Shown here: positions 1-64,000 of the stretch, in pieces | Layout of the letters: every line of letters begins with the position of its first letter | Numbering within the stretch: position 1 is the stretch's first letter | Source: a virus | Strand: one strand, 5' to 3' | IMG/VR virus record: IMGVR_UViG_3300003860_000007 | Span: 1-64,000 of that record | Length of the DNA: 64,000 nucleotides | The notes under the pieces: model-generated | What the model was told of the DNA's origin: nothing | The model's input: the letters and a program-made list of their open reading frames with translations, nothing else | The model's database searches: none | Position numbers and translations under genes: made by a program

Positions 1-647
1 TTTAGAAATATAATTTCTACATTATTATAATGAGATAAAATATACTTCATTTTAATTTTATCTTTATTACTATACCAACCTTTTACTTCAAAAAATTTTT
101 GTAAATTTGGACACCAGAAATCAGGAAAATATAAATGTTCTTTTTTATTATCATCAATCCAAATTAAATTTAAATTATCTTTATATGAAACAGGTTTTAC
201 CCAATCTTTATCTAGATAATTTAAAATTTCTGCAAATCGTTTTTCATATGTTCCTTGAACTTTAACTATAGTTCCATCTAATTTTTTAGTTTCGTACCAT
301 TTACATCTTCTACTGCCTCCACTAGCATGCTTACCCCCACCCCCTTTATTATTTTTAGAAATTTGTTCCTTTGCTATTTGTGTATGCTTATATAAACTTT
401 TTCTACCTTTTATGGGTGAAATTTTACCTTTATTTGGATGCCAATTTTTTCCTTTTTCTGTATGACAAGCCCATATATGAAATTTTACATTTTTAAATTC
501 TTTATTACAATATGGACATTGTTTTATAAATTTTTCTTTTTTTACTTTTACTTTTATTATTCCACATTTATCATAATGTTTTTTAAAATTTGATATACTA
601 ATTTCTTTGTTACATTTATCACAAACTTTTTTAGTTCTTGATTTCAT
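1..647 (-). CDS. Zinc-finger + PD-(D/E)xK-fold nuclease-like protein, 3' end cut by window start; paralog of 25099..25764
   Basis: Minus-strand translation from ATG at 645-647 reads MKSRTKKVCDKCNKEISISNFKKHYDKCG...KWYETKKLDGTIVKVQGTYEKRFAEILNYLDKDWVKP...YFPDFWCPNLQKFFEVKG. It is co-linear with, and shares many identical stretches with, ORF 25099..25764. It is absent from the ORF track because it runs off the window. Confidence 0.5.
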   Translation of the reverse strand, partial: MKSRTKKVCDKCNKEISISNFKKHYDKCGIIKVKVKKEKFIKQCPYCNKEFKNVKFHIWACHTEKGKNWHPNKGKISPIKGRKSLYKHTQIAKEQISKNNKGGGGKHASGGSRRCKWYETKKLDGTIVKVQGTYEKRFAEILNYLDKDWVKPVSYKDNLNLIWIDDNKKEHLYFPDFWCPNLQKFFEVKGWYSNKDKIKMKYILSHYNNVEIIFL

Positions 648-703
648 ATGAATTATTTTTTATTTATTATATTCATATTAACTCTTTTAGTTTTGCTACT
701 TTT

Positions 704-731
704 AAAAGTAACTCCATTCCATTACTACTAC
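704..731. repeat. Weak copy of dispersed R repeat (GTAACTC-N-CATTACTACTAC)
   Basis: aaaagtaactccattccattactactac resembles the repeat at 4396, 4643, 13785, 24912 and 25074. Confidence 0.3.
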
Positions 732-735
732 TTAG

Positions 736-807
736 TGCGGATAGAGGTAATCGAAACCTCATCTTAAGTTTGGAAGACTTGTACACTAGCCATTGTGCTA
801 TACCCGC
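736..807 (-). tRNA. tRNA-Gly (anticodon UCC)
   Basis: Manual cloverleaf: acceptor GCGGGTA/TATCCGC, D-arm GCAC-AATGGCTA-GTGT, anticodon loop CTTCCAA, T-arm GAGGT-TTCGATT-ACCTC. Confidence 0.6.
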
Positions 808-930
808 ATGATACTGAGAAAATTTAGAAGAATAAATTGCCGCGCCATTGCGGCTATTTCCCCTTATTATTATTTGGCGGGGAAATTCAGAATCGAACCG
901 ATGTAATTCTTACAGTTACTACAGTATTTG

Positions 931-1003
931 TGACCCCACCCAGAGTCGAACTGGGACAACTTGCTTAAAAGGCAAGGATTCTATCCATTGAAATTATGAG
1001 GTC
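931..1003 (-). tRNA. tRNA-Lys (anticodon UUU)
   Basis: Acceptor GACCTCA/TGGGGTC, anticodon stem CTTGC/GCAAG with loop CTTTTAA, T-arm CCCAG-TTCGACT-CTGGG. Confidence 0.55.
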
Positions 1004-1044
1004 AATTGCCAACATGTCAAAGATCGTTGTTCTAAGTAGAACGT

Positions 1045-1079
1045 AAAAAAGCGGGAACTTTTGAGGAACCCGCTTTTTA
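1045..1079. terminator. Hairpin flanked by A and T runs (bidirectional terminator-like)
   Basis: AAAAAGCGGG-13 nt-CCCGCTTTTT. Confidence 0.45.
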
Positions 1080-1407
1080 GATTATTATGATTGTCTTTAT
1101 TTACCAATCAAATATATCATATATACTGCGGGCGTAAGTTTTCCTCTAATGCCATTATCATTAGCATTCCAGTTGTTCACCATATGTTTCGCCATGCGTA
1201 TCATTTTCTGCGTTGTTTAATTTATTATTTTATTTATATATATTAGCAAAGTTTTAATTTTTTACCACTAAATGCAAATTATTTATTTTTTTTCTTACTA
1301 ATTTTATACATTGTAAATAGAAAAGTAAATGCTAACAAAATAACTCCTAATTCAAATATAAATACTTTCCAAAATATTATAGTATCGTTCATAACATTTA
1401 ATTTAGA

Positions 1408-1449
1408 GTGTAAATATAATACTAATTTCTGAATTAAAAAAATATTTTA
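1408..1449 (-). promoter_or_regulatory. Copy of conserved ~40-nt promoter-like motif (GTGTAAATATAATAnnAAtTcTGAaTtAAAAAAATATTTT)
   Basis: One of 14 near-identical copies; all lie immediately 5' of minus-strand start codons. Confidence 0.45.
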
Positions 1450-1453
1450 TCAA

Positions 1454-2053
1454 TTATTTTCTAATAATATGATTATTTATTTTTTGAGGCATAGCTGCTT
1501 CTATTAGTTTATCTGAAAATTGAATATTAGGACATTTCTTTTGCGCTTTTTCAAGAAATACTTTATACTCGTTTATATATTTTTTATAGTTCGCGTATAC
1601 ATAAATTAATCTATTGCTTTCTCCAATTGCTATTGTATTTGAGTCTCCTACTCTTTGAACAGTTAAAAATTTAGATTTTGTAGGAAGAACTGTAGTCCAA
1701 TTTTTATTTGTTTCTTGTAGTACTAATTGTTCAGCTTTTAACACTGAAAGAATATCATTGTGAATATTATTAGGTCTAAATTCTAAAAATAAATCTCCGT
1801 TTTCTATTATTACTCCTCTAACATCTTTTCCAAAATTGGTTAAATATTCTGGATTTCTCCATATTATAAAATCTTCATTTCTATAAAAAGGTTTTTTATC
1901 TCCTTTAAGTTTTTGTTTTTCTTGTTCTTCTTTATACTTTTTTTCAAATTCTTCATGTTCTCTTGGAACTCTTGATAAATTAGAATCTTGAGCAATAAAC
2001 TTATCTGATATACTCTCTTCTATTTTAATATTTTCACGAACAATCTTTAACAT
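1454..2053 (-). CDS. Hypothetical protein; N-terminus MLKIVRENIKIEE partially matches the conserved N-terminal module family
   Basis: ORF track; partial similarity to the MKIVRENINEKF...DPIxDMGIG family. Confidence 0.45.
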   Translation of the reverse strand: MLKIVRENIKIEESISDKFIAQDSNLSRVPREHEEFEKKYKEEQEKQKLKGDKKPFYRNEDFIIWRNPEYLTNFGKDVRGVIIENGDLFLEFRPNNIHNDILSVLKAEQLVLQETNKNWTTVLPTKSKFLTVQRVGDSNTIAIGESNRLIYVYANYKKYINEYKVFLEKAQKKCPNIQFSDKLIEAAMPQKINNHIIRK

Positions 2054-2068
2054 TTTTAATTTATATAT

Positions 2069-2278
2069 TCAATTTAAACCTATAGCAGTGAAACCTATTA
2101 GATAAGTATTATACACTTTAAATATATGATATTCTTTTTTAACAGCTTGATATTGAGCATATGCTTCAAGAGATATAAATTCATTAATAGTTACTTTAGC
2201 CTGATCAAAACAATATAACAATACATGATGCTGTCCAAGAGCTGCTGCATAAGTTGCAAAAATTTCTTTCTTTTTCAT
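2069..2278 (-). CDS. Small hypothetical protein (probable start MKKKEIF; ATGA overlap with upstream gene)
   Basis: ORF track. The internal Met at codon 23 abuts the stop of 2275..2655, a typical translational-coupling overlap. Confidence 0.3.
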   Translation of the reverse strand: MKKKEIFATYAAALGQHHVLLYCFDQAKVTINEFISLEAYAQYQAVKKEYHIFKVYNTYLIGFTAIGLN

Positions 2279-2655
2279 AATAAATCTATCATTTCTTGAG
2301 TTAGTGTTCCTTGTAATAATGTACAATTTGCAGGAGACCCCCAATATTCAATTTTATCTACTTCATAAAATCCTATTCTTTTGAACATTGAAGCTAATTT
2401 TTTAGTTATAGAAGCTGCTTGTAATAAAGTTTCAGGAGGAAAATAAGAAAGTAACTGTTTTAACATTAATTTAAATTTTCCAGTTCCTCTATATTCTTTA
2501 AAAACTATACTTCCATTAAGAATAACCAAACCATTTGGATATTCTTTATTTATAATATAAAAATAGTCTATATTACCATATTGTGTTTCAAATATATGTG
2601 GCGTGAAGATCACCTCGTTATCATCGAGTGATTCTCTGACTACTTTAGTATCCAT
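2275..2655 (-). CDS. GNAT-family N-acetyltransferase-like protein
   Basis: FKEYRGTGKFKLMLKQLL resembles GNAT motif A (R/Q-x-x-G-x-G/A). Confidence 0.45.
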   Translation of the reverse strand: MDTKVVRESLDDNEVIFTPHIFETQYGNIDYFYIINKEYPNGLVILNGSIVFKEYRGTGKFKLMLKQLLSYFPPETLLQAASITKKLASMFKRIGFYEVDKIEYWGSPANCTLLQGTLTQEMIDLL

Positions 2656-2694
2656 CTTATATGGTTATATTAAAATTTATTTATGTTCTTAGAG

Positions 2695-2734
2695 AGTAAA
2701 TATAATAAAATTTTTTGATATAAAAAAATATTTT
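2695..2734 (-). promoter_or_regulatory. Copy of conserved promoter-like motif
   Basis: agtaaatataataaaattttttgatataaaaaaatatttt, about 40 nt 5' of the start of 2275..2655. Confidence 0.45.
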
Positions 2735-2745
2735 ATCAATTATTT

Positions 2746-2946
2746 TTATTCTTCTTTTATATAAGCGTTTTTTACTTTAACGTTTTTCTTTACAGCATTT
2801 ATAAACTGCCATGGATTTTCAATTCCATAAATTTCTTTTCTATAATTATTATCATATATTATGACTACACAATATGTAACAGGTTTAAGAGGCACATACC
2901 CATTAAAAAAGGATTTTGGATTATATGATTTAAAAAAATCACTCAT
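2746..2946 (-). CDS. Hypothetical small protein
   Basis: ORF track only. Confidence 0.3.
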   Translation of the reverse strand: MSDFFKSYNPKSFFNGYVPLKPVTYCVVIIYDNNYRKEIYGIENPWQFINAVKKNVKVKNAYIKEE

Positions 2947-3284
2947 TTATGTACTTTAAATCCTTTATCTTTTAGTAGTGCTTGTATACCAGATCTATAC
3001 CAACTAAACGCAGTTTGAGGATTACCTTTAACTGTAATATATTTTGTAATAAAATCTCCTATTTTTTGATCATATTTATGAGGAAACCAGTTATCAGCAG
3101 ATCTTATTATATCTTCAGGAATTTCACGTGTTTCTAAGATTTGATGTAAATGATCTACTATCCATTTATCTAATTCTAACCAAGTATTAAAATCGCGATG
3201 TACATAAAGTCCAATTCCCATATCTTCTATAGGATCCGATTCTTCTTTAAATACTTCATTTATATTTTCTCTAACTAATTTCAT
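2943..3284 (-). CDS. Member of conserved-N-terminal-module paralog family
   Basis: N-terminus MKLVRENINEVFKEESDPIEDMGIG. Confidence 0.6.
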   Translation of the reverse strand: MKLVRENINEVFKEESDPIEDMGIGLYVHRDFNTWLELDKWIVDHLHQILETREIPEDIIRSADNWFPHKYDQKIGDFITKYITVKGNPQTAFSWYRSGIQALLKDKGFKVHK

Positions 3285-4105
3285 TCGTAAAAAGGCATTT
3301 TAACTTTACAAATCTTTCTAATTTTCGCTTCAGTAATTCCATAATGCATAGACATACAAACAGTTCCATCTATTCTTTTTGGAAATCCTTTTAATGATCT
3401 TATATCGTTATCTGATGCATTAAAATCTTCTTTTACATATTCAGGAAATCCTATGCATGATTGTATAGTTCCTGGAACACAAAAATTTCCATACACATGG
3501 TGAAATTTAATATATTCAGGAAGTTTTTTATATTTTGGATAAGTATTTCTAACACAATATAAATTTACTTGACCTTGTACTGTAATGCTTAAATCTTTAT
3601 TTATAGTATAATCAATAATATTCATTTCTTTAAGCCAATCTTTAATCTTTTTAATGATTCCTATACCCATGTCTTGAATAGGATCAGTATCTTCAGCAAA
3701 TTTTTCATTAACTGATTCATTTATTTTTAATACATCAAAATATTCGTCCCAAACTTCTATAGGGGCAGATCCATATGTATAATAATATCCTCCCGAATCT
3801 ATATACCTTCTTGCTGTTATAGCGTTCTGCACATTATCTCCAAAATTAATTATTACTAAACTTAAAATATTTTTTTCTTTGTTTACTTCTTTAACTATAC
3901 TAGTATTGCCTTTACGAATTCTTGCGGTGACCTTTTCAATATTTTCGTCAAAAATAATATCATTGTTTTTTTGATATAAATCTTGTTTAACTATAATTAT
4001 ATCTCCTTTCTTTATTCTCGTAAATTTAGATCCAATACCTAAATCCCATATGGGATCAGTTCCTTGTTCAAATTTTTCATTTATATGTTCTTTTACTATT
4101 TTCAT
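3281..4105 (-). CDS. Member of conserved-N-terminal-module family (module present twice)
   Basis: N-terminal MKIVKEHINEKFEQGTDPIWDLGIG plus an internal second copy INESVNEKFAEDTDPIQDMGIG near aa 130. Confidence 0.6.
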   Translation of the reverse strand: MKIVKEHINEKFEQGTDPIWDLGIGSKFTRIKKGDIIIVKQDLYQKNNDIIFDENIEKVTARIRKGNTSIVKEVNKEKNILSLVIINFGDNVQNAITARRYIDSGGYYYTYGSAPIEVWDEYFDVLKINESVNEKFAEDTDPIQDMGIGIIKKIKDWLKEMNIIDYTINKDLSITVQGQVNLYCVRNTYPKYKKLPEYIKFHHVYGNFCVPGTIQSCIGFPEYVKEDFNASDNDIRSLKGFPKRIDGTVCMSMHYGITEAKIRKICKVKMPFYE

Positions 4106-4129
4106 ATATTCTATTTATCTAACAAAACA

Positions 4130-4159
4130 AAAGGCCAAGATTATAAAACCTTGGCCTTT
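4130..4159. terminator. Hairpin terminator-like (AAAGGCCAAG-loop-CTTGGCCTTT)
   Basis: Perfect 10-bp inverted repeat directly after gene 3281..4105. Confidence 0.5.
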
Positions 4160-4395
4160 CAATATCGTCTGAGAAAAATTAGGAAGCGTGTTTTTATAAG
4201 TTGTCTCTTATGCTCTAACCTACTTATCAATCTGTCCTGTACGTGATTAAAAGACGCCTAAGACACCGCACCTTCGGGAATTACGGCCCTTTCGGGAAAA
4301 TTGATGTTCAGAATCAAGAGCGCTGTCATAGTTTGAATTTATCTAGGTTGCCGAAATCCATCAGCTGGGTTTTAACTATGTTGCCATAGAAAAAA

Positions 4396-4426
4396 GGTTT
4401 CGAAGTACCGCTTGACCTTACTACAG
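4396..4426. repeat. Dispersed R repeat copy (GGTTTCGAAGTAcC-N-CCTTACTACAG)
   Basis: ggtttcgaagtaccgcttgaccttactacag. Confidence 0.5.
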
Positions 4427-4642
4427 ATGTTGTTTAAAATATAACTGAGAATTGTTGTTTTGTGCGTTTTAAGGAATTATCTTTCCGAAAATCGTTGCGG
4501 TGATTTTCAATACCGTGCTGTGTTGTGTAGGCCGAAGCCGCAAACCTTGAGCGTTATTTAACTGATTTAATTGGCATTGCTGCCGATCAATAGTATGACT
4601 CTTTCGAGCCAGAAGTTGCCGAGGCAACGTTTTGTTGGTTTC

Positions 4643-4674
4643 GAAGTATCACAAAAACTTCACTACAGTTTTAT
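4643..4674. repeat. Dispersed R repeat copy
   Basis: ggtttcgaagtatcacaaaaacttcactacag. Confidence 0.5.
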
Positions 4675-4785
4675 TATTAAAAATTTTAAAGAACTTTTAT
4701 ATACTATATATGGATTTAAAAAGTATTAGTTTTATAACTTAATGCATTTATTTCATTAATATATAAAATAAAAGTAGTAAGTTTT

Positions 4786-5361
4786 ATGATTAAAGAAGAA
4801 AAACATCATTATGTATATTTAACTACTAATCTTATCAATGGTAAACAATATATTGGTGATAGAACATGTAAATGTAATCCTGAAAATGATAAGTATTTAG
4901 GAAGTGGCAGACCATATTTTCAAAATGCTATTAAAGAATATGGAAAAAATAATTTTAGCAAACAAATACTTGAATGTTTTAATACAAGAGAAGAAGCTTT
5001 TAATGCCCAAGAAAAATATATTATACAATATAATACGCTTATTCCTAATGGATATAATATAAGTCCTAAAGGTGGCCATAATGTTAAAGAATGTTGGAGC
5101 AAAGAATCTAAAGAAAAATGCAGTAACACTAAAAAAGGAAAAATTGGATATTGGAAAAATAAAAAATTATCAGAAGAACATATTAAACATTTAAAAGAAA
5201 ATCATAAAGGAATGTTAGGAAAATATCATTCAGATGATTCTAAATTACAACTTAGTAATTCAATGAAAATCAAAAATAACGGAAAAGAAACAGAAGAACA
5301 TAAACAAAAAATAAAATTAAGTATGCAAAATTATTGGGCAAAAAAGAAATTAGTGCATTAA
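4786..5361 (+). CDS. GIY-YIG homing endonuclease with C-terminal NUMOD-like DNA-binding repeats
   Basis: HYVYLTTNLINGKQYIGD is a GIY...YIG motif. The C-terminal K/H-rich repeats GKIGYWKNKKLSEEHIKHLKENHKG match the Seg/I-TevI architecture. Confidence 0.85.
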   Translation: MIKEEKHHYVYLTTNLINGKQYIGDRTCKCNPENDKYLGSGRPYFQNAIKEYGKNNFSKQILECFNTREEAFNAQEKYIIQYNTLIPNGYNISPKGGHNVKECWSKESKEKCSNTKKGKIGYWKNKKLSEEHIKHLKENHKGMLGKYHSDDSKLQLSNSMKIKNNGKETEEHKQKIKLSMQNYWAKKKLVH

Positions 5362-5365
5362 TTTT

Positions 5366-5578
5366 CTATCTTGTAATTGCAACATCTCCAGTAGAACTTA
5401 TAACTACAACATAATGTGTATTATTCATATCTAGTTGATAAACTGAAGCTTTTCCATCTAACGTTGTAACTTTATAAGAAGATTGCGGGGGTGCTACAAC
5501 TTTAGTTGCAGCAAATACAGTTATAGCAAAAAGTAAAACAAGTGTTACTAAAACAATAATAAATTTTGGAGTTTTCAT
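5366..5578 (-). CDS. Small secreted or membrane-anchored protein
   Basis: N-terminal hydrophobic signal-like segment MKTPKFIIVLVTLVLLFAITVFAA. Confidence 0.35.
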   Translation of the reverse strand: MKTPKFIIVLVTLVLLFAITVFAATKVVAPPQSSYKVTTLDGKASVYQLDMNNTHYVVVISSTGDVAITR

Positions 5579-5579
5579 G

Positions 5580-6755
5580 TTATTTTATATTAAGTTGATA
5601 TTTACAAAATTCTATCATTTTTTCATCTCCTGTATGTTTTCCTTCTGAATCAGACAATTTAATACAAGGTACCCATTCATCGTCAGGATCAGGTTTTGCT
5701 GCAATTAGTTTAATAACCATATTAAGTGGGTTAACTCCAACATCATTAGATAAATTTGTGCCTATTCCCATTGCGCATTTAATTTCTTTATTACATGATT
5801 TTGTTAATTCAATTGCAAGATCAGGATTAAGATTATCTGAAAAAATTATAGTTTTATCATTGGGGTCAATTCCCATACTTTGATAATGTTTAATAACTTT
5901 TTCTGCAAAATGAAATGGATTTCCACTATCATGTCTTACACCATCAAAAAGCTTTGAGAATTTTTTTCCAAATGATTTAAAGAATGATTCTGTTGTAAAT
6001 GTATCTGTAAGAGCAATTCCAAGATCACCTTGATAAACATTTGACCAGTTTTCAAGAGCTAAAAAATTTGCTTGTTTAAATCCATATTTTGCAGCATGAA
6101 ACATAAACCATTCATGTGCATGAGTTCCTATTGGAGTAAGATTAAACATATGAGCAAAGTGTACATTAGAAGTTCCATTAAAATTATCTCTCATACTAAA
6201 TGCTAAATCTTCTACAACTTCTTTTTGATTTTCATATGAATATCTTCTACGAGTTCCAAATTCAGAAATCTTAACTCCATGATTATTAAATAATGCAGCT
6301 TTTTTTAGATTATTTTGTTCTCTTTCTACTCTTGAATTTATTTTTTCTCCCGTCATTTTAAAATACAATTCAGATATAAGAGCAAGAAGTGGAACTTCCC
6401 AAAGAATTGTACGATACCAGTAGCCTTCTACAGTTACTTGAAGTTCACTTCCATTTTGTATAACTCCAACTTCTGAAGGATTATATCTATATCCTGCCAA
6501 AAAATCAAAATACGCAGGATCGATATATTTACATTTAGTTTCAAAGAAGTGTTTTTCTGCAGTCAAAAGTTTAAGAGAAGACATATGAGAAATTTGTAAT
6601 CTTAGTTCTTCTGCAAATCCTTCTGGAAAATTTACTTTTGAACGAACTATTAATGCATATTTAACTTTTGCTCTTGGAAAAAGTTTTAACACTGCATTCA
6701 TCATACTAAATTTATAAAGATCGTTATCGAGTATTGATGTAATTATAGGTTCCAT
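5580..6755 (-). CDS. pncB: Nicotinate phosphoribosyltransferase (PncB-like); probable start at internal MEPIITS, ORF track gives 5580..6794
   Basis: Motifs DNDLYKFSM, EFGTRRR, GTSNVHFA, PIGTHAHEW, GVRHDSGNP and GIGTNL follow PncB/NAPRTase order. The start is trimmed to the Met adjacent to the upstream stop. Confidence 0.75.
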   Translation of the reverse strand: MEPIITSILDNDLYKFSMMNAVLKLFPRAKVKYALIVRSKVNFPEGFAEELRLQISHMSSLKLLTAEKHFFETKCKYIDPAYFDFLAGYRYNPSEVGVIQNGSELQVTVEGYWYRTILWEVPLLALISELYFKMTGEKINSRVEREQNNLKKAALFNNHGVKISEFGTRRRYSYENQKEVVEDLAFSMRDNFNGTSNVHFAHMFNLTPIGTHAHEWFMFHAAKYGFKQANFLALENWSNVYQGDLGIALTDTFTTESFFKSFGKKFSKLFDGVRHDSGNPFHFAEKVIKHYQSMGIDPNDKTIIFSDNLNPDLAIELTKSCNKEIKCAMGIGTNLSNDVGVNPLNMVIKLIAAKPDPDDEWVPCIKLSDSEGKHTGDEKMIEFCKYQLNIK

Positions 6756-6756
6756 T

Positions 6757-7224
6757 TTATATTTTTTTAGCATGAAAATAAGTGACTCCATCAATTTCTG
6801 TCATATCAAGAATTTTAAATTGATATGCACTAAATAATGCTGTTACAATTCTTGGTGTTAACGATCTATCAATTTTATTATCTAATAAATTAAATATAAC
6901 ATCTATAAGCTTTCCATATAATATATGAGTTTTTAAACTCAACATAGGTTTACTTGCTATAAATTTTCCATATACATAAGTATTCTTTTTTAAAAGATTA
7001 TTAAAATCTTTAATAGTATCGTCTAAATATTTAATTTCATTTAATTTTTTAAGATGAACAAGCGTTTTAATTCCTTTTAGTTCATCTTTATCATAGAAAT
7101 AAAAATGTTTTCCCGAAAGAAATAAAACTTTTTCATCTTTAACTTTTTTATGTTTTTGCACATATGCATGCATAACATGATCATATGTTTCATCTTTATA
7201 TTGAATATCATTAAAACTTTTCAT
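6757..7224 (-). CDS. Hypothetical protein
   Basis: ORF track only. Confidence 0.35.
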   Translation of the reverse strand: MKSFNDIQYKDETYDHVMHAYVQKHKKVKDEKVLFLSGKHFYFYDKDELKGIKTLVHLKKLNEIKYLDDTIKDFNNLLKKNTYVYGKFIASKPMLSLKTHILYGKLIDVIFNLLDNKIDRSLTPRIVTALFSAYQFKILDMTEIDGVTYFHAKKI

Positions 7225-7226
7225 TA

Positions 7227-7592
7227 TTATCTTATTCTAAATGTATCAAAAAATGTTCTAAACGATAGTCTTTTTTTCAAAATTATTGTTTCAGATACGT
7301 ATTGAGTATCATTTTCATAATATTTTGTTCCTTTAGGAATTATGAATTTAAATACAGTTAAGTAAGAATGAGCATCATCTGCCGCAATTTTAAAACTTTT
7401 ATATGAATGATAGCCTATGTTAATAGAAACTTGATCATAATAAAAAGTAGCATCAAATTCTACTTTTTTATTTAAAAGATTTTTAGTATATTGAAAATCT
7501 GTAAACCAAGATATTCCTCTTCTAGTCATAGTTTTATAACAAACTATATCTTTTTTTGCTGTTTTAAGAACATTTTTTCCAGTAAAACACAT
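7227..7592 (-). CDS. Hypothetical protein
   Basis: ORF track only. Confidence 0.35.
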   Translation of the reverse strand: MCFTGKNVLKTAKKDIVCYKTMTRRGISWFTDFQYTKNLLNKKVEFDATFYYDQVSINIGYHSYKSFKIAADDAHSYLTVFKFIIPKGTKYYENDTQYVSETIILKKRLSFRTFFDTFRIR

Positions 7593-7603
7593 ATTTTTAA
7601 TTT

Positions 7604-8508
7604 TTAAAAGATTAGACTTCCTTCATCATCCCAACGACAATATAATTTACTATTTTCTCTTAAGATAACATATTTAAGAGATTCGTTATTGCCTTTAGAC
7701 ATACAATCATCATCAATAACAACTGACATTCCATTTATAGAATAAACTTTTGCACCAAACGGAAGAGTATAAAGAAATTCACCATTTCCCGCCTTTTTAG
7801 GAAACATTCTCTCAGTTCCTATATATGCATTTTCTCCTGTAATATATTTCTTAATAGCACTTATAGTTTCGTCTTTACATGCATTTTCTTTAACCCATTC
7901 ACCTTCGTCATTTATAATAAATCCATCTTTATCTAACTCATAATATATTTTTCTAAAAGTAACTTGATTTGCACCAAGAAATTTACATCTAGCTATAATT
8001 TCTTTTGGAGTATGATTATCATATTCTTTTAACATATTAAGACTTAAACGAATATTAAATCCTCGTGATTTAAGTAAAGAAATTAATTCTGATAAGTTAA
8101 ATTTTAATTTTTTAGAAACTCCAATTATATTTAAATTATTTTCATCAGAAAAAATATCAGCAACAGAAAGACTTATCGTATTTACTTGAAGTTTTTGTAA
8201 TAATCAATATTATCATCATCTAATAATACTCCAGTAGTTTGTAACTCAACATTAGGAAATGGATAATTTAAATCTTTAAATAAAACAGATAAAACTTTTA
8301 AGAAATTTGTATTTTGCAAAGCTTCTCCTGTTCCTGTAAGAATACAAGTATTTACTCCATTCATTACAGCATACTTAATACGTTTTTCTATTTGAATATA
8401 CATAAAAGTATCTTCATATGGAGAATCATGCATTCTACTTACACAAAATGGACATTTATTTACACAACTTTTTGTAGGAACTACGATAGAAATTGTCTAA
8501 ATGTTCAT
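7604..8508 (-). CDS. Radical-SAM activase-like protein (PflA/NrdG-like), disrupted: in-frame TAG at codon 4 and a +1 frame change near 8185-8203
   Basis: Minus strand reads ATG AAC ATT TAG then ...TISIVVPTKSCVNKCPFCVSRMHDSPY... with a CxxxCxxC cluster. ILTGTGEALQNTNF resembles the GGEA/P motif of glycyl-radical activating enzymes. ORF 8182..8433 ends in TAA. The reading frame of ORF 7604..8035 is open upstream to 8203 (LLQKLQVNTISLSVADIF...). Confidence 0.5.
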
Positions 8509-8523
8509 ATATTAATTATTATT

Positions 8524-8564
8524 GTGTAAATATAATACTAATTTCTGAATTAAAAAAATATTTT
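8524..8564 (-). promoter_or_regulatory. Copy of conserved promoter-like motif
   Basis: gtgtaaatataatactaatttctgaattaaaaaaatatttt, just 5' of the radical-SAM gene start. Confidence 0.45.
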
Positions 8565-8574
8565 GCTATTTATT

Positions 8575-9225
8575 TTAAATATTTCCTATAAAAGAAAGTG
8601 TAAGAGAATCTACATAATAAACTTTAGCTTGTGTAAAAGCTTCTATAGTTTCTGACAAATCTGAATTTATTGATTTACACGCATCTTCAATAACATATGT
8701 ATTAAAACCTTCCATTGCTGCATCTATTGCAGTTTCTTTCACACAATAATCTAGAGCTAAACCACATACGTAAACTTCAACTACATTTCTTTCATTAAGA
8801 AAATCTTGAAGTTTTTTAGGAGCATCTGGATTTATTATTTTTGATCTATCAAATGCACTATAAACATGATTATTCCTTTCCATGCCTTTTTTAAAGATAT
8901 AAAAATCTTTTTTGCATTTTGATAAATTCAGATCTGGATGAAATGAAGCACCTAATGTATCTGCTACACAATGATCAGGCCAAAGAATATCTTTTTCTCC
9001 ATTTTCTCTTACGTAACTATCGTAAACAGAAGCTCCGGGATGTTGTGAGGCGAAAGCATCCATTTCTGGATCATGCCAATCTTGTGTAAATATAACTAAA
9101 TCAAATCTTTCAAGGAGATCATTAACTACGGGTACAATTTTGTCTCCATCTGGTACTGCTAGTGATCCTCCAGGGCAAAAATCTCTTTGCAAATCGATCA
9201 CTATTAATGCTTTTTTCTTTATCAT
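8575..9225 (-). CDS. pncA: Nicotinamidase / isochorismatase-family hydrolase (PncA-like)
   Basis: IVIDLQRDFCPGGSLAV and the later Cys-containing segment match the PncA/isochorismatase fold signature. Confidence 0.75.
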   Translation of the reverse strand: MIKKKALIVIDLQRDFCPGGSLAVPDGDKIVPVVNDLLERFDLVIFTQDWHDPEMDAFASQHPGASVYDSYVRENGEKDILWPDHCVADTLGASFHPDLNLSKCKKDFYIFKKGMERNNHVYSAFDRSKIINPDAPKKLQDFLNERNVVEVYVCGLALDYCVKETAIDAAMEGFNTYVIEDACKSINSDLSETIEAFTQAKVYYVDSLTLSFIGNI

Positions 9226-9381
9226 ATCATCTTATAGTTTGAATTTCATATTCATCATATCCATCTCTTGATTCATCTGAATCTATACATACAATTTCTA
9301 ATCCAAATGATTGTAAAGCGTCTGATATATTGTCTACAATTTCATCAGCTCTATCATCATAATCTACTCTAAATTTTGATT

Positions 9382-10317
9382 TCATAATTCTTCCTTTTTA
9401 TTTTTAACATATCTATTGTATATACTATTTTCATTTTCTATTATATCGTGTCTATATATATTGACAGGATTATTTCTTTTGAATTGAGATTTTAAATGTC
9501 GTTGAATGACAGAGTGTTGACGCATTTTATTAATTTCATCCATATATACTGCATTAACAGTTGGTGAATGTTTTTCAATAAAGTCTAAATATTCTTTAAG
9601 TATTCTATCAACTTCTTTATAACCATCTCTAGAATTTCCTGTCCAGTCTGGCATTATTTGTCCAAGATCTCCAAGATTTGTAACTCCAAGGCCATCAGTT
9701 GCAAGTGCAGTTATCGTATTTATTATTGTACTTCCTGCTTCATAATTTCCAGCATATTCATTCATAGTTAACCATTCTGCCATATCATATACTTCTGTTT
9801 TCCAAAGATTTTGTATCATACCATAATCACCTACATCACCATGAAGAGTCCAAAAACCAAGAAGAAATTCTGTATAATTATCAGTAGAAAGAACTATTCC
9901 ACGATGATATGAAGCTAAATCATACAAATAAATCATACGCAGTCTTGCTTTAAGATTTCCATTACGTATACGACTTGATGAACCTTCAGGATTAGGCGCA
10001 TGAAACAGCATATTAGATTCCATTTTGGAATACATAAAATTATATTCTTCTTCAACGCTATGCTCTAAGAATTTTGTACAAAATACTTTTCCTGTTAATT
10101 TGGCTCTTTCTAATTCTTCTGGTTGATTTGAACTTACTGGCAAACTTCTTCCTATAAGTGGAATATTTAATTCATCACAAACTGGTCTAGCAAGTGCTGC
10201 GCAAAGACAACTATCTATTCCACCTGAAATCCCTATAATAAGAGACTTTATATTATTGTTTGTAATATACAGACTTAATTCTTTTCGAATATTCGATACT
10301 GCTATTTGATAATTCAT
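9382..10317 (-). CDS. nadE: NH3-dependent NAD+ synthetase (NadE)
   Basis: PP-loop IGISGGIDSCL (SGGxDS); overall length and layout match NadE. Confidence 0.8.
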   Translation of the reverse strand: MNYQIAVSNIRKELSLYITNNNIKSLIIGISGGIDSCLCAALARPVCDELNIPLIGRSLPVSSNQPEELERAKLTGKVFCTKFLEHSVEEEYNFMYSKMESNMLFHAPNPEGSSSRIRNGNLKARLRMIYLYDLASYHRGIVLSTDNYTEFLLGFWTLHGDVGDYGMIQNLWKTEVYDMAEWLTMNEYAGNYEAGSTIINTITALATDGLGVTNLGDLGQIMPDWTGNSRDGYKEVDRILKEYLDFIEKHSPTVNAVYMDEINKMRQHSVIQRHLKSQFKRNNPVNIYRHDIIENENSIYNRYVKNKKEEL

Positions 10318-10325
10318 ATTATTTT

Positions 10326-10559
10326 TTATTTACGTATTATCCAAAATAATAACCAAAGTATAGTCGTGGGTATCCAAATTGCCCAAGTAAATATTGAAAA
10401 TTTTTCACTATTTTTTGCCCAACATAAAAATGTTAAAATAGCAGAAGTAGCACTCATTAAAAATAATACACCTGGATAAATAGGGATAAAAAGATTTCCT
10501 ACTATTAAAATTACAGTAGTAATTATTAAAGCCATTGTGAAATTTTCAAAAATTTTCAT
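10326..10559 (-). CDS. Small integral membrane protein
   Basis: Two hydrophobic helices. Confidence 0.35.
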   Translation of the reverse strand: MKIFENFTMALIITTVILIVGNLFIPIYPGVLFLMSATSAILTFLCWAKNSEKFSIFTWAIWIPTTILWLLFWIIRK

Positions 10560-10586
10560 ATTTATTTGTGTTTAATTATTAAAAAA

Positions 10587-11090
10587 TTATAAATCATTTT
10601 CTTTGTGTTTACACCAAGTTAGATATTCATCTTGATCTCTTATCCATTGTAATAATTCTGGATCAGTAACTTGTTCATGTTCTATTTTAGACCATAATTC
10701 GTTATCTCTTTCATTTTTATCATATTGATTAACGAAATATATTTTCTTAATTCCCGCTGCTATTATATTTTTCAAACATTCACTGCAAGGTTCAAGTATA
10801 CAATAAAGTTCTGCTTCTTCAATAGCAATTCCATGTTTGGCTGCAAAATTAATAGCATTCATTTCAGCATGAACCTCATATTTTTTAGACCAATTATGAT
10901 GGGCTTCTCTATCAGTTAGAAAATTATAATTAGGAAAATGATCACAACAATTTTCAAATCCTTTAGGTGTCCCATTTATTCCCGTGGAAATAATTCTTCT
11001 ATCATGAACAATAAGAGCTCCCACTTGTCTTGAGACACATTTAGATTCTTGTCCAAGTAAATATGCTGTTTTAAGAAAGAAATGTTTCAT
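10587..11090 (-). CDS. dCMP / cytidine deaminase (T4 Cd-like)
   Basis: HAEMNAI...PCSECLKNI is the zinc-binding H-A-E ... PC-x-x-C deaminase signature. Confidence 0.8.
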   Translation of the reverse strand: MKHFFLKTAYLLGQESKCVSRQVGALIVHDRRIISTGINGTPKGFENCCDHFPNYNFLTDREAHHNWSKKYEVHAEMNAINFAAKHGIAIEEAELYCILEPCSECLKNIIAAGIKKIYFVNQYDKNERDNELWSKIEHEQVTDPELLQWIRDQDEYLTWCKHKENDL

Positions 11091-11338
11091 TTGAATTCTG
11101 CTTCTAAATTTCTTAAATGTTCATTAGTATATTCGTATTCTATTTTATCTTCATAATCATAAAGATATATTTTATCTTTACATACTTTTGTTATTTTACA
11201 CTTAAAATTTTTCCAAGAATAACAATTATATAAATTATCTACAACTCCTGACCAATTATATTTTTTACCTTCAACTAGTTGAAAACCATCATGAGTTACA
11301 AATATCTTTTTGGGTTTTTTCTTAAATGGATTTTTCAT
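11087..11338 (-). CDS. Hypothetical protein
   Basis: ORF track only. Confidence 0.3.
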   Translation of the reverse strand: MKNPFKKKPKKIFVTHDGFQLVEGKKYNWSGVVDNLYNCYSWKNFKCKITKVCKDKIYLYDYEDKIEYEYTNEHLRNLEAEFK

Positions 11339-11538
11339 GGTCTTAAGCTTTTTTGTTCATTTTCTTCTCCATCGCCATCCATTAAAGTAGCAATCATGTT
11401 AATAGATTCAAGAATAGATTGTCTTAACATTTTAATCCAAGTTTCATAATCCTCTACTTTTGTGATATTAGGACGAATTGTTACGTTTTTTAGATTTTCA
11501 CAAACAGTTTTAAGCACTTTCTTTTCTAACTTTTCCAT
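11335..11538 (-). CDS. Hypothetical protein
   Basis: ORF track only. Confidence 0.3.
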   Translation of the reverse strand: MEKLEKKVLKTVCENLKNVTIRPNITKVEDYETWIKMLRQSILESINMIATLMDGDGEENEQKSLRP

Positions 11539-11656
11539 ATTGTTATTTGTTTATTATAATGCTAATATATAAAAAATATGAATACGATGTGATTTTTTGT
11601 TGTTAATTTTTTGTTAAAAAAGCAAAAGGGAGAATTTCTTCTCCCTTTCTATTCTA

Positions 11657-13360
11657 TTAGATTTCAATCTTGTTGATTTCATCTATGATTACCTGTGGGT
11701 TTATTTCAACCTGAGGAATCTTTTCGTAGATGTCTTGACCGTAGCCGTAAAGACGGAATACTCTGTTTCCACCCTTTATAGGAGCAGTTGCTGCATATCC
11801 GCATACGTTGATGATGTATACGTATGGTGTTCCGAACTTCTTGCAGTATCCTGCATAAGAATTTTCTACATTGCTGTATCCATCCTGTTCGTCAGAGATG
11901 ATAAGAATTCTATCGTACTGCTTGTTAGTTCTTTCAAACAACTTGAAGCAAGAACCGAAATCTGTACCGTGACCGCAACATCCGTTGTAGGACATGAACT
12001 TCTGCTTTAACGTATTGATTGAATCGATTGGGTTCCAACCTACAATCTGTTCAGCAGTAGAAGCGAAATGGTATACATCTCCACCAACACCCTTTGCAAA
12101 TGTTGCAGCTACAAGTGCAGCCTTGTCAGCTGGCTTCTTATTGATAGCCTTCTTAGGGTCACCATTAAGATAAATGCTGGAGTATCCACCTTTCATAGAA
12201 CCTGATGTATCGAATACAACTGCTGTTCTACCTTCTGGAAGCAAGTTCTGAAGGTTTGGAATTGACAATTCATATGCTGTTGAAAGTGCCTTTGCAACCT
12301 TAGCCAACTGTGTTCCGTTGAATTCAAGTGTCATCACTTCAAGAGCAATGTCAATCTGGTGTGGCCATACAAGAGACTTACGGATGAATTCCTTTTCAAC
12401 AAGTAAATCGCACGCCTTGTCAAGAAGAACAGTATCATTGGTCTTAAGAATGTTACGTACGTTACGAAGTAATGCAAGGTACCCAATCTTCTTAGTTTCA
12501 ATAAGTTCCTTGTAGTTTTCAGTCTTAGCTTCATTAAGTTCAACAGTTGCCTGTTCCTTAGTGATAGTTCCAGCCTTAACCTTTTCAGCTACAACCTTTC
12601 CTGCTTCAGTATTCTTATCTTCAACAGTGTTGAACTGCTTAAGAACGCCAAGAACAAGAGCCTTAAGAGTTGGAAGACCAACATTACCATTTTCAGGTGC
12701 ATCTAAAAGATATTCATCCTTTTCGAACTTAGTACCCTTAACAGCCTTCAAGTATTCAGCTTCTGATACAAATACTGTTCCATTTATAGGTGTTTCATGT
12801 GGGTGCACTAAGTTAACGATGTCAACAAGGCTTACACCACGTGACTTCATCTGGTACTTAGCTAACTGATATGCATCTGCATGTTCAATTGCATCCTTGA
12901 ATCCCTTCTTAATAGCGTTTGGAATTGGTGCTTCTACACCATTCTTAGCCTGGTAACATGCAAGAATTTCTGCCATGTCATCAAGACGATAAACGATACC
13001 TCCACGATTTTCCTTACGGTCTCTCTTAGAGAAGAATCTCTTAGCGATTTCAGAACCTGCAAGGTGAGGGATTAATTCTACTGCACCGTAATGAGTAACA
13101 GAACGCTGTCCAAATACTGTACGTGCATAGATAAGTGCCTTAGCTGCGAATAATGCATTCTTCTGCGCAACTCTATTGATAACTTCACGGAATCTCTTTT
13201 CACGTTCAGTTTCCTTTTCGTAATAAGTATTATCTAAACCAGTAGATAAAATACCAATTAATTCATGTTCTGGCTTCTGTGTTAAACCAGTTCCACCCTG
13301 TAAAGTTACAGTTTCCTTAACTTCTGGGTTGCTTACTCTCTTTTCATTGTACTTTGACAT
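11657..13360 (-). CDS. Ro60/Rsr-like TROVE-domain protein with C-terminal vWA/MIDAS domain
   Basis: N-terminal region (TGLDNTYY..., ALFAAKALIYARTVFGQRS) parallels the Ro60 TROVE region. C-terminal VVFDTSGSM is a DxSxS MIDAS motif. The gene is visibly more GC-rich than its neighbours and is preceded by AAAGGAGGT. Confidence 0.6.
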   Translation of the reverse strand: MSKYNEKRVSNPEVKETVTLQGGTGLTQKPEHELIGILSTGLDNTYYEKETEREKRFREVINRVAQKNALFAAKALIYARTVFGQRSVTHYGAVELIPHLAGSEIAKRFFSKRDRKENRGGIVYRLDDMAEILACYQAKNGVEAPIPNAIKKGFKDAIEHADAYQLAKYQMKSRGVSLVDIVNLVHPHETPINGTVFVSEAEYLKAVKGTKFEKDEYLLDAPENGNVGLPTLKALVLGVLKQFNTVEDKNTEAGKVVAEKVKAGTITKEQATVELNEAKTENYKELIETKKIGYLALLRNVRNILKTNDTVLLDKACDLLVEKEFIRKSLVWPHQIDIALEVMTLEFNGTQLAKVAKALSTAYELSIPNLQNLLPEGRTAVVFDTSGSMKGGYSSIYLNGDPKKAINKKPADKAALVAATFAKGVGGDVYHFASTAEQIVGWNPIDSINTLKQKFMSYNGCCGHGTDFGSCFKLFERTNKQYDRILIISDEQDGYSNVENSYAGYCKKFGTPYVYIINVCGYAATAPIKGGNRVFRLYGYGQDIYEKIPQVEINPQVIIDEINKIEI

Positions 13361-13404
13361 AGTGTACCTCCTTTTTTTACTATTAGTTTATACTAAAGAA
13401 TTAA

Positions 13405-13635
13405 TTAACATATTACTATAAAATGTTTTCTGTTTTCATTATCTTCACACTTAACAGGCATGAATCTTTTATCTTCATAATCTTCTCTTGCAACTTGCAT
13501 CCAACCATTTTCGGTTCCTGCTGGATTGTCTCTATTTGCTACCTCAAGTATTTCTTCATCAGTAGCGTCCCATTCTGCGCAAACTTGCATATAACATATG
13601 CCTATCATCGGCTGTGAAACTATTACTCTTTCCAT
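13405..13635 (-). CDS. Hypothetical acidic protein
   Basis: ORF track only; GC-richer like the Rsr gene. Confidence 0.3.
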   Translation of the reverse strand: MERVIVSQPMIGICYMQVCAEWDATDEEILEVANRDNPAGTENGWMQVAREDYEDKRFMPVKCEDNENRKHFIVIC

Positions 13636-13656
13636 ATTAAATTTTATTAAAAATAA

Positions 13657-13693
13657 AAAAGCCTGAGTAATTTTTTACGATTTCTCAGGCTTT
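13657..13693. terminator. Hairpin terminator-like (AAAGCCTGAG-loop-CTCAGGCTTT)
   Basis: 10-bp perfect inverted repeat with A and T runs. Confidence 0.5.
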
Positions 13694-13784
13694 GCAATAT
13701 AATCATAAAGTTCAAGTTATGAGCTATGCAAATAAAAGTTGAGAAATCTGAGAAGAGTTTAAATTGAAAATTCTAATAAAGATC

Positions 13785-13813
13785 GTTCGATGTAACTCTT
13801 TCTCTTACTACAA
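13785..13813. repeat. Dispersed R repeat copy
   Basis: gttcgatgtaactctttctcttactacaa. Confidence 0.45.
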
Positions 13814-13913
13814 TCAATTATATTATTATATATAAAGTCAAAAACTCTTTGTTTTTAGACTTAGTGTTAAAATTTTGTTAAAGATTTATTTATTAAAATT
13901 ATAGTGTAAATAT

Positions 13914-13956
13914 AATAAAAATTCTTGACAGAAAAAACTTTTTATGTTAAAATTTT
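13914..13956 (-). promoter_or_regulatory. Copy of conserved promoter-like motif
   Basis: gtgtaaatataataaaaattcttgacagaaaaaactttttatg. Confidence 0.45.
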
Positions 13957-13957
13957 G

Positions 13958-14551
13958 TTAAAATAATGAAATATTTTTGGTACGATGTAATAATCCATAT
14001 ATTATAAATGCATGACCCATCTTTTTATTTGGATCTGTAATAACATCCATAAGAGATTTATTCATCTTAACATGATTGTATCCATCAAAATCTATCAAAT
14101 AAATATCTCGTTTTTCAGTTTTATATAATTCTAAAAGTTGCTTATATGCTTCGCTTTGTAATAAAGCTCTTTTATAAATAGGAATGTAAATTTTAATTCT
14201 TGCTTGAATATATGATAATTTTTCTCCATCCCAATAACTATATAAAGGTTTTGCATCTCTACCCATAGGATATCTGTGAGCAAAATTATCATTCCATATT
14301 TTTTCAGCCCATTCAAAATATGCTGGAGAAGGATCGCCTTTTTCATCTACAAATTCTTTATATACCTTTGATGCTTGCCAGGCGTTTTCTACATTCTTTG
14401 CATAATATCCTTTATACAAATGCCCGCCCGGAAGAACAAAAGGAGATAAACCTTGAGTCCAATTTCCTGAACCTGCTCTTGAAGTTGTATTAATTACTAC
14501 TGCGCCCTCAGGTATCTCATACCTTTTAGCGTATGATTCTACGTATAACAT
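13958..14551 (-). CDS. NADAR-domain (YbiA-like) protein
   Basis: ENAWQASKVY and PMGRDAKPLYSYWDG parallel the EHYFQAQKF and ARMGRDRSKPL motifs of YbiA/NADAR. Confidence 0.5.
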   Translation of the reverse strand: MLYVESYAKRYEIPEGAVVINTTSRAGSGNWTQGLSPFVLPGGHLYKGYYAKNVENAWQASKVYKEFVDEKGDPSPAYFEWAEKIWNDNFAHRYPMGRDAKPLYSYWDGEKLSYIQARIKIYIPIYKRALLQSEAYKQLLELYKTEKRDIYLIDFDGYNHVKMNKSLMDVITDPNKKMGHAFIIYGLLHRTKNISLF

Positions 14552-14553
14552 AG

Positions 14554-14594
14554 TGTAAATATAATAAAAAATTCTGAATTGAAAATATTTATGT
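14554..14594 (-). promoter_or_regulatory. Copy of conserved promoter-like motif; ends at the ATG of 13958..14551
   Basis: gtgtaaatataataaaaaattctgaattgaaaatatttatg. Confidence 0.45.
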
Positions 14595-14742
14595 GTTAAA
14601 ATTTTGTTAAAATGATGAAACTAAACTTTATAGTTAATATATAAATTATATAACCTTGTACTTGGGGGTTTAGTGTTTGAAAGAACATTCGAGTTGGAGA
14701 AATACCAACGAATAAATTCTCAAATATAAAATAACATAAGGA

Positions 14743-15612
14743 ATGAAAATAAATTACTCAACTCAAAGGGTAACTGTGCCCACTGTATACGTGACCAAAG
14801 GTCGCCAAAGAGTAAAACAGTATGATAACACAATCTATCTTAAAAATGGAGACGAATTCGAAATAGAATTATTCAATCCATTACAATCTAAAGTTTTAGC
14901 GAAAATTGAACTCAACGGAAAGTATCTTGGTGCTGGAATAGTTTTACGTCCAGGTGAAAGAATGTTTCTTGAAAGATACATCGAAGAGTCCAGAAAATTC
15001 ATGTTTCAAACATATGAAGTTGATGGTGGTGATACTAATGTTCAAGAAGCTATTAAACTTAATGGAGTATTAGAGGTTAAATTTTATAAAGAAACTGCAC
15101 CTTCACAACCATATTACAGAAGTTCTACTATAACTTACACAACCAATCCAAGTTGGACAGTAACACCTACTTATACACATTATAATACAACAATAGGATA
15201 TTCTGGTGTAAAAAGTTCAAAAGGAGACATAGAAAATCCTGGTGTTGTTTTTGGTAATGCTACTACTTTATCATGTTCTGTGGATAATACAAAATCATAT
15301 GTAGATAGTATGCCCATTGGAGGTGAAGGATTAGGATTTGCGGGATGCGCTGATTTTTCAAGAGACTTTGCTCCACAAGAACAAACAATAGAAACTGGAA
15401 GAGTAGAAAAAGGTTCAAAATCAGATCAAGAATTTTCTACAGATAATACGCAATTTGATGTTTATTATAGTTGGAGAAGTGTTTGGAAAATTCTTCCAGA
15501 ATCTCAAAAGCCACTTATGTCTGAAGACTTAAAAGTATTTTGTACAAATTGTGGAGCTAAAAGAAAAAAATCTTCTCATAAATTTTGCCCAAACTGTGGC
15601 AACCAATTTTAA
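14743..15612 (+). CDS. Hypothetical protein with C-terminal zinc ribbon
   Basis: C-terminal CTNCGAKRKKSSHKFCPNCG; TAAGGA Shine-Dalgarno-like sequence upstream. Confidence 0.5.
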   Translation: MKINYSTQRVTVPTVYVTKGRQRVKQYDNTIYLKNGDEFEIELFNPLQSKVLAKIELNGKYLGAGIVLRPGERMFLERYIEESRKFMFQTYEVDGGDTNVQEAIKLNGVLEVKFYKETAPSQPYYRSSTITYTTNPSWTVTPTYTHYNTTIGYSGVKSSKGDIENPGVVFGNATTLSCSVDNTKSYVDSMPIGGEGLGFAGCADFSRDFAPQEQTIETGRVEKGSKSDQEFSTDNTQFDVYYSWRSVWKILPESQKPLMSEDLKVFCTNCGAKRKKSSHKFCPNCGNQF

Positions 15613-15646
15613 TTATTAACTAAACACAAGGTTATATAAAAAACTA

Positions 15647-15672
15647 AAGAGGACTTTAAGTCCTCTTTTTTA
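15647..15672. terminator. Rho-independent terminator (AAAGAGGAC-TTTAA-GTCCTCTTT then T-run)
   Basis: Perfect hairpin followed by T-run after + gene 14743..15612. Confidence 0.6.
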
Positions 15673-15996
15673 TGAATATAATTCATCAATTTTATTTTGA
15701 ATATTAGATTTTGGACATAATCCTACTTGATGCCAAATATTACCGCCATCCTTAAAAAATATCAATGTGGGAATACTTCGTATACCAAATAATTTAGTAA
15801 CTTCATGACTTTCATCTACGTTACATTTAACAACTTCTATTTTTTGGTTTTCTTCTGAAAGTTCTTCCATAATTGGACCTAATACTCTACAAGGTCCACA
15901 CCATTCTGCCCAAAAATCAACTATTATAGATTTTCCCGAATCTATAAGAATTTCTTTATAATTTTTATCAGTTATTTCTCTCATATTATAATTCAT
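15670..15996 (-). CDS. Thioredoxin
   Basis: WAEWCGPCR active site; about 108 aa. Confidence 0.85.
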   Translation of the reverse strand: MNYNMREITDKNYKEILIDSGKSIIVDFWAEWCGPCRVLGPIMEELSEENQKIEVVKCNVDESHEVTKLFGIRSIPTLIFFKDGGNIWHQVGLCPKSNIQNKIDELYS

Positions 15997-16171
15997 TTAT
16001 TAAAATTTGTGCTGCTATTTCACAATCATATTCATTTTCATATACGTGTGTACTTGCTCCTTTAACTACTGTACCATCTAAAGATTTTACTACAAACTCA
16101 AAATCATTATAAATAGGATGACAATGTATCTCAATCATATACCCATTATATTCGTAGTTTTTATTTATCAT
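15986..16171 (-). CDS. Small hypothetical protein (paralog of 16168..16368)
   Basis: Shares an N-terminal YNGY.I.I pattern with the next ORF. Confidence 0.3.
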   Translation of the reverse strand: MINKNYEYNGYMIEIHCHPIYNDFEFVVKSLDGTVVKGASTHVYENEYDCEIAAQILINEL

Positions 16172-16368
16172 GATACTATCCAGCCATCTTTATTTGCGGT
16201 TAAACGATTTATATACAGTTTTGCATGTAATTCAGCTTCTGATGGATATGGAAAACTTGGTCCTGTTGGTGTAATTATTTTTCCATCTTTCATAATAGTA
16301 TACTGATAAGCTGTATGCGTTTCATTAATACTAATAAGATATCCGTTATAAACAATGTTATTTTCCAT
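16168..16368 (-). CDS. Small hypothetical protein (paralog of 15986..16171)
   Basis: ORF track. Confidence 0.3.
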   Translation of the reverse strand: MENNIVYNGYLISINETHTAYQYTIMKDGKIITPTGPSFPYPSEAELHAKLYINRLTANKDGWIVS

Positions 16369-16381
16369 AATTTATTTATTT

Positions 16382-16458
16382 TGGTTGTCCCGGCAAGGCT
16401 CGAACTTGAAGTCTTCAGAATCAAAATCTGACGTGTTAACCGATTACACCACGGGACA
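16382..16458 (-). tRNA. tRNA-Gln (anticodon UUG), CCA encoded
   Basis: Acceptor TGTCCCG/CGGGACA, anticodon arm TCAGA-TTTTGAT-TCTGA, T-arm CAAG-TTCGAGC-CTTG, 3' ACCA. Confidence 0.65.
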
Positions 16459-17100
16459 ATTTATAAAATCTAATAATTTTTCTATTGTAAAATATTTCAA
16501 TTCATAATATGGTATTCTATATATTCTCCATCCTTTAGATCTTAAAAAATTATCTTTTTTCATATCATGTTCAACCCTTTTTAATCCGTTAGTAAAATGA
16601 GGTTCTCCATCATATTCAATAGCAATTTTTTGATCAACAAAAGCAAAATCTATAAAATAAGGATAAATTGGATATTCATTTATAATTGAATATTTTTCAT
16701 AAAAACTATTATCTTTAAGCATTTTATTTATTATGCTTTCTCCTTTACTCATCAATCTTTTATGTCTATTTGTAAAAGTTGAAATATTATTTTCATCAGA
16801 TAAATAGTCAAAACGTTTTTGTCTTAAAATTTCTTTAGATTGTTCGTTATGATGTTTATCCTTGAATGCGTTAGTTATGTTTCCTTCTTTATAATTTTGT
16901 TTTAATGTGTTTGATTGTTGTAAAATAGACGCATTATTATGTTTTGTTTTTCCTTTTGCCCAGTGTATTTTTTCACCAGTTTTCAATGTTTTTCCCGTAT
17001 CATGTGCTTTACCTTCTTCTGTATGAGTCCTCCAAATATGGCCTTTAATTCCATATTTATTATATTCTTTTTCGCAATAAGGACATTTCATACAATACAT
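16444..17100 (-). CDS. Zinc-finger + PD-(D/E)xK (DUF559/Vsr-like) nuclease-fold protein; putative homing endonuclease
   Basis: N-terminal CPYCEKEY...HIWRTH. C-terminal YFIDFAFVDQKIAIEYDGEPH...KDNFLRSKGWRIYRI is a D...E.D restriction-endonuclease-like core. Confidence 0.55.
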   Translation of the reverse strand: MYCMKCPYCEKEYNKYGIKGHIWRTHTEEGKAHDTGKTLKTGEKIHWAKGKTKHNNASILQQSNTLKQNYKEGNITNAFKDKHHNEQSKEILRQKRFDYLSDENNISTFTNRHKRLMSKGESIINKMLKDNSFYEKYSIINEYPIYPYFIDFAFVDQKIAIEYDGEPHFTNGLKRVEHDMKKDNFLRSKGWRIYRIPYYELKYFTIEKLLDFINCPVV

Positions 17101-17106
17101 TTAATT

Positions 17107-17184
17107 TGGTAGCGGGGAAGGGAATCGAACCCCTGTAGTACGGGTTATGAGCCCGAGCTGGAACCGTCTCCAGTCCACCCCGCG
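17107..17184 (-). tRNA. Initiator tRNA-fMet (anticodon CAU), CCA encoded
   Basis: 5' CGCGGGG with 1:72 mismatch (C1/U72); anticodon stem-loop TCGGG-CTCATAA-CCCGT with three G-C pairs; T-arm AGGGG-TTCGATT-CCCTT; 3' ACCA. Confidence 0.65.
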
Positions 17185-17190
17185 ATATTT

Positions 17191-17397
17191 CTAAAAAGTT
17201 TTAATGTCTAGAGGATTGCTTAAATCAAGATGATCCTCTTTAACAATATAAGTTCTTCCAATCGATTTTTGTGAAAAATAACTCTCAAGTAATTCTCCTA
17301 ATCTAAGATTTGTGTATTGATTTGGATTACTTTCTTTAGATAAAAGAATTTTCACTGCATCTGATCTGTGAATTTCAAAAAAAGTATTTTCTGACAT
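17191..17397 (-). CDS. Hypothetical protein
   Basis: ORF track only. Confidence 0.3.
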   Translation of the reverse strand: MSENTFFEIHRSDAVKILLSKESNPNQYTNLRLGELLESYFSQKSIGRTYIVKEDHLDLSNPLDIKTF

Positions 17398-17446
17398 ATT
17401 TTTAAGTATTTATATTTTATATATCAAAAATTCTAAAAGTTTTGAG

Positions 17447-17734
17447 TTAATTATAGGTAACATTTATCGATTTCATAACCAATTTAGCAAGTTTTTTAGG
17501 CTTTTGTTTAGGATAACGTAAATACCATTGCGCACCATTTCTTCCATGAAATGAACCATAAATTCCATAAAACATTACTTCTTTTATATAACGATTCATT
17601 GAATTATAGGTATAATCGCCGATAACTTTAGTTAAAGGAAATATTTTTCCTTTACGTTTTTCTGATTTCCAAATCTTAAGAATTTTCTTAATTTTTGTTT
17701 TTACTTGCTCCTGTGTATATGTTTTATGTCTCAT
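17447..17734 (-). CDS. Hypothetical basic protein
   Basis: ORF track only. Confidence 0.3.
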   Translation of the reverse strand: MRHKTYTQEQVKTKIKKILKIWKSEKRKGKIFPLTKVIGDYTYNSMNRYIKEVMFYGIYGSFHGRNGAQWYLRYPKQKPKKLAKLVMKSINVTYN

Positions 17735-17744
17735 GATTTTATAA

Positions 17745-25105: not shown

Positions 25106-25764
25106 TTTATATTAAATATTTTTTCATAATTTTGAATATCTGATAAAAATATCATTTCAATATTATTATAATTACTCAAAATATATCTCATTTTCTTTTT
25201 ATCTTCTTCTTCATATCTTCCTTTAACTTCAAAGAACTTTTTTAAATTTGGACACCAAAAATCTGGATAATATGTGTGAATTTCCCCGAATTCATTTGTC
25301 CAAGATAAACCATCAGAAAAAGGCTTTATCCAATCTTTATCTATAATATTTAAAATAACTGCGAAACGTTTTTCATAGGTTCCTTGTACTTTTATCTTTG
25401 TTCCATCAGGTTTTATAATTTCATACCATTTACATTTTCCGCCAGTTATCCATCCTTTATTATTTATAGATATTTTTCTTTTTGTTTCTAAATCTCTTGG
25501 ACCATTTTTTCTTCCTTTCAATTTAGAAGGTCTTCCTTTTTTAGTATCCCAAACTCTATTTTCAGAATGAATAGCCCAAATATGAAATTTTACGCCTCTA
25601 GGATTATCATATTCTTTTTCACATATTGGACATTTATGAAAACCATTAGGTTGTTTATAAATATTAACTTTATTTTGTCTATTACCACATTTTTCATAAT
25701 GTTTCTTAAAATTTGATAAACTTATTTCTTTATTACATTTATCACAAATTCTTTTATTTACCAT
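25099..25764 (-). CDS. Zinc-finger + PD-(D/E)xK-fold nuclease-like protein; paralog of the truncated gene at 1..647
   Basis: CDKCNKEIS...KKHYEKCG, CPICEKEY...HIWAIH, C-terminal YYPDFWCPNLKKFFEVKG; sits inside the tRNA cluster. Confidence 0.5.
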   Translation of the reverse strand: MVNKRICDKCNKEISLSNFKKHYEKCGNRQNKVNIYKQPNGFHKCPICEKEYDNPRGVKFHIWAIHSENRVWDTKKGRPSKLKGRKNGPRDLETKRKISINNKGWITGGKCKWYEIIKPDGTKIKVQGTYEKRFAVILNIIDKDWIKPFSDGLSWTNEFGEIHTYYPDFWCPNLKKFFEVKGRYEEEDKKKMRYILSNYNNIEMIFLSDIQNYEKIFNIKL

Positions 25765-25888
25765 ATTTTTATTTTATATATTCATATAGTAATTCTTTAA
25801 TTTACTACTTAATGTAACACTTGTTCATTACTACATTGCTGAGAAAGCCGAAAAGTGTGTAATTAGCTTTTAACTTTTCCCCCATTTG

Positions 25889-25971
25889 AGACCGAGAAGG
25901 GATTCGAACCCTTGTGAGCTTTCGCTAATGGTTTTGCAGACCATCCTTTTCAACCACTCAAGCACTCAGTC
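25889..25971 (-). tRNA. Type-II (Ser-like) tRNA with anticodon GCA (Cys codons)
   Basis: Acceptor GACTGAG/CTCGGTC, Ser-type D-arm CTT-GAGTGGTTGAA-AAG, anticodon arm ATGGT-CTGCAAA-ACCAT (perfect 5-bp stem), about 14-nt variable arm TAGCGAAAGCTCAC, T-arm AAGGG-TTCGAAT-CCCTT. Confidence 0.45.
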
Positions 25972-26003
25972 AAATTTTATTCCAATATTTCAAATAACTT
26001 ATA

Positions 26004-26045
26004 ATGCAAATATAATACTAATTTCTGAATTAAAAAAATATTTTT
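26004..26045 (-). promoter_or_regulatory. Copy of conserved promoter-like motif (upstream of tRNA 25889..25971)
   Basis: atgcaaatataatactaatttctgaattaaaaaaatattttt. Confidence 0.45.
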
Positions 26046-26158
26046 GCATTTATTTTCTATTTTTTTTACTTATCTTAAAAATTGTATACAAATATAAACA
26101 ATAATCTTGATATAAAAAAATAATTTAACACTTATTTTAAAGAACTATATAAACAAAG

Positions 26159-26183
26159 AACCCTCCGTATTTTGGAGGGTTCA
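26159..26183. terminator. Hairpin terminator-like (GAACCCTCC-GTATTTT-GGAGGGTTC)
   Basis: 9-bp perfect inverted repeat. Confidence 0.5.
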
Positions 26184-26413
26184 GAAAGGAGTATATAATA
26201 AATGATATTATTACCTACGCTTAACTATTCCCTCCGTTTTAACAAAATAACATAACGGTAGCTGCTCGCTAACTTGTGGGAGTTGTTGTGAAAAAGAAGA
26301 ATATGTAGGTTTCAATATCATCACTTAATATTTCTTAATTTTAATATATATCAATGTATATTTGTAAATTATATATACTGAATGCAAAAAGTTTTAAAAA
26401 AATGAAAAATAAT

Positions 26414-26635
26414 TTAATCATTAAAAATTTTAACCAAATATAATGCTTCTTGTCTTTGTAAAAGTTCTTCATTTAATCTATCATGCAGATCTTCTATATT
26501 TACTAAACCATTCTTTTTGGCTGCTTTAACGTAATTATTTATTAGAACCTTACAATTAGTTATCTGATCTTCATTTTGACAAGAATTTATAATTCCTAAT
26601 ATTTTTTTAACTGGTACAGAATTTTTATTTTTCAT
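26414..26635 (-). CDS. Hypothetical protein
   Basis: ORF track only. Confidence 0.3.
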   Translation of the reverse strand: MKNKNSVPVKKILGIINSCQNEDQITNCKVLINNYVKAAKKNGLVNIEDLHDRLNEELLQRQEALYLVKIFND

Positions 26636-26652
26636 GGCATTATATAATTTTT

Positions 26653-27051
26653 TTATTTCATTGTTATCTTATACGTGTGACTATCATCTAAAGAATACGG
26701 AGTTCCTCTTCTAGTATAAACACGAACTTCATAAATTCTATCAGACATATTTACACTACTAAAGTCTAATTTTATTTTAACTACTTCTATAGAAATATTT
26801 TTAGCCCATTTATATGTGTTAAAATTAAAAAAATCACCCGTTATTATTTTTCCTAATAATTTTTGTTTAAATAATTTGCGTAATTGAGCACGTCTTTTTT
26901 TAATTATAGTACTAATGTCTTTTTGTACATTTGTATAATATATTTCATTTTGATCTCTTAAAATAAAATTCTCTTTGTATCCTATACCCATATCTTTTAC
27001 TGGATCGGAATCTTCAACAAATTTTTCATTTATATGTTCTTTAACTATCAT
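26653..27051 (-). CDS. Member of conserved-N-terminal-module family (tandem paralog 1 of 3)
   Basis: MIVKEHINEKFVEDSDPVKDMGIG...KLLGKIITGDFFNF... Confidence 0.6.
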   Translation of the reverse strand: MIVKEHINEKFVEDSDPVKDMGIGYKENFILRDQNEIYYTNVQKDISTIIKKRRAQLRKLFKQKLLGKIITGDFFNFNTYKWAKNISIEVVKIKLDFSSVNMSDRIYEVRVYTRRGTPYSLDDSHTYKITMK

Positions 27052-27054
27052 AAT

Positions 27055-27470
27055 TTAAATCATTCTTAATGTATACATATTTTTGTAGTCTTCTAAAACA
27101 AAAGAATTTCCATCTTCATCATATACGCGAACTTCAGAAAGAGTATCACACCCATATCCATCATGAAAACTTACTCTTATTCTAACTACATTTACAGTTT
27201 TATTTTTTAGTGGTCTATAATAATCTCCTTTTTTAACTAAAAAAGTTCCTGTCATTTCTTTACCAACTAGTTTTTCTTTTAATTCTTTACGTAAAGTTTT
27301 TCTATATTTTTCTACTATCTTTTGAAATTGTTGATATGTGTATGAACCATATTCTTTTTTTGTTTAGAAAAATCATATTCTTCCTTATGACCTATACCCA
27401 TTTGACGAATAGGATCACCTTCTTCTTTAAACTTTTCAAATATATGTTCTTTAACTATCATGCGGGTATT
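27055..27470 (-). CDS. Member of conserved-N-terminal-module family with frameshift in an A7 run (tandem paralog 2 of 3); possible pseudogene or slippery site
   Basis: Minus strand reads MIVKEHIFEKFKEEGDPIRQMGIGHKEEYDFSKQKK. After caaaaaaag the co-linear frame switches to the ORF-track ORF 27055..27255 (...KLVGKEMTGTFLVKKGDYY...). The original frame hits TAG TAG. Confidence 0.45.
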
Positions 27471-27748
27471 CTCCAATGTGTTTTTAAAAATTCTTCTTCA
27501 GTATTAAAAGTTGTTATATCAATATTTTTTGTTATTATAAAATTATACCATAATTGTTCCCATTGATCAACATTTTGTAATTTTCCTGCTTTGTGTCTTT
27601 TCATTAGATCTTTTACATAATTCCAATTATTTATAATTTCTAAAACAGTTTCATTATGAATTATATATTCAGGCACGGACTGTTGAGCTTGCATATTTTG
27701 TTGTCCTGGTCCAAAGAACGCTTGAAAAAAATGTGGTGGTTGTTGCAT
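27458..27748 (-). CDS. Hypothetical Gln-rich protein
   Basis: ORF track only. Confidence 0.3.
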   Translation of the reverse strand: MQQPPHFFQAFFGPGQQNMQAQQSVPEYIIHNETVLEIINNWNYVKDLMKRHKAGKLQNVDQWEQLWYNFIITKNIDITTFNTEEEFLKTHWRIPA

Positions 27749-27755
27749 ATTTATT

Positions 27756-28148
27756 TTATTTAGCTGTTATTACATATTCTTGTTCACCCCAACTAGAGGT
27801 ATTCATATTATATTTTCTTCCTTTATTTGATGTTACTATTAATTCTCTTACATATCCATAATCTAAATCTACTACAACTTCAACACTTTTTATTAATAAT
27901 GATCTTGTCATTTCTTTATATTCTGTAAAAAAATCACCCGTCACAATTTTTCCAACAAATTTTTCACTCAGTTCTTTTTGTAATGAACTTTCCATTATTT
28001 TTAAAAGTTTTCTTTTTTCTTTATTAAATTTTTTCGCGTGAGTTGTACATAACACTTCCATATCAATTTTTTCTTTGTATCCTATACCCATATCGTGTAT
28101 AGGATCAGATTGTTCCTGAAATTTTTCAAATATGAAGTGAGCTTTCAT
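27756..28148 (-). CDS. Member of conserved-N-terminal-module family (tandem paralog 3 of 3)
   Basis: MKAHFIFEKFQEQSDPIHDMGIG...KFVGKIVTGDFFTEYK... Confidence 0.6.
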   Translation of the reverse strand: MKAHFIFEKFQEQSDPIHDMGIGYKEKIDMEVLCTTHAKKFNKEKRKLLKIMESSLQKELSEKFVGKIVTGDFFTEYKEMTRSLLIKSVEVVVDLDYGYVRELIVTSNKGRKYNMNTSSWGEQEYVITAK

Positions 28149-28153
28149 TTAGA

Positions 28154-28930
28154 TTATTTTATTTTGAATAATTTTCTAAATAATCCTCGTGATGCTTTAT
28201 GAGCATCTGCTTTTGCTGATAGATTTTCAGGATTTGAATCAGCATCAATAGCAGTCCAAACTTCCCACTGAAATCCCCATTCAGCAAAAGGAAAATAAGT
28301 ATATCCTTGATCGCCCCATTCTGCTGTCCATGAATTTCTAATAATAAATTTATCTTTAAGATATCCAGCAACACAAACTGCATGTCCACCTAACATTTCT
28401 TGACCAGTAAAATCTGGTTTCCAAAAATCCATTTTATCTGAATTAAATACTGGAAATGCAATATAACAAGGTCCATTAGCAAATAAAGCTTTTTTAAGTG
28501 AATCTACTGTATTGATTTGAGCATATCCTTGAATTTTATATTTAGCTGCTTTAAATTTTAATTCTGGCGTAATAGCTTTAAATTGTCCATAAGGATAATC
28601 TTTTTCTGTAACAATTCCAATCTTATATAAAATATCCATTGTATCTCTTGGTGTCATTCCAGAAGATTCTTGATTTGATCTTAAATTATATACAAATTGA
28701 GGTGATAAATATTCTCTAAGTTCAACATCTGTTAATTCTTCCCATTCTTTAAGTGCTGCTGCAGTTTGTGCAGAGCATGTACCTTGCTGACCTTGATCTC
28801 TTACTGGTCTCATTTGAGGTCTCAAATCCCATATTTCTGGAAGAACTACTCTGTTAGGATATATTGATTCTAACATAAAGTCCCTTTTATCTACGGGAGA
28901 TTTTTCAAGATTAAATAAATACTTTTGCAT
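28154..28930 (-). CDS. Papain-like (C1 family) cysteine peptidase
   Basis: Catalytic Cys context DQGQQGTCSAQTAAAL; His/Asn region LGGHAVCVAGY...IIRNSWTAEWGDQGY. Confidence 0.7.
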   Translation of the reverse strand: MQKYLFNLEKSPVDKRDFMLESIYPNRVVLPEIWDLRPQMRPVRDQGQQGTCSAQTAAALKEWEELTDVELREYLSPQFVYNLRSNQESSGMTPRDTMDILYKIGIVTEKDYPYGQFKAITPELKFKAAKYKIQGYAQINTVDSLKKALFANGPCYIAFPVFNSDKMDFWKPDFTGQEMLGGHAVCVAGYLKDKFIIRNSWTAEWGDQGYTYFPFAEWGFQWEVWTAIDADSNPENLSAKADAHKASRGLFRKLFKIK

Positions 28931-28939
28931 ATTATTAAA

Positions 28940-29461
28940 TTATTTTAATTTATCTACTACACTTTTTATTTTTTCTGCGCTTTTTATAATGTGATCTAAT
29001 GTATCTAAAAAATATTGATTAACTGGAGTATACTTATTACGAAAATCTACTGATGATCTTTTGTCTCCTGGCATAATTTCTTTATCTTGCCATATATTAT
29101 ATACTGGTTCAAAATATATTTTTATTGTTCTATATGAATATGAACTTGGAATGCCTGCACCTGTCACTCTATATAATGCCGTAATTATATCTGGAAATTT
29201 TACATCATCTTCATACCATAATTGATTAGCGCCTTGTTTTACACAAAATTTAATAAGATTTATTCTTTCAAATGTATTTTCTGCATAATGAGTTACTCCG
29301 ATTACTAATATATCATTATATGTTGATTGAGAAGTAATTTCTTCTCTAGAGTATTCCGGAAATTTTTTTAATATTTGAGCAAGTGGACCAATACCCATGT
29401 CTTTAATAGGATCTGATTCTTCAGAGAATTTTTCATTAAGATATTCACGTACACGGTCCAT
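28940..29461 (-). CDS. Member of conserved-N-terminal-module family
   Basis: MDRVREYLNEKFSEESDPIKDMGIG. Confidence 0.6.
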   Translation of the reverse strand: MDRVREYLNEKFSEESDPIKDMGIGPLAQILKKFPEYSREEITSQSTYNDILVIGVTHYAENTFERINLIKFCVKQGANQLWYEDDVKFPDIITALYRVTGAGIPSSYSYRTIKIYFEPVYNIWQDKEIMPGDKRSSVDFRNKYTPVNQYFLDTLDHIIKSAEKIKSVVDKLK

Positions 29462-29502
29462 GAAGAGATTTTTTATTATATATTCATAGTCCAGAACAGC
29501 AA

Positions 29503-29536
29503 AAAACCCTTAGAATCATCTAAGGGTTTTATTTTT
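29503..29536. terminator. Hairpin terminator (AACCCTTAGA-loop-TCTAAGGGTT with T-runs on both sides)
   Basis: 10-bp perfect inverted repeat followed by TTTTATTTTT. Confidence 0.55.
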
Positions 29537-29554
29537 GAGATAAGGAATACTATT

Positions 29555-29640
29555 TCTTATCAGGTTTTGGTGTCTCTGAATTGCTTGGAAGCATCTTAGT
29601 AAGATCTTCAGGCTTCATTCCAATGAATTAAAAAAATTTA
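29555..29640 (-). pseudogene. Orphan duplicate of the 3' end of the flotillin gene (about 24 codons)
   Basis: Minus strand encodes IGMKPEDLTKMLPSNSETPKPDKK*, matching the flotillin C-terminus IGVKPEDAIAMLKPKTEVDKK* at 30426..30490. The nucleotide similarity is visible. The HNH gene lies between the two copies. Confidence 0.55.
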
Positions 29641-29691
29641 ATGCATTAAGTACCTCAAAAAATTAAATTTTCATTAATATATAAAATAAAG

Positions 29692-30396
29692 ATGAACTAC
29701 CAAAAAATTTATGAATCTATAATTCAAAAAGCTAAATCTGAAAATAGAGTAAAACACAAAGAAGTATATTATGAAAATCATCATATTATGCCTAAATGTT
29801 TAGGTGGAAATAACGATATATCAAATTTAATTTTATTAACGGCAAAAGAACATTTTATATGTCATAAATTATTAACATATATTTATCCAACGAATAGAAA
29901 AATAATATGTGCTTTACATATGATGACATATTCTTGTAATGAAAATTCTATTAAATCTTCAAGAGATTATAAATTTGTAAAAGAGCTTTTATCAGATAAT
30001 AGTAAAGGAAAAAAACATCCTATGTTTGGAAAACATCATTCAGAAGATGCAATAAATAAAATGAAAAAACCACATAAAAAATATTCGAAAGATTATATGT
30101 TAAGCTTAAAAGAAATTCGTAAAGGAGAAAAAAATCCTATGTATGGCAAAAAACAAACTAAAGAATCAAATGAAAAAAATTCTCAATCTCATATAGGAAA
30201 AAAACATACAACAGAAAGTAAGAAAAAAATGTCTATAACTCGTATATCAAAACATTTTAAACATACAGAACAAACAAAAAAGAAACAAGGAGAATGGCAA
30301 AAAGGAAAAACATATATAGAACTATATGGAGAAGAAAAGGCATCACAAATGAAAGAAAAACAAAGACTTGCTAAATTACAAAAAAATAGGAAGTAA
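29692..30396 (+). CDS. HNH homing endonuclease with C-terminal K/H-rich NUMOD-like repeats
   Basis: YENHHIMPKCLGGNNDISNLILLTAKEHFICH is the HNH core; its close paralog is at 37143..37844. Confidence 0.85.
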   Translation: MNYQKIYESIIQKAKSENRVKHKEVYYENHHIMPKCLGGNNDISNLILLTAKEHFICHKLLTYIYPTNRKIICALHMMTYSCNENSIKSSRDYKFVKELLSDNSKGKKHPMFGKHHSEDAINKMKKPHKKYSKDYMLSLKEIRKGEKNPMYGKKQTKESNEKNSQSHIGKKHTTESKKKMSITRISKHFKHTEQTKKKQGEWQKGKTYIELYGEEKASQMKEKQRLAKLQKNRK

Positions 30397-30425
30397 TTAC
30401 TTCCTATTTTTAAATAAATTTAATT

Positions 30426-31985
30426 TTATTTTTTATCTACTTCTGTTTTTGGTTTAAGCATAGCTATTGCGTCTTCTGGTTTTACTCCTATAAAATTTAA
30501 TAAAGATGTCATATCGAAACCTGTTCCTTTTAAACCTTCAAACATTTTAGTAAGTACTTCTACTGGTATAGTTCCAAATTTTGATGTAGCAGAACCTCCT
30601 TCTTTTCCAGATCCAAAATCTACTATTTTAATATCTTTAACATTTCCGAGATGTGATGTACTTGCTGCCATAACTCCTGCAAATTCTTTTATAACATTTG
30701 GTCCAAGAGTTTGAAGAGCTGACAAAACTTCTAAAAAACGGCCAGTTTGATCAAGTTTTGCATAAGCTTCAGCTTTTTCCAATGTACCTTTAGCTTCTGC
30801 AGAAAGTTTAGCATAAATTGCATTACCTTCAGCCTGTCCTTTTTTCGTAATAATAGCAGCTTCACCCTCAGCTTCTGCATTCTTTTTCAACACAATTGCC
30901 TTAGCTTCACCTTCTGCTTTAATACGCTGTGCTTCTCTTTGTCCTTCAGCTTCAAGAATATAAGCCTGTTTTGCCGCATCTGCATTAATGATTTTCTGTT
31001 GTTTTTGAGCTTCAGCTGGAACAATCATTTCAGCTTCATATTGTTTCTGAGTTTTAAGAGCTCTTTGTTCTTGAACAGCAATATTAGCCTTTTCTGCTGC
31101 AGCTTCTGTAGCTGCTCTTGCTTCTACTACATTTTTCATTGCCTGTGCTTGAGATAAAGGACCAGCCTGATTTGCAATTTCATTCTGTCTATCAGTTTCA
31201 GCCTTCATTTCAGCCTTCCTTACATTCATACTTCTATTAGCTTCTGCAATCTTCATTTCATTCTGGTTTGCAGCTTCAACTGCTAGTCTATTAGCATCAG
31301 TTGTTTTGATTGTAGAATCTCTCAAAGCTTCTGCAGTACCAATTTCTGCGTCTCTCTTGATTTCAGCAGTTCTTTTCTTACCAAGGTTAATAATATAACC
31401 ATCTTTATCAGTTACATTCTGAATGTTAAGAGAATCTACAGTAATACCAAGTTTCTTAAAATCTTCTGATGCATCTTCAAGAACAGCCTGATTAAGTTTT
31501 TGCTTGTCACCGATTAATTCTTCAATAGTCATTTTACCTACTACAGAACGAAGGTGACCTTCAAGATTTTGAAAAATAATTTTATCAACTTCATCATCAT
31601 CTTTTCCAAGGAATCTTTCAACTGCGATTTCCAATAGTGCTTTATCACTTGAGAATTTAGTATTAGCTACGCCTTCTACGGTTGTCATAACTCCGTTTTT
31701 ATTAGGTGCATTATCCACCTTTATGTTAATTACTCGGTTAGACAAATCCATCATCTGTACTTCTTCCAAAAAAGGAAGCTTAAATACACCGCCACCTGTG
31801 ATAAGACGATATCCTTTCGTGCCACCGCCCGCGGCTTTATTTTTTCTACCATAAAGAACAGCAGCTTTATTAGGAGCGATTCGAATATAGTTTTTTACTA
31901 GTATGGCTATTAATCCTACTAAAACTATAATGGAAACAAGCGTGATAGCTGCAACAACTAACATTGATTTTGCTTCTGGGTTCAT
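30426..31985 (-). CDS. SPFH / band-7 flotillin-like membrane protein
   Basis: N-terminal TM segment, SPFH-like core, and a long Ala/Glu/Lys-rich coiled-coil with EA repeats, as in FloT/YuaG. Confidence 0.75.
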   Translation of the reverse strand: MNPEAKSMLVVAAITLVSIIVLVGLIAILVKNYIRIAPNKAAVLYGRKNKAAGGGTKGYRLITGGGVFKLPFLEEVQMMDLSNRVINIKVDNAPNKNGVMTTVEGVANTKFSSDKALLEIAVERFLGKDDDEVDKIIFQNLEGHLRSVVGKMTIEELIGDKQKLNQAVLEDASEDFKKLGITVDSLNIQNVTDKDGYIINLGKKRTAEIKRDAEIGTAEALRDSTIKTTDANRLAVEAANQNEMKIAEANRSMNVRKAEMKAETDRQNEIANQAGPLSQAQAMKNVVEARAATEAAAEKANIAVQEQRALKTQKQYEAEMIVPAEAQKQQKIINADAAKQAYILEAEGQREAQRIKAEGEAKAIVLKKNAEAEGEAAIITKKGQAEGNAIYAKLSAEAKGTLEKAEAYAKLDQTGRFLEVLSALQTLGPNVIKEFAGVMAASTSHLGNVKDIKIVDFGSGKEGGSATSKFGTIPVEVLTKMFEGLKGTGFDMTSLLNFIGVKPEDAIAMLKPKTEVDKK

Positions 31986-32017
31986 TTGTTTATTTGTATT
32001 TAGTTAATATAAGAAAT

Positions 32018-32542
32018 TTAGATTTTTTCAACGATAAGTAAACCTTCTTGTGCTTCAATAACTTTAACAGTTTGGCTTTTTCTTAAAGGCTTGTCACTTT
32101 TATCTTTACATGTATAATATAAATTATCTACATAAATTTCACCAAGACCTTGATCGCCTGAAGCAATTGTTATAGTTCCTGATTTTCCTACAAGATTTTT
32201 TGCATCTTTCACTTCTCCTGCCTGTTGACTATAAAAGGCTTTAATTATTAGAAAAGCAAAAAACATCATTACAAATCCTATTAAAAATCCCAAGAATAGT
32301 TGTCCGCCTATACTCCAATTAAGAAGAGTTTTAGCACATATACCAGCTACTCCAAATCCTGCTAGAAAAGCAGAAATAGTACGAATAGAAAATAGACCAG
32401 GAGAATCTGTGTCTGTATCTGCATGTCCATCAAAATCGTGATGGAAATCAAAATGTGTATCAAAATCGTGGTCTATGCCACCGAAGATTGCTAGAGAAAA
32501 TACTACCAATCCTACAATAAGAAATACTAAATAAAGTGTCAT
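32018..32542 (-). CDS. NfeD-like membrane protein with C-terminal OB-fold (SPFH partner)
   Basis: Multi-TM N-terminus plus a soluble beta-rich C-terminus; immediately upstream of the SPFH gene in the canonical nfeD-spfh order. Confidence 0.55.
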   Translation of the reverse strand: MTLYLVFLIVGLVVFSLAIFGGIDHDFDTHFDFHHDFDGHADTDTDSPGLFSIRTISAFLAGFGVAGICAKTLLNWSIGGQLFLGFLIGFVMMFFAFLIIKAFYSQQAGEVKDAKNLVGKSGTITIASGDQGLGEIYVDNLYYTCKDKSDKPLRKSQTVKVIEAQEGLLIVEKI

Positions 32543-32572
32543 TTTTCGTTTGTTTTTAATTATTAAATGTTA

Positions 32573-32610
32573 TGTAAATATAAACATTATTCTTGATGTG
32601 AAATAATAGT
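32573..32610 (-). promoter_or_regulatory. Degenerate copy of conserved promoter-like motif
   Basis: atgtaaatataaacattattcttgatgtgaaataatag, upstream of 32018..32542. Confidence 0.35.
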
Positions 32611-32631
32611 TTTTGTTAATGTTATGTTAAT

Positions 32632-33231
32632 TTATTTAGTTATTTTTTCTTCAACTGTCATTGATAACATATCTGCGCAATGTATAAGTCTTACTAATGG
32701 ATGATCTATAGCTGTATTGTATGCGTAATTCTGAGGAGAATTTGCAAAGTTAACACTCATTTCAGTAGCACCCATATGCCATCTTATTGCCATTGCTTCT
32801 GCATCTGTAAGTTTCATATATTTTGAAATTAAATGTACGCTTTTTTCTCCATGTCCATACGGAAACTTATCTTCTACAACATAAGCAAGATATTTTTCCC
32901 ATTTATCTTCTGTATTTTTTCTAAATTTTTCTTGTTGTTTATAATAATTTGTTTTACAAACATCATGAAATAATGCAGAAATGATAACAGATTCTTTAAG
33001 ATATTCTAAATCTGGTTTATTACTAATAATAAAATTAAAATTATGAAGTGCAAATTTAAGCACTAACATAGTATGGTCAAGTAAACCTCCTTCATAGTTT
33101 CCATGAAATTTTGTAGAAGCAGGAGCTGTATAAAAATCGGTATCTGTTTGTAACCAATTTAACAATTCAGTTATTCCCGGTCTTGTAATAAAGGATACTG
33201 CTTGATTAAATCCTTCTCTTGATGGTGTCAT
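32632..33231 (-). CDS. HD-domain phosphohydrolase
   Basis: H...HD pattern: LLDHTMLVLKFALHN and SALFHDVCK. Confidence 0.55.
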   Translation of the reverse strand: MTPSREGFNQAVSFITRPGITELLNWLQTDTDFYTAPASTKFHGNYEGGLLDHTMLVLKFALHNFNFIISNKPDLEYLKESVIISALFHDVCKTNYYKQQEKFRKNTEDKWEKYLAYVVEDKFPYGHGEKSVHLISKYMKLTDAEAMAIRWHMGATEMSVNFANSPQNYAYNTAIDHPLVRLIHCADMLSMTVEEKITK

Positions 33232-33233
33232 TT

Positions 33234-33905
33234 TTATTTTTGTTTAAATGTTATTAATAATTCTTTGTTTTCTATTGAGAAATATGATAAAAGTTCTGTA
33301 TTTGTTAAATTAAATGTTTCTTGATACATTTTTATATAAGATTGTTGATCTATTGTTTCTATGATGAATCTTAATTGTTGTTCATAATATAATGAAGTTG
33401 CATATCTGTCTCCATATATATTTTCAAATCCATTATCTTGAATTAAATTATCAACATTTTTCTTTACTAAATATTCGGTTCTTAATAATTGCAAGTAAGG
33501 TTCTATAGATTCATTTACATCATTATATGTGCATCTAACTTCTCCATTATCAAATGTGCCAACATTAAAAATAGATTTAGTATATAACGCCTTGCCCTTT
33601 GTTCCTAAATGCGATTCTGCGATTCCTTGTGCTAATACTAATCTAATATCTACTTTATATTGTTCACATTTTCGAACTAAAAAATTTACATTAATTTTTG
33701 AATCGGGCGCTATATTATCAACCACTTTTTTAACTTCTGTAACTAAATGTTCATGTATCTGTTGTCTTACAAGTATAGGAAAAACCGTTTGATTTTTACT
33801 ATAATTTTCTTGTGTGGTCATCGGCGATGAAAAAGTTTTATAATTCGGATTACCAACATTTAAGAAAAAAAGTATTATAATTATTATTAAAGTTTTAAAA
33901 ATCAT
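33234..33905 (-). CDS. Peptidoglycan hydrolase, glucosaminidase (GH73/FlgJ-like) domain, N-terminal TM/signal
   Basis: AQGIAESHLGTKGKALYTKSIFNVGTF resembles the glucosaminidase motif AQAxxESGWG...NNxFG. Confidence 0.5.
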   Translation of the reverse strand: MIFKTLIIIIILFFLNVGNPNYKTFSSPMTTQENYSKNQTVFPILVRQQIHEHLVTEVKKVVDNIAPDSKINVNFLVRKCEQYKVDIRLVLAQGIAESHLGTKGKALYTKSIFNVGTFDNGEVRCTYNDVNESIEPYLQLLRTEYLVKKNVDNLIQDNGFENIYGDRYATSLYYEQQLRFIIETIDQQSYIKMYQETFNLTNTELLSYFSIENKELLITFKQK

Positions 33906-33927
33906 TCATTAAATTTATGTTTGTTTA

Positions 33928-34455
33928 TCACTCAGTAAAGAGTGATATACTTCCAACATGATGCTCAAAGTCATCATCTTGAGAAGGTTTAATCGGAGTA
34001 ATAACCATTACTTCCACATCATGTTCACCATATATTTCATTTATATATCTTTGTGACGTCGTTAATTTTCCATCTTCTTCAATATGTTTAAGTATCATAT
34101 AGGCTTTATCTTTAATATGGCCATCAATTAATTTAAGTGCATTGAAAGATAACTCTTCTTCCTCTTCAACTATTCTAGCTATGCAATTAAGTAATCTGCT
34201 TTTTATTAAAATATATTTTCCATAAGGAAGTCCCAAAGAATAATTAAGAACATCTTTTGAAAAAACGCCACCCTTGCCTCTTCCCCAAGCTTTAAAAAAT
34301 GTTCCAGTTACATGATCAGGAAGAACCACAGTATGATGGCCTTCAAATAAAGTAACAATATAATTATCTATAACATTTGGAGTAATTTGATCAATAGTAA
34401 CATCAGTAATTACATCACTTACTTCTTCTCCTGTTTGTATTTTATCTTTCATCAT
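33928..34455 (-). CDS. Hypothetical protein
   Basis: ORF track only. Confidence 0.3.
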   Translation of the reverse strand: MMKDKIQTGEEVSDVITDVTIDQITPNVIDNYIVTLFEGHHTVVLPDHVTGTFFKAWGRGKGGVFSKDVLNYSLGLPYGKYILIKSRLLNCIARIVEEEEELSFNALKLIDGHIKDKAYMILKHIEEDGKLTTSQRYINEIYGEHDVEVMVITPIKPSQDDDFEHHVGSISLFTE

Positions 34456-34658
34456 TTTATTTTTATTAGTTTATATGCCATTATTTCTATTAATTCTTTA
34501 GCGGTAATAAATTGTTTATCTTCTATTAATTTTTTTACAGTTCCAGACCAAGTACTTGGATCAACTATCATATCAGGTTCAGTAAGATATTCATATACCT
34601 TTACAAGATTGCCTTCTGTATATTTTTGTACAAGTATTTTTACTCTGGGCTCTTTCAT
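34452..34658 (-). CDS. Hypothetical small protein
   Basis: ORF track only. Confidence 0.3.
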   Translation of the reverse strand: MKEPRVKILVQKYTEGNLVKVYEYLTEPDMIVDPSTWSGTVKKLIEDKQFITAKELIEIMAYKLIKIK

Positions 34659-34879
34659 AAGTTTATTTCTTCTTGTGTTTCAATAACTATAAGCCAATCT
34701 ATTGTATTATTTCTTCCTGCTACTCTAGCTGGAGTTATGCTTATAACTTTTCCATTTTTACCCATTGAATTATTAATGTCCTCTAATTCCTTCATTGTTA
34801 AAGATTCATTTTGAGAGGTACATAAGTATACAATTTTTTGCATATTATTCTGATTTACAAAGTTTATAAGTTTCGTCAA
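34655..34879 (-). CDS. Hypothetical small protein
   Basis: ORF track only. Confidence 0.3.
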   Translation of the reverse strand: MTKLINFVNQNNMQKIVYLCTSQNESLTMKELEDINNSMGKNGKVISITPARVAGRNNTIDWLIVIETQEEINL

Positions 34880-35039
34880 AACACATTTGAAGAGCTAAAT
34901 TTACATTTTTTCTGGACATGTATCTATAAGTTTCTTCACAACTTCCTTCTACTTGAACATCAAAGTTTTCAAAGTTTTCTTTACAAAATACATTTACTTT
35001 TTCAACCACTTGTTTATATATTTCTTCTCTTTCCATCAC
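34845..35039 (-). CDS. Hypothetical small protein
   Basis: ORF track only. Confidence 0.25.
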   Translation of the reverse strand: MMEREEIYKQVVEKVNVFCKENFENFDVQVEGSCEETYRYMSRKNVNLALQMCFDETYKLCKSE

Positions 35040-35455
35040 TTTTGATTTATAACTTTTTCAAATTCTTTTAATTCTTTAATCATTTCATCTGGATAAAATG
35101 TAAGAGCATCTCTTACTGTTTTAGGATCTAATTCAAATGCTTTACAATATTCTTTTATTAAATCATTACTTATATTAAGCTTTTTTTCTTTAACTTCTGC
35201 TACTTTTTTAACGCCTTTAGTATATATCCATTTAGGAAGATATCCTTTATAAGTTTTTCTTAAATATAAATGCCAAAAATCAATAACTGCTTCTTGATTT
35301 ATTTTATTATGTTGTAAAGCATTTGCTTGAAGAGGATGTTGAATTGCAAATCTTCTATTACACATGAAAAAGTGTTTTCTTTTCTCACCAACAGAGAGGT
35401 TTAGATATTCACGAGGATTTGTGAAGATAATATCAATAAAAGGAAATAATTCCAT
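35036..35455 (-). CDS. Hypothetical protein
   Basis: ORF track only. Confidence 0.3.
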   Translation of the reverse strand: MELFPFIDIIFTNPREYLNLSVGEKRKHFFMCNRRFAIQHPLQANALQHNKINQEAVIDFWHLYLRKTYKGYLPKWIYTKGVKKVAEVKEKKLNISNDLIKEYCKAFELDPKTVRDALTFYPDEMIKELKEFEKVINQK

Positions 35456-35565
35456 AGTTTATTAAGTTTTTATTCTAGAGACAGGATTTCCTAGAGAGTT
35501 AAAGGTATTAATTATATGGTAGCTAAGAAAAAAGTTTTGCATTTTTTGTTAAAATTTTGTTAATG

Positions 35566-35946
35566 TTATTTCCAAGGTAAGTTTGTTACAGGGAATAACG
35601 TAGTGCCATTTTGAGGTGGTGGAGATTGATATTGTTCATTTTGTGTTATAGCTGGAGGTGGTTGAGAATTCTTAGTTTTATTATAAGGATTTTTTTCACC
35701 CACAGAATCATAATTATAAGTTCTTGTTAAATCTTCTTTAGTAATTATCATAGGTTTTACTTCTCTAACTATAAATAATGAGGGTTTATTTTGTATATAC
35801 TGAACAAACTGCCATTTTCCAGTTTTTTCAACAGTTTCAATAATAGAAGAAAGTAAAATTTTCATGTCTGAATAATTTTGTCCTTCAAGTTGAAGAGTTT
35901 CAGGAATTAATTTTTGTAATTCTGAAATTGTAACTACGTGTGTCAT
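35566..35946 (-). CDS. Hypothetical protein with Pro/Gln-rich C-terminus
   Basis: ORF track only. Confidence 0.3.
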   Translation of the reverse strand: MTHVVTISELQKLIPETLQLEGQNYSDMKILLSSIIETVEKTGKWQFVQYIQNKPSLFIVREVKPMIITKEDLTRTYNYDSVGEKNPYNKTKNSQPPPAITQNEQYQSPPPQNGTTLFPVTNLPWK

Positions 35947-35965
35947 TTGTTTATGATTTTAATTA

Positions 35966-37138
35966 TTAAAATAATGCTGTTCCAGATATTCTATCAATTT
36001 GTTTGAATATAGATGCTTCATTTTCATTTTTCTTTTCACTAATATATCTAGTTCCTTCAAGAAGATCTTTCATATTTAAGCTGCTATAATTAACTCGAGG
36101 TTTATCAAGTTCTTTTTGTTTAACTTCATTAAATTTATTAATGATTTCTTCTGGAAATACATCAGGACTTAACACAACAAGTTTAATTTGTCGTCTAAGT
36201 CTATCATCAATTTTGAAGGTGGGCTTAGTTTTAGATACAGCTTTTATTAATTTCATTACATCATTTCTTCTTTCCCATAAAGTATCATGATCCATAAGTT
36301 CATCTGATTCTATTTTGATGCCTTCATATATCTTTTCAAATTTAGAATTTGTTATTCTAACTTCAACATCTTTTTCATTTAACCAAGTATGTATTGCAGG
36401 AATATTATCTCCATCATCTCCACAGAAAATTTTACGAAGCATAATCATTCTTCCATTGACAACTTCCATCTTAGTTTTTTCTGCATTTATGATTTTTCTA
36501 AAATCTTCTTTATCTACATTTATAGTTCCTTTAAGATTCATGAAATCTACTGCATCTGCAGTGTTTATCCAATCTTCAAAATGTTGAGGAACATAGAGTT
36601 TACGAGAAGAATTTTTTCCTTGCATAAAAGGATTATATACAGTTGTATAAGCTATTTTTCCTGACTCATATGGCCAAAAACTTACTAACTGTCTCATATC
36701 TTCATCACCAGATACGATTATTGCATGTTGATGTTGTTTATGTTGTATTTCATCTGCCCAAAGAGTTAATAAATCGTCAGATTCGGCTGTAGAAATTCCA
36801 GAAACTGTTATTCCGTTATTTTCAGCTATTTTACAAAATTCTTCTAATGCTGAATAAATATTATTCCAGTTTATATTTGTAGATTTTATTCTCTGCGCTT
36901 TATAACCATCATTTTCTTCTATTTTTATTTCTTTTCTCCATGAACGATCATCTTTAGTAAAAATTACTCTAGAAGGGTTGATTAAACGAATTATAGAAGA
37001 TATATCTATTGATATTTTTCTAATAAGTTGATCTATTTCATTTTGAGAATCAAATGTCATTGTTTTAGATCCATACCCAGATATAATAAAAAGACTTCTA
37101 TATACTAAATTGTTTAAATCAAATAATAAGTTAATCAT
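35966..37138 (-). CDS. rnh: RNase H / 5'-3' flap exonuclease (T4 rnh-like, FEN family)
   Basis: Co-linear with T4 RNase H: VIFTKDDRSWRKE...GYKAQR, AESDDLLTLWADE, AIIVSGDEDMRQL. Confidence 0.75.
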   Translation of the reverse strand: MINLLFDLNNLVYRSLFIISGYGSKTMTFDSQNEIDQLIRKISIDISSIIRLINPSRVIFTKDDRSWRKEIKIEENDGYKAQRIKSTNINWNNIYSALEEFCKIAENNGITVSGISTAESDDLLTLWADEIQHKQHQHAIIVSGDEDMRQLVSFWPYESGKIAYTTVYNPFMQGKNSSRKLYVPQHFEDWINTADAVDFMNLKGTINVDKEDFRKIINAEKTKMEVVNGRMIMLRKIFCGDDGDNIPAIHTWLNEKDVEVRITNSKFEKIYEGIKIESDELMDHDTLWERRNDVMKLIKAVSKTKPTFKIDDRLRRQIKLVVLSPDVFPEEIINKFNEVKQKELDKPRVNYSSLNMKDLLEGTRYISEKKNENEASIFKQIDRISGTALF

Positions 37139-37142
37139 ATGT

Positions 37143-37844
37143 TTATTTTTTAAATTTACAATTGTTAAAATGATATCTTGTCATATTTGGACCCTTTCCA
37201 ATTAATCCACAATGCGGACATATTTTTTTAATATGTTCATGGTGTTTTCCTATTTGTGCTGCACTCATTTTTTGTTTTGATTTTTCTGTATGTTTTAATC
37301 CTATACGCGAATTAGACATATTATCCTTTATTTGTTTTGATTTTTTTATTCCATAAAATTCTTCATACGTTTTTCCTTTGCGTTTTTTATTATATTTTTT
37401 TAACCCCCAAGTATGATAATTTTTACCAAATGCTCCATTGTTAGATCCCTGTAGTTTTTTTCCATTTTTAAACATTCCGTTATGTTTACCAGAACTTTTA
37501 ATACTTAATTTTTCTTTAGTTTCATAAGACAATGATTTATTTGATCTTAATGATCTTGCTAATTCATAATCTCTAGCAGAAATATATTTTTTATTTTTAT
37601 TTACACAAGTCATCATATGAAATGCATATATAATTTTGGTATTTTCGGAATGAATATAACACAATAATTTATGACATACATAATGTTCTCTTGCTGTTAA
37701 TAAAATTTTATTTTCTTTATCATCAGTGCCTCCTATACATTTAGGAATTATATGATGATTTTCATAATATTTTCCATTTTCTTTTAATCTATTTTCTAAT
37801 TTTGCTTTGTTAATTATAGACTCATAAATTTTTTGATAATTCAT
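37143..37844 (-). CDS. HNH homing endonuclease (paralog of 29692..30396)
   Basis: MNYQKIYESIINKAK...YENHHIIPKCIGGTDDKENKILLTAREHYVCH; C-terminal C-x2-C. Confidence 0.85.
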   Translation of the reverse strand: MNYQKIYESIINKAKLENRLKENGKYYENHHIIPKCIGGTDDKENKILLTAREHYVCHKLLCYIHSENTKIIYAFHMMTCVNKNKKYISARDYELARSLRSNKSLSYETKEKLSIKSSGKHNGMFKNGKKLQGSNNGAFGKNYHTWGLKKYNKKRKGKTYEEFYGIKKSKQIKDNMSNSRIGLKHTEKSKQKMSAAQIGKHHEHIKKICPHCGLIGKGPNMTRYHFNNCKFKK

Positions 37845-38037
37845 TTTCCTGGATAAATTTAGTTTCAGGAAGAATATATAAAAATTTTCTTTTATTCATT
37901 TTTTTATATTTAATAATTCCGCCGCGTCTCCAATTGTTTAATGTTTGGCGATGAATCTTAAATATATTTAAAATTTCCCTTTGCGAATATAATTTTTGTT
38001 CTTCCATATATTTTATATATTCATGAAATTTATACAA
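37822..38037 (-). CDS. Small helix-turn-helix DNA-binding protein (excisionase/AlpA-like)
   Basis: SQREILNIFKIHRQTLNNWRRGGII. Confidence 0.4.
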   Translation of the reverse strand: MYKFHEYIKYMEEQKLYSQREILNIFKIHRQTLNNWRRGGIIKYKKMNKRKFLYILPETKFIQENELSKNL

Positions 38038-38182
38038 GTTTTTACATCTATGTTAAATTTATGTTAATTTTTTATATTACCAGTTTTCCAAAAATATTTT
38101 ATATTTTGTCTTTGTTCTATTGTAAGTGTTTTACCCTTCATAAATTTTATAGAATGTTCAATATCATCTTTAGTTATTTTTG

Positions 38183-38653
38183 TCATGTATTGAGTTTTTT
38201 AATTATTTCTTCACGTTTTCCTGTTTGTTTTATTCCTTCATAAAATCTTGTGCATATTACAAATCTTTTTTCTGGAAGCCAAAGAGATAAATCTAAATCA
38301 TCTACTGCAGTCCAATGAAGAGGTTTTATTCTATTCACATGCTCAAGTATTTCTTCTGATCTATATTTTTCCAGTAATTGCATTGTTCTTCCTTTAAGAG
38401 ATACTGTAACATCTATGGGAGCTTTTTTAACTCCCATCATTTCGACAAATATTTCTTGTAAAGAAGTCAACGAATAATGATCTTTCCAATCACTTGATAG
38501 TATAATATCTGTATCAGTCTCATCTATTATTTCATTCAATACTCTTACTGCTTTTTTATTTACTCTATGAACATATCCCCACTTTGTAAGTTTTGGATGT
38601 ATTTCACTTCCCAATGACAATACACCATCAATATCTAAGTATAGAAATTTCAT
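38183..38653 (-). CDS. HAD-superfamily phosphatase-like protein
   Basis: N-terminal LYLDIDGVL is the DxDGV/T motif I. Confidence 0.5.
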   Translation of the reverse strand: MKFLYLDIDGVLSLGSEIHPKLTKWGYVHRVNKKAVRVLNEIIDETDTDIILSSDWKDHYSLTSLQEIFVEMMGVKKAPIDVTVSLKGRTMQLLEKYRSEEILEHVNRIKPLHWTAVDDLDLSLWLPEKRFVICTRFYEGIKQTGKREEIIKKLNT

Positions 38654-38690
38654 AATGTAAATATAATAAAAAATTATGATATTAGAATAT
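38654..38690 (-). promoter_or_regulatory. Copy of conserved promoter-like motif; abuts the ATG of 38183..38653
   Basis: atgtaaatataataaaaaattatgatattagaatat. Confidence 0.4.
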
Positions 38691-38709
38691 AATAGGAGTT
38701 AATATTTTG

Positions 38710-38895
38710 TTAAATTGTAAGATCAATTACTTCTATGTATTCTATTAAAACGCCATGACGACTAGTGCCAGAACCAGAACAACTCATAGCATAGTGTACA
38801 CTTGTTATATTAACTTTAGGATTTTCTTCGATCCATTCATTTATCTCGTTTTCCAACCCATCTGATTCGTAATGTTCAAATACTTTTACTTTCAT
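38710..38895 (-). CDS. Hypothetical small protein
   Basis: ORF track only. Confidence 0.25.
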   Translation of the reverse strand: MKVKVFEHYESDGLENEINEWIEENPKVNITSVHYAMSCSGSGTSRHGVLIEYIEVIDLTI

Positions 38896-39100
38896 CGTTT
38901 TTATGTTTAGTTAATAAATAATCAGAAGTTGAATACATTAAAATCATTGCTCCAACTGCTAATGTAATTATAGGAACAAAGATTAAATTATGAGGAAATT
39001 TATTGTTTCCTATGAAGTATGAAAGTGTTAAAAATAAAAATATTTTTAATTCGCACATCCAAAAGTATCTCCAATTAATCTTTTGTAAAAACTTTTTCAT
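38876..39100 (-). CDS. Small membrane protein
   Basis: Two hydrophobic helices. Confidence 0.3.
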   Translation of the reverse strand: MKKFLQKINWRYFWMCELKIFLFLTLSYFIGNNKFPHNLIFVPIITLAVGAMILMYSTSDYLLTKHKNDESKSI

Positions 39101-39101
39101 C

Positions 39102-40058
39102 TTAATAATTTATTATAATTTGTATCTTCATTACACATGCTAATAAAGTAATAAGAGGATCTATAACCATATTTCGTTGAGCTTGAAATTCTGCTACTGC
39201 AATTATGATCATAGGAATTTTATCTATTTTTGAAGAATGTGTTTTTCTTAAATACTCAATAAAATCTAAACCTAAAGCTGATAATGCTTCATCTATTTTA
39301 GAAGCATAATTCTCAACTATAAATTTATAATTATCTGCTGGTTTATCTGCTTTTCCTAAACATATCTTATATAAATCTTCAAAACTAAAATCAATGTTAA
39401 AATTCTTTTCATTAAGTTCTGTAATCTGTTGAAGATGAAAACTTTGAAGTTTATTCATAAGTCTTCTCATATCTGGAAAATCATTACGAACAAATTTATC
39501 AAGAATTTGATCTGTATATGTTATTTTTGCTGCATTCAAAATCAATGTTACTCGTTTCTTATATTCTTCTATAAGAAATTCTTCTTCCTTATTATCTATT
39601 GCATCATAAGAAATACAATTAAAACGGGATTTTATAGGATCTGGAACCTTTGTAAGATTATTACAAGATGCAATAAATCTTGCAATACTTGCATATTTTT
39701 CCATTGAAGCTTTGAATGCTCCAAAAAATTCTGGCGTTGCTCCATCAATCTCATCAAGAATTACACATTTAAGTTTTTCCTTTCCTCCTTCAAGAGATAT
39801 AGTTGAACAAAAATTTGGAATTTTTTCTCTTAACACTTCGATACCTCTTTCAGAAGATGCATTTATATACAAAGTTGTATATGGTTGAGCTAAGATAAAT
39901 AATGTGCTTGTTTTTCCAGTTCCTGCACTTCCATAAAGTAAAAGATTTTGAACAAGCCCCTGAGATAATTCTGCTTTTATTCTTTTTGGTGCTATTAAAG
40001 TTGCTAATTCTTTTGGACGAAATTTTTCTGTGAACAATTCTTTAGCGGTATTACTCAT
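39102..40058 (-). CDS. Clamp-loader ATPase subunit (T4 gp44 / RFC-like AAA+)
   Basis: KFRPKEL...LLLYGSAGTGKTS Walker A, DEIDG Walker B and an SRF/C-like motif (SRFNCISY), co-linear with gp44. Confidence 0.75.
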   Translation of the reverse strand: MSNTAKELFTEKFRPKELATLIAPKRIKAELSQGLVQNLLLYGSAGTGKTSTLFILAQPYTTLYINASSERGIEVLREKIPNFCSTISLEGGKEKLKCVILDEIDGATPEFFGAFKASMEKYASIARFIASCNNLTKVPDPIKSRFNCISYDAIDNKEEEFLIEEYKKRVTLILNAAKITYTDQILDKFVRNDFPDMRRLMNKLQSFHLQQITELNEKNFNIDFSFEDLYKICLGKADKPADNYKFIVENYASKIDEALSALGLDFIEYLRKTHSSKIDKIPMIIIAVAEFQAQRNMVIDPLITLLACVMKIQIIINY

Positions 40059-40296
40059 ATATCGTTTTTGTTTTGTATGTATAAAATAGAACGCAGTTTT
40101 TTAAAAATGTGTTAATTAACACTGAACATTAATTTCTGTTCCATCATCTAATCTTATAGTAGCGAGACAATTTTCATCCATAAATATAAGTGTTCCTTCA
40201 AGAACTTCTTGTTTAATGTTTAACCATTGAACTCTTTCGCCCACATTTGATAAATAATCAAGAAAGGGAATTCTTTTTTGTGTCTTTGTCATGATG

Positions 40297-40893
40297 TTAC
40301 TGTTTTTTATATAAAATATTAAATTTTTCTAATGCCATTTTAATTCTCTTATCATGTTCAAACGCCCATTCATATTTATCAATATCTTCAACCGGAATCC
40401 AATGCACCATATCTACTTCTTCACTGATAAATTGTTCAATATCTCTTGGAAGTAATTTTTGTGCAAGCGTAAAATCAAAAGCTAAACAATAATTTAATGC
40501 TATATTTTGACGGCATTCTTTAGATTCTGTTTCAACATAAAAAGGTTCTTTATTATTTGTAAATGCAAGATATTTTGAATAATCTTCAATAAGAAATGAG
40601 GTTTCTTCATATAGCTCTCTTCGTACTGCATCCCAGCCATTTTCATTCCAGTCTATGTATCCTCCTGGAGCTACCCATTTTCCAGGTTCGTCTCTTATTA
40701 TTTCAGATCTTTTTTCTCCAAGAACATGCACGCCATCACTAAATTCACCAAATACTATCGCTACTACTGCAACTGAACGAGATTCCCAAACTTCTCTTTT
40801 CTTAAAGAATTTTGAAAGTATCCAATAAATCCATTTTGGAAAAATAAAAACAAAATGGCAAGAGTTTAATTTATTAGTAAATATCGGTATCAT
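40297..40893 (-). CDS. Nudix hydrolase
   Basis: Nudix box GGYIDWNENGWDAVRRELYEETS (Gx5Ex7REUxEExGU). Confidence 0.7.
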   Translation of the reverse strand: MIPIFTNKLNSCHFVFIFPKWIYWILSKFFKKREVWESRSVAVVAIVFGEFSDGVHVLGEKRSEIIRDEPGKWVAPGGYIDWNENGWDAVRRELYEETSFLIEDYSKYLAFTNNKEPFYVETESKECRQNIALNYCLAFDFTLAQKLLPRDIEQFISEEVDMVHWIPVEDIDKYEWAFEHDKRIKMALEKFNILYKKQ

Positions 40894-41186
40894 TTTTTAT
40901 TTTTTATATTTTTTATCATTTCTATAAGATTTTCAGCCATGCCTGTTGATTTATCTTTACACCCTAATAAATCTTCATACATTCCTAAAAAATCTTCTTC
41001 AGATACAGAATTAACTATTACACATTGATATTCTATTCCATATTTTTTTCTACAGTAAGTATCGAGTTTTGCTTTGGCATGCATTTTAGACATACAATTT
41101 TTTATTACCATTTCTTTACCGAAAAAATTTTGAAGTTTGCAATGAACTTCATACTTAAGTCGATAGGATTTACTATATTCAGCCAT
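40890..41186 (-). CDS. Hypothetical protein
   Basis: ORF track only. Confidence 0.3.
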   Translation of the reverse strand: MAEYSKSYRLKYEVHCKLQNFFGKEMVIKNCMSKMHAKAKLDTYCRKKYGIEYQCVIVNSVSEEDFLGMYEDLLGCKDKSTGMAENLIEMIKNIKNKK

Positions 41187-41188
41187 GA

Positions 41189-41509
41189 CTAAAGTTTATT
41201 AATGATATCTAATATGTCATTATATGCTGTAATTTTTCCACGAATAAAATTACGTAAAAGCTTGTAATCAGGATCAAGTTCTTCATATTCTTTTTCCATT
41301 TCATTTTCACGTGTTACTATTTCTTCAACTAGCTTTCCTACAACTTTATCATTTTTAATATCTGAATAAGATTTATCAAATACTATTTTATCTGCAATTG
41401 CATCTGCAACAAATTGAGGATTAAAATGACTTGATGCATCAAGTTGTCCTGCCAATGAATTTTGAAGAAGAGTTACAATAATTTCTTTTGCCCTTGCGTT
41501 ATTTTCCAT
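41189..41509 (-). CDS. Hypothetical protein
   Basis: ORF track only. Confidence 0.3.
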   Translation of the reverse strand: MENNARAKEIIVTLLQNSLAGQLDASSHFNPQFVADAIADKIVFDKSYSDIKNDKVVGKLVEEIVTRENEMEKEYEELDPDYKLLRNFIRGKITAYNDILDIINKL

Positions 41510-41521
41510 GATTTTTTATTT

Positions 41522-41563
41522 ATGTAAATATAATCAAAATACTTGATATAAAAAAATATATTA
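41522..41563 (-). promoter_or_regulatory. Copy of conserved promoter-like motif
   Basis: atgtaaatataatcaaaatacttgatataaaaaaatatatt. Confidence 0.4.
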
Positions 41564-41791
41564 CCAAGATATTGTTGTTTCCACTGAATTTCCTTTTGAC
41601 CATACTTCAATATTAAAACCATCTTTTACAAGCCAATCTTTTGTAATCTTAAAAAGATGTTCATTTATTTCTAATTCAAATTGGCCTTCTCTTACTTTTC
41701 TTTCAATATAAGATTTAATACGAGTGTATTGTTCTTGGCCCAATTCTGTACCCCATCCTTCTGCTTTTTCTCTTGCTTCTTGTGCGTTCAT
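41561..41791 (-). CDS. Hypothetical protein
   Basis: ORF track only. Confidence 0.3.
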   Translation of the reverse strand: MNAQEAREKAEGWGTELGQEQYTRIKSYIERKVREGQFELEINEHLFKITKDWLVKDGFNIEVWSKGNSVETTISW

Positions 41792-41792
41792 A

Positions 41793-42059
41793 TTATTTAC
41801 ATTTTTTAATTGTATCGCCTACATTAAATGTTTGACTTATAGCATTTGCAAATGCTGAAGTGCATACAAAAGATTTAAATGTTCCATCGGCATCTTTTAA
41901 AACAAAAGAACCCCATTTTCCCGTTGAATCTTTTGTAGATTCAGCAAACATAATAACAGGGCATTTCATTCTAGCAAGTACTTGTTCTGGAAAATCTTGT
42001 CCACATGAATTTAACATAAATGTTAATAACACTATTAAAATAAAACCTTTAATTTTCAT
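41793..42059 (-). CDS. Small secreted protein
   Basis: Signal-peptide-like N-terminus with a Cys. Confidence 0.3.
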   Translation of the reverse strand: MKIKGFILIVLLTFMLNSCGQDFPEQVLARMKCPVIMFAESTKDSTGKWGSFVLKDADGTFKSFVCTSAFANAISQTFNVGDTIKKCK

Positions 42060-42313
42060 ATTGATTTATTATTTAATTTATCTTCTTTAATCGTAGTTTT
42101 TGCAGAATTAACTAGTAGCCATAAACCATCTATAGCCATAGCTAAAGAACATCCTGTACAAAATAATGCTACTATCCATACCATCCACCCCGGAGTATTT
42201 ACATCTATTAAACTTCTTACTACTATGCCCCCAATAACTCCCATTGAAATTGCACCTAAAATAAGAAACCACCAATAAAATTTAATTCGTTTTCCTGTTA
42301 TTTCTGTTCTCAT
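42056..42313 (-). CDS. Small membrane protein
   Basis: Two TM helices. Confidence 0.3.
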   Translation of the reverse strand: MRTEITGKRIKFYWWFLILGAISMGVIGGIVVRSLIDVNTPGWMVWIVALFCTGCSLAMAIDGLWLLVNSAKTTIKEDKLNNKSI

Positions 42314-42606
42314 TATTTAAGTATTTTAATTTGTTTTGCTAAAAACCATTTTCCACCTTGACTTGCGGGTCTATTAAATTCTGTGTAATCTTTCATTTCA
42401 ACTTGTAACCAGACTCTACCTTTATTGCTTAAATGTGGTGCATCTGGATGCTCTGTACAATGCCAAAAAGGACGTACCTTATATCCCTTTGTTGGATAAG
42501 ATTTTGCATCTAACCATACATTTGCTTGTAATTTTTCACTTTTATTTATGAAAAGAGATGTAATTTCTCCTGATTTAAGTTGTCTAAATAACTTATATAC
42601 TATCAT
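42313..42606 (-). CDS. Hypothetical protein
   Basis: ORF track only. Confidence 0.3.
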   Translation of the reverse strand: MIVYKLFRQLKSGEITSLFINKSEKLQANVWLDAKSYPTKGYKVRPFWHCTEHPDAPHLSNKGRVWLQVEMKDYTEFNRPASQGGKWFLAKQIKILK

Positions 42607-42804
42607 TTCTTTAAATCGTTATCAAGTTTATTTAATATTTCCACTCTTGCATTTTCTATTTTATACATAATTAAAGCACCAATAGATCCCATAAAAAAGG
42701 AATCAGTTGGATGAATAATAGTAAATATCATTAAAATAATTACTAAAGATAAGTAAAATAAACTGTAGTCTTTTGTTTTCATGTTATGTATTTTTATTTT
42801 GAAA

Positions 42805-42843
42805 GTTAAATATAATATAAATTCTTGATAAATAAAAATATTT
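42805..42843 (-). promoter_or_regulatory. Copy of conserved promoter-like motif
   Basis: gttaaatataatataaattcttgataaataaaaatattt. Confidence 0.4.
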
Positions 42844-42915
42844 AATGAATATTTTTTTCAAAAAATTAAAACAACTTATATTATTTTTTATATAAAATTT
42901 ATATAATGATTAATC

Positions 42916-43719
42916 ATGAAAGATTTTAGAAAAACAGAAAATGGATTTTTTATTTGTGAAGAATGTGGGATAATAACTAAAAGAAAATCTGGGTTAAGTA
43001 AACATATTAATATTCATCATATTAATGTAAAAACATATTTTGATAAATGGATAAAAGATATCGATGATGATAAATGTAAAATATGTAAAAAAGAAACTAA
43101 ATATCTTAACATAAAAACTGGATATAAAAATACTTGTTGTAAAAAATGCGAAAATTTATATAAACATAATAGAACAAAAGAAGAGTGTATTAAAAAATAT
43201 GGAGTAGAACACCCTTTGCAAGATATATCTATAAATGAAAAACAAAAACAATCAATGATAAATGTTTGGGGTGTAAGTAATCCTGGCCAATCAAATGAAT
43301 TAAAATTAAAAAAGAAAAAAACTTTTGTATTAAGATATAAGTGTGAAAATCCTTTACAAATTAAAACAATATTTTATAAAACTCAAATATCTGGATATAA
43401 TTGTAAATTATTCAAAAATACTACTATTTATTATAGAGGCTCATATGAATTAGATTTTTTAGAAAAATATTATGACATATACCCCGATATTGAAAACGGT
43501 CCATCTATTAAATATAAAATCGGTGTAAAAAATAAAATATATTATCCGGACTTTTTTATTCCGTCATTAAATCTTATAATTGAATGTAAAAATTCGTATT
43601 TAGCTAAAAAAGATAAAAAACTTATAAAGATTAAAGAAAATGCATGTATTGAAAACGGTTTTAATTATTGTATTATAATAAATAAACAATATGAAAATTT
43701 AAGATGGCTCAAGAATTAA
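42916..43719 (+). CDS. Zinc-finger protein with C-terminal PD-(D/E)xK-like motif; putative homing endonuclease-like
   Basis: CEECGIITKRKSGLSKHINIHH is C2H2-like, plus further Cys pairs. C-terminal YYPDFFIPSLNLIIECKNSY. Confidence 0.4.
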   Translation: MKDFRKTENGFFICEECGIITKRKSGLSKHINIHHINVKTYFDKWIKDIDDDKCKICKKETKYLNIKTGYKNTCCKKCENLYKHNRTKEECIKKYGVEHPLQDISINEKQKQSMINVWGVSNPGQSNELKLKKKKTFVLRYKCENPLQIKTIFYKTQISGYNCKLFKNTTIYYRGSYELDFLEKYYDIYPDIENGPSIKYKIGVKNKIYYPDFFIPSLNLIIECKNSYLAKKDKKLIKIKENACIENGFNYCIIINKQYENLRWLKN

Positions 43720-44400
43720 TCCTATTCCTGAAATATTTTTTATATTTAATTTTATTTTATTTTCTTTAAATGTCTTTCGTAAATAAGATAAATAAACATC
43801 ACAAGATCTACCAGCAAAATAATCATTTGGTTTTCTCCAAACTTTTTCAAGTATAACTTCTTTTCTTACAACTTGTCCGTAATTTATTGCTAATACTTCA
43901 AGTATACTACCTTCTTTAGGAGAAAGCTCTTTAACTTCTTTTCCGTTATAAGAAAGAATTCTACGAGTTGGATCATAAACACATTTTGCAAATTCAATTT
44001 TATCATGCATTTTAACTGTAAGTTTCTGAAGAACTTCAAATGTTTTTGTGTATGAAAGAATATTATGTACAACTGATTTGACAAATACATTATATGCAGC
44101 ATCTCCTTCAAATTTCATGGGTTCATTCACATAAATATCAGCAGGAACAGTAAAAGTTAATTCATTTACAATAATTCCTATGATAGGAGTATATGGCGTA
44201 CTTTTTTTAATAAAACCTACAGCCTTTTTGAAAAATAGAGTATCGTTTGATAAAATATAAGCTTCTGCACTGCCTTGCTCAATTTGTTCAAATAAAACAT
44301 GTTCCATTTTTGCCCCAATTATTTCGTGGCCAGATTCTTTTGCGAATCTTATAAACATATTTAACAAATCAGTGTTTTCTGTATTCACTACAATTTTCAT
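43699..44400 (-). CDS. OmpR/PhoB-type winged-helix transcriptional regulator (degenerate receiver domain)
   Basis: C-terminal LSPKEGSILEVLAINYGQVVRKEVILEKVW...RSCDVYLSYLRKTF...ISGIGLIL matches the Trans_reg_C pattern. Confidence 0.55.
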   Translation of the reverse strand: MKIVVNTENTDLLNMFIRFAKESGHEIIGAKMEHVLFEQIEQGSAEAYILSNDTLFFKKAVGFIKKSTPYTPIIGIIVNELTFTVPADIYVNEPMKFEGDAAYNVFVKSVVHNILSYTKTFEVLQKLTVKMHDKIEFAKCVYDPTRRILSYNGKEVKELSPKEGSILEVLAINYGQVVRKEVILEKVWRKPNDYFAGRSCDVYLSYLRKTFKENKIKLNIKNISGIGLILEPS

Positions 44401-44420
44401 ATGTATTTTGTTAATTTATA

Positions 44421-44460
44421 ATGCAAATATAAACAAAATCTTTGAATTAAAAAAATATTT
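44421..44460 (-). promoter_or_regulatory. Copy of conserved promoter-like motif
   Basis: atgcaaatataaacaaaatctttgaattaaaaaaatattt. Confidence 0.4.
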
Positions 44461-44496
44461 GTTAAAAATTAATTAAGATTTAATGTTAATGTTTTG

Positions 44497-44697
44497 TTAA
44501 TGTTCTTTTATGTAATGAGAAATTACACTTACAAGTGCATCAGATTCTTCTTGAGTAAATTCTCCATTTTTTACGGCTTCTGTCATTCTTTTTTTCACAT
44601 CTCTAAGATATAAAAAATCGCTTAATTTTTCAAATATGAATATTAATATACATAATCCGGTAATAGACATTGTGATAATAAATAAAATGTTATTCAT
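44497..44697 (-). CDS. Small membrane protein
   Basis: One TM helix. Confidence 0.3.
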   Translation of the reverse strand: MNNILFIITMSITGLCILIFIFEKLSDFLYLRDVKKRMTEAVKNGEFTQEESDALVSVISHYIKEH

Positions 44698-44712
44698 TGT
44701 TATAATATTAAA

Positions 44713-45495
44713 TTAAAATCCTAAGTGTTTTCTACGAACATATTCAAGATCATATGAAGTTGTTGTTAATGGAAATTCTGGATTATTAAAAGGATAATGC
44801 CATGGCCACATAGTCCTCCAATGTACTCCCCATTTTTTAGTAAGATATTCAAAATTTATAATATTTACTTCATTTATTCTATTCCATAAAGCTTCATCAC
44901 ATCTTTTCGTTTGAGCTCCTGTTTTATAATAATCTGTTCCTCCGCCATGATAATATACATGATCAAGCCCCATTACTCTTTTTATTGGATTATGTTTAAG
45001 TCTCATTATATAATCAGCATCTTCTCCATATGCAGGATATAAATTTTCATCAAATAATCCATATTTTTGAACGACCCAATCTTTTATAAGAAAAAGTTCC
45101 CAAGATCCAACTTCAGGAAAATCTCCAGGAGAACTATGAACTATACCTACTTCAGGATCACTTGCTTTTTCCATCATTTCATCTAAAAATCCCGGTGTAA
45201 ATTCAATATCATGATTACAAATTATCCAATAAGGAGCATTCATAAAACATTTTATTATTAAATTCCATGCGCCAGAACATCCTACATTTGCGGGCATATG
45301 CGTAACAATTATATTTTTAATATAAGGATGTGGAATTTTTGCAATATTATCAAGTTCTTCAATTAATTGACCACGACCGTTATTATCAAATATTACTAGT
45401 GTATCAGTAGGATAATCAACACTATCGATTAATTTTTGTATCCAATGTGGTCCATTAACTATGGCAGTTCCTATTACAGGAATAGATGTATTCAT
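44713..45495 (-). CDS. GT-A fold (GT2-like) glycosyltransferase, tandem paralog A
   Basis: VIFDNNGRG..., DxD-like YGEDADY. Confidence 0.45.
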   Translation of the reverse strand: MNTSIPVIGTAIVNGPHWIQKLIDSVDYPTDTLVIFDNNGRGQLIEELDNIAKIPHPYIKNIIVTHMPANVGCSGAWNLIIKCFMNAPYWIICNHDIEFTPGFLDEMMEKASDPEVGIVHSSPGDFPEVGSWELFLIKDWVVQKYGLFDENLYPAYGEDADYIMRLKHNPIKRVMGLDHVYYHGGGTDYYKTGAQTKRCDEALWNRINEVNIINFEYLTKKWGVHWRTMWPWHYPFNNPEFPLTTTSYDLEYVRRKHLGF

Positions 45496-45506
45496 AAATT
45501 AATTTA

Positions 45507-46280
45507 TTAAAAACCTAAATATTTTTGTCTCATAAAATAAATGTCAAATGAATATGTAGTTAATTGCATTCTTGGATCATTGAAAGGTGTTTGATATGGA
45601 TTAGTTTCCCAGTCATATCCCCATTTTCTATCAATGTAATTAAGATTTAGACTATTTACATATTTTAATTTTTCTGATAAAGAAGGATCACTTTTTTTAG
45701 TATTTTCGCCTGTTTTATAATAATCAGTGCTTAATCCGTGATAATAAGGCTTACTTAATTTATATATAGCTTTTAATGGATATATTTTTAATCTTATAGC
45801 ATAATCTAAATCTTCACAATAAGCAGGATACAAATTTTCATCAAATAAGCCTCTATATTGAATACTCCAATCTCTGATTAAAAATAAGTCATAACTTCCA
45901 TCTCCAGTATCACCCGGTTTTCCAAAAATTATACCTACATCTAAATGTTTATTTGCGGTTTCTACCATTTCTTCTAAAAGTCCTGATGAAAATGATATAT
46001 CATGATTACAAAAAATCCAGTAAGGAGCATTCATATAACATTTTATAGTTAAATTCCATGATGCTGCTAAACCTATATTAGCAGGCATATGTGTTACTGT
46101 AATTTTTTTAATAAACTTATGAGTCATTTTTTTCATATTATCTAACTCTTCGTCTATTTCTCCTCTGCCATTGTTATTAATAATGACAAGATTATCTACT
46201 GGATAATCTATGCTTGCAATTAAACGATATAACCAATATGGATCATTAACTATTGCAGTGCTTATTACTGGTATTGACAT
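45507..46280 (-). CDS. GT-A fold (GT2-like) glycosyltransferase, tandem paralog B
   Basis: Co-linear with 44713..45495 (HMPANIGLAASWNL, YCEDLDY, YYHG, YYKTG). Confidence 0.45.
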   Translation of the reverse strand: MSIPVISTAIVNDPYWLYRLIASIDYPVDNLVIINNNGRGEIDEELDNMKKMTHKFIKKITVTHMPANIGLAASWNLTIKCYMNAPYWIFCNHDISFSSGLLEEMVETANKHLDVGIIFGKPGDTGDGSYDLFLIRDWSIQYRGLFDENLYPAYCEDLDYAIRLKIYPLKAIYKLSKPYYHGLSTDYYKTGENTKKSDPSLSEKLKYVNSLNLNYIDRKWGYDWETNPYQTPFNDPRMQLTTYSFDIYFMRQKYLGF

Positions 46281-46382
46281 AATTAAAAAAATTAGTGAAT
46301 TATAATATATATAATCACTAAAAAATAGAAGTTTCCGGCGGGGTAGGTCTATATCATGTATGCCGGAAACTTCTGAAAAATA

Positions 46383-46583
46383 TTATATTACTTTGAAAAG
46401 AAAAAGAGAAAAAGATAATAAACAAATTCCTAATAAAGTTAGATAACCTATTCGTATAGGTCTTTTGAAATCTGCCCACTCTTTTGATAACTTTTTCATT
46501 ACAATATAATAGCTTATGCCTACTATTGTTAAGAGTACTACTAAATTTAGTAATTGAGGCAAAATGCTTCTTAAAAAGTCCAT
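46383..46583 (-). CDS. Small membrane protein
   Basis: Two TM helices. Confidence 0.3.
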   Translation of the reverse strand: MDFLRSILPQLLNLVVLLTIVGISYYIVMKKLSKEWADFKRPIRIGYLTLLGICLLSFSLFLFKVI

Positions 46584-46600
46584 AATTTTAATTATTAAAG

Positions 46601-46801
46601 TTAGCGAATTTTACGAATAAGAATGTGTTTAGAAAGAACCATATATACGTTACAAGATTCAGTGATGTTGTAAACATGAAGTTCATTTTTAACTTTATCA
46701 ATTCCTTTAATTTGTACAAGGTCATTAGCGTGAGTAATATAAACTCCGTCTTTTTTCAATTCGTCTACTGGAAGAGATGGGTCTTTAAGTATTGGTTTCA
46801 T
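46601..46801 (-). CDS. Hypothetical small protein
   Basis: ORF track only. Confidence 0.3.
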   Translation of the reverse strand: MKPILKDPSLPVDELKKDGVYITHANDLVQIKGIDKVKNELHVYNITESCNVYMVLSKHILIRKIR

Positions 46802-46963
46802 ATTGTAAATATTAAATTAAAACTTCAAATTATTTGCTCCAATATATAGATTCGAACTATAAGCCTTTTCAGGTTCCTGGCCTCTATTTGGGCTCTCATC
46901 CAAATGAGTAAAGGAGTATATTTTTAATTTTAAAGAACTGTTGTATTAATTATAGTGTAAATA

Positions 46964-47005
46964 TAATACAAATATTTGATACAAAAAAATATTTTTCCAT
47001 TTATT
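46964..47005 (-). promoter_or_regulatory. Copy of conserved promoter-like motif
   Basis: gtgtaaatataatacaaatatttgatacaaaaaaatattttt. Confidence 0.4.
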
Positions 47006-47020
47006 TTAACAAAATCTTAA

Positions 47021-47242
47021 TTATTTTTCTACAGCCATTAAAAGTTCAAGATCTTTAAAAACTGCTTCTACTATTTTTATTTTATCTTTATAAGCTGAAA
47101 TATGAGCATCCATTACAGTTGTTAAATAATCTGCGCCTGTTTGTTTTTTAAGTTTTTCTATTTCAGCAATAGCATTTTCATATACAGTTATTAAACTTGT
47201 ATATTTCTCAATGATTCTTTCGTACTCTTCTTTTTGTGTCAT
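47021..47242 (-). CDS. Hypothetical coiled-coil protein
   Basis: ORF track only. Confidence 0.3.
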   Translation of the reverse strand: MTQKEEYERIIEKYTSLITVYENAIAEIEKLKKQTGADYLTTVMDAHISAYKDKIKIVEAVFKDLELLMAVEK

Positions 47243-47249
47243 GATATTT

Positions 47250-48011
47250 TTATTTTAATCGATTAAAAAATAATTCTGGTTTAAGTATTTCTTCTACAGT
47301 TGGAGGTTTATTATGAGCTAATATTTGTATTCCTTTTTTGAGCCCATATTTATCTAAAAAATCTCGTAAAAAATAATAAGAATAAACATATTTATTATTC
47401 ACTTCATTATTTTTATCTAATAAATCTTCTATAGTTTGAGGAATTTGAATTTTATCTAATGGTGAACATTCCTTTAAATGATACACAACATATTCGCACG
47501 TACCTTCTTCTATAAAATCTGCACTAAATTGAGAATTATAGGTTGAAACTGTTCTTAATATTTGATATTCTGGAGAAACTGATAAACTATCATTTTTCAT
47601 CAGTATTGTTAGCTGATGAAAATATACGTGTGTTAATTCATGAAATACAACTGCTTTAACACTTCTTTCTCTATATGAAGTTAGCATTTTTCGAAATTTA
47701 GATAAATCTTTATATTCATAACAAAGATATTTTTCTCTATTGGTTATAGCTATATCATTAGGAGGATAAAATTCGCCTAAATTATCTTCAGGAGAATCAC
47801 CCAAGTCATCGGTATAAAGATTAACATCATATAATGTATCTATTTTATATTCATATTCTTTAATAAGACTTTCATTATTATCTTCAATATATTTTGTTAT
47901 TCCATATCTTGAAGGTGCATGAAGATTATTATACATAATATCCTTTTGAAAAGGAGATATCATAATAAGCCATAAAATAAAAATACCTACAAGATTATTG
48001 ATACTATTCAT
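47250..48011 (-). CDS. Secreted HExxH zinc-metallopeptidase-like protein
   Basis: Signal peptide; VVFHELTHVYFHQ contains HExxH. Confidence 0.4.
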   Translation of the reverse strand: MNSINNLVGIFILWLIMISPFQKDIMYNNLHAPSRYGITKYIEDNNESLIKEYEYKIDTLYDVNLYTDDLGDSPEDNLGEFYPPNDIAITNREKYLCYEYKDLSKFRKMLTSYRERSVKAVVFHELTHVYFHQLTILMKNDSLSVSPEYQILRTVSTYNSQFSADFIEEGTCEYVVYHLKECSPLDKIQIPQTIEDLLDKNNEVNNKYVYSYYFLRDFLDKYGLKKGIQILAHNKPPTVEEILKPELFFNRLK

Positions 48012-48022
48012 ATATATTTTTT

Positions 48023-48063
48023 ACAAATATAAACCAAATTCTTGAATAAAAAAAATATTTTTA
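48023..48063 (-). promoter_or_regulatory. Copy of conserved promoter-like motif
   Basis: tacaaatataaaccaaattcttgaataaaaaaaatattttt. Confidence 0.4.
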
Positions 48064-48328
48064 TATTTATTTTAGTAACTATACCATTTTAATATACGTG
48101 TCGCGCGAGGGTTTTTATGATTCAGTCTAGAGTATCTGCATTCCTAGAGGGCTTTAGTCTTCAGTTATATGCAGTCAGTGAAAATAGTTTCGCACCAAAA
48201 TTAATGTTCTGTTAAAAATAATTTAAAAATAAATGCATAAATATTTTTTTATTACATTAATATTGTTTATATTTGTTCTCAACATAAATATATAAAGTAA
48301 TGAATGCAATACTAAACAAATAAACAAG

Positions 48329-48850
48329 ATGGAAGTAATTAACAAATTAATATTCAAAAAGGCTTCAGGGGAAGTCGTTGATAATGTAGAAAAATATGTT
48401 AAGGATTGGACTAAAGAAAATCCTTATGGAAAAATTATTGTTGGATGTGATAGTCAAGTACATGGACGCAGAATCAAATATTCAATAATTATTTGTATGC
48501 ATTTTATTGACAGAATGCAGGTTGGTCACGGATGTCACTTATTAATATGTGATATTTGGGAAAAACGAATGAATAAATCTCAAGTTGATGAAATGCCATC
48601 TAAACTTTGGAAAGAAGCTGAATTTGCATTACAGACTGCAGAATTGGTAAATGGAACAGATGAATACTTCAAAAATCATATAGAAGTTCATTTGGATTTT
48701 AATTCAATTGCTGAATCTAATTCACATCAAAATCTATCCAATAGAATGTATGCATCTGGTATAGGATTGCTAAGTGGATATGGATATAAGGTTTTTGGAA
48801 AGCCTTTCGCAAAAATTTCCTCAAACTGTGCAGACCATTTCTGCAGATAA
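48329..48850 (+). CDS. Hypothetical protein
   Basis: ORF track only. Confidence 0.35.
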   Translation: MEVINKLIFKKASGEVVDNVEKYVKDWTKENPYGKIIVGCDSQVHGRRIKYSIIICMHFIDRMQVGHGCHLLICDIWEKRMNKSQVDEMPSKLWKEAEFALQTAELVNGTDEYFKNHIEVHLDFNSIAESNSHQNLSNRMYASGIGLLSGYGYKVFGKPFAKISSNCADHFCR

Positions 48851-48854
48851 TTCA

Positions 48855-48882
48855 AAAGCCCGTATTTCTCGGGCCTTTTTTA
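48855..48882 (+). terminator. Rho-independent terminator (AAAAGCCCG-TATTTCT-CGGGCCTTTTTT)
   Basis: Perfect hairpin plus T6 directly after + gene 48329..48850. Confidence 0.65.
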
Positions 48883-48917
48883 ATTTTAATATAGATGAAT
48901 AAATATAATAAAAGGCC

Positions 48918-49256
48918 ATGAAAAAACTTCTTATTATTTTATTATTATCTTTAAGTTTAATATCTTGCAGTAAATATTATACAATGGTTATCTATGATAG
49001 AACGTATCCTGCGGCAGATTCTGAAATAGCATATGCAGATTTATATCAACATTTGAAATCATATAATATGGAATCTATTCCACTTGATAAATGGATTTAT
49101 AATGACATGCAACATGATACTATTCATATTACTCAAAAAATGGCAGCAAAAGAAATAGGTAAAAAAGATAATGTATTATTTGTATTTACAGAATTTAAGT
49201 ATCCAAAATCTTCATATTATAAATTTGTTATAAGATATACAGGAAAAAAGTACTAA
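48918..49256 (+). CDS. Putative lipoprotein
   Basis: LSLSLISCS lipobox-like sequence after the signal peptide. Confidence 0.4.
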   Translation: MKKLLIILLLSLSLISCSKYYTMVIYDRTYPAADSEIAYADLYQHLKSYNMESIPLDKWIYNDMQHDTIHITQKMAAKEIGKKDNVLFVFTEFKYPKSSYYKFVIRYTGKKY

Positions 49257-49296
49257 ATTATTTTTTTATATCAAGTATTTTGTTTATATTTGTATA

Positions 49297-49761
49297 ATGA
49301 AAATCTTAATCACAGGAAGAAGAAATTTTAATAAAATGATGGAATACAATGGTATCACTGATGCTAATGTAGAACAACATGATGATACTATGTTTATTTC
49401 AATCGTAAGTCCCGTAGAACCAGATTTATCTAAAAAAGATAATTCAGATTCCTATTTCAAAGAATGCCATTCAAATGTAAAAGTAATGTCTTTTGGAGAT
49501 TATATGGATAGTGAAGCTAAAAGCAATCCTAATGTATTCACAAAAGAACAGGCTAAGGAACTTTATGAGTTTATTATTAAAAATAAAGATAAGAAAATGG
49601 CCATTTTGCACTGTGGCGCTGGAATTTCAAGAAGTGGAGCAATCGGCACTTTCTTATTTGAAAATTTTGGTGATGGCAATTACGAAGAATTCAAAAGAAA
49701 AAATCCTCAAATTTGTCCTAATCCAAGAGTTCTTAGATTACTTAATGAATGTAAGAAATGA
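49297..49761 (+). CDS. Dual-specificity / tyrosine protein phosphatase
   Basis: HCGAGISRSG is the CX5R PTP loop. Confidence 0.7.
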   Translation: MKILITGRRNFNKMMEYNGITDANVEQHDDTMFISIVSPVEPDLSKKDNSDSYFKECHSNVKVMSFGDYMDSEAKSNPNVFTKEQAKELYEFIIKNKDKKMAILHCGAGISRSGAIGTFLFENFGDGNYEEFKRKNPQICPNPRVLRLLNECKK

Positions 49762-50513
49762 TATTAACAGAAGATCAATTACTGATGTTAAATAAATGTG
49801 TAGCTCAGGGGCCTATAGATAAGGCCTCTGTAGTTATATTTGGCAATGAGTTTGGAACTGCTGGTGGAGAAGGTGATACTGAAAGATGTGTTAATAGATT
49901 TATGCATGAATTTGCCACAAGAAAATTATTACAAATAGGTGAAGGATTTTCAACAATAGAAATAGACTCGCCACCTGTAAACTCAACTTTTCTTCAGTTC
50001 ATTTCAAGATTTATGTTAGCACGTAAATATAAAGATGAAAGATTTTTCGGTGAGTTGTCAGAAGAAGGAAAAGTAGTTCTTAATAAGTATATAATGTATG
50101 ACCTTTATAGAAAAGATAGTGCTATAATAAATCTCAGACCACTACCGCGTCACACAGAAAGGCATTGGGACTACTCTAATATAGATGAAAAGGAATATAA
50201 TAGGCAATACAATTTTAGCCTTAAGAAGCCTTTGAATGACAAGTATAAAGAGATAAGATTGACAGCTATGAAAGAAGCTTTTCAATTAGCCAAGAATGCT
50301 TTGATATTAGGATCAGGCGATAAAGATAATAAAAAGAAATTTTTTGAAACGATATATCCTGATATTAAATTTGAAGAATACATATTACTTGGAAATGTAA
50401 AGATATACGTATCAGAATTTCCTAAAATAATTCTTTCAAATTACTATGATCATAGAAGTGGTGTAGGATTAAATGGATTGAAAGAAATCTATAGATTTGT
50501 TAATACCCTTTAG
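49758..50513 (+). CDS. Hypothetical protein
   Basis: ORF track only. Confidence 0.35.
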   Translation: MILTEDQLLMLNKCVAQGPIDKASVVIFGNEFGTAGGEGDTERCVNRFMHEFATRKLLQIGEGFSTIEIDSPPVNSTFLQFISRFMLARKYKDERFFGELSEEGKVVLNKYIMYDLYRKDSAIINLRPLPRHTERHWDYSNIDEKEYNRQYNFSLKKPLNDKYKEIRLTAMKEAFQLAKNALILGSGDKDNKKKFFETIYPDIKFEEYILLGNVKIYVSEFPKIILSNYYDHRSGVGLNGLKEIYRFVNTL

Positions 50514-51021
50514 GTCTAGTATGAATATCACTTATACAATCGCAAACATCTAAAATATCGTCTCTTGTAAATTCACCAGGATTTTGTGCGCAATAAATTA
50601 CTCCACTAAGACTGACATGACCTGGCATCTTTTTTCTTGGAGGATGTACTATTTCTGGAAAATATTTTAATGATGATATTTTATTGTCTTGAAAAGAAAA
50701 ATATCCATATATTTCTCTTGGACATCCTTTTAATGATGTCATATCATTACCCATTATATTAAATTCACCATCTATCACTCCAAATTTTATATAATAGGGG
50801 AAATTTCCTAAATGCTGATTACGTAAATCTACACTACCATATACATCTATAGTTCCATCTATATTGAATGTATATTGATTTTCTGTGAAACCGTGTCTTT
50901 CAAAAAATGCAGTATTTTTACCTATGTATTTATCTAACCATCTTTTTTGAATAGTTTTTAATCCAATTCCTAAATCATGAATTGGATCGCTTTCTTCTGA
51001 AAACCTTTCAGTAATATATTC
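50500..51021 (-). CDS. Member of conserved-N-terminal-module family; probable TTG start (ORF track gives 50500..51069)
   Basis: TTG AAA TTA GTA CGA GAA TAT gives (M)KLVREYITERFSEESDPIHDLGIG directly after the stop of 51033..51470. The ATG-initiated extension overlaps the upstream gene. Confidence 0.5.
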   Translation of the reverse strand, partial: EYITERFSEESDPIHDLGIGLKTIQKRWLDKYIGKNTAFFERHGFTENQYTFNIDGTIDVYGSVDLRNQHLGNFPYYIKFGVIDGEFNIMGNDMTSLKGCPREIYGYFSFQDNKISSLKYFPEIVHPPRKKMPGHVSLSGVIYCAQNPGEFTRDDILDVCDCISDIHTRPKGY

Positions 51022-51032
51022 TCGTACTAATT

Positions 51033-51470
51033 TCAAGTTTTTTCTATAATTTTGAAGTATTCTGCCCAAGTAGAATACTTTTCGTCGCTATATAATATCG
51101 CTAATCCTAAATAATTTTTTTCTAAATTATAGCCTTTTTTTATTTCTTTTTTACAATAATTAAAAAACTCATTATCTCCAAAAAATGCTATATATAATTC
51201 TAGTGATTTAGAATGTTTTTTACTTTTAACAACTACTCCTTTTATATCTTCTTTTGCCCACGGAAGGAAATTTTTTCCAAGAGTATCAGATGGTGAAAAA
51301 TACATTTTTTTAAGATTTGAGGGTGTATCTGCATTATAAAAATCTTTTTTAACTTTTATTGTATCTCCCCTTTTAATATTGCCGAATCCCATCGTTCCTA
51401 TACCCATATCAGCAATAGGGTCGCTTTCTTCTGTAAATTTCTCGTTAATATTTTCTCGTACTATGCGCAT
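51033..51470 (-). CDS. Member of conserved-N-terminal-module family
   Basis: MRIVRENINEKFTEESDPIADMGIG. Confidence 0.6.
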   Translation of the reverse strand: MRIVRENINEKFTEESDPIADMGIGTMGFGNIKRGDTIKVKKDFYNADTPSNLKKMYFSPSDTLGKNFLPWAKEDIKGVVVKSKKHSKSLELYIAFFGDNEFFNYCKKEIKKGYNLEKNYLGLAILYSDEKYSTWAEYFKIIEKT

Positions 51471-51532
51471 CTTCTTTTTTATTTTATTTATTCCAGATTA
51501 GAATGAATAAATAAATAAAATAAATCGCGAAT

Positions 51533-54500
51533 ATGCAATTTTCAAATTTCTCTAGATTAGATGAAGGATTAGCAATCACATTATATAACACGGTTCCTAT
51601 TGAAAATGTAGGAACTCTTAAGTATTTTACAGATAATTCGCAAGGTACTTTTACAAAAAAAGAATTTTGTTGGTCATTTAATAATGAGTATTGGTCTGCA
51701 TGGGAAACACTTACTCAAAATGGTATATCTTCAATAAACACATATGGCAATTATTATTTATTTGTAAAAATTAGATATACATTAAGTTCTGCTGGTTCGG
51801 GAACAGTTAGCACATTTAATCTTAATTATCTTAATGGAAGTGCAACTTCTACATCTCCTGCATATTTTCACGGTGATATTGAATCACGAGATACATCTGC
51901 AGTTATTATTCATGATATTATACAATCGTTTGATGTAATTCCAATTGTTGATGCATGCACATTAAGTGGATATGTAGGTAATTATTATTTAGATAGATCA
52001 CACCATAAAGGTCAACAGCCTATTACTTCTATTACGGGATTACAAAGCGCTTTGAATACTATAACAACTACTCAGGGAATACAAGGTATTCAGGGAATAA
52101 TAGGAACTCAAGGAATTGAAGGGTTACAGGGAATTCAGGGTATTCAAGGAATAGGAACACCTGGAACTCAAGGTTCTCAAGGAACTCAGGGAACACAAGG
52201 AACTCAGGGAGCACAAGGCGCTCAAGGAACTCAGGGAACACAAGGAACTCAGGGAAGACAAGGTATTCAGGGTTCTCAGGGGACCCAAGGAACTCAAGGA
52301 ACACAGGGTACTCAAGGAACTCAAGGTGCTCAAGGAATACAGGGAACACAAGGAACACAAGGTACTCAGGGAATTCAAGGAACACAAGGAACACAAGGGA
52401 CTCAGGGAACACAAGGCACTCAAGGAATTCAAGGAATTCAAGGAATTCAAGGAATGTACGGAATTCAAGGAATACAAGGAATATCTTTTAGCGATGCATC
52501 TTTATCACTTTATGTTCCTTATACTGGAGCAACTCAAGATTTATCATTAAATAATCATTCTATAAAATCAATCGATGCAATTATATTTAATCAAAATATA
52601 ACTATGCCTCGTCAAAATGGACAATTATTTTATGATACATCAAATTATACTCTTGGACTTCATACAGCTGATGATGTAACACTTCAACTTGGTCAAGAAC
52701 AAGTAATGGTAGTACATAATGATACAGGAAACACTATTTATAATGGTGAAGTAGTTTATATTACAGGCACATATAATGTTGATATTCCTAATGTTGATTT
52801 AGCTAAAGCTGATATATTCAGTACCGCTGCTGCTATTGGTGTTGCAACACAAAATATTAATCCAGGAGCAATAGGATTAATAACAACTAATGGCATTGTA
52901 CATGATGTAAGTACTGGAGGATATACACCAGGACAATTTTTATATTTATCAGATATAAGTGCTGGAGGTCTTACGCCAACAGCCGTTATATCACCGAGTA
53001 TATGGGTAAGAGTTGCTAAAGTTATACAAGCAAGTGATACTGCTGGTTCTATATTAGTTTATGTACAAATAGGAAGATCAATTACAACATTATATGATGT
53101 TGGAATAATTAATCCTCAATTAGATGAAACTCTAAAATGGAATGGAAGCAGATGGATAAATTCTACAGGATCTACTGTATCTGCAGGTGCAGGTGTAATT
53201 TATTTTTTATCTGATGAAATTTCTGATATATCTACATATGAATCTGCATCTCACGTTCCTTCTGCTAATCCTGAAGTAATAGAATATAAAGTAATTAATT
53301 CTAGTACGCATTTAGTAATTGATAATTATGCATCAGAACCTAGTAGTGGTTTAGGAATATCTTTAATAGATGGAGGAATATGGGAATTTAATACATTTGC
53401 ATCTGTTGCAGATTCATTATCAGCAACATCAGAAATAAAAACATTTGTATATAAAAGAGATTATTTAGGCGTTGAAACTTCTTTATTTAGTGTAACAACT
53501 GGAGATATAAATTCAGAAACTGTAATGCTTTATACGACTACAAGTGTACAGCCATCATTTGTAGTTAACTCAAGTGATAGACTTATATTTAGATATGAAG
53601 CATGGACTGATTCTTCTATTGATGTTTCAATTAATCTTTATCATTGTGGAAATACTAATTATACTCATATACATACACCACTTGCAACACGTCATAATGA
53701 TTTGGCAGGATTACAGGGGGGATTACCTGATCAATTTTTTCATGTTAATAGAGCACAACTTACTGTAATAGAAAATACCTCTGGAGTTAATACAGGAAAT
53801 CAAGATCTTAGCCCTTATGCTGTTACAGTAAATGTTAATTCATCAATAAACGATGTTAGATCAACTTATATACCAGATTCATCTTTGGGCAATGAATCAT
53901 TTTATTATGATGTATCTAATTATTTACAATCAAGTGCGGGTTCAGGCGTAGGTATTGTTGGAAAATGGAAATACGAAAATATAATATCTGATGCTGATCC
54001 CGGAACAGGATATTTTAGATTAAATAATGCAGATCCTTCATTAGCAACATATGCATATATAAATAATTTTAATTTAGGTGGTGCAGATGTAAAAAATATA
54101 TTATTAAAACTTAAAGTTGGTGACAATTTTTATGTTCAAAAATTACCAGATTCTGCTGAATATGCTACATATGTATTAACTGCTGATGCTTCAAGTGCAA
54201 CAAGTTATATAAAATTAGCTGTTAATTCTATTAATTCATCAGGCTCATCTTTTAGTGATAAAAAGGAATTTGGTTTTATATTTTTATTTACAAGTTCGAC
54301 AGTAGGAGCTCAAGGGATTCAAGGTGTACAAGGAACTCAAGGAACACAGGGTACTCAAGGGACTCAAGGAACTCAAGGTGTTCAAGGGACTCAGGGAACT
54401 CAGGGAATTCAAGGTACAGATGGAATTCAAGGTATTCAAGGTACTCAAGGAACACAAGGAACACAGGGAACTCAAGGAATTCAAGGTATAGATGGAATTC

Positions 54501-55420
54501 AAGGTATTCAAGGTACTCAAGGGATTCAAGGTGCCCAAGGAACTCAAGGCGCTCAAGGTATAGATGGAATTCAAGGTGTTCAAGGTACTCAAGGAACACA
54601 GGGAACTCAAGGTACTCAAGGAACACAGGGAACTCAAGGAATTCAAGGTATAGATGGAATTCAAGGTATTCAAGGTACTCAAGGGACGCAAGGTGTCCAA
54701 GGAACACAGGGAACTCAAGGAACACAAGGTGCTCAAGGAACGCAAGGAACGCAGGGAATTCAAGGAGTTCAAGGAGTTCAAGGAGTTCAAGGAGTTCAGG
54801 GAAGACAAGGAACTCAGGGTACACAAGGAACTCAAGGTGTTCAAGGAAGACAAGGAATTCAAGGAATACAAGGATTAGATGGATTATATGCTGCTCAAGG
54901 AGTTCAAGGTACTCAAGGAATTCAAGGTCCTTCAGATGGTGCACAAGGTACTCAAGGAATTCAAGGAATTCAAGGTATTCAAGGTGTTCAAGGTGTTCAA
55001 GGTGTTCAAGGTGTTCAAGGAAGACAAGGAACTCAAGGAACTCAAGGAAGACAAGGAGCTACATCAGATGCACGTGTTAAAAAGAATGTTCGTCCATACG
55101 TTGATGGTATTAATATAATAGACCAAATAGAACCTGTTATATATCAATGGAATGGTTTATTTGGAACTCCAACAGATGATAAAGATGTTGTAGGAGTAAT
55201 TGGAAATGACCTTGAAAGAATACTTCCTACTGCAGTTTATAGAATTAAAGGAAAATTAGTTGAAGATGGTGTTGAATCTGAAGTAGTTCAAATTGATTAT
55301 CAACCAGTTATTTTAGCTCTAGTAAATGCAGTAAAAGAATTAAGTAAAAAAGTATATAATCTTGAAAAAGAAATGAGACTTTCAAAAGGAGCTCAAGGTG
55401 TACAGGATTTATTAAAATAA
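51533..55420 (+). CDS. Tail fibre protein with two collagen-like Gly-X-Y tracts and C-terminal S74 intramolecular-chaperone autoproteolytic domain
   Basis: Two long (G-T/I/V/A-Q)n tracts. C-terminal ...TSDARVKKNVRPYVDGINIIDQIEPVIYQWNG...YQPVILALVNAVKEL matches the endosialidase/T5-pb1-type chaperone SDxRxKxNI signature. Confidence 0.8.
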   Translation: MQFSNFSRLDEGLAITLYNTVPIENVGTLKYFTDNSQGTFTKKEFCWSFNNEYWSAWETLTQNGISSINTYGNYYLFVKIRYTLSSAGSGTVSTFNLNYLNGSATSTSPAYFHGDIESRDTSAVIIHDIIQSFDVIPIVDACTLSGYVGNYYLDRSHHKGQQPITSITGLQSALNTITTTQGIQGIQGIIGTQGIEGLQGIQGIQGIGTPGTQGSQGTQGTQGTQGAQGAQGTQGTQGTQGRQGIQGSQGTQGTQGTQGTQGTQGAQGIQGTQGTQGTQGIQGTQGTQGTQGTQGTQGIQGIQGIQGMYGIQGIQGISFSDASLSLYVPYTGATQDLSLNNHSIKSIDAIIFNQNITMPRQNGQLFYDTSNYTLGLHTADDVTLQLGQEQVMVVHNDTGNTIYNGEVVYITGTYNVDIPNVDLAKADIFSTAAAIGVATQNINPGAIGLITTNGIVHDVSTGGYTPGQFLYLSDISAGGLTPTAVISPSIWVRVAKVIQASDTAGSILVYVQIGRSITTLYDVGIINPQLDETLKWNGSRWINSTGSTVSAGAGVIYFLSDEISDISTYESASHVPSANPEVIEYKVINSSTHLVIDNYASEPSSGLGISLIDGGIWEFNTFASVADSLSATSEIKTFVYKRDYLGVETSLFSVTTGDINSETVMLYTTTSVQPSFVVNSSDRLIFRYEAWTDSSIDVSINLYHCGNTNYTHIHTPLATRHNDLAGLQGGLPDQFFHVNRAQLTVIENTSGVNTGNQDLSPYAVTVNVNSSINDVRSTYIPDSSLGNESFYYDVSNYLQSSAGSGVGIVGKWKYENIISDADPGTGYFRLNNADPSLATYAYINNFNLGGADVKNILLKLKVGDNFYVQKLPDSAEYATYVLTADASSATSYIKLAVNSINSSGSSFSDKKEFGFIFLFTSSTVGAQGIQGVQGTQGTQGTQGTQGTQGVQGTQGTQGIQGTDGIQGIQGTQGTQGTQGTQGIQGIDGIQGIQGTQGIQGAQGTQGAQGIDGIQGVQGTQGTQGTQGTQGTQGTQGIQGIDGIQGIQGTQGTQGVQGTQGTQGTQGAQGTQGTQGIQGVQGVQGVQGVQGRQGTQGTQGTQGVQGRQGIQGIQGLDGLYAAQGVQGTQGIQGPSDGAQGTQGIQGIQGIQGVQGVQGVQGVQGRQGTQGTQGRQGATSDARVKKNVRPYVDGINIIDQIEPVIYQWNGLFGTPTDDKDVVGVIGNDLERILPTAVYRIKGKLVEDGVESEVVQIDYQPVILALVNAVKELSKKVYNLEKEMRLSKGAQGVQDLLK
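52075..52460 (+). repeat. 9-bp-periodic collagen-like (GGN-ACN-CAR) tandem repeat tract 1
   Basis: GIQGIQGIIGTQGIEGLQGIQG...GTQGTQG coding repeats; spurious antisense ORFs map here. Confidence 0.8.
54290..55080 (+). repeat. Collagen-like tandem repeat tract 2
   Basis: About 260 aa of GxQ triplets (GAQGIQGVQGTQGTQG...). Confidence 0.8.
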
Positions 55421-55429
55421 ATAAAAACT

Positions 55430-55705
55430 ATGAAATTATTCGGAAAAGAAATTGGAAGAGATAAACTATTACATTTTGTTTCAGGATTTATTCTTGGAAT
55501 ATTAGGAATATGCATAACATTAATATTTACTTCAAAAATAATTTTATTAACTTTTTTTGGTATAGCTCTTCCAACATTTGTAGGAATATTAAAAGAGTTA
55601 CGTGATAGTTATGGAGCAGGACAAGTAGAAATGCTAGATGCTGCATTTACTATATTTGGAGGTATGTTAGCGACCATATTGATTTTATTATTTATTTTAT
55701 TATAA
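55430..55705 (+). CDS. Small membrane protein (three hydrophobic segments)
   Basis: ORF track; hydrophobicity. Confidence 0.35.
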   Translation: MKLFGKEIGRDKLLHFVSGFILGILGICITLIFTSKIILLTFFGIALPTFVGILKELRDSYGAGQVEMLDAAFTIFGGMLATILILLFILL

Positions 55706-55740
55706 GAAATTTTAATATCATGCGAGAGAAAATATAAATA

Positions 55741-56193
55741 TTGATAAATATAATAAAAACTATGTGTTTATTTAGAAGCAGTTCAAGTTCACAAGGAGCA
55801 CAAGGTCGTCAAGGTGCGCAGGGCACACAAGGTATACAAGGAATTCAAGGTATTAAAGGTGCTCAGGGAATTTCGGGAATTTCAGGAACTACTGGCTTAC
55901 AAGGTATTCAAGGATCGATTGGAGACGGTGTTACAAAATTATACGTTGACGGTTCATTGAATTCAAGAGATGCTTCAATAAATAGTATTTTTAATATCAT
56001 AAATAATAAACTTGATGCAACTTCTATATTTTATACAAAAATACAATCAGATTCTTTATATTATAAAATAGTTGCAAAGCCACTTAGTTCAACTTCTCCG
56101 GGACTTGTTGGATATATAGCTTTTGATTCAAGTTATTTATATGCATGCGTATCAACAAATAAGTGGACAAGAACAGTAATGTCTGCTTGGTAA
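55741..56193 (+). CDS. Short collagen-like fibre protein
   Basis: SSSSQGAQGRQGAQGTQGIQGIQGIKGAQGISGISGTTGLQGIQGSIGDG followed by a globular C-terminus. Confidence 0.55.
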   Translation: MINIIKTMCLFRSSSSSQGAQGRQGAQGTQGIQGIQGIKGAQGISGISGTTGLQGIQGSIGDGVTKLYVDGSLNSRDASINSIFNIINNKLDATSIFYTKIQSDSLYYKIVAKPLSSTSPGLVGYIAFDSSYLYACVSTNKWTRTVMSAW

Positions 56194-56240
56194 AATAAAA
56201 TAAATTCAAAAGTTATACTTTTAAGGACGAGACAATCTAT

Positions 56241-59200
56241 ATGAAATCAATAATACTAAGATATTTAGGAAAGATATTAAGATTTGCCAATAAAGTTTTT
56301 AGAGTTCCTCATTATAATCTTGTTTTAGAATTTGTAACTAATGCTGGAATTGGTCAGACATTTGATGCATCAATAGGAGTAATACCAGACATTATTCTTA
56401 AATGGGATTTGGGTGATGCATCAACAGTTTTTGCAAATTCTGTAAATCATAATTATACGTATAATGGAAATAAAACTGTCAAAGTATATTCAGACAATGT
56501 AAATGATATCACTGCTATAATACAACGTGTAGGGGGTACTAGTGGTACATTTATAACAGGAACTTTAGATATATCCGCACTTACTAATTTAAATTCTTTA
56601 TTTATATATGAAGCAAGTTTGAATAAAATACTTAATCCAGTTTCATCGCAAGTATTTAGATATTATAGTATATTGGATTCTGGTTTAACTGGAACTTTAG
56701 ATGTTTCAGGACTTACAGGATTAGGTGGAGATTTTGAAGTTTATAATAATCCAAATCTTACACAGATACTTAATCCAGATTCATCTCAAGTATTTACGTC
56801 TTATTATGCATATGATTGTAATTTGACTGGAATTTTAGATATTTCAGGACTTACCGGATTAGGTGGAGATTTTGAAGTTTATAATAATCCAAATCTTACA
56901 CAGATACTTAATCCGGATTCGTCTCAAGTATTTGAATATTATTTTGCATATGATTGTAATTTAACTAGAACATTAGATTTAAGAGGACTTATAGGATTAG
57001 GTGGACAGTTTGATGTTGCGCCAAGTCCGAATCTTATTGAAATACTTAATCCAGATTCATCTCAATTATTTACAGGATATTATGCATATGATTGTAGTCT
57101 TAATGGAACTTTAGACTTAAGAGGACTTACAGGATTAGGTGGAGATTTTCAAGTTAATAATAATCCAAATCTTACACACATACTTAATCCAGATTCATCT
57201 CAAGTATTTGTTGGTTATTATGCATATCAATGTAATTTAACAGATACTTTGGATCTTCGAGGACTTACAGGATTGGGCGGATATTTTGGTGTTGATAATA
57301 ATCCAAATCTTACACAGATACTTAATCCAAATTCATCTCAAGTATTTTATTGGTATATGGCATATGATTGTGATTTAACTGGAACTTTAGATGTATCAGG
57401 ACTTACAGGATTAAGTGGAGATTTTCAAGTTAATAATAATCCAAATCTTACACAAATATTTAATCCAACTTCTTCTCAAATATTTAATACTTATTATGCA
57501 TATGATTGCAGTCTTAATGGAACTTTAGATGTTTCGGGACTTACGGGATTGTGTGGACGATTTCACGTTTACAATAATCGTAATTTAACTCAAATACTTA
57601 ATCCAGATTCATCTCAAGTATTTACACGATATTGGGCATATCAGTGTAACTTAACTGGAACTTTAGATTTACGAGGACTTACAGGATTAGGTGGAGATTT
57701 TGAAGTTTTTGATAATCCAAATCTTACGCAGATACTTAATCCGGATTCATCTCAATTATTTACGTGGTATGTAGCATGCAATTGTAACCTAACTGGAACT
57801 CTAGATGTATCGTCTTTAAGTGGTTTAGGTGGTTGGTATCATAGATTTGATATTCATAATAATCCAAATTTAACATCTATATTATTGCCTACAGCAAGTT
57901 TAGAATTTGTATATTTTCATGCTTATGATTGTTCTTTAGATTTATTTACAGTTAATGATATATTTGCTAAATTAAATACATGGTATAGCAGTAACACTCC
58001 AACGTATTCATTGTATGTAAATCTAAGCGGCGGCAAAAACATGCCGCCTACAGGAAGCTATTCTAATTCTGATATAGTTAGCTTATATTCTATATTTGCG
58101 GGTGCTGGACAGACTCTTGAAATAATTATAAATCAAGAAGAATTTATAACTAAGTGGAAGACAGACAATGATGGCTCAACAAACTCGACATCTATAGGTA
58201 TTCCAACTACAGGTTCGGGATATGACTGCAGTATCTTTTGGGGTGATGGCAGTATAGGTAGTTATACTGGGTCACCCGAATTAATAACTCATGATTATGG
58301 AGAAGCTAGTACATACACAGTTAAAATCTCGGGAACATTTCCAAGGATATTCTTTAATTATGAAAATGACTGTCTGAAGTTAGTGGAATTAGTAAACTGG
58401 GGTGTAGGTGAGTGGGACTCAATGGAAGCAGCATTTGCTGGATGCGAGAACATGGTCGCAACTTACGTAGATGTGCCAAGAACATCGAGCGTAACTAATA
58501 TGGTAGCGATGTTTGATAGTTGTTATTTATTTAATGGAAAAGTAGATTTTGATACATCTAATGTAACAAATATGGATGGCATTCTTTCTTCATGTTATCT
58601 ATTTAATCAATCAGTATCAAAATTTAATACATTAAATGTAACAAATATGTTTATGATGTTTAATTATTGTTTTGCATTTAATCAATTAGTTTCAAATTTT
58701 GACACATCTAATGTAACTAATATGGCAGCGATGTTTAATAGTTGTTATTTATTTAATCAATCTGTTTCCAATTTTGATACATCAAAAGTAACACGCATGG
58801 ATTATATGTTTGCTTATTGTTTTGCATTTAATCAATTAGTTTCAAATTTTGACACATCTAATGTAACAAATATGGATGGCATTCTTTCTTCATGTTATCT
58901 ATTTAATCAATCTGTTTCCAATTTTGATACATCAAAAGTAACACGCATGGATTATATGTTTGCTGGTTGTTATGTATTTAATCAATCACTTGTTAATTTT
59001 GATACATCGAAAGTAATAGATATGCAATATATGTTTTATGATGCTTCTTCATTTAATCAATCATTGGCTACTTTCAATGTTCAAGATGTGTCTTACATGG
59101 ATGATATGCTCAATGGCGCTAATGCATGGTCCACACCTAACTATGACTCTACACTTATTGCTTGGGCAGGTGAAACAAGTACTTATACTGATAATTTTGA

Positions 59201-62200
59201 ATCGTATGCAGTAGACACATCACTTGCAGGAAATAGCAGATGGTTTGAATTGGATAATTGGTTATCTCCTATGATTAGAGATGTTAGTTCTAATAAAGTA
59301 ATATCATTTGAAGAAGATTGGCGCATTTCAGGTATAGATGTATCATCTAAAGATATTGCTGTTAGCTTTAAGTTTATATCAACATACACAGAAGAAACTA
59401 CATATTTTATGATTTCTATATTTGGTAATATTGAATATACATCTGCAGGGATATGGTTAGTTTGGGCAAATGATGGTGTGTATGTTTATTTTAGAATGTT
59501 CGGAGAGTCAGCAGCATATGGACAGTTATTAAGAACTATTCCATATAATAATGGTGATATTGTAACTATCACTAAAAATGGTAGTTATGTTAATTTTTAT
59601 TGTAATGGCGTAATTGATTCTTCTTTTGGTCAACATAGCCTGCATCCTGAGTGGGGAGATAAAGGAGAATACATTATATCTAACATAGATACTAGTAATG
59701 GAGTAATATGGATTGAAGGAACAGAAAATGCTGGGCATAGTTTTCAAGTTGATGATTTTTCTATAATTGCAACAAATCTTCAACCCAATGTTAACTTTCA
59801 TGCTGGAGATGCTATGTATACTTGGGGAGCTCCAACAGTTTCAAGAGGAATTTTGACAAGCCCTCCTAACAATTGGACAATTACAGATGGTGGTCAATTA
59901 CCAATTTTTCAATTTGTGACTAATGCATCAACTGATATATTTGACCCATCTATTGGAGTTTCTGCAGGAACTTTAGTATGGGATTTAGATGATGCATCTT
60001 CAGCCGTAGTTGCAAATAGTTTAGAACATACATATACAAGTGCAGGAAATAAAACCGTGACAATATATGCAGGAAGTGTTAGTGAGTATAGCAGTATTAC
60101 TTCCATAGAAATAAATACAGATAATATAGTAGGAGTTTTAGATATTTCATCATTTTATAATTTAGGAAGTTGGTTTACTGCTAGTCGTAATTCACTTCTT
60201 ACACATATACTTAATCCAGATTCATCTCAGGTATTTGATATAGGATATGCTGCATATGGTTGTGATTTAACGGGAACTTTAGATGTATCAGGACTTACAG
60301 GATTAGGTGGATATTTTGATGTTGATAGTAATTCAAATCTAACTCAGATACTTAATCCCTTTTCATCACAAGTGTTTACATATTATTATGCGTATAGTTG
60401 TGATTTAACTGGAACTTTAGATTTACAAGGACTTACAGGATTAGGCGGAGAGTTTCAAGTTTTTAATAATTCAAATTTAACTTCTATACTTAATCCAGAT
60501 TCATCTCAAATATTTGATGGATATTCAGCAAGAGATTGTAGTTTAGCCGGAACTTTAGACTTAAGAAGTTTAACAAATTTAGGTGGACTTACTCAATGGA
60601 TTGAATTCGAAAAGAATTCTAATCTTACACAGATACTTTTTCCGAATTCGCCTCAACCTATTAAAGAAGGATTAAGTGCTTGGAATTGTAATCTAACTGG
60701 AACACTAGACATATCAGGACTTACGGGATTAGGTGGATGGTTTTCTGTTAGTTCTAATCCAAATCTAACTCAGATACTTAATCCAGTTTCATTTCAAATC
60801 TTCACCTGGTATTCTGCACGTAATTGTAATTTAACTGGAACATTAGATTTAACAGGACTTACGGGATTAGGAGGAGTTTTTCACGCTGATAGTAATTCAA
60901 ATCTTACACAAATACTTAACCCCGATTCATCTCAAATATTTAATACTTATTTTGCATATAATTGTAATTTAACTGGAACTTTAGATGTATCAGGACTTAC
61001 AGGATTAAGTGGAGATTTTCAAGTTAATAATAATCCAAATCTTACACAAATACTTAATCCAGATTCATCTCAAGTATTTATATATTATTATGCATATAAT
61101 TGTAGCTTATCAGGAACTTTAGATGTATCTGGACTTACAAGTTTAGGCGGAGAATTTGATGTCTATAATAATCCAAATCTTATACAGATATTATTTCCAG
61201 ATTCATCTCAAGTATTTACAGATTTTGCATTAAGTTCTAATAATCTAACTGGAACCTTAGATTTAACAGGGCTTACAGGTTTTTGTAAATGGTTTTATGC
61301 GCATAATAATCCAAATCTTATACAAATACTTAATCCAGATTCATCACAAATATTTGAAATTTATTGGGCACATGATTGTAATTTAACAGGAATATTAGAT
61401 GTTTCATCACTTACTGGATTAGGGGGAGATTTTAAAATTTATAACAATTCAAATCTTACTTCAATATTATTACCAACAATAAATCAAGAATTTACAACAT
61501 TTAATGCTAATAACTGTGCTCTAGATGCATCTGCTGTCGATGATATTTTATATAAACTTGATACTTGGTATTCTAGTAATCCGCCAACAACTACTTTAAC
61601 ACTTAATCTTGCTGATGGTAATAACATGTCACCTACAGATGGAAGTTCTAATGCAAATCTGATTCACTTACAATCTGTGTTTACAAGTGCTGGAAAAACT
61701 TTAAATGCAAGTATAAACGATTATATATTTAAGCTTGTAACAGATGCTTCATCAAGAGCATTTGACCCAACAATAACTACTTCTGCTGGAACTCTTCACT
61801 GGGATTTAGGAGATGGTTATATAATAGATTCAAATAATTTTAGTTATAATTATACATTACCTGGAAATAAAACTGTTAAAGTGTATAAAGGAACAACTAA
61901 CGGAAGATCTGGTATTACACAAATAATACTTGACGAGGATAATTTAATTGGAACTTTAGATTTAAGAGGACTTACAAAATTACAGGGATATTTTACTGTT
62001 GCTTATAATTCAAATCTCACACGGATACTTAATCCAGTTTCATCAGAAGTATTTACTACTTATCATGCGTATTTTTCTAATTTAACTGGAACGTTGGATG
62101 TTTCAGGACTTACAGGATTAGGAGGATATTTTAATGTTGGAATTAACCCAAATCTTACACAGATACTTAATCCAGTTTCATCTCAATTATTTAATGAATA

Positions 62201-63113
62201 TTATGTATATTCATCTAATTTAACTGGAACGTTAGATTTACGAGGACTTACGGGATTAGGTAAAGAATTTGCTGTTGGTAATAATCCAAATCTTACACAA
62301 ATACTTAATCCAGATTCATCACAAGTATTTACAGGTTATGCTGCGCAGGCGTGTAATTTAACTGATACTTTAGATTTAAGAGGACTTACGGGATTGGGAG
62401 GGCGTTTCAGTATTAGTACTAATCCTAATCTTACTCAAATACTTAATCCAGATTCATCTCAAGTATTTATTACTTATATAGCATATGGTTGTAATTTAAC
62501 TGGAACTTTAGATGTAACAGGACTTACAGGATTAGGTGGAGAGTTTAAAGTATATAATAATCCAAATCTTACACAAATACTTAATCCAGATTCATCTCAA
62601 GTATTTACTGGTTATGATGTAGATGCTTGTAATCTAACTGGAACCTTAGATTTAAGAGGACTTACAGGATTAGGTGGATACTTTGATGCTACTAATAATC
62701 CAAATCTTACTCAAATACTCAATCCCGTTTCATCTCAAACATATGAATATGGTTATTATGCTTATGATTGTAATTTAACAGGTATTTTAGATGTTTCAGG
62801 ACTTACTGGATTAGGCAGAGATTTTCAAGTTTATAACAATTCAAATCTAACATCGATATTATTACCTACTATAAATCAAGAATTTAGTCAATTTCATGCT
62901 TACGATTGTTCTTTAGATTCATTCACAGTTAACGATGTATTTGCAAAATTTGATACTTGGTATTCTAGCAATCCGCCAACGCAAAGTTTACAAATTTATT
63001 TGAAAGGTGGAAATAATGCATCTCCAACAGACGGATCTTCTAACACAAATATCGTTCATTTAGAATCTATATTTAGTGGAGCTGGAAAAACATTTACTTA
63101 TAATATCAACTGA
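56241..63113 (+). CDS. Giant (2290 aa) repeat-rich virion/adhesin-like protein with three internally duplicated ~500-aa segments
   Basis: About 28 copies of a ~47-aa repeat (LTGTLDVSGLTGLGGDFxVxNNPNLTQILNPDSSQVF...YAYDCNLTG) in three arrays. A central array of ~26-residue FDTSNVTNM..MF..C..FNQS repeats. Three segments each begin P.F.FVTNA...FD.SIGV...WDLGDAS and end ...DTWYSSNPPT...GGNNM.PTDGSSN. Confidence 0.7.
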   Translation: MKSIILRYLGKILRFANKVFRVPHYNLVLEFVTNAGIGQTFDASIGVIPDIILKWDLGDASTVFANSVNHNYTYNGNKTVKVYSDNVNDITAIIQRVGGTSGTFITGTLDISALTNLNSLFIYEASLNKILNPVSSQVFRYYSILDSGLTGTLDVSGLTGLGGDFEVYNNPNLTQILNPDSSQVFTSYYAYDCNLTGILDISGLTGLGGDFEVYNNPNLTQILNPDSSQVFEYYFAYDCNLTRTLDLRGLIGLGGQFDVAPSPNLIEILNPDSSQLFTGYYAYDCSLNGTLDLRGLTGLGGDFQVNNNPNLTHILNPDSSQVFVGYYAYQCNLTDTLDLRGLTGLGGYFGVDNNPNLTQILNPNSSQVFYWYMAYDCDLTGTLDVSGLTGLSGDFQVNNNPNLTQIFNPTSSQIFNTYYAYDCSLNGTLDVSGLTGLCGRFHVYNNRNLTQILNPDSSQVFTRYWAYQCNLTGTLDLRGLTGLGGDFEVFDNPNLTQILNPDSSQLFTWYVACNCNLTGTLDVSSLSGLGGWYHRFDIHNNPNLTSILLPTASLEFVYFHAYDCSLDLFTVNDIFAKLNTWYSSNTPTYSLYVNLSGGKNMPPTGSYSNSDIVSLYSIFAGAGQTLEIIINQEEFITKWKTDNDGSTNSTSIGIPTTGSGYDCSIFWGDGSIGSYTGSPELITHDYGEASTYTVKISGTFPRIFFNYENDCLKLVELVNWGVGEWDSMEAAFAGCENMVATYVDVPRTSSVTNMVAMFDSCYLFNGKVDFDTSNVTNMDGILSSCYLFNQSVSKFNTLNVTNMFMMFNYCFAFNQLVSNFDTSNVTNMAAMFNSCYLFNQSVSNFDTSKVTRMDYMFAYCFAFNQLVSNFDTSNVTNMDGILSSCYLFNQSVSNFDTSKVTRMDYMFAGCYVFNQSLVNFDTSKVIDMQYMFYDASSFNQSLATFNVQDVSYMDDMLNGANAWSTPNYDSTLIAWAGETSTYTDNFESYAVDTSLAGNSRWFELDNWLSPMIRDVSSNKVISFEEDWRISGIDVSSKDIAVSFKFISTYTEETTYFMISIFGNIEYTSAGIWLVWANDGVYVYFRMFGESAAYGQLLRTIPYNNGDIVTITKNGSYVNFYCNGVIDSSFGQHSLHPEWGDKGEYIISNIDTSNGVIWIEGTENAGHSFQVDDFSIIATNLQPNVNFHAGDAMYTWGAPTVSRGILTSPPNNWTITDGGQLPIFQFVTNASTDIFDPSIGVSAGTLVWDLDDASSAVVANSLEHTYTSAGNKTVTIYAGSVSEYSSITSIEINTDNIVGVLDISSFYNLGSWFTASRNSLLTHILNPDSSQVFDIGYAAYGCDLTGTLDVSGLTGLGGYFDVDSNSNLTQILNPFSSQVFTYYYAYSCDLTGTLDLQGLTGLGGEFQVFNNSNLTSILNPDSSQIFDGYSARDCSLAGTLDLRSLTNLGGLTQWIEFEKNSNLTQILFPNSPQPIKEGLSAWNCNLTGTLDISGLTGLGGWFSVSSNPNLTQILNPVSFQIFTWYSARNCNLTGTLDLTGLTGLGGVFHADSNSNLTQILNPDSSQIFNTYFAYNCNLTGTLDVSGLTGLSGDFQVNNNPNLTQILNPDSSQVFIYYYAYNCSLSGTLDVSGLTSLGGEFDVYNNPNLIQILFPDSSQVFTDFALSSNNLTGTLDLTGLTGFCKWFYAHNNPNLIQILNPDSSQIFEIYWAHDCNLTGILDVSSLTGLGGDFKIYNNSNLTSILLPTINQEFTTFNANNCALDASAVDDILYKLDTWYSSNPPTTTLTLNLADGNNMSPTDGSSNANLIHLQSVFTSAGKTLNASINDYIFKLVTDASSRAFDPTITTSAGTLHWDLGDGYIIDSNNFSYNYTLPGNKTVKVYKGTTNGRSGITQIILDEDNLIGTLDLRGLTKLQGYFTVAYNSNLTRILNPVSSEVFTTYHAYFSNLTGTLDVSGLTGLGGYFNVGINPNLTQILNPVSSQLFNEYYVYSSNLTGTLDLRGLTGLGKEFAVGNNPNLTQILNPDSSQVFTGYAAQACNLTDTLDLRGLTGLGGRFSISTNPNLTQILNPDSSQVFITYIAYGCNLTGTLDVTGLTGLGGEFKVYNNPNLTQILNPDSSQVFTGYDVDACNLTGTLDLRGLTGLGGYFDATNNPNLTQILNPVSSQTYEYGYYAYDCNLTGILDVSGLTGLGRDFQVYNNSNLTSILLPTINQEFSQFHAYDCSLDSFTVNDVFAKFDTWYSSNPPTQSLQIYLKGGNNASPTDGSSNTNIVHLESIFSGAGKTFTYNIN
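56520..57920 (+). repeat. Array 1 of ~141-bp (47-aa) coding repeats
   Basis: Recurrent aatccaaatcttacacagatacttaatccagattcatctcaagtattt units. Confidence 0.7.
58550..59060 (+). repeat. Array of ~26-residue surface-protein-type repeats (FDTSNVTNM...)
   Basis: ttgatacatctaatgtaacaaatatg units repeated about 8 times. Confidence 0.6.
60140..62930 (+). repeat. Arrays 2 and 3 of 47-aa coding repeats
   Basis: Same unit as array 1. Confidence 0.7.
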
Positions 63114-63184
63114 CATCAATCAACCAAATAAAAAGAAATATATAAAATAAATTAAAGTAATTTTTTCTATAACTTAAGTAACTT

Positions 63185-63997
63185 TCATTCAAATTGATAA
63201 CACAGAATCTTACTTTTTATAGAGTCCATCTGAAAAACTTTAAAAAGAGAACTTTCTTCTAAAGAAACTCGATACTTCAGTTTCGAGTTTTTTGTGTGCT
63301 TAAACAGTTCTGTCCAGTCTTTAACTTCTTTGCCCAATTGTTTCTTCCATAGATTATTGAGTAAAGTTTTGATAGAAAATTCTGGATAAAATTGTTTATT
63401 TTTTAAAATTATGACGTTAAATCCTCTTCTTGCTATCTCAAGTGACGCATTAATTGGATCAAAATAACTATATTGTGTATTGCCAATTATTGATGTGTAC
63501 ATCGGATTCACTTTAAAAACTTTCATTCCTAAGTTAGTTACACGCTTTGTCAAGTTCTTAATGAAATAGTCTCTTTTCCATAAGTTTTTAGTGAGTCTGT
63601 TAAGTATATGACTTTTATCTAAATTGGCTTTGGCGAGGTTCTTAAGATCCTCAACAAAGACGAAACGACATTTGAATTGTTTTGCAAGTAAACTTATATG
63701 TTTAGCTGCTAATATAGTTTCATGCTTGAGCTTGTTATTAAGATATTTAAAACGTTTACTGTCAGAACTGTTATTTTCATTTAAAATTTTATCAATTAAT
63801 AACTTAAAGTCAAAACACTGAGTATGCAATATCATCTCATTCTCTTTAATAGAAATTCCTATATAATTAGGATTTAAATCAATACCCATGTAAACTTGTT
63901 GGTTTAATTCTACTTTTTCTTTGAGTTCTTCATAAGTAAAATAAACATAAGATTCATTTAGCCTTACACCTACAGTCAAATCATTAGAACTTGACAT
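63185..63997 (-). CDS. TnpB-like (IS200/IS605 OrfB-type) RuvC-fold nuclease lacking the zinc finger; N-terminus may extend beyond the window
   Basis: RuvC-I YMGIDLNPNYIGISI, RuvC-II RFVFVEDL, NPMYTS, RuvC-III/C-terminal FDPINASLEIARRGF (compare D.DxNAAxNIARRG). No CxxC pairs between them. The frame is still open at 63998-64000. Confidence 0.5.
   Translation of the reverse strand: MSSSNDLTVGVRLNESYVYFTYEELKEKVELNQQVYMGIDLNPNYIGISIKENEMILHTQCFDFKLLIDKILNENNSSDSKRFKYLNNKLKHETILAAKHISLLAKQFKCRFVFVEDLKNLAKANLDKSHILNRLTKNLWKRDYFIKNLTKRVTNLGMKVFKVNPMYTSIIGNTQYSYFDPINASLEIARRGFNVIILKNKQFYPEFSIKTLLNNLWKKQLGKEVKDWTELFKHTKNSKLKYRVSLEESSLFKVFQMDSIKSKILCYQFE

Positions 63998-64000: not shown

Follow-up and report, generated by a model that had tools for sequence, protein, structure and literature searches.

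The G+C-rich gap beside a GIY-YIG gene in this viral DNA encodes two tandem structured RNAs on the minus strand, with one upstream box and one intrinsic terminator. The module that closes each of them defines a widespread phage RNA family with interchangeable cargo, and the family is linked, on the same strand, to genes for Ro60 (TROVE) proteins. The R-module RNAs, as we call this family, are previously undescribed and have no match in Rfam 15. Positions below are those of the window, the whole stretch of 64,000 nt that was analysed, which is part of a 378-kb AT-rich megaphage contig.

A preliminary description made from the letters of the DNA had placed a G+C-rich, non-coding block with GNRA- and UUCG-capped hairpins at 4250-4700, and computation bears this out. 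The G+C content there is 38.6%, compared to 28.9±4.5% over all 506-nt segments of the 64-kb window. Over 4166-4671, which takes in both RNA units, it is 39.9%. Just 3.5% of the 506-nt segments are equally G+C-rich, namely the TROVE gene, the main tRNA cluster, and collagen-like repeats. The gap at 4106-4785 holds no ORF of at least 80 aa, and the shorter ORFs within it are mechanical. Read on the minus strand, the block carries hairpin caps GCAA (twice), GAAA (twice), and C(UUCG)G. The block as first drawn stops short of the terminator (4121-4159) and also of 4166-4249, which makes up the last third of unit 2. The features of the locus, in RNA sense after the neighbouring gene, are:

4786-5361, plus strand: free-standing GIY-YIG homing endonuclease gene, SegE-like with NUMOD3 (Pfam)
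4686-4694, minus strand: upstream box GTTCTTTAA, putatively promoter-like, 13 nt before unit 1
4441-4671, minus strand: unit 1 RNA, about 230 nt, from RNAalifold and covariation
4642-4670, minus strand: R-motif copy 1, the 5′ half of the unit 1 closing module
4670-4666/4447-4443, minus strand: unit 1 P1, AACUG/CAGUU
4665, minus strand: unit 1 bulged U
4664-4663/4449-4448, minus strand: unit 1 AG/CU step
4655-4650/4464-4459, minus strand: unit 1 P2
4650-4642, minus strand: unit 1 GAUACUUCG
Unit 1 cargo: hairpins with CUCG, GAAA, GCAA, and UUCG caps
4486-4473, minus strand: unit 1 hairpin GGAA-AGAUAA-UUCC
4166-4429, minus strand: unit 2 RNA, about 260 nt, from alignment A3 of nine lineages
4401-4427, minus strand: R-motif copy 2, the 5′ half of the unit 2 closing module (R-repeat 4396-4407 on the plus strand)
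4427-4424/4171-4168, minus strand: unit 2 P1, UCUG/CAGA, then AG/CU
4417-4409/4188-4181, minus strand: unit 2 P2, with GGUACUUCG
4323-4318/4217-4212, minus strand: unit 2 long-range helix enclosing the core
4296-4287, minus strand: unit 2 GNRA hairpin CCC-GAAA-GGG
4236-4286, minus strand: unit 2 near-invariant core, a bulged hairpin CCGUA-auu-CC-CGAA-GG-UGCGG, then CUUAGGCGUCUUUUAAUCACGUACAGG
4211-4196, minus strand: unit 2 AGACAA-loop hairpin
Unit 2, before the 3′ strand of P2: A-rich AAAAAC
4121-4159, minus strand: intrinsic terminator, a 15-bp hairpin then UUUUGUUUUGUU, just before the minus-strand ORF 3281-4105

The order in RNA sense, box GTTCTTTRA, unit 1, unit 2, terminator, is collinear in all homologous blocks. 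GTTCTTTRA or a near variant lies 0-20 nt 5′ of the first unit in most lineages (the window, L015, L098, L118, L082, L047, L094, and L106), with the box reading GTTCTTTT in the L010 clade. The same box precedes other minus-strand RNA genes in the window, at 21631, 25237, and 26145. A terminator scan found four intrinsic terminators where 0.6 were expected, and every relative has a hairpin and a U-run of differing sequence at the corresponding position. The two units are separable genes, because in L047 a homologue of unit 1 stands by itself, between a box and a terminator of its own. The R-repeat reported earlier is real, with exact copies at 4396-4407 and 4637-4648, the latter being on the plus strand the 3′ part of R-motif copy 1. 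The copies do not flank the block, one being at the RNA 5′ end and one mid-block, because each opens a separate RNA unit. The sequence AAUUCUCAGUU, considered as a promoter element of unit 2, was rejected; it is the 3′ half of the unit 1 closing module.

To find relatives of the block we used the adjacent NAPRTase gene as a handle, which led to a first relative of 376 kb (L010). That stretch has a single gap free of genes, and in it nhmmer finds the block on the gene-sense strand at E = 9e-25. The unit 2 core region is 83% identical to that of L010 over 107 nt, compared to just 66% for the neighbouring NAPRTase proteins. Exact-pattern scans with invariant pieces recovered L013/L015, L023, L024, and L026, and a degenerate R-motif pattern recovered L066/L119, L046, L098, L118, and L082/L101. 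Homologous blocks are thus present in about 10 other megaphage lineages (L010, L015, L023, L024, L026, L066/L119, L046, L098, L118, and L082/L101), and the genes flanking them vary. The exact R-motif pattern (CTGTAGT...TACTTCGAAACC) and the first core pattern were too specific and had no match in IMG/VR. The neighbouring 274-aa ORF gave distant paralogues only, and among deposited phages there was no BLAST match to the block or to the first 20 kb. The unit 2 core is almost identical in L015, L023, L024, L026, and L066. In L046 the core hairpin is swapped for a different self-complementary sequence in the same place.

Covariation among these lineages is strong. For unit 1, in 11 lineages, the unguided RNAalifold prediction comprises P1, the AG/CU step, P2, and internal helices. 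Its alignment has 98.6% of the cells paired; shuffling the columns gives about 85%, and sliding the partners gives 37-52%. Double compensatory changes occur at 14 pairs, a number matched in none of 500 shuffles. In unit 2 the paired cells amount to 97.9% (32-52% in the slid controls) with 13 pairs doubly compensated, again matched in 0 of 500 shuffles. The supported helices of unit 2 are P2, the long-range helix around the core, a GCGY/RCGU hairpin, and the AGACAA-loop hairpin. Its P1 is CUG/CAG in the window and CCG/CGG in all others, and in the GNRA hairpin that precedes the core the stem varies compensatorily among CCC/GGG, CUUC/GAAG, and CCUC/GAGG. Therefore units 1 and 2 are real structured RNAs. 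They are read from the minus strand, because many of the covarying pairs are G-U and would be C-A on the plus strand. The earlier suggestion of an independent non-coding RNA was right in kind, with the amendment that there are two RNAs and that they lie on the strand opposite the GIY-YIG gene.

The GIY-YIG gene had been the starting point for two other readings of the block. Its strand is plus and both neighbours of the block are minus-strand genes, as first described. The block is immediately 5′ to the gene, as a structured plus-strand 5′ leader regulating the endonuclease would be. The opposite strand carries the structure with its G-U pairs, though; folded against its own shuffles, the minus strand has a z of −2.34, whereas the plus strand folds no better than the shuffles (z = +0.10). 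The block is also conserved where no GIY-YIG gene follows. No such gene is near it in L010, L046, L098, L118, and L082, and in L023, L024, and L119 the gene is on the other side. We consider a leader highly improbable.

GIY-YIG genes often reside in group I introns of T4-like phages, and the block could on that ground be an orphaned group I intron or ribozyme core brought in by the endonuclease. Like the T4 td intron with I-TevI, it is a structured, G+C-rich RNA beside a GIY-YIG gene in a large AT-rich phage. In L015 a truncated GIY-YIG copy (an N-terminal fragment) even replaces the 5′ part of unit 2 in the same orientation. Unlike the td intron, the block has no exons and no intron core, and it is on the strand opposite the endonuclease gene. 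Neither the window block nor its L010 counterpart matches a group I or II intron model at E≤10. The flanking genes vary, with no same-strand exons conserved among them, and box and terminator belong to the block itself. Each unit is shut by its own covarying terminal helix, and the same kind of closing helix is common to RNAs of 62-150 nt, too short for introns. With the GIY-YIG gene varying in position and orientation and absent beside several homologous blocks, an intron origin has almost nothing to recommend it. The gene is an incidental mobile neighbour and not a functional part of the RNA element. Free-standing homing endonucleases typically settle beside conserved sequence, and related GIY-YIG copies also adjoin TROVE genes.

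The repeat GGTTTCGAAGTA occurs exactly at 4396-4407, 4637-4648, and 24912-24923 in the window, and the extended R-motif has three copies there compared to 0.00 expected. It is the 5′ half of a closing module of the form P1-U-AG-UrA-P2-GWUACUUCG...cargo...P2′-UU-CU-P1′. P1 is a helix of the RNA 5′ and 3′ ends, followed by a bulged U, the 2-bp AG/CU step, and an internal loop of UrA opposite UU. P2 comes next and then the invariant GWUACUUCG, with the cargo between the P2 strands. Across lineages the pentamer before UAGU and the one after UUCU covary (AACUG/CAGUU, AAGUG/CACUU, and UUCUG/CAGAA). All fetched loci together have 158 R-like sites. For 33 of these, an exact UCU joined to the reverse complement of the site's own pentamer lies within 30-450 nt; with the pentamer reversed as a control, this is so for none. 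When G-U pairs are allowed, the count rises to 76 units from 51 loci, in which P1 occurs as 35 different pentamers, every one with its complement. The P2 helix is unit-specific, as it averages 5.70 bp with its own partner and 4.80±0.13 bp with permuted partners. Variants with U-GG...CC replace U-AG...CU compensatorily. About a dozen R-pattern matches look coding (L070, L104, L105, L107, L108, L126, L141, and others) and were taken as chance.

RNAs defined by this module range from 62 to 310 nt. The short members (62-150 nt) show the minimal architecture, with P1, the bulged U, AG, UrA, the 5′ strand of P2, GWUACUUCG, and cargo, and on the 3′ side an A-rich stretch, the 3′ strand of P2, UU, CU, and the 3′ strand of P1. 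An assignment of the R-motif to a tRNA (U8-A9 plus D-arm) was dropped, the short members showing that the supposed D-loop is the 5′ strand of P2. The window has at least three further small members of the family, listed here with the Ro60 homologue:

25027-25106, minus strand: mini R-unit of 80 nt (25106->25027), P1 AGUUG/CAACU, directly upstream of tRNA-Gln
24873-24944, minus strand: mini R-unit of 72 nt (24944->24873), between tRNA-Gln and a tRNA-like gene
13737-13815, minus strand: small R-type unit (variant UUACAUCG), sharing the strand of the TROVE gene and lying about 380 nt 5′ of it
11657-13360, minus strand: TROVE/Ro60 homologue of 567 aa (Pfam TROVE E 4.7e-9), with a vWA MIDAS-like DTSGS motif

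A terminator hairpin follows the small unit 13815->13737 at about 13692-13650. The tRNA genes of the window, 16 in number, are all on the minus strand.

What lies between the P2 strands differs widely. In several short members (L093, L094:7519, L094:11166, and L124) the cargo is a permuted tRNA mimic of the YrlA kind, built from T-arm, closed acceptor stem-loop, and D-arm. Some short-member cargoes have an encoded CCA and even an anticodon arm, making a near-complete tRNA in normal or permuted order. In another large type (L106, L158, and L162) the first 22-23 nt of the cargo are identical to a segment of 23S rRNA that is universally conserved, which suggests that cargo modules imitate cellular RNAs; the Rfam LSU model has no match on L106. 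The cargo of each large window unit is about 200 nt of conserved structure. It has no recognisable tRNA-like part in unit 1 or unit 2, and neither unit has a blastn match to E. coli RNAs.

As some cargoes are permuted tRNAs, we also considered whether the closing module acts as a small ribozyme. By self-cleavage or self-ligation it would excise the cargo or make it circular, which could mature the permuted tRNAs. Permuted tRNAs of algae mature via circularisation, and the module does place invariant nucleotides (UAGUrA, GWUACUUCG, and UUCU) at a multi-helix junction. Against this, the cargo of many units is trivial and leaves nothing to be released, we found no candidate site of cleavage that is conserved, and the ribozyme models of Rfam have no match even at E≤10. 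A ribozyme is accordingly an improbable account of the module.

The search against known RNAs that the preliminary description had called for returned no family. The raised G+C content and the strong covariation, the other two points on which that description was to be judged, both uphold it. With Rfam 15 at gathering scores over the whole window, none falls in or near the block, and at E≤10 on 4050-4850 and on the L010 block there is again none, with just noise on the terminator hairpin. ARAGORN found no tmRNA, and the covariance models of tmRNA, RNase P RNA, 6S, GOLLD, ROOL, and OLE have no match in the block. Like GOLLD and ROOL, which are large, ornate non-coding RNAs of phages and prophages often near tRNA genes, the window units are large and structured; unlike them, the block has no Rfam match and has a distinct closing module. 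No description of the closing module was found in the literature searched.

Ro60 and Y RNAs form an RNA-surveillance system conserved from bacteria to humans, with Ro60 being a major autoantigen in lupus and Sjögren syndrome. The closest solved structure to the window Ro60 is that of the Thermus phage phiLo Ro60 (9KOP/9L5Y, E 5e-14). We propose the window homologue as the candidate protein partner of the RNAs. In 15 loci that were fetched solely by the R-motif DNA pattern, a TROVE homologue is encoded within the short fetched stretches. All validated units in TROVE-containing loci share the strand of that gene, and many lie 29-370 nt from it (L048, L056, L094, L117, L120, L125, and L139). Loci fetched by TROVE protein similarity served as an independent test set. 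In four of these (L158, L159, L160, and L163), and in the window with 13815->13737, TROVE is preceded at a distance of 200-1000 nt by an R-type unit on its own strand; L125 has an equivalent small unit upstream. The large block is also on the TROVE strand, 7.0 kb downstream of the gene in the window and 7.5 kb in L163. The family adjoins phage Ro60 genes and therefore resembles a new kind of Y RNA. We infer from gene neighbourhood alone that the closing module binds Ro60. Part of the TROVE association could be indirect, because many members sit in tRNA arrays, as TROVE genes tend to.

Bacterial YrlA RNAs (Rfam RF02553) offer the nearest comparison. They are recognised by a position within about 4 kb of rsr on the same strand, a stem of the 5′ and 3′ ends, a GNCGAAN0-1G motif, and a permuted tRNA-like domain made of V, the T-arm, a closed acceptor-like stem-loop, and the D-arm (PMC4201824). 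Like YrlA, R-units are modular, closed by a 5′/3′-end helix with conserved bulged nucleotides and extensive covariation, and are encoded on the strand of a Ro60/TROVE gene, many of them near it; tandem production of two RNAs is possible in both. The Rfam YrlA model aligns full-length to L094:11166-11300, 365 nt downstream of TROVE, with 34.8 bits (E 5e-6) compared to a gathering score of 69, and GWUACUUCG takes the place of GNCGAAN0-1G in that alignment. The hit covers 11179-11296. This is the best score in the family, so that no member reaches the RF02553 gathering threshold of 69 bits; the window has no YrlA match at that threshold, and 4050-4850 has none at E≤10.

The differences from YrlA are several. 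The 5′ motif of the R-module is UAGUrA...GWUACUUCG and not GNCGAAN0-1G, which is the proposed Ro60 contact and is related to GGUCCGA. The latter motif is not enriched in the family, with four sites compared to 2.1±1.5 in shuffles. The R stem leaves at the variable-arm position, and some R-units retain an anticodon arm because of this. The large window units, at 230-260 nt, have non-tRNA cargo and lie beyond the 4-kb YrlA range from TROVE. Although Y RNA- or YrlA-like in working, the R-module family is not filed with YrlA because it fails two of the defining YrlA features.

Phage Ro60 proteins with RNA partners have been described, one of them a precedent for the proposed mechanism. The phiRo60 of Thermus phage phiLo binds two Y-like RNAs encoded upstream of it and recruits the host PNPase (PMC12135203), and some jumbo phages have TROVE proteins "with a tRNA-like partner" (PMC7824862). 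Similar to phiLo, the window pairs a phage Ro60, nearest among solved structures to the phiLo protein, with Y-like RNA genes upstream. The phiLo Yrl1 and Yrl2, unlike the R-units, are small stem-bulge-stem RNAs with a CGAA motif (PMC12135203), and no sequence- or model-level similarity between them and the R-module was established. The vertebrate Y RNAs (hY1, hY3, hY4, and hY5) have a comparable division of labour, with a terminal bulged helix as the Ro60 platform and a variable loop as the effector.

On this evidence the R-module RNAs are probably partners of Ro60 that form a new, Y-RNA-like class with cargo of unusual size; we infer that Ro60 binds them. By analogy with the bulged 5′/3′ stem of Y RNAs, the closing module would be the docking site for the phage Ro60 ring. 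The cargo may then be an effector module that tethers or decoys another RNA-handling factor, as Y RNAs tether PNPase. Units 1 and 2 would probably come from a common precursor that is later split, a route reported for mycobacterial YrlA/YrlB.

Many units abut tRNA genes, and it is also conceivable, if rather unlikely, that the R-module RNAs are products of tRNA islands that act without Ro60. They could be decoys or spare parts against anticodon nucleases, or permuted or split tRNA-like precursors processed by RNase P/Z and a ligase. P1 and P2 would be a processing or stabilising scaffold, and the proximity of TROVE would come from shared RNA-gene islands. The cargo is in places a near-complete tRNA with encoded CCA and anticodon arm, and positions 4-67 of the Rfam tRNA model align with the cargo of L094:11053-11118. 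Against an origin in tRNA islands, units are found directly beside TROVE on the same strand with no tRNA between (L125, L117, L139, L120, and L160), and many members have no tRNA part at all, both window units included. The permuted tRNA-like layout is itself the layout of YrlA and Y RNAs.

A wider version of the Ro60-partner reading is more tentative, and we put it forward as a possibility that may well not hold. The closing module would mark a large, unrecognised Ro60-partner class of jumbo and megaphages, in which swappable cargo aims the Ro60 ring or decoys host factors. If so, the permuted tRNA mimics, the exact 23S rRNA segment, and the domains of about 200 nt in the window would be exchangeable cargoes for different host RNA-processing or translation factors. 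The two window RNAs would then be the largest Y-type RNAs known.

Y RNAs of bacteria and phages are hard to find because they diverge fast. A simple, strongly covarying signature here leads to dozens of phage RNAs that are candidates for the Y type and are missing from Rfam 15, and it suggests that the cargo of Y-type RNAs is larger and far more varied than the known tRNA mimic. The window offers concrete RNAs and a cognate candidate protein in one genome for binding and structural work, with a bearing on how very large phages manipulate host RNA metabolism. The unit 2 core sequence UCCCGAAGGUG presumably resembles GGUCCGAAGGUAG of hY1, a short likeness that sits inside the cargo and not the terminal stem, with no homology by any model. 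G+C-rich islands in AT-rich phage genomes prove here again to be good markers of structured RNA genes.

The large R-module RNAs are phage RNAs closed by a P1/P2 module, and they carry cargo between the P2 strands. In the phage locus L106 the first 22-23 nt of the cargo of one such RNA (AACUAUAACGGUCCUAAGGUAG, L106:10980-11002) match E. coli 23S rRNA with 100% identity, and a CACGAA element comes after them. The large R-module RNAs of L158 and L162 have the same 23S-identical cargo start. The cargo of all three looks like a mimic of rRNA. Two further arrangements occur in relatives:

L158:7880-8100, two small units with a variant 5' motif, directly after the 300-nt R-module RNA
L015:7260-7460 (equivalent to L013:1010-1210), GIY-YIG N-terminal fragment (MKYYVYLTTNLLNGKQYVGER...GSGR) and a hairpin

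The 5' motif of the small L158 units reads UGGUAAG/UGGUGAG...GUUACUUCG, and on their 3' side CC replaces CU. As they follow the 300-nt RNA, up to three family members stand in tandem about 2 kb upstream of a TROVE gene, which encodes the proposed protein partner. The fragment and hairpin in L015 replace the 5' half of unit 2, the second tandem RNA, and the conserved core marks the exact end of the replacement. Upstream, a complete GIY-YIG gene lies on the other strand. This arrangement appears to reflect homing-endonuclease traffic into the RNA gene.

The following features were found in the window, all on the minus strand:

2943-3284 and 3281-4105, ORFs of a multi-copy family of paralogues whose N-terminal motif is repeated
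5580-10317, conserved NAD-salvage module (NAPRTase, NAD synthase), syntenic with L010-L012
13405-13635, cysteine-rich ORF of 76 aa, between the TROVE gene and a small R-type unit with its terminator
18769-18842, tRNA with anticodon CUA, labelled tRNA-Pyl by ARAGORN
21631->21460, GTTCTTTGA box and an RNA candidate, about 150 nt long and without annotation
24868->24790, tRNA-like gene

The paralogous ORFs share the motif INEKF..DPI.DMGIG, present twice in the 274-aa protein. The family had no Pfam match, and related megaphages (L001-L007) encode several copies per genome. The NAD-salvage module was the handle by which relatives were located; in relatives it also includes nicotinamidase/isochorismatase and radical SAM genes.

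The TROVE/Ro60 gene (11621-13307) is the largest G+C-rich island of its kind in the window, with about 40% G+C versus 29% for the window, which could come from recent acquisition or strong compositional constraint.

The CUA anticodon is of the amber suppressor type and may thus point to recoding of TAG in part of this megaphage. If so, ORF calls made with table 11 could be truncated. The tRNA-like gene, called by neither ARAGORN nor Rfam, is directly preceded by a mini R-unit. Its acceptor strands are GCCCUGU/UCAGGGC, its T-arm is canonical (AGUGG-UUCGAAU-CCACU) and its anticodon loop is CUUUGAA (UUG, Gln), but its D region is abnormally long.

The RNA candidate within 21631->21460 does not belong to the R-module RNAs. 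A GTTCTTTGA box lies about 11 nt ahead of it. A stem of 7 bp (AUCGUUA/UAACGAU) closes the candidate, which also contains a hairpin resembling a T-arm (ACAGGGUUUGAUUCCUUGU) and a U-run.

Follow-up and report, generated by a model that had tools for sequence, protein, structure and literature searches.

A clustered PncA, PncB and NadE gene set as a probable NAD+ salvage module of a jumbo phage

The window, that is, the whole 64,000-nt stretch of viral DNA that was analysed, carries a string of minus-strand genes between two terminator-like hairpins, in which the genes of three NAD+ salvage enzyme families, NadE, PncA and PncB, together span 4.7 kb. The features of this string, and two genes lying elsewhere in the window, are as follows.

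4128..4161, minus strand: terminator-like hairpin of 15 pairs with a T run, downstream of the unit
5366..5578, minus strand: 70-aa ORF with a hydrophobic N-terminal segment, 1 nt downstream of PncB
5580..6755, minus strand: PncB, nicotinate phosphoribosyltransferase, 391 aa (Pfam, NCBIfam, PDB, motifs)
6757..7224, minus strand: 155-aa open reading frame with homologues in related phages
7227..7592, minus strand: 121-aa ORF, phrog_13450 (PHROG match)
7604..8511, minus strand: broken radical SAM gene of an uncharacterised family (CxxxCxxC motif, PF04055, intact orthologues)
8575..9225, minus strand: PncA, nicotinamidase, 216 aa (Pfam, NF008623, alignment to 2WT9)
9227..9385, minus strand: 52-aa open reading frame between NadE and PncA
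9382..10317, minus strand: NadE, single-domain (ammonia-type) NAD synthetase family, 311 aa (PF02540, TIGR00552, PDB matches, motifs)
10587..11090, minus strand: dCMP deaminase (Pfam), at the head of the same string
11624..11649, minus strand: terminator-like hairpin of 11 pairs with a T run, upstream of the unit and directly after the TROVE gene
13958..14551, minus strand: DUF6939 protein, 197 aa (PF22075), with a NADAR-like fold in the model
40297..40893, minus strand: Nudix hydrolase, 198 aa (PF00293, 4.8e-12)

The five ORFs singled out by a first-pass annotation of this DNA, those of the three enzymes, the DUF6939 protein and the Nudix hydrolase, were all located where it had placed them and all on the minus strand, and the small ORFs and the radical SAM gene that it had put between the three enzymes, within 5 kb, were likewise recovered. 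Genes of the string are separated by gaps of 1–10 nt or overlap; thus, the 9227..9385 ORF overlaps the stop end of NadE by 4 nt and itself ends 1 nt ahead of the PncA start. Because of this tight packing between two terminator-like hairpins, the genes of the string are probably co-transcribed. The dCMP deaminase gene is syntenic with NadE in related phages as well. Among the small ORFs, 9227..9385 matched no Pfam or PHROG family and had no homologue among 80 related loci, while 7227..7592 had a single homologue, downstream of PncB in locus L006. The 6757..7224 ORF matched no Pfam, NCBIfam or PHROG family and its profile found no match in PDB; related phages (L006, L014, L015, L046) carry members of its family at the corresponding place, flanked by the radical SAM gene and PncB.

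The identities of the three enzymes, as proposed from the first reading of the letters, were borne out by Pfam, NCBIfam and PDB matches. PncB matched NAPRTase_N (PF17767, 1e-32) and NAPRTase (PF04095, 1e-58), and exceeded the NCBIfam cut-offs over residues 1–385 (NF003704, 467.6 bits vs. 379; TIGR01514, 427.3 vs. 269.55). Among solved structures, the Porphyromonas gingivalis NAPRTase 2IM5 comes nearest to it (E 5e-109), and it is 53–62% identical to chromosomal Bacteroidota enzymes. It carries GTRRR at 167–171 and the motif G210-THAHEW216, which is invariant in four phage orthologues and includes H214; the histidine of GT-x-A-H-E-W presumably corresponds to the autophosphorylated His of enteric PncB. 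The alternative that this protein is really a NAMPT, which would have undone the first annotation, did not hold, nor did an assignment as Namat, as the sole PF04095-family protein passed the PncB equivalog models and not the NAMPT ones.

PncA passed the threshold of the Pfam Isochorismatase family (6.5e-26). The nicotinamidase model NF008623 was by far its best-scoring one, at 156.8 bits slightly below the cut-off of 174, and solved nicotinamidases were matched at E 1e-44 to 6e-24. When aligned to the Acinetobacter nicotinamidase 2WT9 and to 1ILW, the catalytic D11, K113 and C161 and the metal ligands D49, H51 and H85 were all intact. NadE matched PF02540 (3e-35) and TIGR00552 (110.2 bits vs. 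a cut-off of 63.65), with PDB matches of E 4e-16 and weaker, 3FIU at the top. Its PP-loop S31-GGIDS36 and the motifs STDNYTE, HGDVGD and LWKTE are present, the core having been compared with 3FIU and 3P52. Only the synthetase domain was detected in its 311 aa, with no glutaminase (nitrilase-like) domain. The curated models and PDB alignments end near residue 187, while an HMM made from phage orthologues covers residues 5–297. As the C-terminal 120 residues match no curated model, the assignment of NaAD rather than NaMN as the NadE substrate stays putative. The checked catalytic residues of all three proteins are intact, so that the inactive variants considered by the first-pass annotation were not encountered, and nicotinamidase, NAPRTase and NAD synthetase activities are predicted from sequence for PncA, PncB and NadE, respectively.

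Two lesions break the radical SAM gene: codon 4 is an in-frame TAG, and the reading frame shifts by -1 at an A5 run near 8190. It is called as two products of 83 aa and 143 aa, compared with 300–320 aa for intact orthologues. Gene calls on the ENA and Logan contigs divide it in the same way, and JGI records include the 143-aa product. The frameshift shows that some decay has taken place in the cluster. With a predicted MoaA/viperin-like fold and a tight linkage to phage pncB, this family is the least expected item of the locus.

The Nudix hydrolase, proposed earlier and confirmed by its PF00293 match, has the Nudix box GGYIDWNENGWDAVRRELYEETSF at residues 77–100, in which the last Gly of GX5EX7REUXEEXGU is replaced by Ser. 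It is 31% identical (E 4e-18) to the Nudix protein of locus L004, the type that ends a PncA-PncB-NadE-NadD-Nudix operon of gut phages, and it matched the NadM-Nudix and NtrR (ADP-ribose type) models weakly, below threshold. The product of 13958..14551, previously called a NADAR protein, retains that call in fold and loses it in family: its predicted model has the NADAR fold, while in sequence it matched PF22075 (DUF6939) alone and not NADAR (PF08719), hhalign against E. coli YbiA gave E 0.91, and no PDB sequence was matched. As modelled, it is a divergent protein, NADAR-like in fold. Its gene lies outside the transcription unit of the cluster, and nothing connects it with the NAD genes.

The readable region comprised the 64 kb window and 8.7 kb beyond, about 73 kb of a genome of roughly 380–400 kb. 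The window sequence was also found on a 378,433-bp contig, and an identical DUF6939 protein occurs in a cluster whose longest listed contig is 405,016 bp; this size lies above the >200 kb that defines a jumbo phage (PMC11662467). G+C is uniformly low over the whole window, which encodes 16 tRNAs and, by Pfam scan, a collagen-like fibre protein with a Peptidase_S74 chaperone domain; homing endonuclease genes are dotted about the region. A Swiss-Army-Knife RNA-repair HAD domain, a TROVE/Ro-like protein and PTH2 are also encoded in the window. Contigs of two independent samples encode the cluster proteins without any difference. Since Por_Secre_tail and PorP_SprF genes lie directly outside the window and PncB is nearest to Bacteroidota enzymes, the host is probably a member of the Bacteroidota.

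An NMN/NaMN adenylyltransferase was not found, either by a Pfam scan (PF01467) of all window ORFs, or by an HMM of 51 phage NMNATs searched against the window and the flanks L002 and L089. The same HMM did not match the intervening ORFs, including 6757..7224, which had been suspected of being a cryptic adenylyltransferase. The earlier observation that these ORFs lack a NadD motif was thus upheld and extended to the whole window, as was the count of three of the four Preiss-Handler steps, the NaMN to NaAD step being the one not found in the readable 73 kb. NAMPT, a PRPP-synthetase-like protein, NadR and PnuC (PF04973) were not found in the window and the 8.7 kb beyond, nor an AAA_28/NMNAT (NadR-type) protein in the window. 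Proteins of the source phage do show up on contigs of 378 or 405 kb, and a relative's NadR had no homologue on either among its best 120; a NadR orthologue seems to be absent from the whole genome.

PncB relatives were found on 362 IMG/VR viral contigs. Among 28 dereplicated loci with full flanks, 21 had PncA and NadE together with PncB, and the order NadE-PncA-rSAM-PncB is common to the window and its closest relatives. A NadD- or NadR-like adenylyltransferase lay within 10 kb in 14 of these 21 loci and was absent at that distance in the other 7, as in the window. In the closest relatives it is mostly of the NadR-like type, which combines NMNAT and ribosylnicotinamide kinase domains (L021 has a NadD-like one too), and lies 5–9 kb downstream of PncB, where the window has unrelated genes; in gut phages whose clusters include a related NadE, the enzyme is of the NadD type. 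In contrast, PncB stands alone in 77 of the 80 nearest cellular PncB loci, mostly of Bacteroidota, and therefore the cluster was assembled by phages and its clustering is phage-specific. Because two thirds of the comparable phage loci have an adenylyltransferase nearby, its absence here is a gap rather than a design feature. The three genes, put forward earlier as a PncA-PncB-NadE route, form no closed pathway. The NaMN to NaAD step is most likely carried out by the host NadD or by a phage gene outside the readable 73 kb.

Taken together, the cluster probably provides a jumbo phage, whose host is likely to be a member of the Bacteroidota, with an auxiliary module for NAD+ salvage. PncA would convert nicotinamide to nicotinate; PncB would join nicotinate and PRPP, with ATP, into nicotinate mononucleotide (NaMN); and, once host NadD or a phage gene beyond the readable region had supplied nicotinate adenine dinucleotide (NaAD) from NaMN, NadE would convert NaAD, ammonia and ATP to NAD+. 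The net effect would be more flux from free nicotinamide to NAD+ during infection, which would both cover what NAD the phage itself needs and restore NAD+ that host NADases have cleaved. The anti-defence effect of the PncA-PncB-NadE route is putative; nothing in the window points to one defence system as its target.

It is possible, if on balance somewhat unlikely, that the module serves the phage's own NAD use, in RNA repair or ADP-ribosylation, and not anti-defence. The RNA-repair HAD domain, the TROVE/Ro-like protein, PTH2, the 16 tRNAs, the NADAR-like protein and the Nudix hydrolase fit such a use, and surveys of jumbo phages connect genes of this kind with RNA repair that depends on NAD and with NAD-utilising enzymes (PMC7824862, PMC11662467). 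However, a Pfam scan of the window found no NAD-dependent ligase, Tpt1/KptA, SIR2 or ADP-ribosyltransferase. As both uses need identical chemistry, this reading is compatible with the anti-defence one. Rather doubtful is a Francisella-type route, in which NadE would act as an NMN synthetase (NaMN to NMN) and a NadR- or NadM-like adenylyltransferase would complete the path nicotinamide, nicotinate, NaMN, NMN, NAD+. Of the solved structures, the closest to the phage NadE is indeed the F. tularensis NadE homologue 3FIU, which we take to be an NMN synthetase structure, although it leads ordinary NAD synthetases by only about 3 bits, and Tyr27 and Gln133 of the Francisella enzyme, presumably the signature residues of an NMN synthetase, align with Asn21 and Ser136 of the phage protein. 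The mostly NadR-like adenylyltransferase near the clusters of the closest relatives would suit this route, and F. tularensis, with NadM instead of NadD and a NadE homologue that is an NMN synthetase, provides a precedent (PMC3376133); but the phage appears, from the 120 NadR homologues, to have no NadR orthologue, and the NadD-type enzyme of the gut-phage clusters with a related NadE argues against it.

The decay seen in the radical SAM gene, with its frameshift and in-frame TAG, also raises the idea of a remnant that formerly included an adenylyltransferase and an unbroken radical SAM gene, is now being lost and no longer raises NAD+; the unrelated genes found where relatives have their NadR-like gene and the scattered homing endonucleases are in line with it. 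This appears quite improbable, as PncB, PncA and NadE have their full length and every catalytic residue that was checked, their cluster encodes identical proteins in two independent samples, and one third of the comparable phage loci also have no nearby adenylyltransferase, which suggests a stable state using host NadD. An origin from host DNA, by mis-assembly, mis-binning or a host island, is highly improbable. The similarity of PncB to Bacteroidota chromosomal enzymes would agree with it, but G+C is uniformly low, the surroundings are phage-like (tRNAs, homing endonucleases, the Peptidase_S74 fibre), hundreds of viral contigs share the arrangement, and cellular PncB genes have no such neighbours.

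The salvage module was finally compared with known systems. NARP2 consists of phage Nampt and Nmnat (Osterman et al., bioRxiv 10.1101/2024.02.11.579819). Like the window route, it leads from nicotinamide, the product of NADase defence, to NAD+, and the enzyme of its first committed step is, like PncB, a member of the PF04095 phosphoribosyltransferase superfamily; however, NARP2 retains the amide and reaches NAD+ in two steps via NMN, while the window route deamidates and then re-amidates, in four steps and with more ATP. The window was rejected as NARP2 on its PncB-type phosphoribosyltransferase and the lack of Nmnat (PF01467) in window or flanks. NARP1 (Adps and Namat) is also a phage-encoded way to restore NAD+, but recycles ADP-ribose via ADPR-pyrophosphate; it was rejected because the whole-window Pfam scan found no PRPP-synthetase-like Adps and the only PF04095 protein is PncB-type. 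NARP3 pairs PnuC with a NadR-like protein (Sci Adv 2026, PMC13464706); in relatives of the window (L005, L007-L011, L031, L038) the PncA/PncB/NadE cluster is accompanied by a NadR-like gene and in some cases by PnuC as well, and the window, having neither PnuC nor NadR, was rejected here too. The route thus differs, as first proposed, from the NAMPT/NMNAT and Adps/Namat pathways, and since the window encodes no component of NARP1, NARP2 or NARP3, it is not an experimentally defined NAD reconstitution pathway. We consider it unlikely that a phage-built deamidating PncA-PncB-NadE module, needing host NadD alone and going beyond a copy of the host's pathway, constitutes a fourth strategy for countering NADases, to which one large phage lineage would add a phage-specific, pncB-linked MoaA/viperin-like radical SAM enzyme with small partner ORFs acting on a pyridine or nucleotide substrate.

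The Francisella route resembles the window in its short single-domain NadE, a 3FIU relative, and in its Nudix hydrolase, which by weak matches is related to the Nudix half of NadM-Nudix, but the phage NadE lacks the presumed NMN-synthetase signature residues, and no NadM was found in the window and flanks. Bacterial PncA-PncB-NadD-NadE salvage (the pyridine nucleotide cycle, or Preiss-Handler route) shares the enzyme families and the chemistry, with PncB nearest to Bacteroidota enzymes, whereas the phages group pncA, pncB and nadE, often with nadD or nadR, a Nudix gene and the radical SAM gene. Closest are the jumbo phages with Preiss-Handler sets, for which a pncB-nadD-nadE cluster (e.g., Kuafu_71) was described and pncA mentioned in a purely computational survey that counted a phage only if every step of one pathway was encoded (Microbiome 2024, PMC11662467). 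The survey does not mention the conserved radical SAM gene, the NADAR-like protein or the link to a Nudix hydrolase. Although the window phage shows no nadD in 73 kb, it is likewise a jumbo phage with a probable Bacteroidota host and clustered pncB and nadE, and phage-driven NAD+ synthesis is proposed for both. The route had been proposed at first as a different solution; as such gene sets have already been catalogued in jumbo phages, the cluster is a new example of them and not a new system.

All ORFs of the first-pass annotation were found in the window at exactly the positions it had assigned, and functions throughout this analysis were inferred from sequence and predicted structure. The PncB protein (5580-6755) carries both NAPRTase domains in the Pfam scan and scored 467.6 bits on the NCBIfam model NF003704 (cut-off 379) and 427.3 bits on TIGR01514 (cut-off 269.6). 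Its best solved relative was from Porphyromonas gingivalis (2IM5, E 5e-109; next best, E 2e-72), and the motif G210-THAHEW216 is kept, being invariant in four phage orthologues. The equivalog scores and the similarity to 2IM5 rule out a disguised NAMPT or Namat. The PncA protein (8575-9225) has an isochorismatase fold, with nicotinamidase/pyrazinamidase as the top model at 156.8 bits, slightly below the cut-off of 174; its best solved relatives were nicotinamidases throughout (E 1e-44 to 6e-24), and residue alignment to Acinetobacter 2WT9 and Pyrococcus 1ILW identified the triad D11, K113 and C161, with D49, H51 and H85 as the Asp/His/His metal site. NadE (9382-10317) scored above the NAD synthetase models (PF02540, 3e-35; TIGR00552, 110 bits vs. 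63.65), and its alignment to solved enzymes showed the conserved core motifs as well as an intact PP-loop (S31-GGIDS36). The curated models and PDB alignments of NadE end at about residue 187, and an HMM of the phage orthologues spans residues 5-297, so that the C-terminal half, though divergent, is shared across the phage clade and does not reflect truncation. Two findings had been named in advance as fatal to the salvage reading, a NAMPT in disguise and enzymes lacking catalytic residues; neither was found, as PncB scores as the equivalog and PncA, NadE and PncB all retain their catalytic residues or motifs. The gene at 40297-40893 encodes a Nudix hydrolase.

To place the cluster among its relatives, phage PncB loci were compared. 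A PncB relative was present in only 13 GenBank phage records, including 462-735 kb 'huge phages' and human-gut phages, and on 362 IMG/VR viral contigs; megablast of the cluster against GenBank phages gave no match. Locus counts rest on the best 80 of the 362 IMG/VR matches with 10-kb flanks, where PncA and NadE were the usual companions of PncB. After dereplication at 90% PncB identity, keeping loci with full flanks only (n = 28), both PncA and NadE were found in 21, and an HxGH adenylyltransferase lay within 10 kb in 14 of these 21 and was lacking from that range in the other seven. Two arrangements were commonest. In gut phages it is a compact operon, PncA-PncB-NadE-(AAA)-NadD-Nudix (e.g., MT835470.1), while the closest relatives of the window (PncB 58-75% identical) carry dCMP deaminase ... 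NadE-PncA-radical SAM-PncB, and a NadR-like protein with NMNAT and kinase parts often follows 5-9 kb downstream. Although 34 kb away from the cluster, the Nudix gene of the window is homologous to the one ending the gut-phage operon (31% identity, E 4e-18). As a side observation, a 735-kb phage (LR756501.1, 13002-21475) carries an island of PncA, NadR-like, PnuC, a TonB-dependent outer-membrane receptor, NadE and PncB, that is, a phage-encoded uptake-plus-salvage set in which a NARP3-like pair and the deamidating route occur together. Among the 80 nearest cellular PncB loci, 77 had none of these partners within 6 kb, indicating that the clustering arose in phages and was not inherited as a host operon.

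The exact PncB protein was found twice in metagenomes, on an ENA contig of 378,433 bp and, from an independent sequencing run, on a short one, and the longest contig in the cluster containing the identical DUF6939 protein was 405,016 bp. The genome part read was the 64-kb window and the 8.7 kb beyond its start, with about 310 kb unread. All window ORFs of at least 70 codons were translated with TAG read as Gln and scanned with Pfam, and no cytidylyltransferase-like PF01467 protein, NAMPT, PRPP synthetase, AAA_28/NadR or PnuC was detected among them. Further, an NMNAT HMM built iteratively from 51 adenylyltransferases adjoining phage PncB genes had no match in the window or in the 8.7 kb beyond its start, even with filters off. 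A cryptic adenylyltransferase had been proposed for 6757-7224 or 7227-7592; the HMM check of both ORFs was run and gave no nucleotidyltransferase signal in any library (Pfam, NCBIfam, PHROG), nor did either match the 51-sequence HMM with filters off, and the profile of the 155-aa family at 6757-7224 returned only noise against PDB sequences. When the NadR-like protein of a close relative was the query, none of its best 120 homologues (down to 38% identity) lay on a contig of 378 or 405 kb, whereas clusters with the phage's own proteins list a longest contig of 405,016 bp; the entire genome therefore probably lacks a NadR orthologue. A NadD profile searched against metagenomes gave no contig of this genome's size among the matches listed.

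NAD+ depletion is among the commonest bacterial anti-phage strategies. Based on established enzyme-family knowledge and inference, nicotinamide arising from TIR, SIR2 and related NADases, or from the phage's own NAD-consuming enzymes, would be deamidated to nicotinate by PncA, and PncB would convert nicotinate to NaMN with PRPP and ATP. An adenylyltransferase would then be required for NaMN to NaAD, with host NadD as the most probable supplier; to our knowledge, NadD is essential and near-universal in bacteria. The phage NadE would finally convert NaAD to NAD+ with ammonia and ATP, and, more speculatively, the Nudix hydrolase may split ADP-ribose into AMP and ribose 5-phosphate, feeding PRPP synthesis. 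We hypothesize that about a third of such phages depend on host NadD in this way.

The main alternative is that NadE acts one step earlier and amidates NaMN to NMN, as a Francisella NadE homologue does (PMC3376133). The close relatives usually carry NMN-type NadR enzymes, which speaks for such an order of steps, but no enzyme of this type was found here in the window and the adjoining 8.7 kb. Nor does the phage NadE match the residues that we take to be the NMN-synthetase signature, so that an NaMN-amidating NadE appears unlikely, and the route through NaAD and host NadD is preferred.

The radical SAM gene between PncA and PncB (7604-8511) falls in a family without a name that has 236 members, nearly all nameless, in a 5.8-billion-protein database. 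The family matched only the generic Radical_SAM model in Pfam, and its profile gave no PDB sequence at E 0.01 or better; its predicted fold is MoaA/viperin-like. The family HMM matched in 21 of 83 phage PncB loci, never farther than about 2.5 kb from PncB, whereas the 80 nearest cellular PncB loci gave no match; the family adjoins PncB on one short MAG contig too. Related loci for this family are L007-L025, L028, L029, L035, L036, L046 and L091, among which L036 has a tight operon, NadD-rSAM-PncB-NadE-PncA. As a second hypothesis, this radical SAM enzyme, confined to the neighbourhood of phage pncB, may add a further chemical step.

The window copy of this gene is interrupted. Codon 4 (8500-8502) reads TAG against CAA or CAG in four orthologues, and a -1 frame change occurs at an A5 run near 8190, where A6 would give the orthologue-like Y-K-K-L-Q-V-N-T. 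The same split was called on ENA and Logan contigs from independent samples, and JGI likewise has a record of the 143-aa product, indicating that the interruption is a real genome feature. Programmed frameshifting was considered and rejected, since C AAA AAC is by inspection a poor slippery heptamer and the orthologue sequence is better explained if one nucleotide of an A6 run was lost. Evidently, the three NAD enzymes persist without an intact radical SAM copy. An amber-suppressor-type tRNA (anticodon CTA; 18769-18842, minus strand) and the one TAG aligned to Gln codons suggest TAG-to-Gln recoding, which is not claimed here because the TAG-bearing gene has a frameshift as well and no in-frame TAG occurs in the window's long ORFs.

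The genes from NadE through a 70-aa ORF after PncB are separated by gaps of 1-10 nt or overlap, with the sole exception of about 65 nt ahead of the radical SAM gene. Minus-strand terminator-like hairpins at 11649-11624 and 4161-4128 flank the gene string, which starts with two small ORFs and dCMP deaminase. A promoter scan of the unit did not rise above shuffled background, the tool not covering Bacteroidota promoters. Lying 8 nt upstream of NadE, a 77-aa protein (10326-10559, minus strand) with apparently three hydrophobic segments had no family match and no homologue among related loci; a small transporter-like role would be pure speculation. The majority of window genes are on the minus strand, and the window is AT-rich throughout (G+C 24-35% in 2-kb steps).

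Past the upstream hairpin sits the gene at 13958-14551, which the first-pass annotation had called NADAR. Its Pfam match was to DUF6939 and not to the NADAR family, and hhalign of its family against E. coli YbiA was not significant; the NADAR likeness survives in the predicted structure, so that the protein is regarded here as a divergent one with a NADAR-like fold. No conserved linkage of this gene to the NAD genes was found.

Free-standing homing-endonuclease-like genes (GIY-YIG/NUMOD3 and DUF559/MTES_1575) are many:
4786-5361, plus strand, homing-endonuclease-like gene
29692-30396, plus strand, homing-endonuclease-like gene
37143-37844, minus strand, homing-endonuclease-like gene
16444-17100, minus strand, homing-endonuclease-like gene
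23406-24209, minus strand, homing-endonuclease-like gene
25099-25764, minus strand, homing-endonuclease-like gene
6-659, minus strand, homing-endonuclease-like gene
Paralogues of the GIY-YIG gene were found at differing sites within the NAD cluster of related phages, which may explain its variable spacing and rearrangement.

An RNA-maintenance theme was also observed, in the following genes and in the tRNA set, whose 16 genes between 735 and 25971 cover four Leu isoacceptors, with Leu-CAA present in a second copy:
11657-13360, minus strand, TROVE (Ro-like) protein, 567 aa
19367-19741, minus strand, PTH2 peptidyl-tRNA hydrolase
38183-38653, minus strand, HAD domain of the Swiss-Army-Knife RNA-repair type

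Separately, seven otherwise dissimilar ORFs share eight copies of a roughly 30-residue conserved module without a family match (consensus ..VRE.INEKF.EESDPI.DMGIG), near the N-terminus in seven copies and internally in one, in the two-copy ORF:
2943-3284, minus strand, one copy
3281-4105, minus strand, two copies
26653-27051, minus strand, one copy
27756-28148, minus strand, one copy
28940-29461, minus strand, one copy
50500-51069, minus strand, one copy
51033-51470, minus strand, one copy

Three further genes are unusual phage cargo, a membrane protein following the SPFH/Band 7 protein and a papain-family protease lying close by:
30426-31985, minus strand, SPFH/Band 7 protein, 519 aa
32018-32542, minus strand, membrane protein
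28154-28930, minus strand, cysteine protease (Peptidase_C1)

A collagen-repeat protein of 1295 aa with a C-terminal Peptidase_S74 chaperone domain, a probable fibre, is encoded at 51533-55420 (plus strand), and after it, at 56241-63113 (plus strand), a protein of 2290 aa containing PKD and DUF285 repeats. Taken together with the 16 tRNAs and the several homing-endonuclease-like genes, these two proteins indicate a jumbo phage. From about 56615 onward the window reaches past where the ENA contig starts, which makes a circular or circularly permuted genome probable. Right outside the window, phage genes encode two domains of the type IX secretion system, Por_Secre_tail and PorP_SprF, and Bacteroidota supply the great majority of the nearest cellular PncB genes (53-62% identity); together with the P. 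gingivalis PncB match, these point to a Bacteroidota host.

Phage counter-pathways shown experimentally are NARP1-3, and the deamidating route is in none of the three: the preprint on NARP1 and NARP2 is silent on PncA, NadE and this route (bioRxiv 10.1101/2024.02.11.579819), and NARP3 consists of PnuC and NadR (PMC13464706). Neither a 'NARP4' nor a phage nicotinamidase study was found in the literature searched. An earlier jumbo-phage survey described NAD-centred counter-defence genes, NADAR and Nudix among them (PMC7824862), and metagenomic work published in 2024 reported that 174 of 668 gut jumbo phages, many with predicted Bacteroidota hosts, carry a complete salvage or Preiss-Handler pathway, showing a pncB-nadD-nadE cluster and mentioning phage pncA (PMC11662467). 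The PncA-PncB-NadE route thus differs from NARP1-3, but its kind had already been described computationally (PMC11662467), and, as Preiss-Handler genes in Bacteroidota jumbo phages were already published, the window adds an example and not the concept. What is new here is that about one third of comparable loci recurrently have no adenylyltransferase nearby, the demonstrated phage-specificity of PncA/PncB/NadE clustering, and a pncB-linked radical SAM family not found in the literature searched. Beside NARP1-3, the present cluster, like the hundreds related to it, is a ready candidate for NAD+ restoration in infected cells, with or without a phage adenylyltransferase.

Follow-up and report, generated by a model that had tools for sequence, protein, structure and literature searches.

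Phages that reassign the amber codon are the closest described systems to the locus reported here. Lak, crAss-like and other gut phages recode TAG to Gln ('code 15') with phage suppressor tRNAs; in these published code-15 phages TAG is used widely, structural and lysis genes are recoded, and suppressor-dependent expression has been proposed to serve as a regulatory switch (10.1101/2021.08.26.457843; PMC9523058). The published survey of recoded phages mentions neither PTH2 nor a start-proximal placement of TAG. Amber recoding in phages is known as a genome- or module-wide phenomenon and is thought to time late genes, and the form found in the present window (the whole 64-kb stretch of viral DNA that was analysed) is much sparser. 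The window resembles the code-15 phages in encoding a phage tRNA-CUA and in carrying an in-frame TAG where homologues have Gln, with one informative site, codon 4 of a radical-SAM gene. It differs from them in that in-frame TAG was seen only at codons 3 and 4 of two non-structural genes. The radical-SAM TAG is an instance of phage amber recoding, a kind already known, in a form that is sparse and close to the start codon.

The same gene is divided between two reading frames, which invites comparison with programmed −1 frameshifting as known from dnaX, IS elements and the phage tail chaperone G/GT. The locus shares with these systems overlapping ORFs, a −1 shift and an A-rich run within a 22-nt overlap, but it lacks an X XXY YYZ heptamer, a stimulatory structure and conservation among orthologues. 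On balance, and with moderate confidence, we favour a reading in which a conserved phage radical-SAM gene has a suppressor-dependent Gln codon at position 4 and was recently inactivated by a 1-nt deletion.

Architecture of the split radical-SAM gene

The features on which the analysis rests are the following.

8506–8508, minus strand: ATG start codon of the radical-SAM gene; homologues start with MNIQ or MKIQ at the equivalent ATG
8497–8499, minus strand: TAG at codon 4, in frame, next base A; read from the sequence and from the homologue alignment
8443–8466, minus strand: CxxxCxxC (CVNKCPFC), the [4Fe-4S]/SAM cluster motif, codons 15–22; C15, C19 and C22 are family-invariant
8323–8337, minus strand: TGTGE, a GGE-type SAM-binding motif, codons 58–62; T58, G59, G61 and E62 are invariant
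8182–8508, minus strand: frame A, the N-terminal part of the gene, 108 codons, ending in TAA at 8184–8182; alone, 191 bits against the family HMM
7604–8203, minus strand: frame B, encoding the C-terminal part over 199 codons and closing with TAA at 7606–7604; open after TGA at 8206–8204
8185–8205, minus strand: frame junction (−1), 1 nt missing relative to every orthologue, from the alignment and HMM scores
8191–8197, minus strand: C AAA AAC, the sole near-slippery sequence of the overlap, non-canonical, read from the sequence
18769–18842, minus strand: amber suppressor tRNA (anticodon CUA), presumed to read the TAG; found by ARAGORN, and 59.8 bits with the Rfam tRNA model against a gathering score of 29
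19367–19717, minus strand: PTH2-type peptidyl-tRNA hydrolase gene, opening ATG AAA TAG, with the ATG at 19717–19715 and the TAG at 19711–19709
Predicted peptide spanning the TAG region: MNIQTISIVVPTK; predicted junction peptide: NIDLLQK or NIDYYKNLQ

On the minus strand the radical-SAM gene reads ATG(8508) AAC ATT TAG(8499-8497) ACA ATT TCT ATC GTA GTT CCT ACA AAA AGT TGT GTA AAT AAA TGT CCA TTT TGT. The sequence-only reading of this DNA had described an ATG-AAC-ATT-TAG start whose ATG is the only one upstream, and this arrangement is present at 8508–8497, with an in-frame TAA two codons 5′ of the ATG. The next canonical start after the codon-4 TAG is the ATG at 8433, which lies beyond the Cys motif. 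Both CVNKCPFC and the motif described as GGEA-like (TGTGEA, which is TGTGE with the next residue, 8337–8320) are located 3′ of the in-frame TAG, again as first described.

Frame A closes at the TAA at 8184–8182 and frame B is open back to 8203, as had been noted, and the two frames overlap by 22 nt; the earliest canonical start in frame B is the ATG at 8035. The frame change itself had been called +1. It is −1 (equivalently +2), as (8508 − 8035) mod 3 = 2. Frame B equals frame A minus 1, which is the geometry of a 1-nt deletion, and ribosomes shifting by +1 would fail to link the two parts.

A phage-restricted radical-SAM family in an NAD-salvage block

Fusing the two frames and reading TAG as Gln yields a product of 301 aa, which matches Pfam Radical_SAM (PF04055) at 46.8 bits (cut-off 29.5) over residues 9–170, corresponding to positions 1–161 of the 166-position model. 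The match is continuous across the junction, supporting the initial view that a single radical-SAM gene is split into two ORFs. With a family HMM built from 36 homologues, the fusion scored 487–492 bits and the halves on their own 191 and 209 bits. A search of 5.8 billion proteins retrieved 740 uninterrupted homologues, the best at 69% identity; those among the matches listed are about 280–320 aa long and cover the whole query. The homologues begin MNIQTISIVVPTKGCVNKCPFCVSRMH and end GSLIF, as does the product of the window gene, and two of them are labelled 'organic radical activating enzyme'.

The gene had been taken to encode an activase of the PflA, NrdG or QueE subtype, and no activase family model matched it. 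No NCBIfam model reached its cut-off (best score 35.6 bits against a cut-off of 380), and the PflA, NrdG and QueE models among them gave no match at E ≤ 0.1. To obtain a structural view, we used an AlphaFold2 model of the closest homologue, which is 69% identical to the window protein and stands in for it here (pLDDT 85, pTM 0.86). Every top Foldseek match of this homologue model was a radical-SAM enzyme, in keeping with the partial TIM-barrel fold of the superfamily, and the closest structures were MoaA (2fb2) and viperins (9dfw, 5vsl and 6q2p), with TM values of 0.59–0.65 and a probability of 1.0. PflA, NrdG and QueE structures were absent from the top 50 PDB matches, and in a viral library PflA-like and QueE-like proteins ranked only 23 and 48. 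PflA, NrdG and QueE belong to the same superfamily, carry the same cluster motif and frequently bear the annotation of those two homologues; the present protein exceeds them in size and possesses a conserved C-terminal domain of its own. We find no support for the label 'activase', given the lack of a family-model match, the MoaA and viperin folds as nearest neighbours and the low rank of the PflA-like and QueE-like proteins.

MoaA (GTP 3′,8-cyclase) and viperin (which converts CTP to ddhCTP) resemble the protein in length (about 300 aa), in their CxxxCxxC near the N-terminus and GGE-type motif, and in a β extension at the C-terminus. Identity to these structures is only about 15%, and with the MoaA model NF001199 the protein reaches 19.8 bits, where the cut-off is 231. 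MoaA has a three-Cys auxiliary [4Fe-4S] site, whereas the only invariant cysteines of this family outside the SAM cluster are C211 and C269, so an auxiliary cluster of the MoaA type is absent. For viperin, comparison of the overall fold gave a TM of about 0.6 at 13–17% identity, and viperin models were absent from the NCBIfam matches. The protein falls in no PHROGs family, the family profile gave no significant sequence match among solved structures, and 185,579 genomes of bacteria and archaea yielded no relative. This is a phage-restricted radical-SAM family with a predicted MoaA/viperin-like fold.

The genomic surroundings are conserved as well. The block comprising dCMP deaminase, NadE, PncA, the radical-SAM gene and NAPRTase has the same composition in 12 related viral contigs as in the window, and at a more distant radical-SAM locus (41% identity) NAPRTase still adjoins the gene. 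Phage GenBank records gave weak matches to the NadE part only, the best of them, LR756500.1, having no radical-SAM orthologue near its NadE. The radical-SAM gene belongs to a conserved NAD-salvage block (NadE, PncA, radical-SAM, NAPRTase) of huge phages.

The amber codon at position 4

The codon-4 TAG aligns with Gln in 22 of 23 homologues. At the nucleotide level, 12 of 13 orthologous loci (a count that includes near-duplicates) carry CAA as codon 4; L001 and L002, near-duplicates of each other, carry GCT (Ala). The 13 loci all open with ATG-AAx-ATx or close variants, contain no internal stop and run in a single frame. The idea that the TAG might be an isolated mutation is borne out to this extent: the orthologues have normal starts, and the TAG is unique to this genome among the orthologues seen, with no conservation of its own. 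That it arose as a random nonsense change appears unlikely from the codon composition of the gene. Twenty-three of its codons are one step from TAG (14 TAT, 3 AAG, 3 GAG, 2 TGG and 1 TTG) and none of them encodes Gln; the six other Gln codons are all CAA. Because no one-step codon is Gln, a random nonsense change would be expected to land on a Gln site at most about once in 24 cases. A TAG with the meaning Gln would land on such a site every time.

From the alignment and the tRNA gene content we infer the reading of this codon, the charging of the tRNA and the amino acid: the TAG is most probably read, as Gln, by the phage's own tRNA-CUA. In the mechanism that we propose, the amber codon would replace the conserved Gln and would be read by the tRNA-CUA, whose gene lies 10 kb away on that strand. 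Production of the radical-SAM enzyme would then depend on the suppressor tRNA. Two homologues with apparently short N-termini, P0118 and P0109, were considered as further TAG-gated copies and rejected, as both have ATG AAT/AAC ATT CAA in frame (an intact MNIQ) and their late starts are gene-calling artefacts.

An early amber codon in the PTH2 gene beside a suppressor tRNA

The sequence-only reading had counted the radical-SAM gene as the second case of an ATG-proximal TAG within 64 kb, after a PTH2 gene of the same layout, and we find that layout in the PTH2 gene. It reads ATG AAA TAG ATA CAC AAA TTA ATT GTT, Pfam PTH2 (PF01981) matches its product from residue 6 (E = 1e-9), and no ATG, GTG or TTG occurs over the 45 codons after the TAG. 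An early in-frame TAG is present in 14 of 15 related PTH2 viral loci (41–80% identity), always between the ATG and the conserved KL.VITRRDL strand; it lies at codon 3 in seven loci and at codon 5, 7, 9 or 10, or at 6 plus 13, in the others. One locus has a second PTH2 paralogue, also with an early TAG. The codon after the TAG varies among loci (ATT, ACA, ACT, GTA, AGC, GTT), so no alternative start is conserved, and the base 3′ of the TAG is A or G in every locus seen.

Of the 13 loci scanned, 12 have a tRNA-CUA on the PTH2 strand within about 2 kb, directly upstream of the gene in four; the thirteenth locus ends about 70 nt past the gene. Since the TAG is conserved and no alternative start is, it would have to be read for PTH2 to be made, and this lends independent support to amber suppression operating in the phage group. 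The early TAG in 14 of 15 loci, combined with the nearby tRNA-CUA, suggests that TAG is very probably read in this phage. A literature search returned no description of this arrangement of an early TAG in PTH2 and a tRNA-CUA. The conserved, putatively amber-gated PTH2 beside a suppressor tRNA is a more interesting lead than the radical-SAM gene.

The N-terminal tail that holds the PTH2 TAG is not conserved, and this TAG says nothing about the amino acid inserted. An attempt to assign the isotype of the tRNA-CUA by similarity to the other tRNAs of the window was likewise uninformative: neither tRNA-Gln is a close match, and the highest score was with tRNA-Leu(UAA). The tRNA-CUA is unlike the phage's tRNA-Gln genes, which counts against a firm assignment of the inserted amino acid. 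An Rfam scan of the window returned tRNAs only.

TAG usage across the window

We scanned the window for start-proximal stops, defined as an ATG followed within ≤12 codons by a stop and then by ≥70 open codons with no ATG, GTG or TTG in the first 12. Among real genes, only radical-SAM and PTH2 were recovered, both with TAG. The TAA matches and the remaining TAG matches were antisense to genes, over tRNA genes or before an obvious start, and no TGA match occurred in the window. By simple arithmetic, the chance that random TAGs would fall within the first four codons of both genes (301 and 116 codons) is about 3e-4.

Elsewhere TAG behaves as a stop. ORF coverage of the 64-kb window was 0.757 under code 11 and 0.789 under code 15, against 0.790 for a code 4 control in which TGA is sense. 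TAG ends 2 of 39 long ORFs as well as small genes abutting tRNAs. Two tail-fibre-like ORFs of 1298 and 2304 aa, one with collagen repeats plus Peptidase_S74 and the other with PKD plus DUF285, contain no TAG alongside 228 Gln codons. The window is otherwise standard-coded, and its coding density is not specifically higher under code 15.

The frame break and competing readings of the locus

At the junction, homologues read N-I-x-x-L-K-x-L-G-V-N-T-I-S-L-S, and the window reads N-I-D in frame A and L-L-Q-K-L-Q-V-N-T-I-S-L-S in frame B. One base added anywhere in 8185–8205 gives a protein of homologue length that scores 487–492 bits. The best of seven junctions is NID-LLQKLQVNT, that is, loss of a T from GAT-TTA-TTA; since all seven score within 5 bits, only the interval 8185–8205 is given for the deletion. 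In the proposed mechanism, one nucleotide would have been lost between 8205 and 8185, and ribosomes that pass the TAG would halt at the TAA at 8184–8182 after 107 residues. Full-length protein would be made in trace amounts at most, by rare −1 slippage on C AAA AAC.

Strongly conserved positions, defined as those ≥95% conserved in homologues (n = 99), are intact throughout: 40 of 40 before the break, leaving the TAG codon aside, and 59 of 59 after it. With all 99 conserved residues intact, the deletion appears recent and not part of a long decay, and the earlier description of the gene as a decaying pseudogene does not hold. The frame break looks like a recent unprogrammed mutation, ordinary in kind, and we infer that the deletion occurred in the phage itself and not just in the reads. 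A translational bypass from AAG-TAA to a downstream AAG was rejected by eye, as it lands in the third frame and skips conserved residues. No further frame-broken gene was found in the 64-kb window: a second candidate at 51497..50500 (minus strand) turned out to be a pair of paralogues, of which the latter begins with TTG, and the other candidates were antisense noise.

A stop codon and a frameshift together in one gene have the look of a dead gene, and this counts against the reading that we favour. In a plain pseudogene, the TAG and the 1-nt deletion would both be inactivating, the accessory gene would be in the course of being lost and the TAG would go untranslated. Such a reading accommodates two lesions in one gene, both unique to this genome and set against 13 intact orthologous loci, as well as a window that is otherwise standard-coded and in which TAG terminates elsewhere. 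A second lesion arising before any change at a conserved site is also not very improbable (about 0.1–0.4 by our own estimate). We nevertheless regard a plain pseudogene as unlikely: the TAG falls exactly on a near-invariant Gln, though none of the other Gln codons could become TAG in one step; the window encodes a suppressor tRNA; the conserved PTH2 needs TAG to be read; and no conserved residue has changed.

A second alternative locates the fault in the consensus and not in the gene, so that the TAG would be a true sense codon, the missing base an artefact of sequencing, assembly or strain mixture, and the enzyme normal. The intact conserved residues on both sides of the break, the recovery of the full family score by one inserted base and the short T runs and A5 run at the site would all fit such an artefact. 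Against it, the homopolymers are only 2–5 nt long and not error-prone with short reads, and no other gene in the 64 kb is broken in frame. Moreover, a 405,016-bp contig, from which ORF products of 83 and 143 aa are on record, and Logan contigs agree base for base over 4.4 kb; the Logan contigs, an independent assembly of run SRR5272498, match the window over 4093–8553 and 8535–15225 with no mismatch and reproduce the break. These observations make an artefact distinctly unlikely. One set of reads probably underlies the two assemblies, so that population heterogeneity at the break would be compatible with their agreement. A search of metagenome and viral contigs for close relatives of the genome by DNA pattern found none, only the identical Logan contigs of the same run.

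The proposal of a doubly recoded gene divides into two parts. Its TAG component is supported by the tRNA-CUA and by the alignment of TAG with Gln, and its frame component is not, as neither a heptamer, a structure nor an orthologue counterpart was found. Double recoding would combine suppression of the TAG with a programmed −1 shift on C AAA AAC (8197–8191), giving ...NIDYYKN-LQVNTISLS.... The shift required is indeed −1, and A AAC slips well in the A site; the product would have homologue length and 489 bits (junction j4), its KNL is the same as in the closest homologue, P0001, and neither half has decayed. The overlap contains no X XXY YYZ heptamer, however, and in its only near-match, C AAA AAC, the first base of the P-site codon is unable to re-pair after the shift from AAA to CAA. 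No stem-loop is predicted downstream, the 126 nt from 8215 to 8090 folding at −11 kcal/mol against a shuffle mean of −13.45 (z = +0.84). In addition, a 100% conserved Leu would become Tyr, and a two-frame layout occurs in 0 of the 13 orthologous loci, all 13 of which are single ORFs. We consider a programmed shift highly improbable at this site.

Least credible of all, to the point that we give it hardly any weight, is a non-canonical start after the TAG (e.g., ATT at 8493–8491) with ATG-AAC-ATT-TAG as a three-codon upstream mini-ORF: ATT and ATC codons do occur downstream of the TAG and mini-ORFs are known regulators of translation, but two family-invariant residues that precede the TAG, M1 and I3, are kept here, and the variable post-TAG codons of PTH2 conserve no alternative start.

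A possible start-proximal amber gate

If the favoured combination of a suppressor-dependent codon 4 and a recent deletion is correct, this genome is probably without an enzyme that its relatives all keep between PncA and NAPRTase. A broader proposal, which we offer tentatively and as a possibility that we would sooner doubt than assert, is that in standard-code huge phages a single amber codon within the first few codons gates selected genes through the phage tRNA-CUA. PTH2, in which the same design would sit next to the tRNA and be kept across phages, would form the conserved core of such a gate, and the radical-SAM gene would be a lineage-specific recruit, later knocked out by the deletion. 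An unsuppressed ribosome would waste only a peptide of 2–12 residues, and a tRNA-CUA with a start-proximal TAG would make a simple, testable switch. Suppressor tRNAs in 'standard-code' phages would thereby gain a function, and a peptidyl-tRNA hydrolase would be tied to a code switch.

The early TAG of PTH2 and its neighbouring tRNA-CUA persist in phages that are only about 40% identical. Both the radical-SAM and the PTH2 gene come out truncated or split from standard gene callers, and the public ORF calls for the former are the 83-aa and 143-aa fragments.

Possibly amber-gated PTH2 genes and a neighbouring suppressor tRNA

The peptidyl-tRNA hydrolase (PTH2) gene of the window (19367-19717, minus strand) opens with the codons ATG AAA TAG, and an early in-frame TAG, at codons 3-13, is present in 14 of the 15 PTH2-related phage loci (L017-L031; 41-80% identity). 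The position of this TAG differs from locus to locus, the next base being a purine every time, and nearly all of the loci carry a same-strand tRNA-CUA, an amber-suppressor-type tRNA, no more than about 2 kb from PTH2. The copy in the window is:

18769-18842, minus strand: tRNA-CUA

Suppressor tRNA plus amber-gated PTH2 looks like a conserved module, of which we found no account in the literature searched. One of these loci, L019, contains a second PTH2-like gene, a 260-aa ORF (2204-2986, plus strand) with a TAG directly ahead of the conserved IGSKLIVITRRDL strand; its start reads either as ATG TAG or, counted from an upstream ATG, with the TAG as codon 14.

The NAD-salvage block around the radical-SAM gene

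A Preiss-Handler NAD-salvage block, comprising NadE, PncA, the radical-SAM (rSAM) gene and NAPRTase, is kept in at least 12 huge-phage contigs (L001-L014, L032). It occupies the following interval of the window:

5580-10317, minus strand: NAD-salvage block with the phage-restricted rSAM gene

In contig L032, the block continues into a Macro-domain protein and another PTH2, of 151 aa and with a normal start. This conserved setting of the MoaA/viperin-like rSAM gene suggests that the enzyme's substrate may be related to nucleotides or NAD.

No Shine-Dalgarno-like sequence was found in the 66-nt spacer 5' of the rSAM ATG (8509-8574, minus strand). The spacer contains TATATTTAC about 25 nt ahead of the ATG, reminiscent of TAnnTTTG, the Bacteroidota -7 promoter motif.

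Surrounding genes

All 16 tRNA genes at 735-25971 lie on the minus strand, with small ORFs scattered among them, some of which terminate in a TAG directly at or within the adjoining tRNA gene.

Small zinc-finger or DUF559/MTES_1575 endonuclease-like ORFs
16444-17100, minus strand
20723-21139, minus strand
23406-24221, minus strand
25096-25773, minus strand

Beside a tRNA-rich stretch is a 576-aa ORF (11657-13387, minus strand), a candidate Ro-like RNA-binding protein from its faint recorded Pfam match to TROVE (Ro60-like). The ORF is also conserved at related loci, with L005-L007 showing 49-57% identity.

At 50500-51497 (minus strand), what at first sight resembles a frameshift is a pair of neighbouring paralogous genes sharing the N-terminal motif (V/I)RE.I.E.F(S/T)EESDPI.D.GIG, the second of which appears to begin with TTG. 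Two very large ORFs, neither containing an in-frame TAG, look like tail fibres or adhesins:

51524-55420, plus strand: 1298-aa ORF that combines collagen repeats with a Peptidase_S74 chaperone domain
56199-63113, plus strand: 2304-aa ORF with PKD and DUF285 repeats

Follow-up and report, generated by a model that had tools for sequence, protein, structure and literature searches.

The stretch of viral DNA analysed here (the window, 64,000 nt) belongs to a very large, AT-rich phage genome and includes, at 11657..13360 on the minus strand, a gene for a 567-aa protein made up of a TROVE HEAT-repeat ring and a vWA domain with a MIDAS motif (D384-x-S386-x-S388). In both family and fold this is a genuine full-length Ro60/Rsr orthologue, as the preliminary description had proposed, and the gene is referred to here as rsr. 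The TROVE match on which that description had made the assignment depend is present, the protein scoring above the cut-off for Pfam TROVE (PF05731; 36.4 bits, cut-off 23; E 4.7e-9) with an aligned part limited to aa 45-214. The match to PHROG 850 ('RNA-binding protein') is full-length (E 2e-28). The DxSxS residues D384, S386 and S388 are unchanged across 16 Rsr orthologues, and DTSGSM (384-389) pairs with DVSGSM of the Ro60 of Thermus phage phiLo in a sequence alignment. When an AF2 model of the protein (pLDDT 77) was compared to the PDB using Foldseek, ranks 1-13 were all Ro60/Rsr structures (E 2e-14 to 2e-9; TM 0.5-0.68), among them 9kop, 9l5y, 1yvp, 2nvo and 9nen (phiLo, Xenopus, human, Deinococcus), and vWA domains were the next fold matches. 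An identical protein is recorded on a 405-kb contig. An exact look-up of the protein in the contig index returned no record, and megablast searches of the GenBank phages with 11 kb of the window found no match.

On the same strand, rsr is preceded by a leader (13361..13404), a 76-aa ORF (ORF76; 13405..13635) and a predicted small RNA gene of ~170 nt (about 13650-13817). A terminator-like hairpin with a T run, of the intrinsic type, lies directly past the rsr stop codon (11624..11649, minus strand). ORF76, which matches nothing in Pfam or PHROG and occurs in just two related loci (L009 and L034), is an accessory insert that separates the RNA gene from rsr. The gene order RNA, rsr, dCMP deaminase, NadE, nicotinamidase is kept among relatives. 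The ORFs neighbouring rsr include DUF559-type and endonuclease-I-like nucleases, a papain-like protease and a flotillin/NfeD pair, and no RNA-repair partner such as RtcB or PNPase was found among them. The spacer at 11540-11660 had been put forward as a candidate location for a Y RNA. This site can be discarded, as it contains the rsr terminator hairpin and a degenerate (promoter-like) repeat copy (11601-11617), with no further conserved element in 11539-11656 and no match there to R1, the covariance model of the RNA described below.

Composition and translation signals of rsr

Among the 77 ORFs of the window, rsr ranks first for both GC (0.397, compared to a mean of 0.281, sd 0.036; z 3.2) and GC3 (0.331, compared to 0.139; z 4.7), and the excess is therefore far beyond chance. 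It also has the only strong Shine-Dalgarno (SD) site. This site, AAGGAGGT (13366-13373), sits 5 nt ahead of the rsr ATG and is the sole match of at least 6 nt to the anti-SD complement, while 73 of the 77 ORFs are without even a 4-nt match. The preliminary description was thus correct on both counts, namely that rsr is GC-richer than its flanking genes, its composition when computed being clearly above rather than equal to the average, and that it has a canonical ribosome-binding site, unlike most genes here. Upstream of the SD site, the leader (minus strand) contains TTCTTT, a hairpin (UUAGU/ACUAA) and AATAGTAAA (13377-13400), and the leader motif occurs once in the window. The leader is 95-97 % identical between loci in which Rsr identity is just 66-73 %, and the arms of the hairpin co-vary in relatives when compared by eye (UUAGU/ACUAA, UUGAGC/GCUCAA, UUGGGU/ACCAA).

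From these two properties it had been proposed that rsr was acquired recently by horizontal transfer, which would require a GC-richer donor. In favour of this, no other ORF of the window deviates as strongly in GC and GC3 or is SD-led, and in several relatives rsr is flanked by GIY-YIG-like homing endonuclease ORFs, elements that could shuttle alleles among phages. However, a GC-rich donor predicts that G and C are raised at all synonymous sites, and the bias in rsr is codon-specific. AAG (98 %) and CAG (95 %) are raised, together with TTC, TAC, ATC, CGT and GGT, but GAG, GCC, GTC, CCC, CTC and CTG are all at 0 %, ACC and GGC are at 3-5 %, and four-fold codons ending in G/C show no rise. The rsr orthologues of the close phage clade share this codon pattern and the GC3 excess regardless of their own background, and their Rsr proteins are 59-83 % identical, so that synonymous sites are expected to have diverged long ago. 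Synteny around rsr is also kept. A search for a bacterial rsr donor, using one genome per species, found no close candidate; the matches consisted only of Rsr on short, mis-binned contigs of MAGs (49-68 % identical) and Rsr of the Herpetosiphon type (~21 %). On true bacterial chromosomes identity does not exceed ~21 %, and close homologues are all on phage-like contigs. Recent horizontal import of rsr is therefore largely refuted, and we regard it as highly improbable.

We infer instead that the GC3, the codon set and the SD site reflect selection on both how and when rsr is translated. The rest of the genome prefers A/T-ending codons, and rsr uses AAG, CAG and NNC. This codon and SD anomaly serves as a caution that an unusually high GC content of one gene in an AT-rich phage is not proof of foreign origin.

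The predicted small RNA gene upstream of rsr

The small RNA gene predicted upstream of rsr was previously uncatalogued and is supported by covariation. Its conserved domain is an 83-nt bulged stem-loop (13735..13817, minus strand) and is the best R1 match (81 bits, E ~5e-17). In the basal helix, P1, UUG-U-AG is paired to CU-CAA with the U bulged, and an internal loop (5' UAA, 3' AGAUUU) leads to P2, a 10-bp helix above it. The apex carries the conserved UUACAUCGAACG, followed by an A-rich 3' side. The 3' part of the same gene (13650..13731, minus strand) consists of a second hairpin (~13693-13731), a terminator stem (13660-13691) and a U run (13650-13659). A promoter-like region (13825..13881, minus strand) includes a copy of the repeat TTAACAAAATTTTAACA (13865-13881), which is found 16 times in the window (4.5 expected), with 14 copies on the minus strand, and a TATATATAAT box (13825-13834) ~8 nt ahead of the RNA domain. 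The box is conserved, at an equal distance, in L034, L030, L008, L028, L009, L069, L017 and L011. The box, stem-loop, second hairpin and intrinsic terminator would together make up the ~170-nt gene. The gene is upstream of rsr on the same strand, and the distance to the rsr start is 375 nt from the end of the conserved domain and 290 nt from the terminator T run.

The spacer at 13640-13900 was the second location suggested earlier for a Y RNA, and the features reported there are present, namely a G+C-rich hairpin with a T run (~13650-13691), a TTAACAAAATTTTAACA copy and GTTCGAT on the plus strand. The suggestion was right in that the spacer contains a structured small RNA gene of the Y-RNA type, and needs correction in that the gene is on the minus strand, like rsr. 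The reading of GTTCGAT as a T-loop is therefore rejected, as it is on the wrong strand; its complement on the RNA strand, AUCGAAC, includes a conserved UCG (a CGAA-like motif). The possibility that this spacer encodes a small protein was also rejected, as there is no ORF >23 aa and the substitutions are compensatory, not codon-like.

The RNA gene was detected only via comparison with related loci. Its fold gives a weak thermodynamic signal (z -1.8) that is not decisive as evidence. When 17 sequences were aligned using MAFFT, 89.9 % of cells were paired and compensatory changes were seen in 10 of 15 pairs; none of 500 shuffles reached this level, and slid controls gave 39-56 %. RNAalifold recovers P1, P2 and the terminator. 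For 58 model-aligned matches, the proportion of cells that pair is 91.8 % (34-51 % in slid controls), 13 of the 15 pairs include compensatory changes (165 such cells) and G-U pairs are confined to the rsr strand. No ORF of at least 25 aa is present. Each of the 17 homologous RNAs has a terminal G+C-rich hairpin, conserved in position and with co-varying stems, which is followed by a T run in nearly all, and most have a second hairpin that differs in sequence and occupies the same position.

R1 matches were found in all 38 non-redundant rsr loci. Almost all of the matches (52 of 54) are upstream of rsr on its strand, 43 of the 54 (80 %) are within 1.5 kb, and the copies are often in tandem, in arrays of 2-5. 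The motif is also present 0.25-2 kb upstream of Rsr genes that are just 30-35 % identical (L082, L100, L125 and L132), with few or no tRNAs nearby. An alternative to a trans-acting RNA is a cis-acting leader, namely a protein- or ligand-responsive transcription attenuator of read-through into ORF76 and rsr, possibly involved in autoregulation by Rsr. The element is on the same strand and directly upstream, its intrinsic terminator is ~14 nt before the next start codon, and in L008 and L017 it abuts rsr. However, identical modules are found inside tRNA arrays far from any rsr, and copies are arranged in the tandem arrays noted above. Moreover, in many relatives the terminator is separated from rsr by homing-endonuclease-like ORFs or ORF76, and rsr retains its own conserved leader behind such inserts. 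A role in cis is, in our view, quite improbable, and a trans-acting RNA is preferred.

RNA copies in tRNA clusters

Three more copies of the RNA were found in the window using R1, all on the minus strand and each adjoining tRNAs. The copy at 25025..25108 (73 bits, E 5e-15) is 3 nt before tRNA-Gln(CUG), and that at 24871..24946 (60 bits, E 6e-12) is directly after tRNA-Gln(CUG). P1 of the latter is ACUG-U-AG/CU-CAGU, which differs from P1 of the rsr-adjacent copy by a compensatory change. A weaker, longer copy (810..928) is located between tRNA-Lys and tRNA-Gly and scores 33 bits (E 2e-4) with the default R1 filters and 18.5 bits (E 0.09) with the filters off. It has the same basal stem and UUACAUCG around three hairpins, in the order T-like, hairpin, D-like.

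A pattern scan of viral contigs matched at least 117 stretches. The raw scan is unreliable alone: of 78 newly fetched scan loci that were re-scored with R1, only ~45 were confirmed, and the remainder are therefore taken as chance matches. Among the matches listed, 39 of 74 additional confirmed ones are within 15 nt of a same-strand tRNA, so that about half adjoin tRNAs and not rsr. The RNA is linked to tRNAs as well as to rsr. In most relatives rsr is itself embedded in tRNA/tmRNA arrays, and the proximity of the RNA to rsr could therefore be partly indirect. The stem-loop might then be an element of the tRNA arrays (a processing signal, a spacer module or the partner of another protein) that is near rsr via a shared island and is not bound by Rsr, and three of the four window copies do flank tRNAs. 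However, the nearest tRNA is 2.5 kb away from the rsr-adjacent copy, which comes with a promoter-like box and a terminator of its own, and none of the 38 rsr loci lacks a copy, usually close upstream. Copies are also found beside very divergent rsr genes without a nearby tRNA (L100, L125 and L132), and members with tRNA-like inserts resemble YrlA, a known Rsr partner (see below). An RNA that belongs to the tRNA arrays and has no connection to Rsr therefore appears unlikely, and a partner of Rsr is the reading followed here.

Comparison with Y RNAs and proposed function

Y RNAs adjoin the Ro60 gene in >250 bacteria and phages and carry a GNCGAA motif (Chen et al. 2014, PMC4201824). Searches with the Rfam models YrlA (RF02553; gathering threshold 69 bits) and Y_RNA (RF00019), which the preliminary description had recommended, were negative for the window at gathering or E <= 5-10. 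The scans covered the whole window, 10500-15000, 790-945 and 24690-24880, and tRNAs alone came up. The tRNA-like domain of YrlA (T arm and D arm) is absent from 13735-13817, 25025-25108 and 24871-24946, which have only a small variable loop, and the copy at 810-928 has no score with the YrlA (E <= 10) or tRNA models despite its T/hairpin/D order. In two relatives (L057, 3005-3166; L056, 3860-3997) the same stem encloses a T-arm, a hairpin and a D-arm. These score below threshold with YrlA in a 62-kb search (L057, 39 bits, E 4.6e-5; L056, 31 bits, E 0.009), and the YrlA consensus 'ggCgaA' aligns with the 'UUCGAA' of the RNA family in L057. The positive controls, Streptomyces phage Quantum and Gordonia phage Rabbitrun, also have sub-threshold YrlA matches directly upstream of their Ro genes, at just 43 and 31.5 bits. 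The basal module (P1 with the bulged U, the UAA/ANNUUU loop, P2 and UUACWUCG) is absent from these actinophage controls and is particular to this phage group. At the GNCGAA(N)G / CGAA motif, near the 5' side of the stem, the sequence of the rsr-adjacent copy is AUCGAACG, agreeing at 7 of 8 positions, but the literal CGAA is found in only 12 of 58 family members and UCG alone is invariant.

The family resembles the YrlA-type Y RNAs in consisting of small RNAs beside rsr, on its strand and often in multiple copies, with a stem topped by a conserved element that may correspond to (G/U)NCGAA and, in L057 and L056, the permuted order T-arm, hairpin, D-arm within the stem. It differs in that YrlA matches are absent for the window copies, a tRNA-like domain is lacking in the rsr-adjacent copy, the basal module is group-specific and many of the copies lie inside tRNA arrays. 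Both by sequence (E 5e-14) and by fold, the relative of known structure that is closest to the window Rsr is the phiLo Ro60 (9KOP, 9L5Y), although the two are only ~20 % identical. Two Yrl RNAs (Yrl1 and Yrl2) with a CGAA motif are found upstream of the phiLo Ro60 gene and bind Ro60 and the host PNPase, and their stem-bulge-stem form and paired upstream position are comparable to the tandem upstream copies here (PMC12135203). Whereas the phiLo RNAs were chosen on the basis of the CGAA motif and the folding of single sequences, covariation over dozens of loci underlies the structure described here. The strict CGAA is not conserved in the window RNA family, and no association with tRNA arrays was described for phiLo.

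Metazoan Y RNAs have a short conserved helix with a single bulged pyrimidine in the 5' strand, an asymmetric internal loop and a variable upper stem-loop. In shape, the bulged helix of the window RNA resembles that of the hY RNAs. However, the sequences are dissimilar (GGUCCGA versus UUGURGUAAG), an Rfam match (RF00019) is absent, and transcription of the window RNA would be of the bacterial type, with an intrinsic terminator or a tRNA-array context. The helix is also not made by the RNA ends; because more hairpins come after the conserved stem, the 5' and 3' ends of the rsr-adjacent RNA are not paired to one another, unlike those of classical Y RNAs.

We conclude that Rsr and a lineage-specific family of Y-like small RNAs are probably encoded together in an RNA/translation island of this huge AT-rich phage. 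As copies are found inside the phage tRNA clusters, the family is most likely a new Y RNA lineage. The rsr-adjacent RNA would be transcribed from its own promoter-like box and end at its own intrinsic terminator, and the three other copies would be freed from tRNA-array transcripts by tRNA-processing nucleases. By analogy with Rsr/YrlA and phiLo Ro60/Yrl1-2, the putative docking site for Rsr is the bulged stem together with UUAC(U/A)UCG at the mouth of the apical loop. The variable apical part, which is small in the window and a tRNA-like T/D-arm in some relatives, may recruit or gate a partner, for which a host 3'-5' exoribonuclease such as PNPase is a candidate. During infection, the resulting RNP might act on RNAs that are structured or misfolded (tRNA precursors, rRNA).

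A broader and distinctly more speculative proposal is that these RNAs form an undescribed class of Y RNA with its own docking module, in minimal and tRNA-like forms, produced both from the gene beside rsr and from tRNA arrays. The Rsr-Y RNP would then be integral to phage tRNA biogenesis or quality control, and rsr, with its SD site, leader hairpin and AAG/CAG/NNC codons, would be the one gene built for a translation regime different from that of the rest of the phage. If so, rsr may be translated, for example, ahead of the build-up of phage tRNAs, or by a specialised set of ribosomes.

Conservation of Ro60/Y RNA particles extends from bacteria to humans, and yet little is known of their roles beyond a few model bacteria. 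Bioinformatic discovery of Y RNAs has leaned on the YrlA model, and the covariation-backed family reported here escapes current Rfam models; it supplies a simple search model and dozens of natural variants. The docking-site hypothesis (bulged U, UAA/UUU loop, UACUUCG) is directly open to binding assays. The RNAs within the tRNA arrays would tie Rsr to the phage-encoded translation machinery, and this placement suggests why giant phages with many tRNAs retain Rsr. Stable small RNAs are known from other phage tRNA clusters, for example the 'species 1 and 2' RNAs of T4, a phage that is not known to have Rsr. These are, like the copies described here, structured non-tRNA RNAs among phage tRNA genes that are presumably freed by tRNA-processing enzymes.

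The rsr gene and its product

The ORF at 11657-13360 on the minus strand (rsr) encodes a 567 aa protein that is a genuine Ro60/Rsr orthologue, as the preliminary description had proposed from the sequence. Its match to Pfam TROVE is above threshold (E=4.7e-9), and PHROG 850 ('RNA-binding protein') covers the whole protein (E=2e-28). It can be aligned with the solved Ro60 from Thermus phage phiLo (9KOP/9L5Y, E=5e-14), MIDAS motif included. Across 16 aligned orthologues, D384, S386 and S388 do not vary. The best 13 PDB matches of the AlphaFold2 model (pLDDT 77) are all Ro60/Rsr structures, namely phiLo, Xenopus, human and Deinococcus (E=2e-14 to 2e-9), followed by vWA domains. The best 120 homologues (62-83 % identity) are on metagenomic contigs, many of them 50-170 kb long, and an identical protein is recorded on contigs of up to 405 kb. 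The window is evenly AT-rich (GC ~29 %) and includes 16 tRNA genes, all on the minus strand and one of them with the anticodon CUA, which gives it the look of a section of a large phage genome.

Among 77 non-overlapping ORFs in the window, rsr ranks first for both GC content (0.397, mean 0.281, z=3.2) and GC3 (0.331 versus 0.139, z=4.7). It alone has a strong Shine-Dalgarno sequence, AAGGAGGT, and 73 of the 77 ORFs lack even a 4 nt match. Both properties, confirmed here, had been noted previously, and had been taken as signs of recent horizontal acquisition. However, the GC excess does not stem from an overall enrichment in G+C. In rsr, AAG makes up 98 % of Lys codons (12 % in the other ORFs), CAG 95 % of Gln (15 %), TTC 80 % of Phe (11 %), TAC 68 % of Tyr (9 %), ATC 47 % of Ile (5 %) and CGT 57 % of Arg (15 %), and the Glu codon GAG, together with GCC, GTC, CCC, CTC and CTG, is at 0 %. 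In close-clade orthologues (59-83 % protein identity), AAG, CAG, TTC and TAC are raised relative to their own flanking genes and GAG and the four-fold G/C-ending codons are not; the pattern fades in a more distant clade. Because synonymous sites are saturated at this level of protein identity, a bias common to the close clade would imply continuing selection. The RNA, rsr and the genes for dCMP deaminase, NAD synthetase and nicotinamidase follow one another in the same order in relatives. The relatives of Rsr in bacterial assemblies are on short MAG contigs, and on true bacterial chromosomes (Herpetosiphon) Rsr is only ~21 % identical. Given the clade-wide codon bias, the conserved order and the distance of the bacterial relatives, recent acquisition is not supported, and a gain of rsr by horizontal transfer, to which the composition and ribosome-binding site had seemed to point, is the less well supported account.

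The genes 3' of rsr (8575-11090, minus strand) putatively encode dCMP deaminase, NadE-like NAD synthetase and nicotinamidase/isochorismatase-like proteins, with functions assigned by translation and synteny alone, and are in the same order as in relatives. An NAD-salvage gene is also found near the Ro gene of a Gordonia phage control.

The 44 nt leader of rsr (13361-13404, minus strand) is 95-97 % identical where the Rsr protein is only 66-73 % identical. It contains, in order, TTCTTT, a hairpin with arms that co-vary among relatives (read by eye) and AATAGTAAA. The motif is found nowhere else in the window, and is followed by the Shine-Dalgarno sequence, which is inserted after it in part of the family. 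The leader may be an rsr-specific cis-regulatory element. Leader and codon set together suggest that translation of rsr obeys rules other than those of the rest of the genome.

A conserved structured RNA upstream of rsr

The 13640-13900 region had been proposed as a candidate location for a Y RNA, and a search with Rfam models had been advised. This search of the window found no Y RNA match at any threshold tried, and the RNA in this spacer is invisible to those models. A comparison with the rsr loci of 66 related viral contigs instead revealed that part of the 13636-13957 spacer is conserved upstream of rsr, on the rsr strand. The predicted location was correct, but the strand, which is minus as for rsr, and the reading of GTTCGAT as a T-loop-like motif were not. 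The conserved unit, all on the minus strand, includes a promoter-like repeat, TTAACAAAATTTTAACA (13865-13881), a TATATATAAT box that is conserved in relatives, an 83 nt stem-loop (13735-13817), a second hairpin and, at the end, a terminator made up of a G+C-rich hairpin and a U run.

In the basal helix of the stem-loop, UUG-U-RG pairs with CYCAA, leaving a U bulged, and this is followed by an asymmetric internal loop (UAA on the 5' side, ANNUUU on the 3' side). The sequence of the second helix is freely variable with the pairing kept, e.g. GAGAAAGAGUU/AACUCUUCUC versus AAUUUGCGU/ACGCAAAUU. UUAC(U/A)UCG is invariant on the 5' side of the apical loop, which is variable and A-rich. RNAalifold recovered the helices. 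In a MAFFT alignment of 17 sequences, 89.9 % of cells were paired and 10 of 15 pairs had compensatory changes; none of 500 shuffles matched this pairing, and slid-partner controls reached 39-56 %. The corresponding values for 58 hits aligned to R1, a covariance model of the stem-loop, and hence biased towards that model, were 91.8 %, 13 of 15, 0 of 500 and 34-51 %. G-U pairs assign the stem-loop to the rsr strand, and no ORF of >23 aa was found in the RNA region. The folding z-score of the single sequence is only -1.8, so the case for structure rests on covariation.

Distribution and relationship to Y RNAs

R1 matches were found in all 38 non-redundant rsr loci, with 52 of 54 upstream of rsr on the same strand and 43 within 1.5 kb of it; often, 2-5 copies are arrayed in tandem. 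The window includes three extra copies. Those at 25025-25108 (73 bits) and 24871-24946 (60 bits) flank tRNA-Gln(CUG) with 0-3 nt spacers, and the third, 810-928 (33 bits, 18.5 with filters off), is between tRNA-Lys and tRNA-Gly. When the viral collection was scanned for the pattern and the output filtered using R1, at least 74 matches in at least 45 loci were retained. Among the matches listed, 39 of 74 were ≤15 nt from a tRNA on the same strand, and rsr was present in 23 of 45 loci. This proximity to tRNAs would fit an element of tRNA arrays that is unrelated to Rsr. However, the RNA is also found 0.25-2 kb upstream of Rsr genes only 30-35 % identical, with few or no tRNAs nearby (related loci L082, L100, L125 and L132). 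The family thus occurs in two settings, next to rsr and within tRNA arrays, and its link to rsr is independent of the arrays, though rsr usually sits in them; an unrelated array element is less well supported.

Some copies in distant loci are more elaborate, with a tRNA-like domain held inside the stem. A D-arm, anticodon-like arm and T-arm lie inside the stem in L056 (3717-3851), L043 (4393-4525) and L057 (3638-3761), and ARAGORN and Rfam call a tRNA within each. In L057 (3005-3166), L056 (3860-3997) and L063 (3815-3954), the elements enclosed by the stem run from a T-arm through a hairpin to a D-arm, a permutation characteristic of YrlA. Against the Rfam YrlA gathering score of 69 bits, L057 3030-3157 scores 39 bits (E=4.6e-5 in 62 kb, 1.4e-7 locally) and L056 3866-3996 scores 31 bits (E=0.009), and both have the R1 stem. 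The positive controls, directly upstream of the Ro genes of Streptomyces phage Quantum and Gordonia phage Rabbitrun, score 43 bits (E=3.2e-6) and 31.5 bits (E=0.0068). In L057, the YrlA consensus 'ggCgaA' aligns on the 'UUCGAA' of the invariant UUACUUCG element. This consensus is the GNCGAA motif, a proposed Rsr contact (PMC4201824). The rsr-adjacent copy reads AUCGAACG, but only UCG is invariant family-wide. In phiLo, a pair of Y-like RNAs, both with CGAA, is encoded upstream of the Ro60 gene, and these bind Ro60 and host PNPase (PMC12135203). The phiLo Ro60 is the nearest solved relative of the Rsr studied here. As R1 has no match in the actinophage controls, the basal module is lineage-specific.

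Most likely, this is an Rsr/Y-RNA system with a new lineage-specific subfamily of Y RNAs, in which minimal forms, among them every strong copy in the window, consist of a docking stem and small loop, and a tRNA-like domain is added in elaborated forms. The rsr-adjacent copy would be an independent gene; a cis-acting attenuator of rsr, which would suit a position upstream on the same strand, is less well supported. Copies in tRNA arrays, to judge from their 0-5 nt spacing, would be freed by RNase P together with 3' processing. If the system works as in Deinococcus, Salmonella and phiLo, the role of the RNA would be to tether or gate Rsr and an exoribonuclease that acts on structured RNA.

Other features of the tRNA island and spacers

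Further copies of TTAACAAAATTTTAACA are at 13945-13961, 14594-14610 and 35547-35563, and 12 more are degenerate, making 16 with ≤3 mismatches versus 4.5 expected. Of these, 14 are on the minus strand, intergenic and upstream of genes, and the repeat probably serves as a phage-specific promoter or as a binding element for a regulator. The 14552-14742 spacer, between divergent genes for a DUF6939 protein and a 289 aa zinc-ribbon ORF, holds one such repeat and is 76-79 % identical over ~195 nt in L030, L009, L034 and L008, a coding-level conservation. It could hold another element.

The tRNA with a CUA anticodon (amber suppressor, labelled 'Pyl' by ARAGORN) is at 18769-18842 (minus strand). Such tRNAs are also near rsr in L013, L014, L015, L017, L019, L029, L034, L039, L041, L042, L062, L067 and L071, and L047 has one with a UUA anticodon, which suggests stop-codon recoding in part of the phage group. 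ORFs were called with the standard code and could be split in recoded regions. The RNA copy at 24871-24946 is followed, after 4 nt, by an unannotated tRNA-like sequence (24786-24866, minus strand). This has a 7 bp acceptor-type stem and a perfect T arm, GGUUCGAAUCC, but its D region is odd and its anticodon region enlarged; ARAGORN made no call and the Rfam tRNA score was only 19 bits (E=0.08, 191 nt search). The tRNAs for Pro (81 nt, 24269-24349), Cys (84 nt, 25888-25971) and a second Leu(CAA) (89 nt, anticodon at position 38, 21177-21265), all on the minus strand, are overlong for their type with lower Rfam scores (43-57 bits), and may carry insertions or be tRNA-like RNAs. In more distant relatives, the tRNA islands around rsr include phage tmRNA genes (L051 685-1081, L063 2049-2430 and L064 7470-7743), forming a dense cluster of translation-related RNAs.

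Nuclease-like ORFs, all on the minus strand, are interspersed with the tRNA genes. That at 23406-24209 matches DUF559, that at 25099-25764 weakly matches phage endonuclease I, and that at 16444-17100 has a Vsr-type look, judged from its translation; they resemble mobile endonuclease genes. In many relatives, ORFs with a GIY-YIG-like N-terminus (YVYITxNxxNGKxYVGSH) directly flank rsr (L001 3295-3975, L002 3376-3993, L005 1992-2774 and L007 3365-3976; on the minus strand, L007 5719-6318 and L003 5753-6415). These look like homing endonucleases targeting the highly conserved rsr, and some sit between the RNA terminator and rsr.
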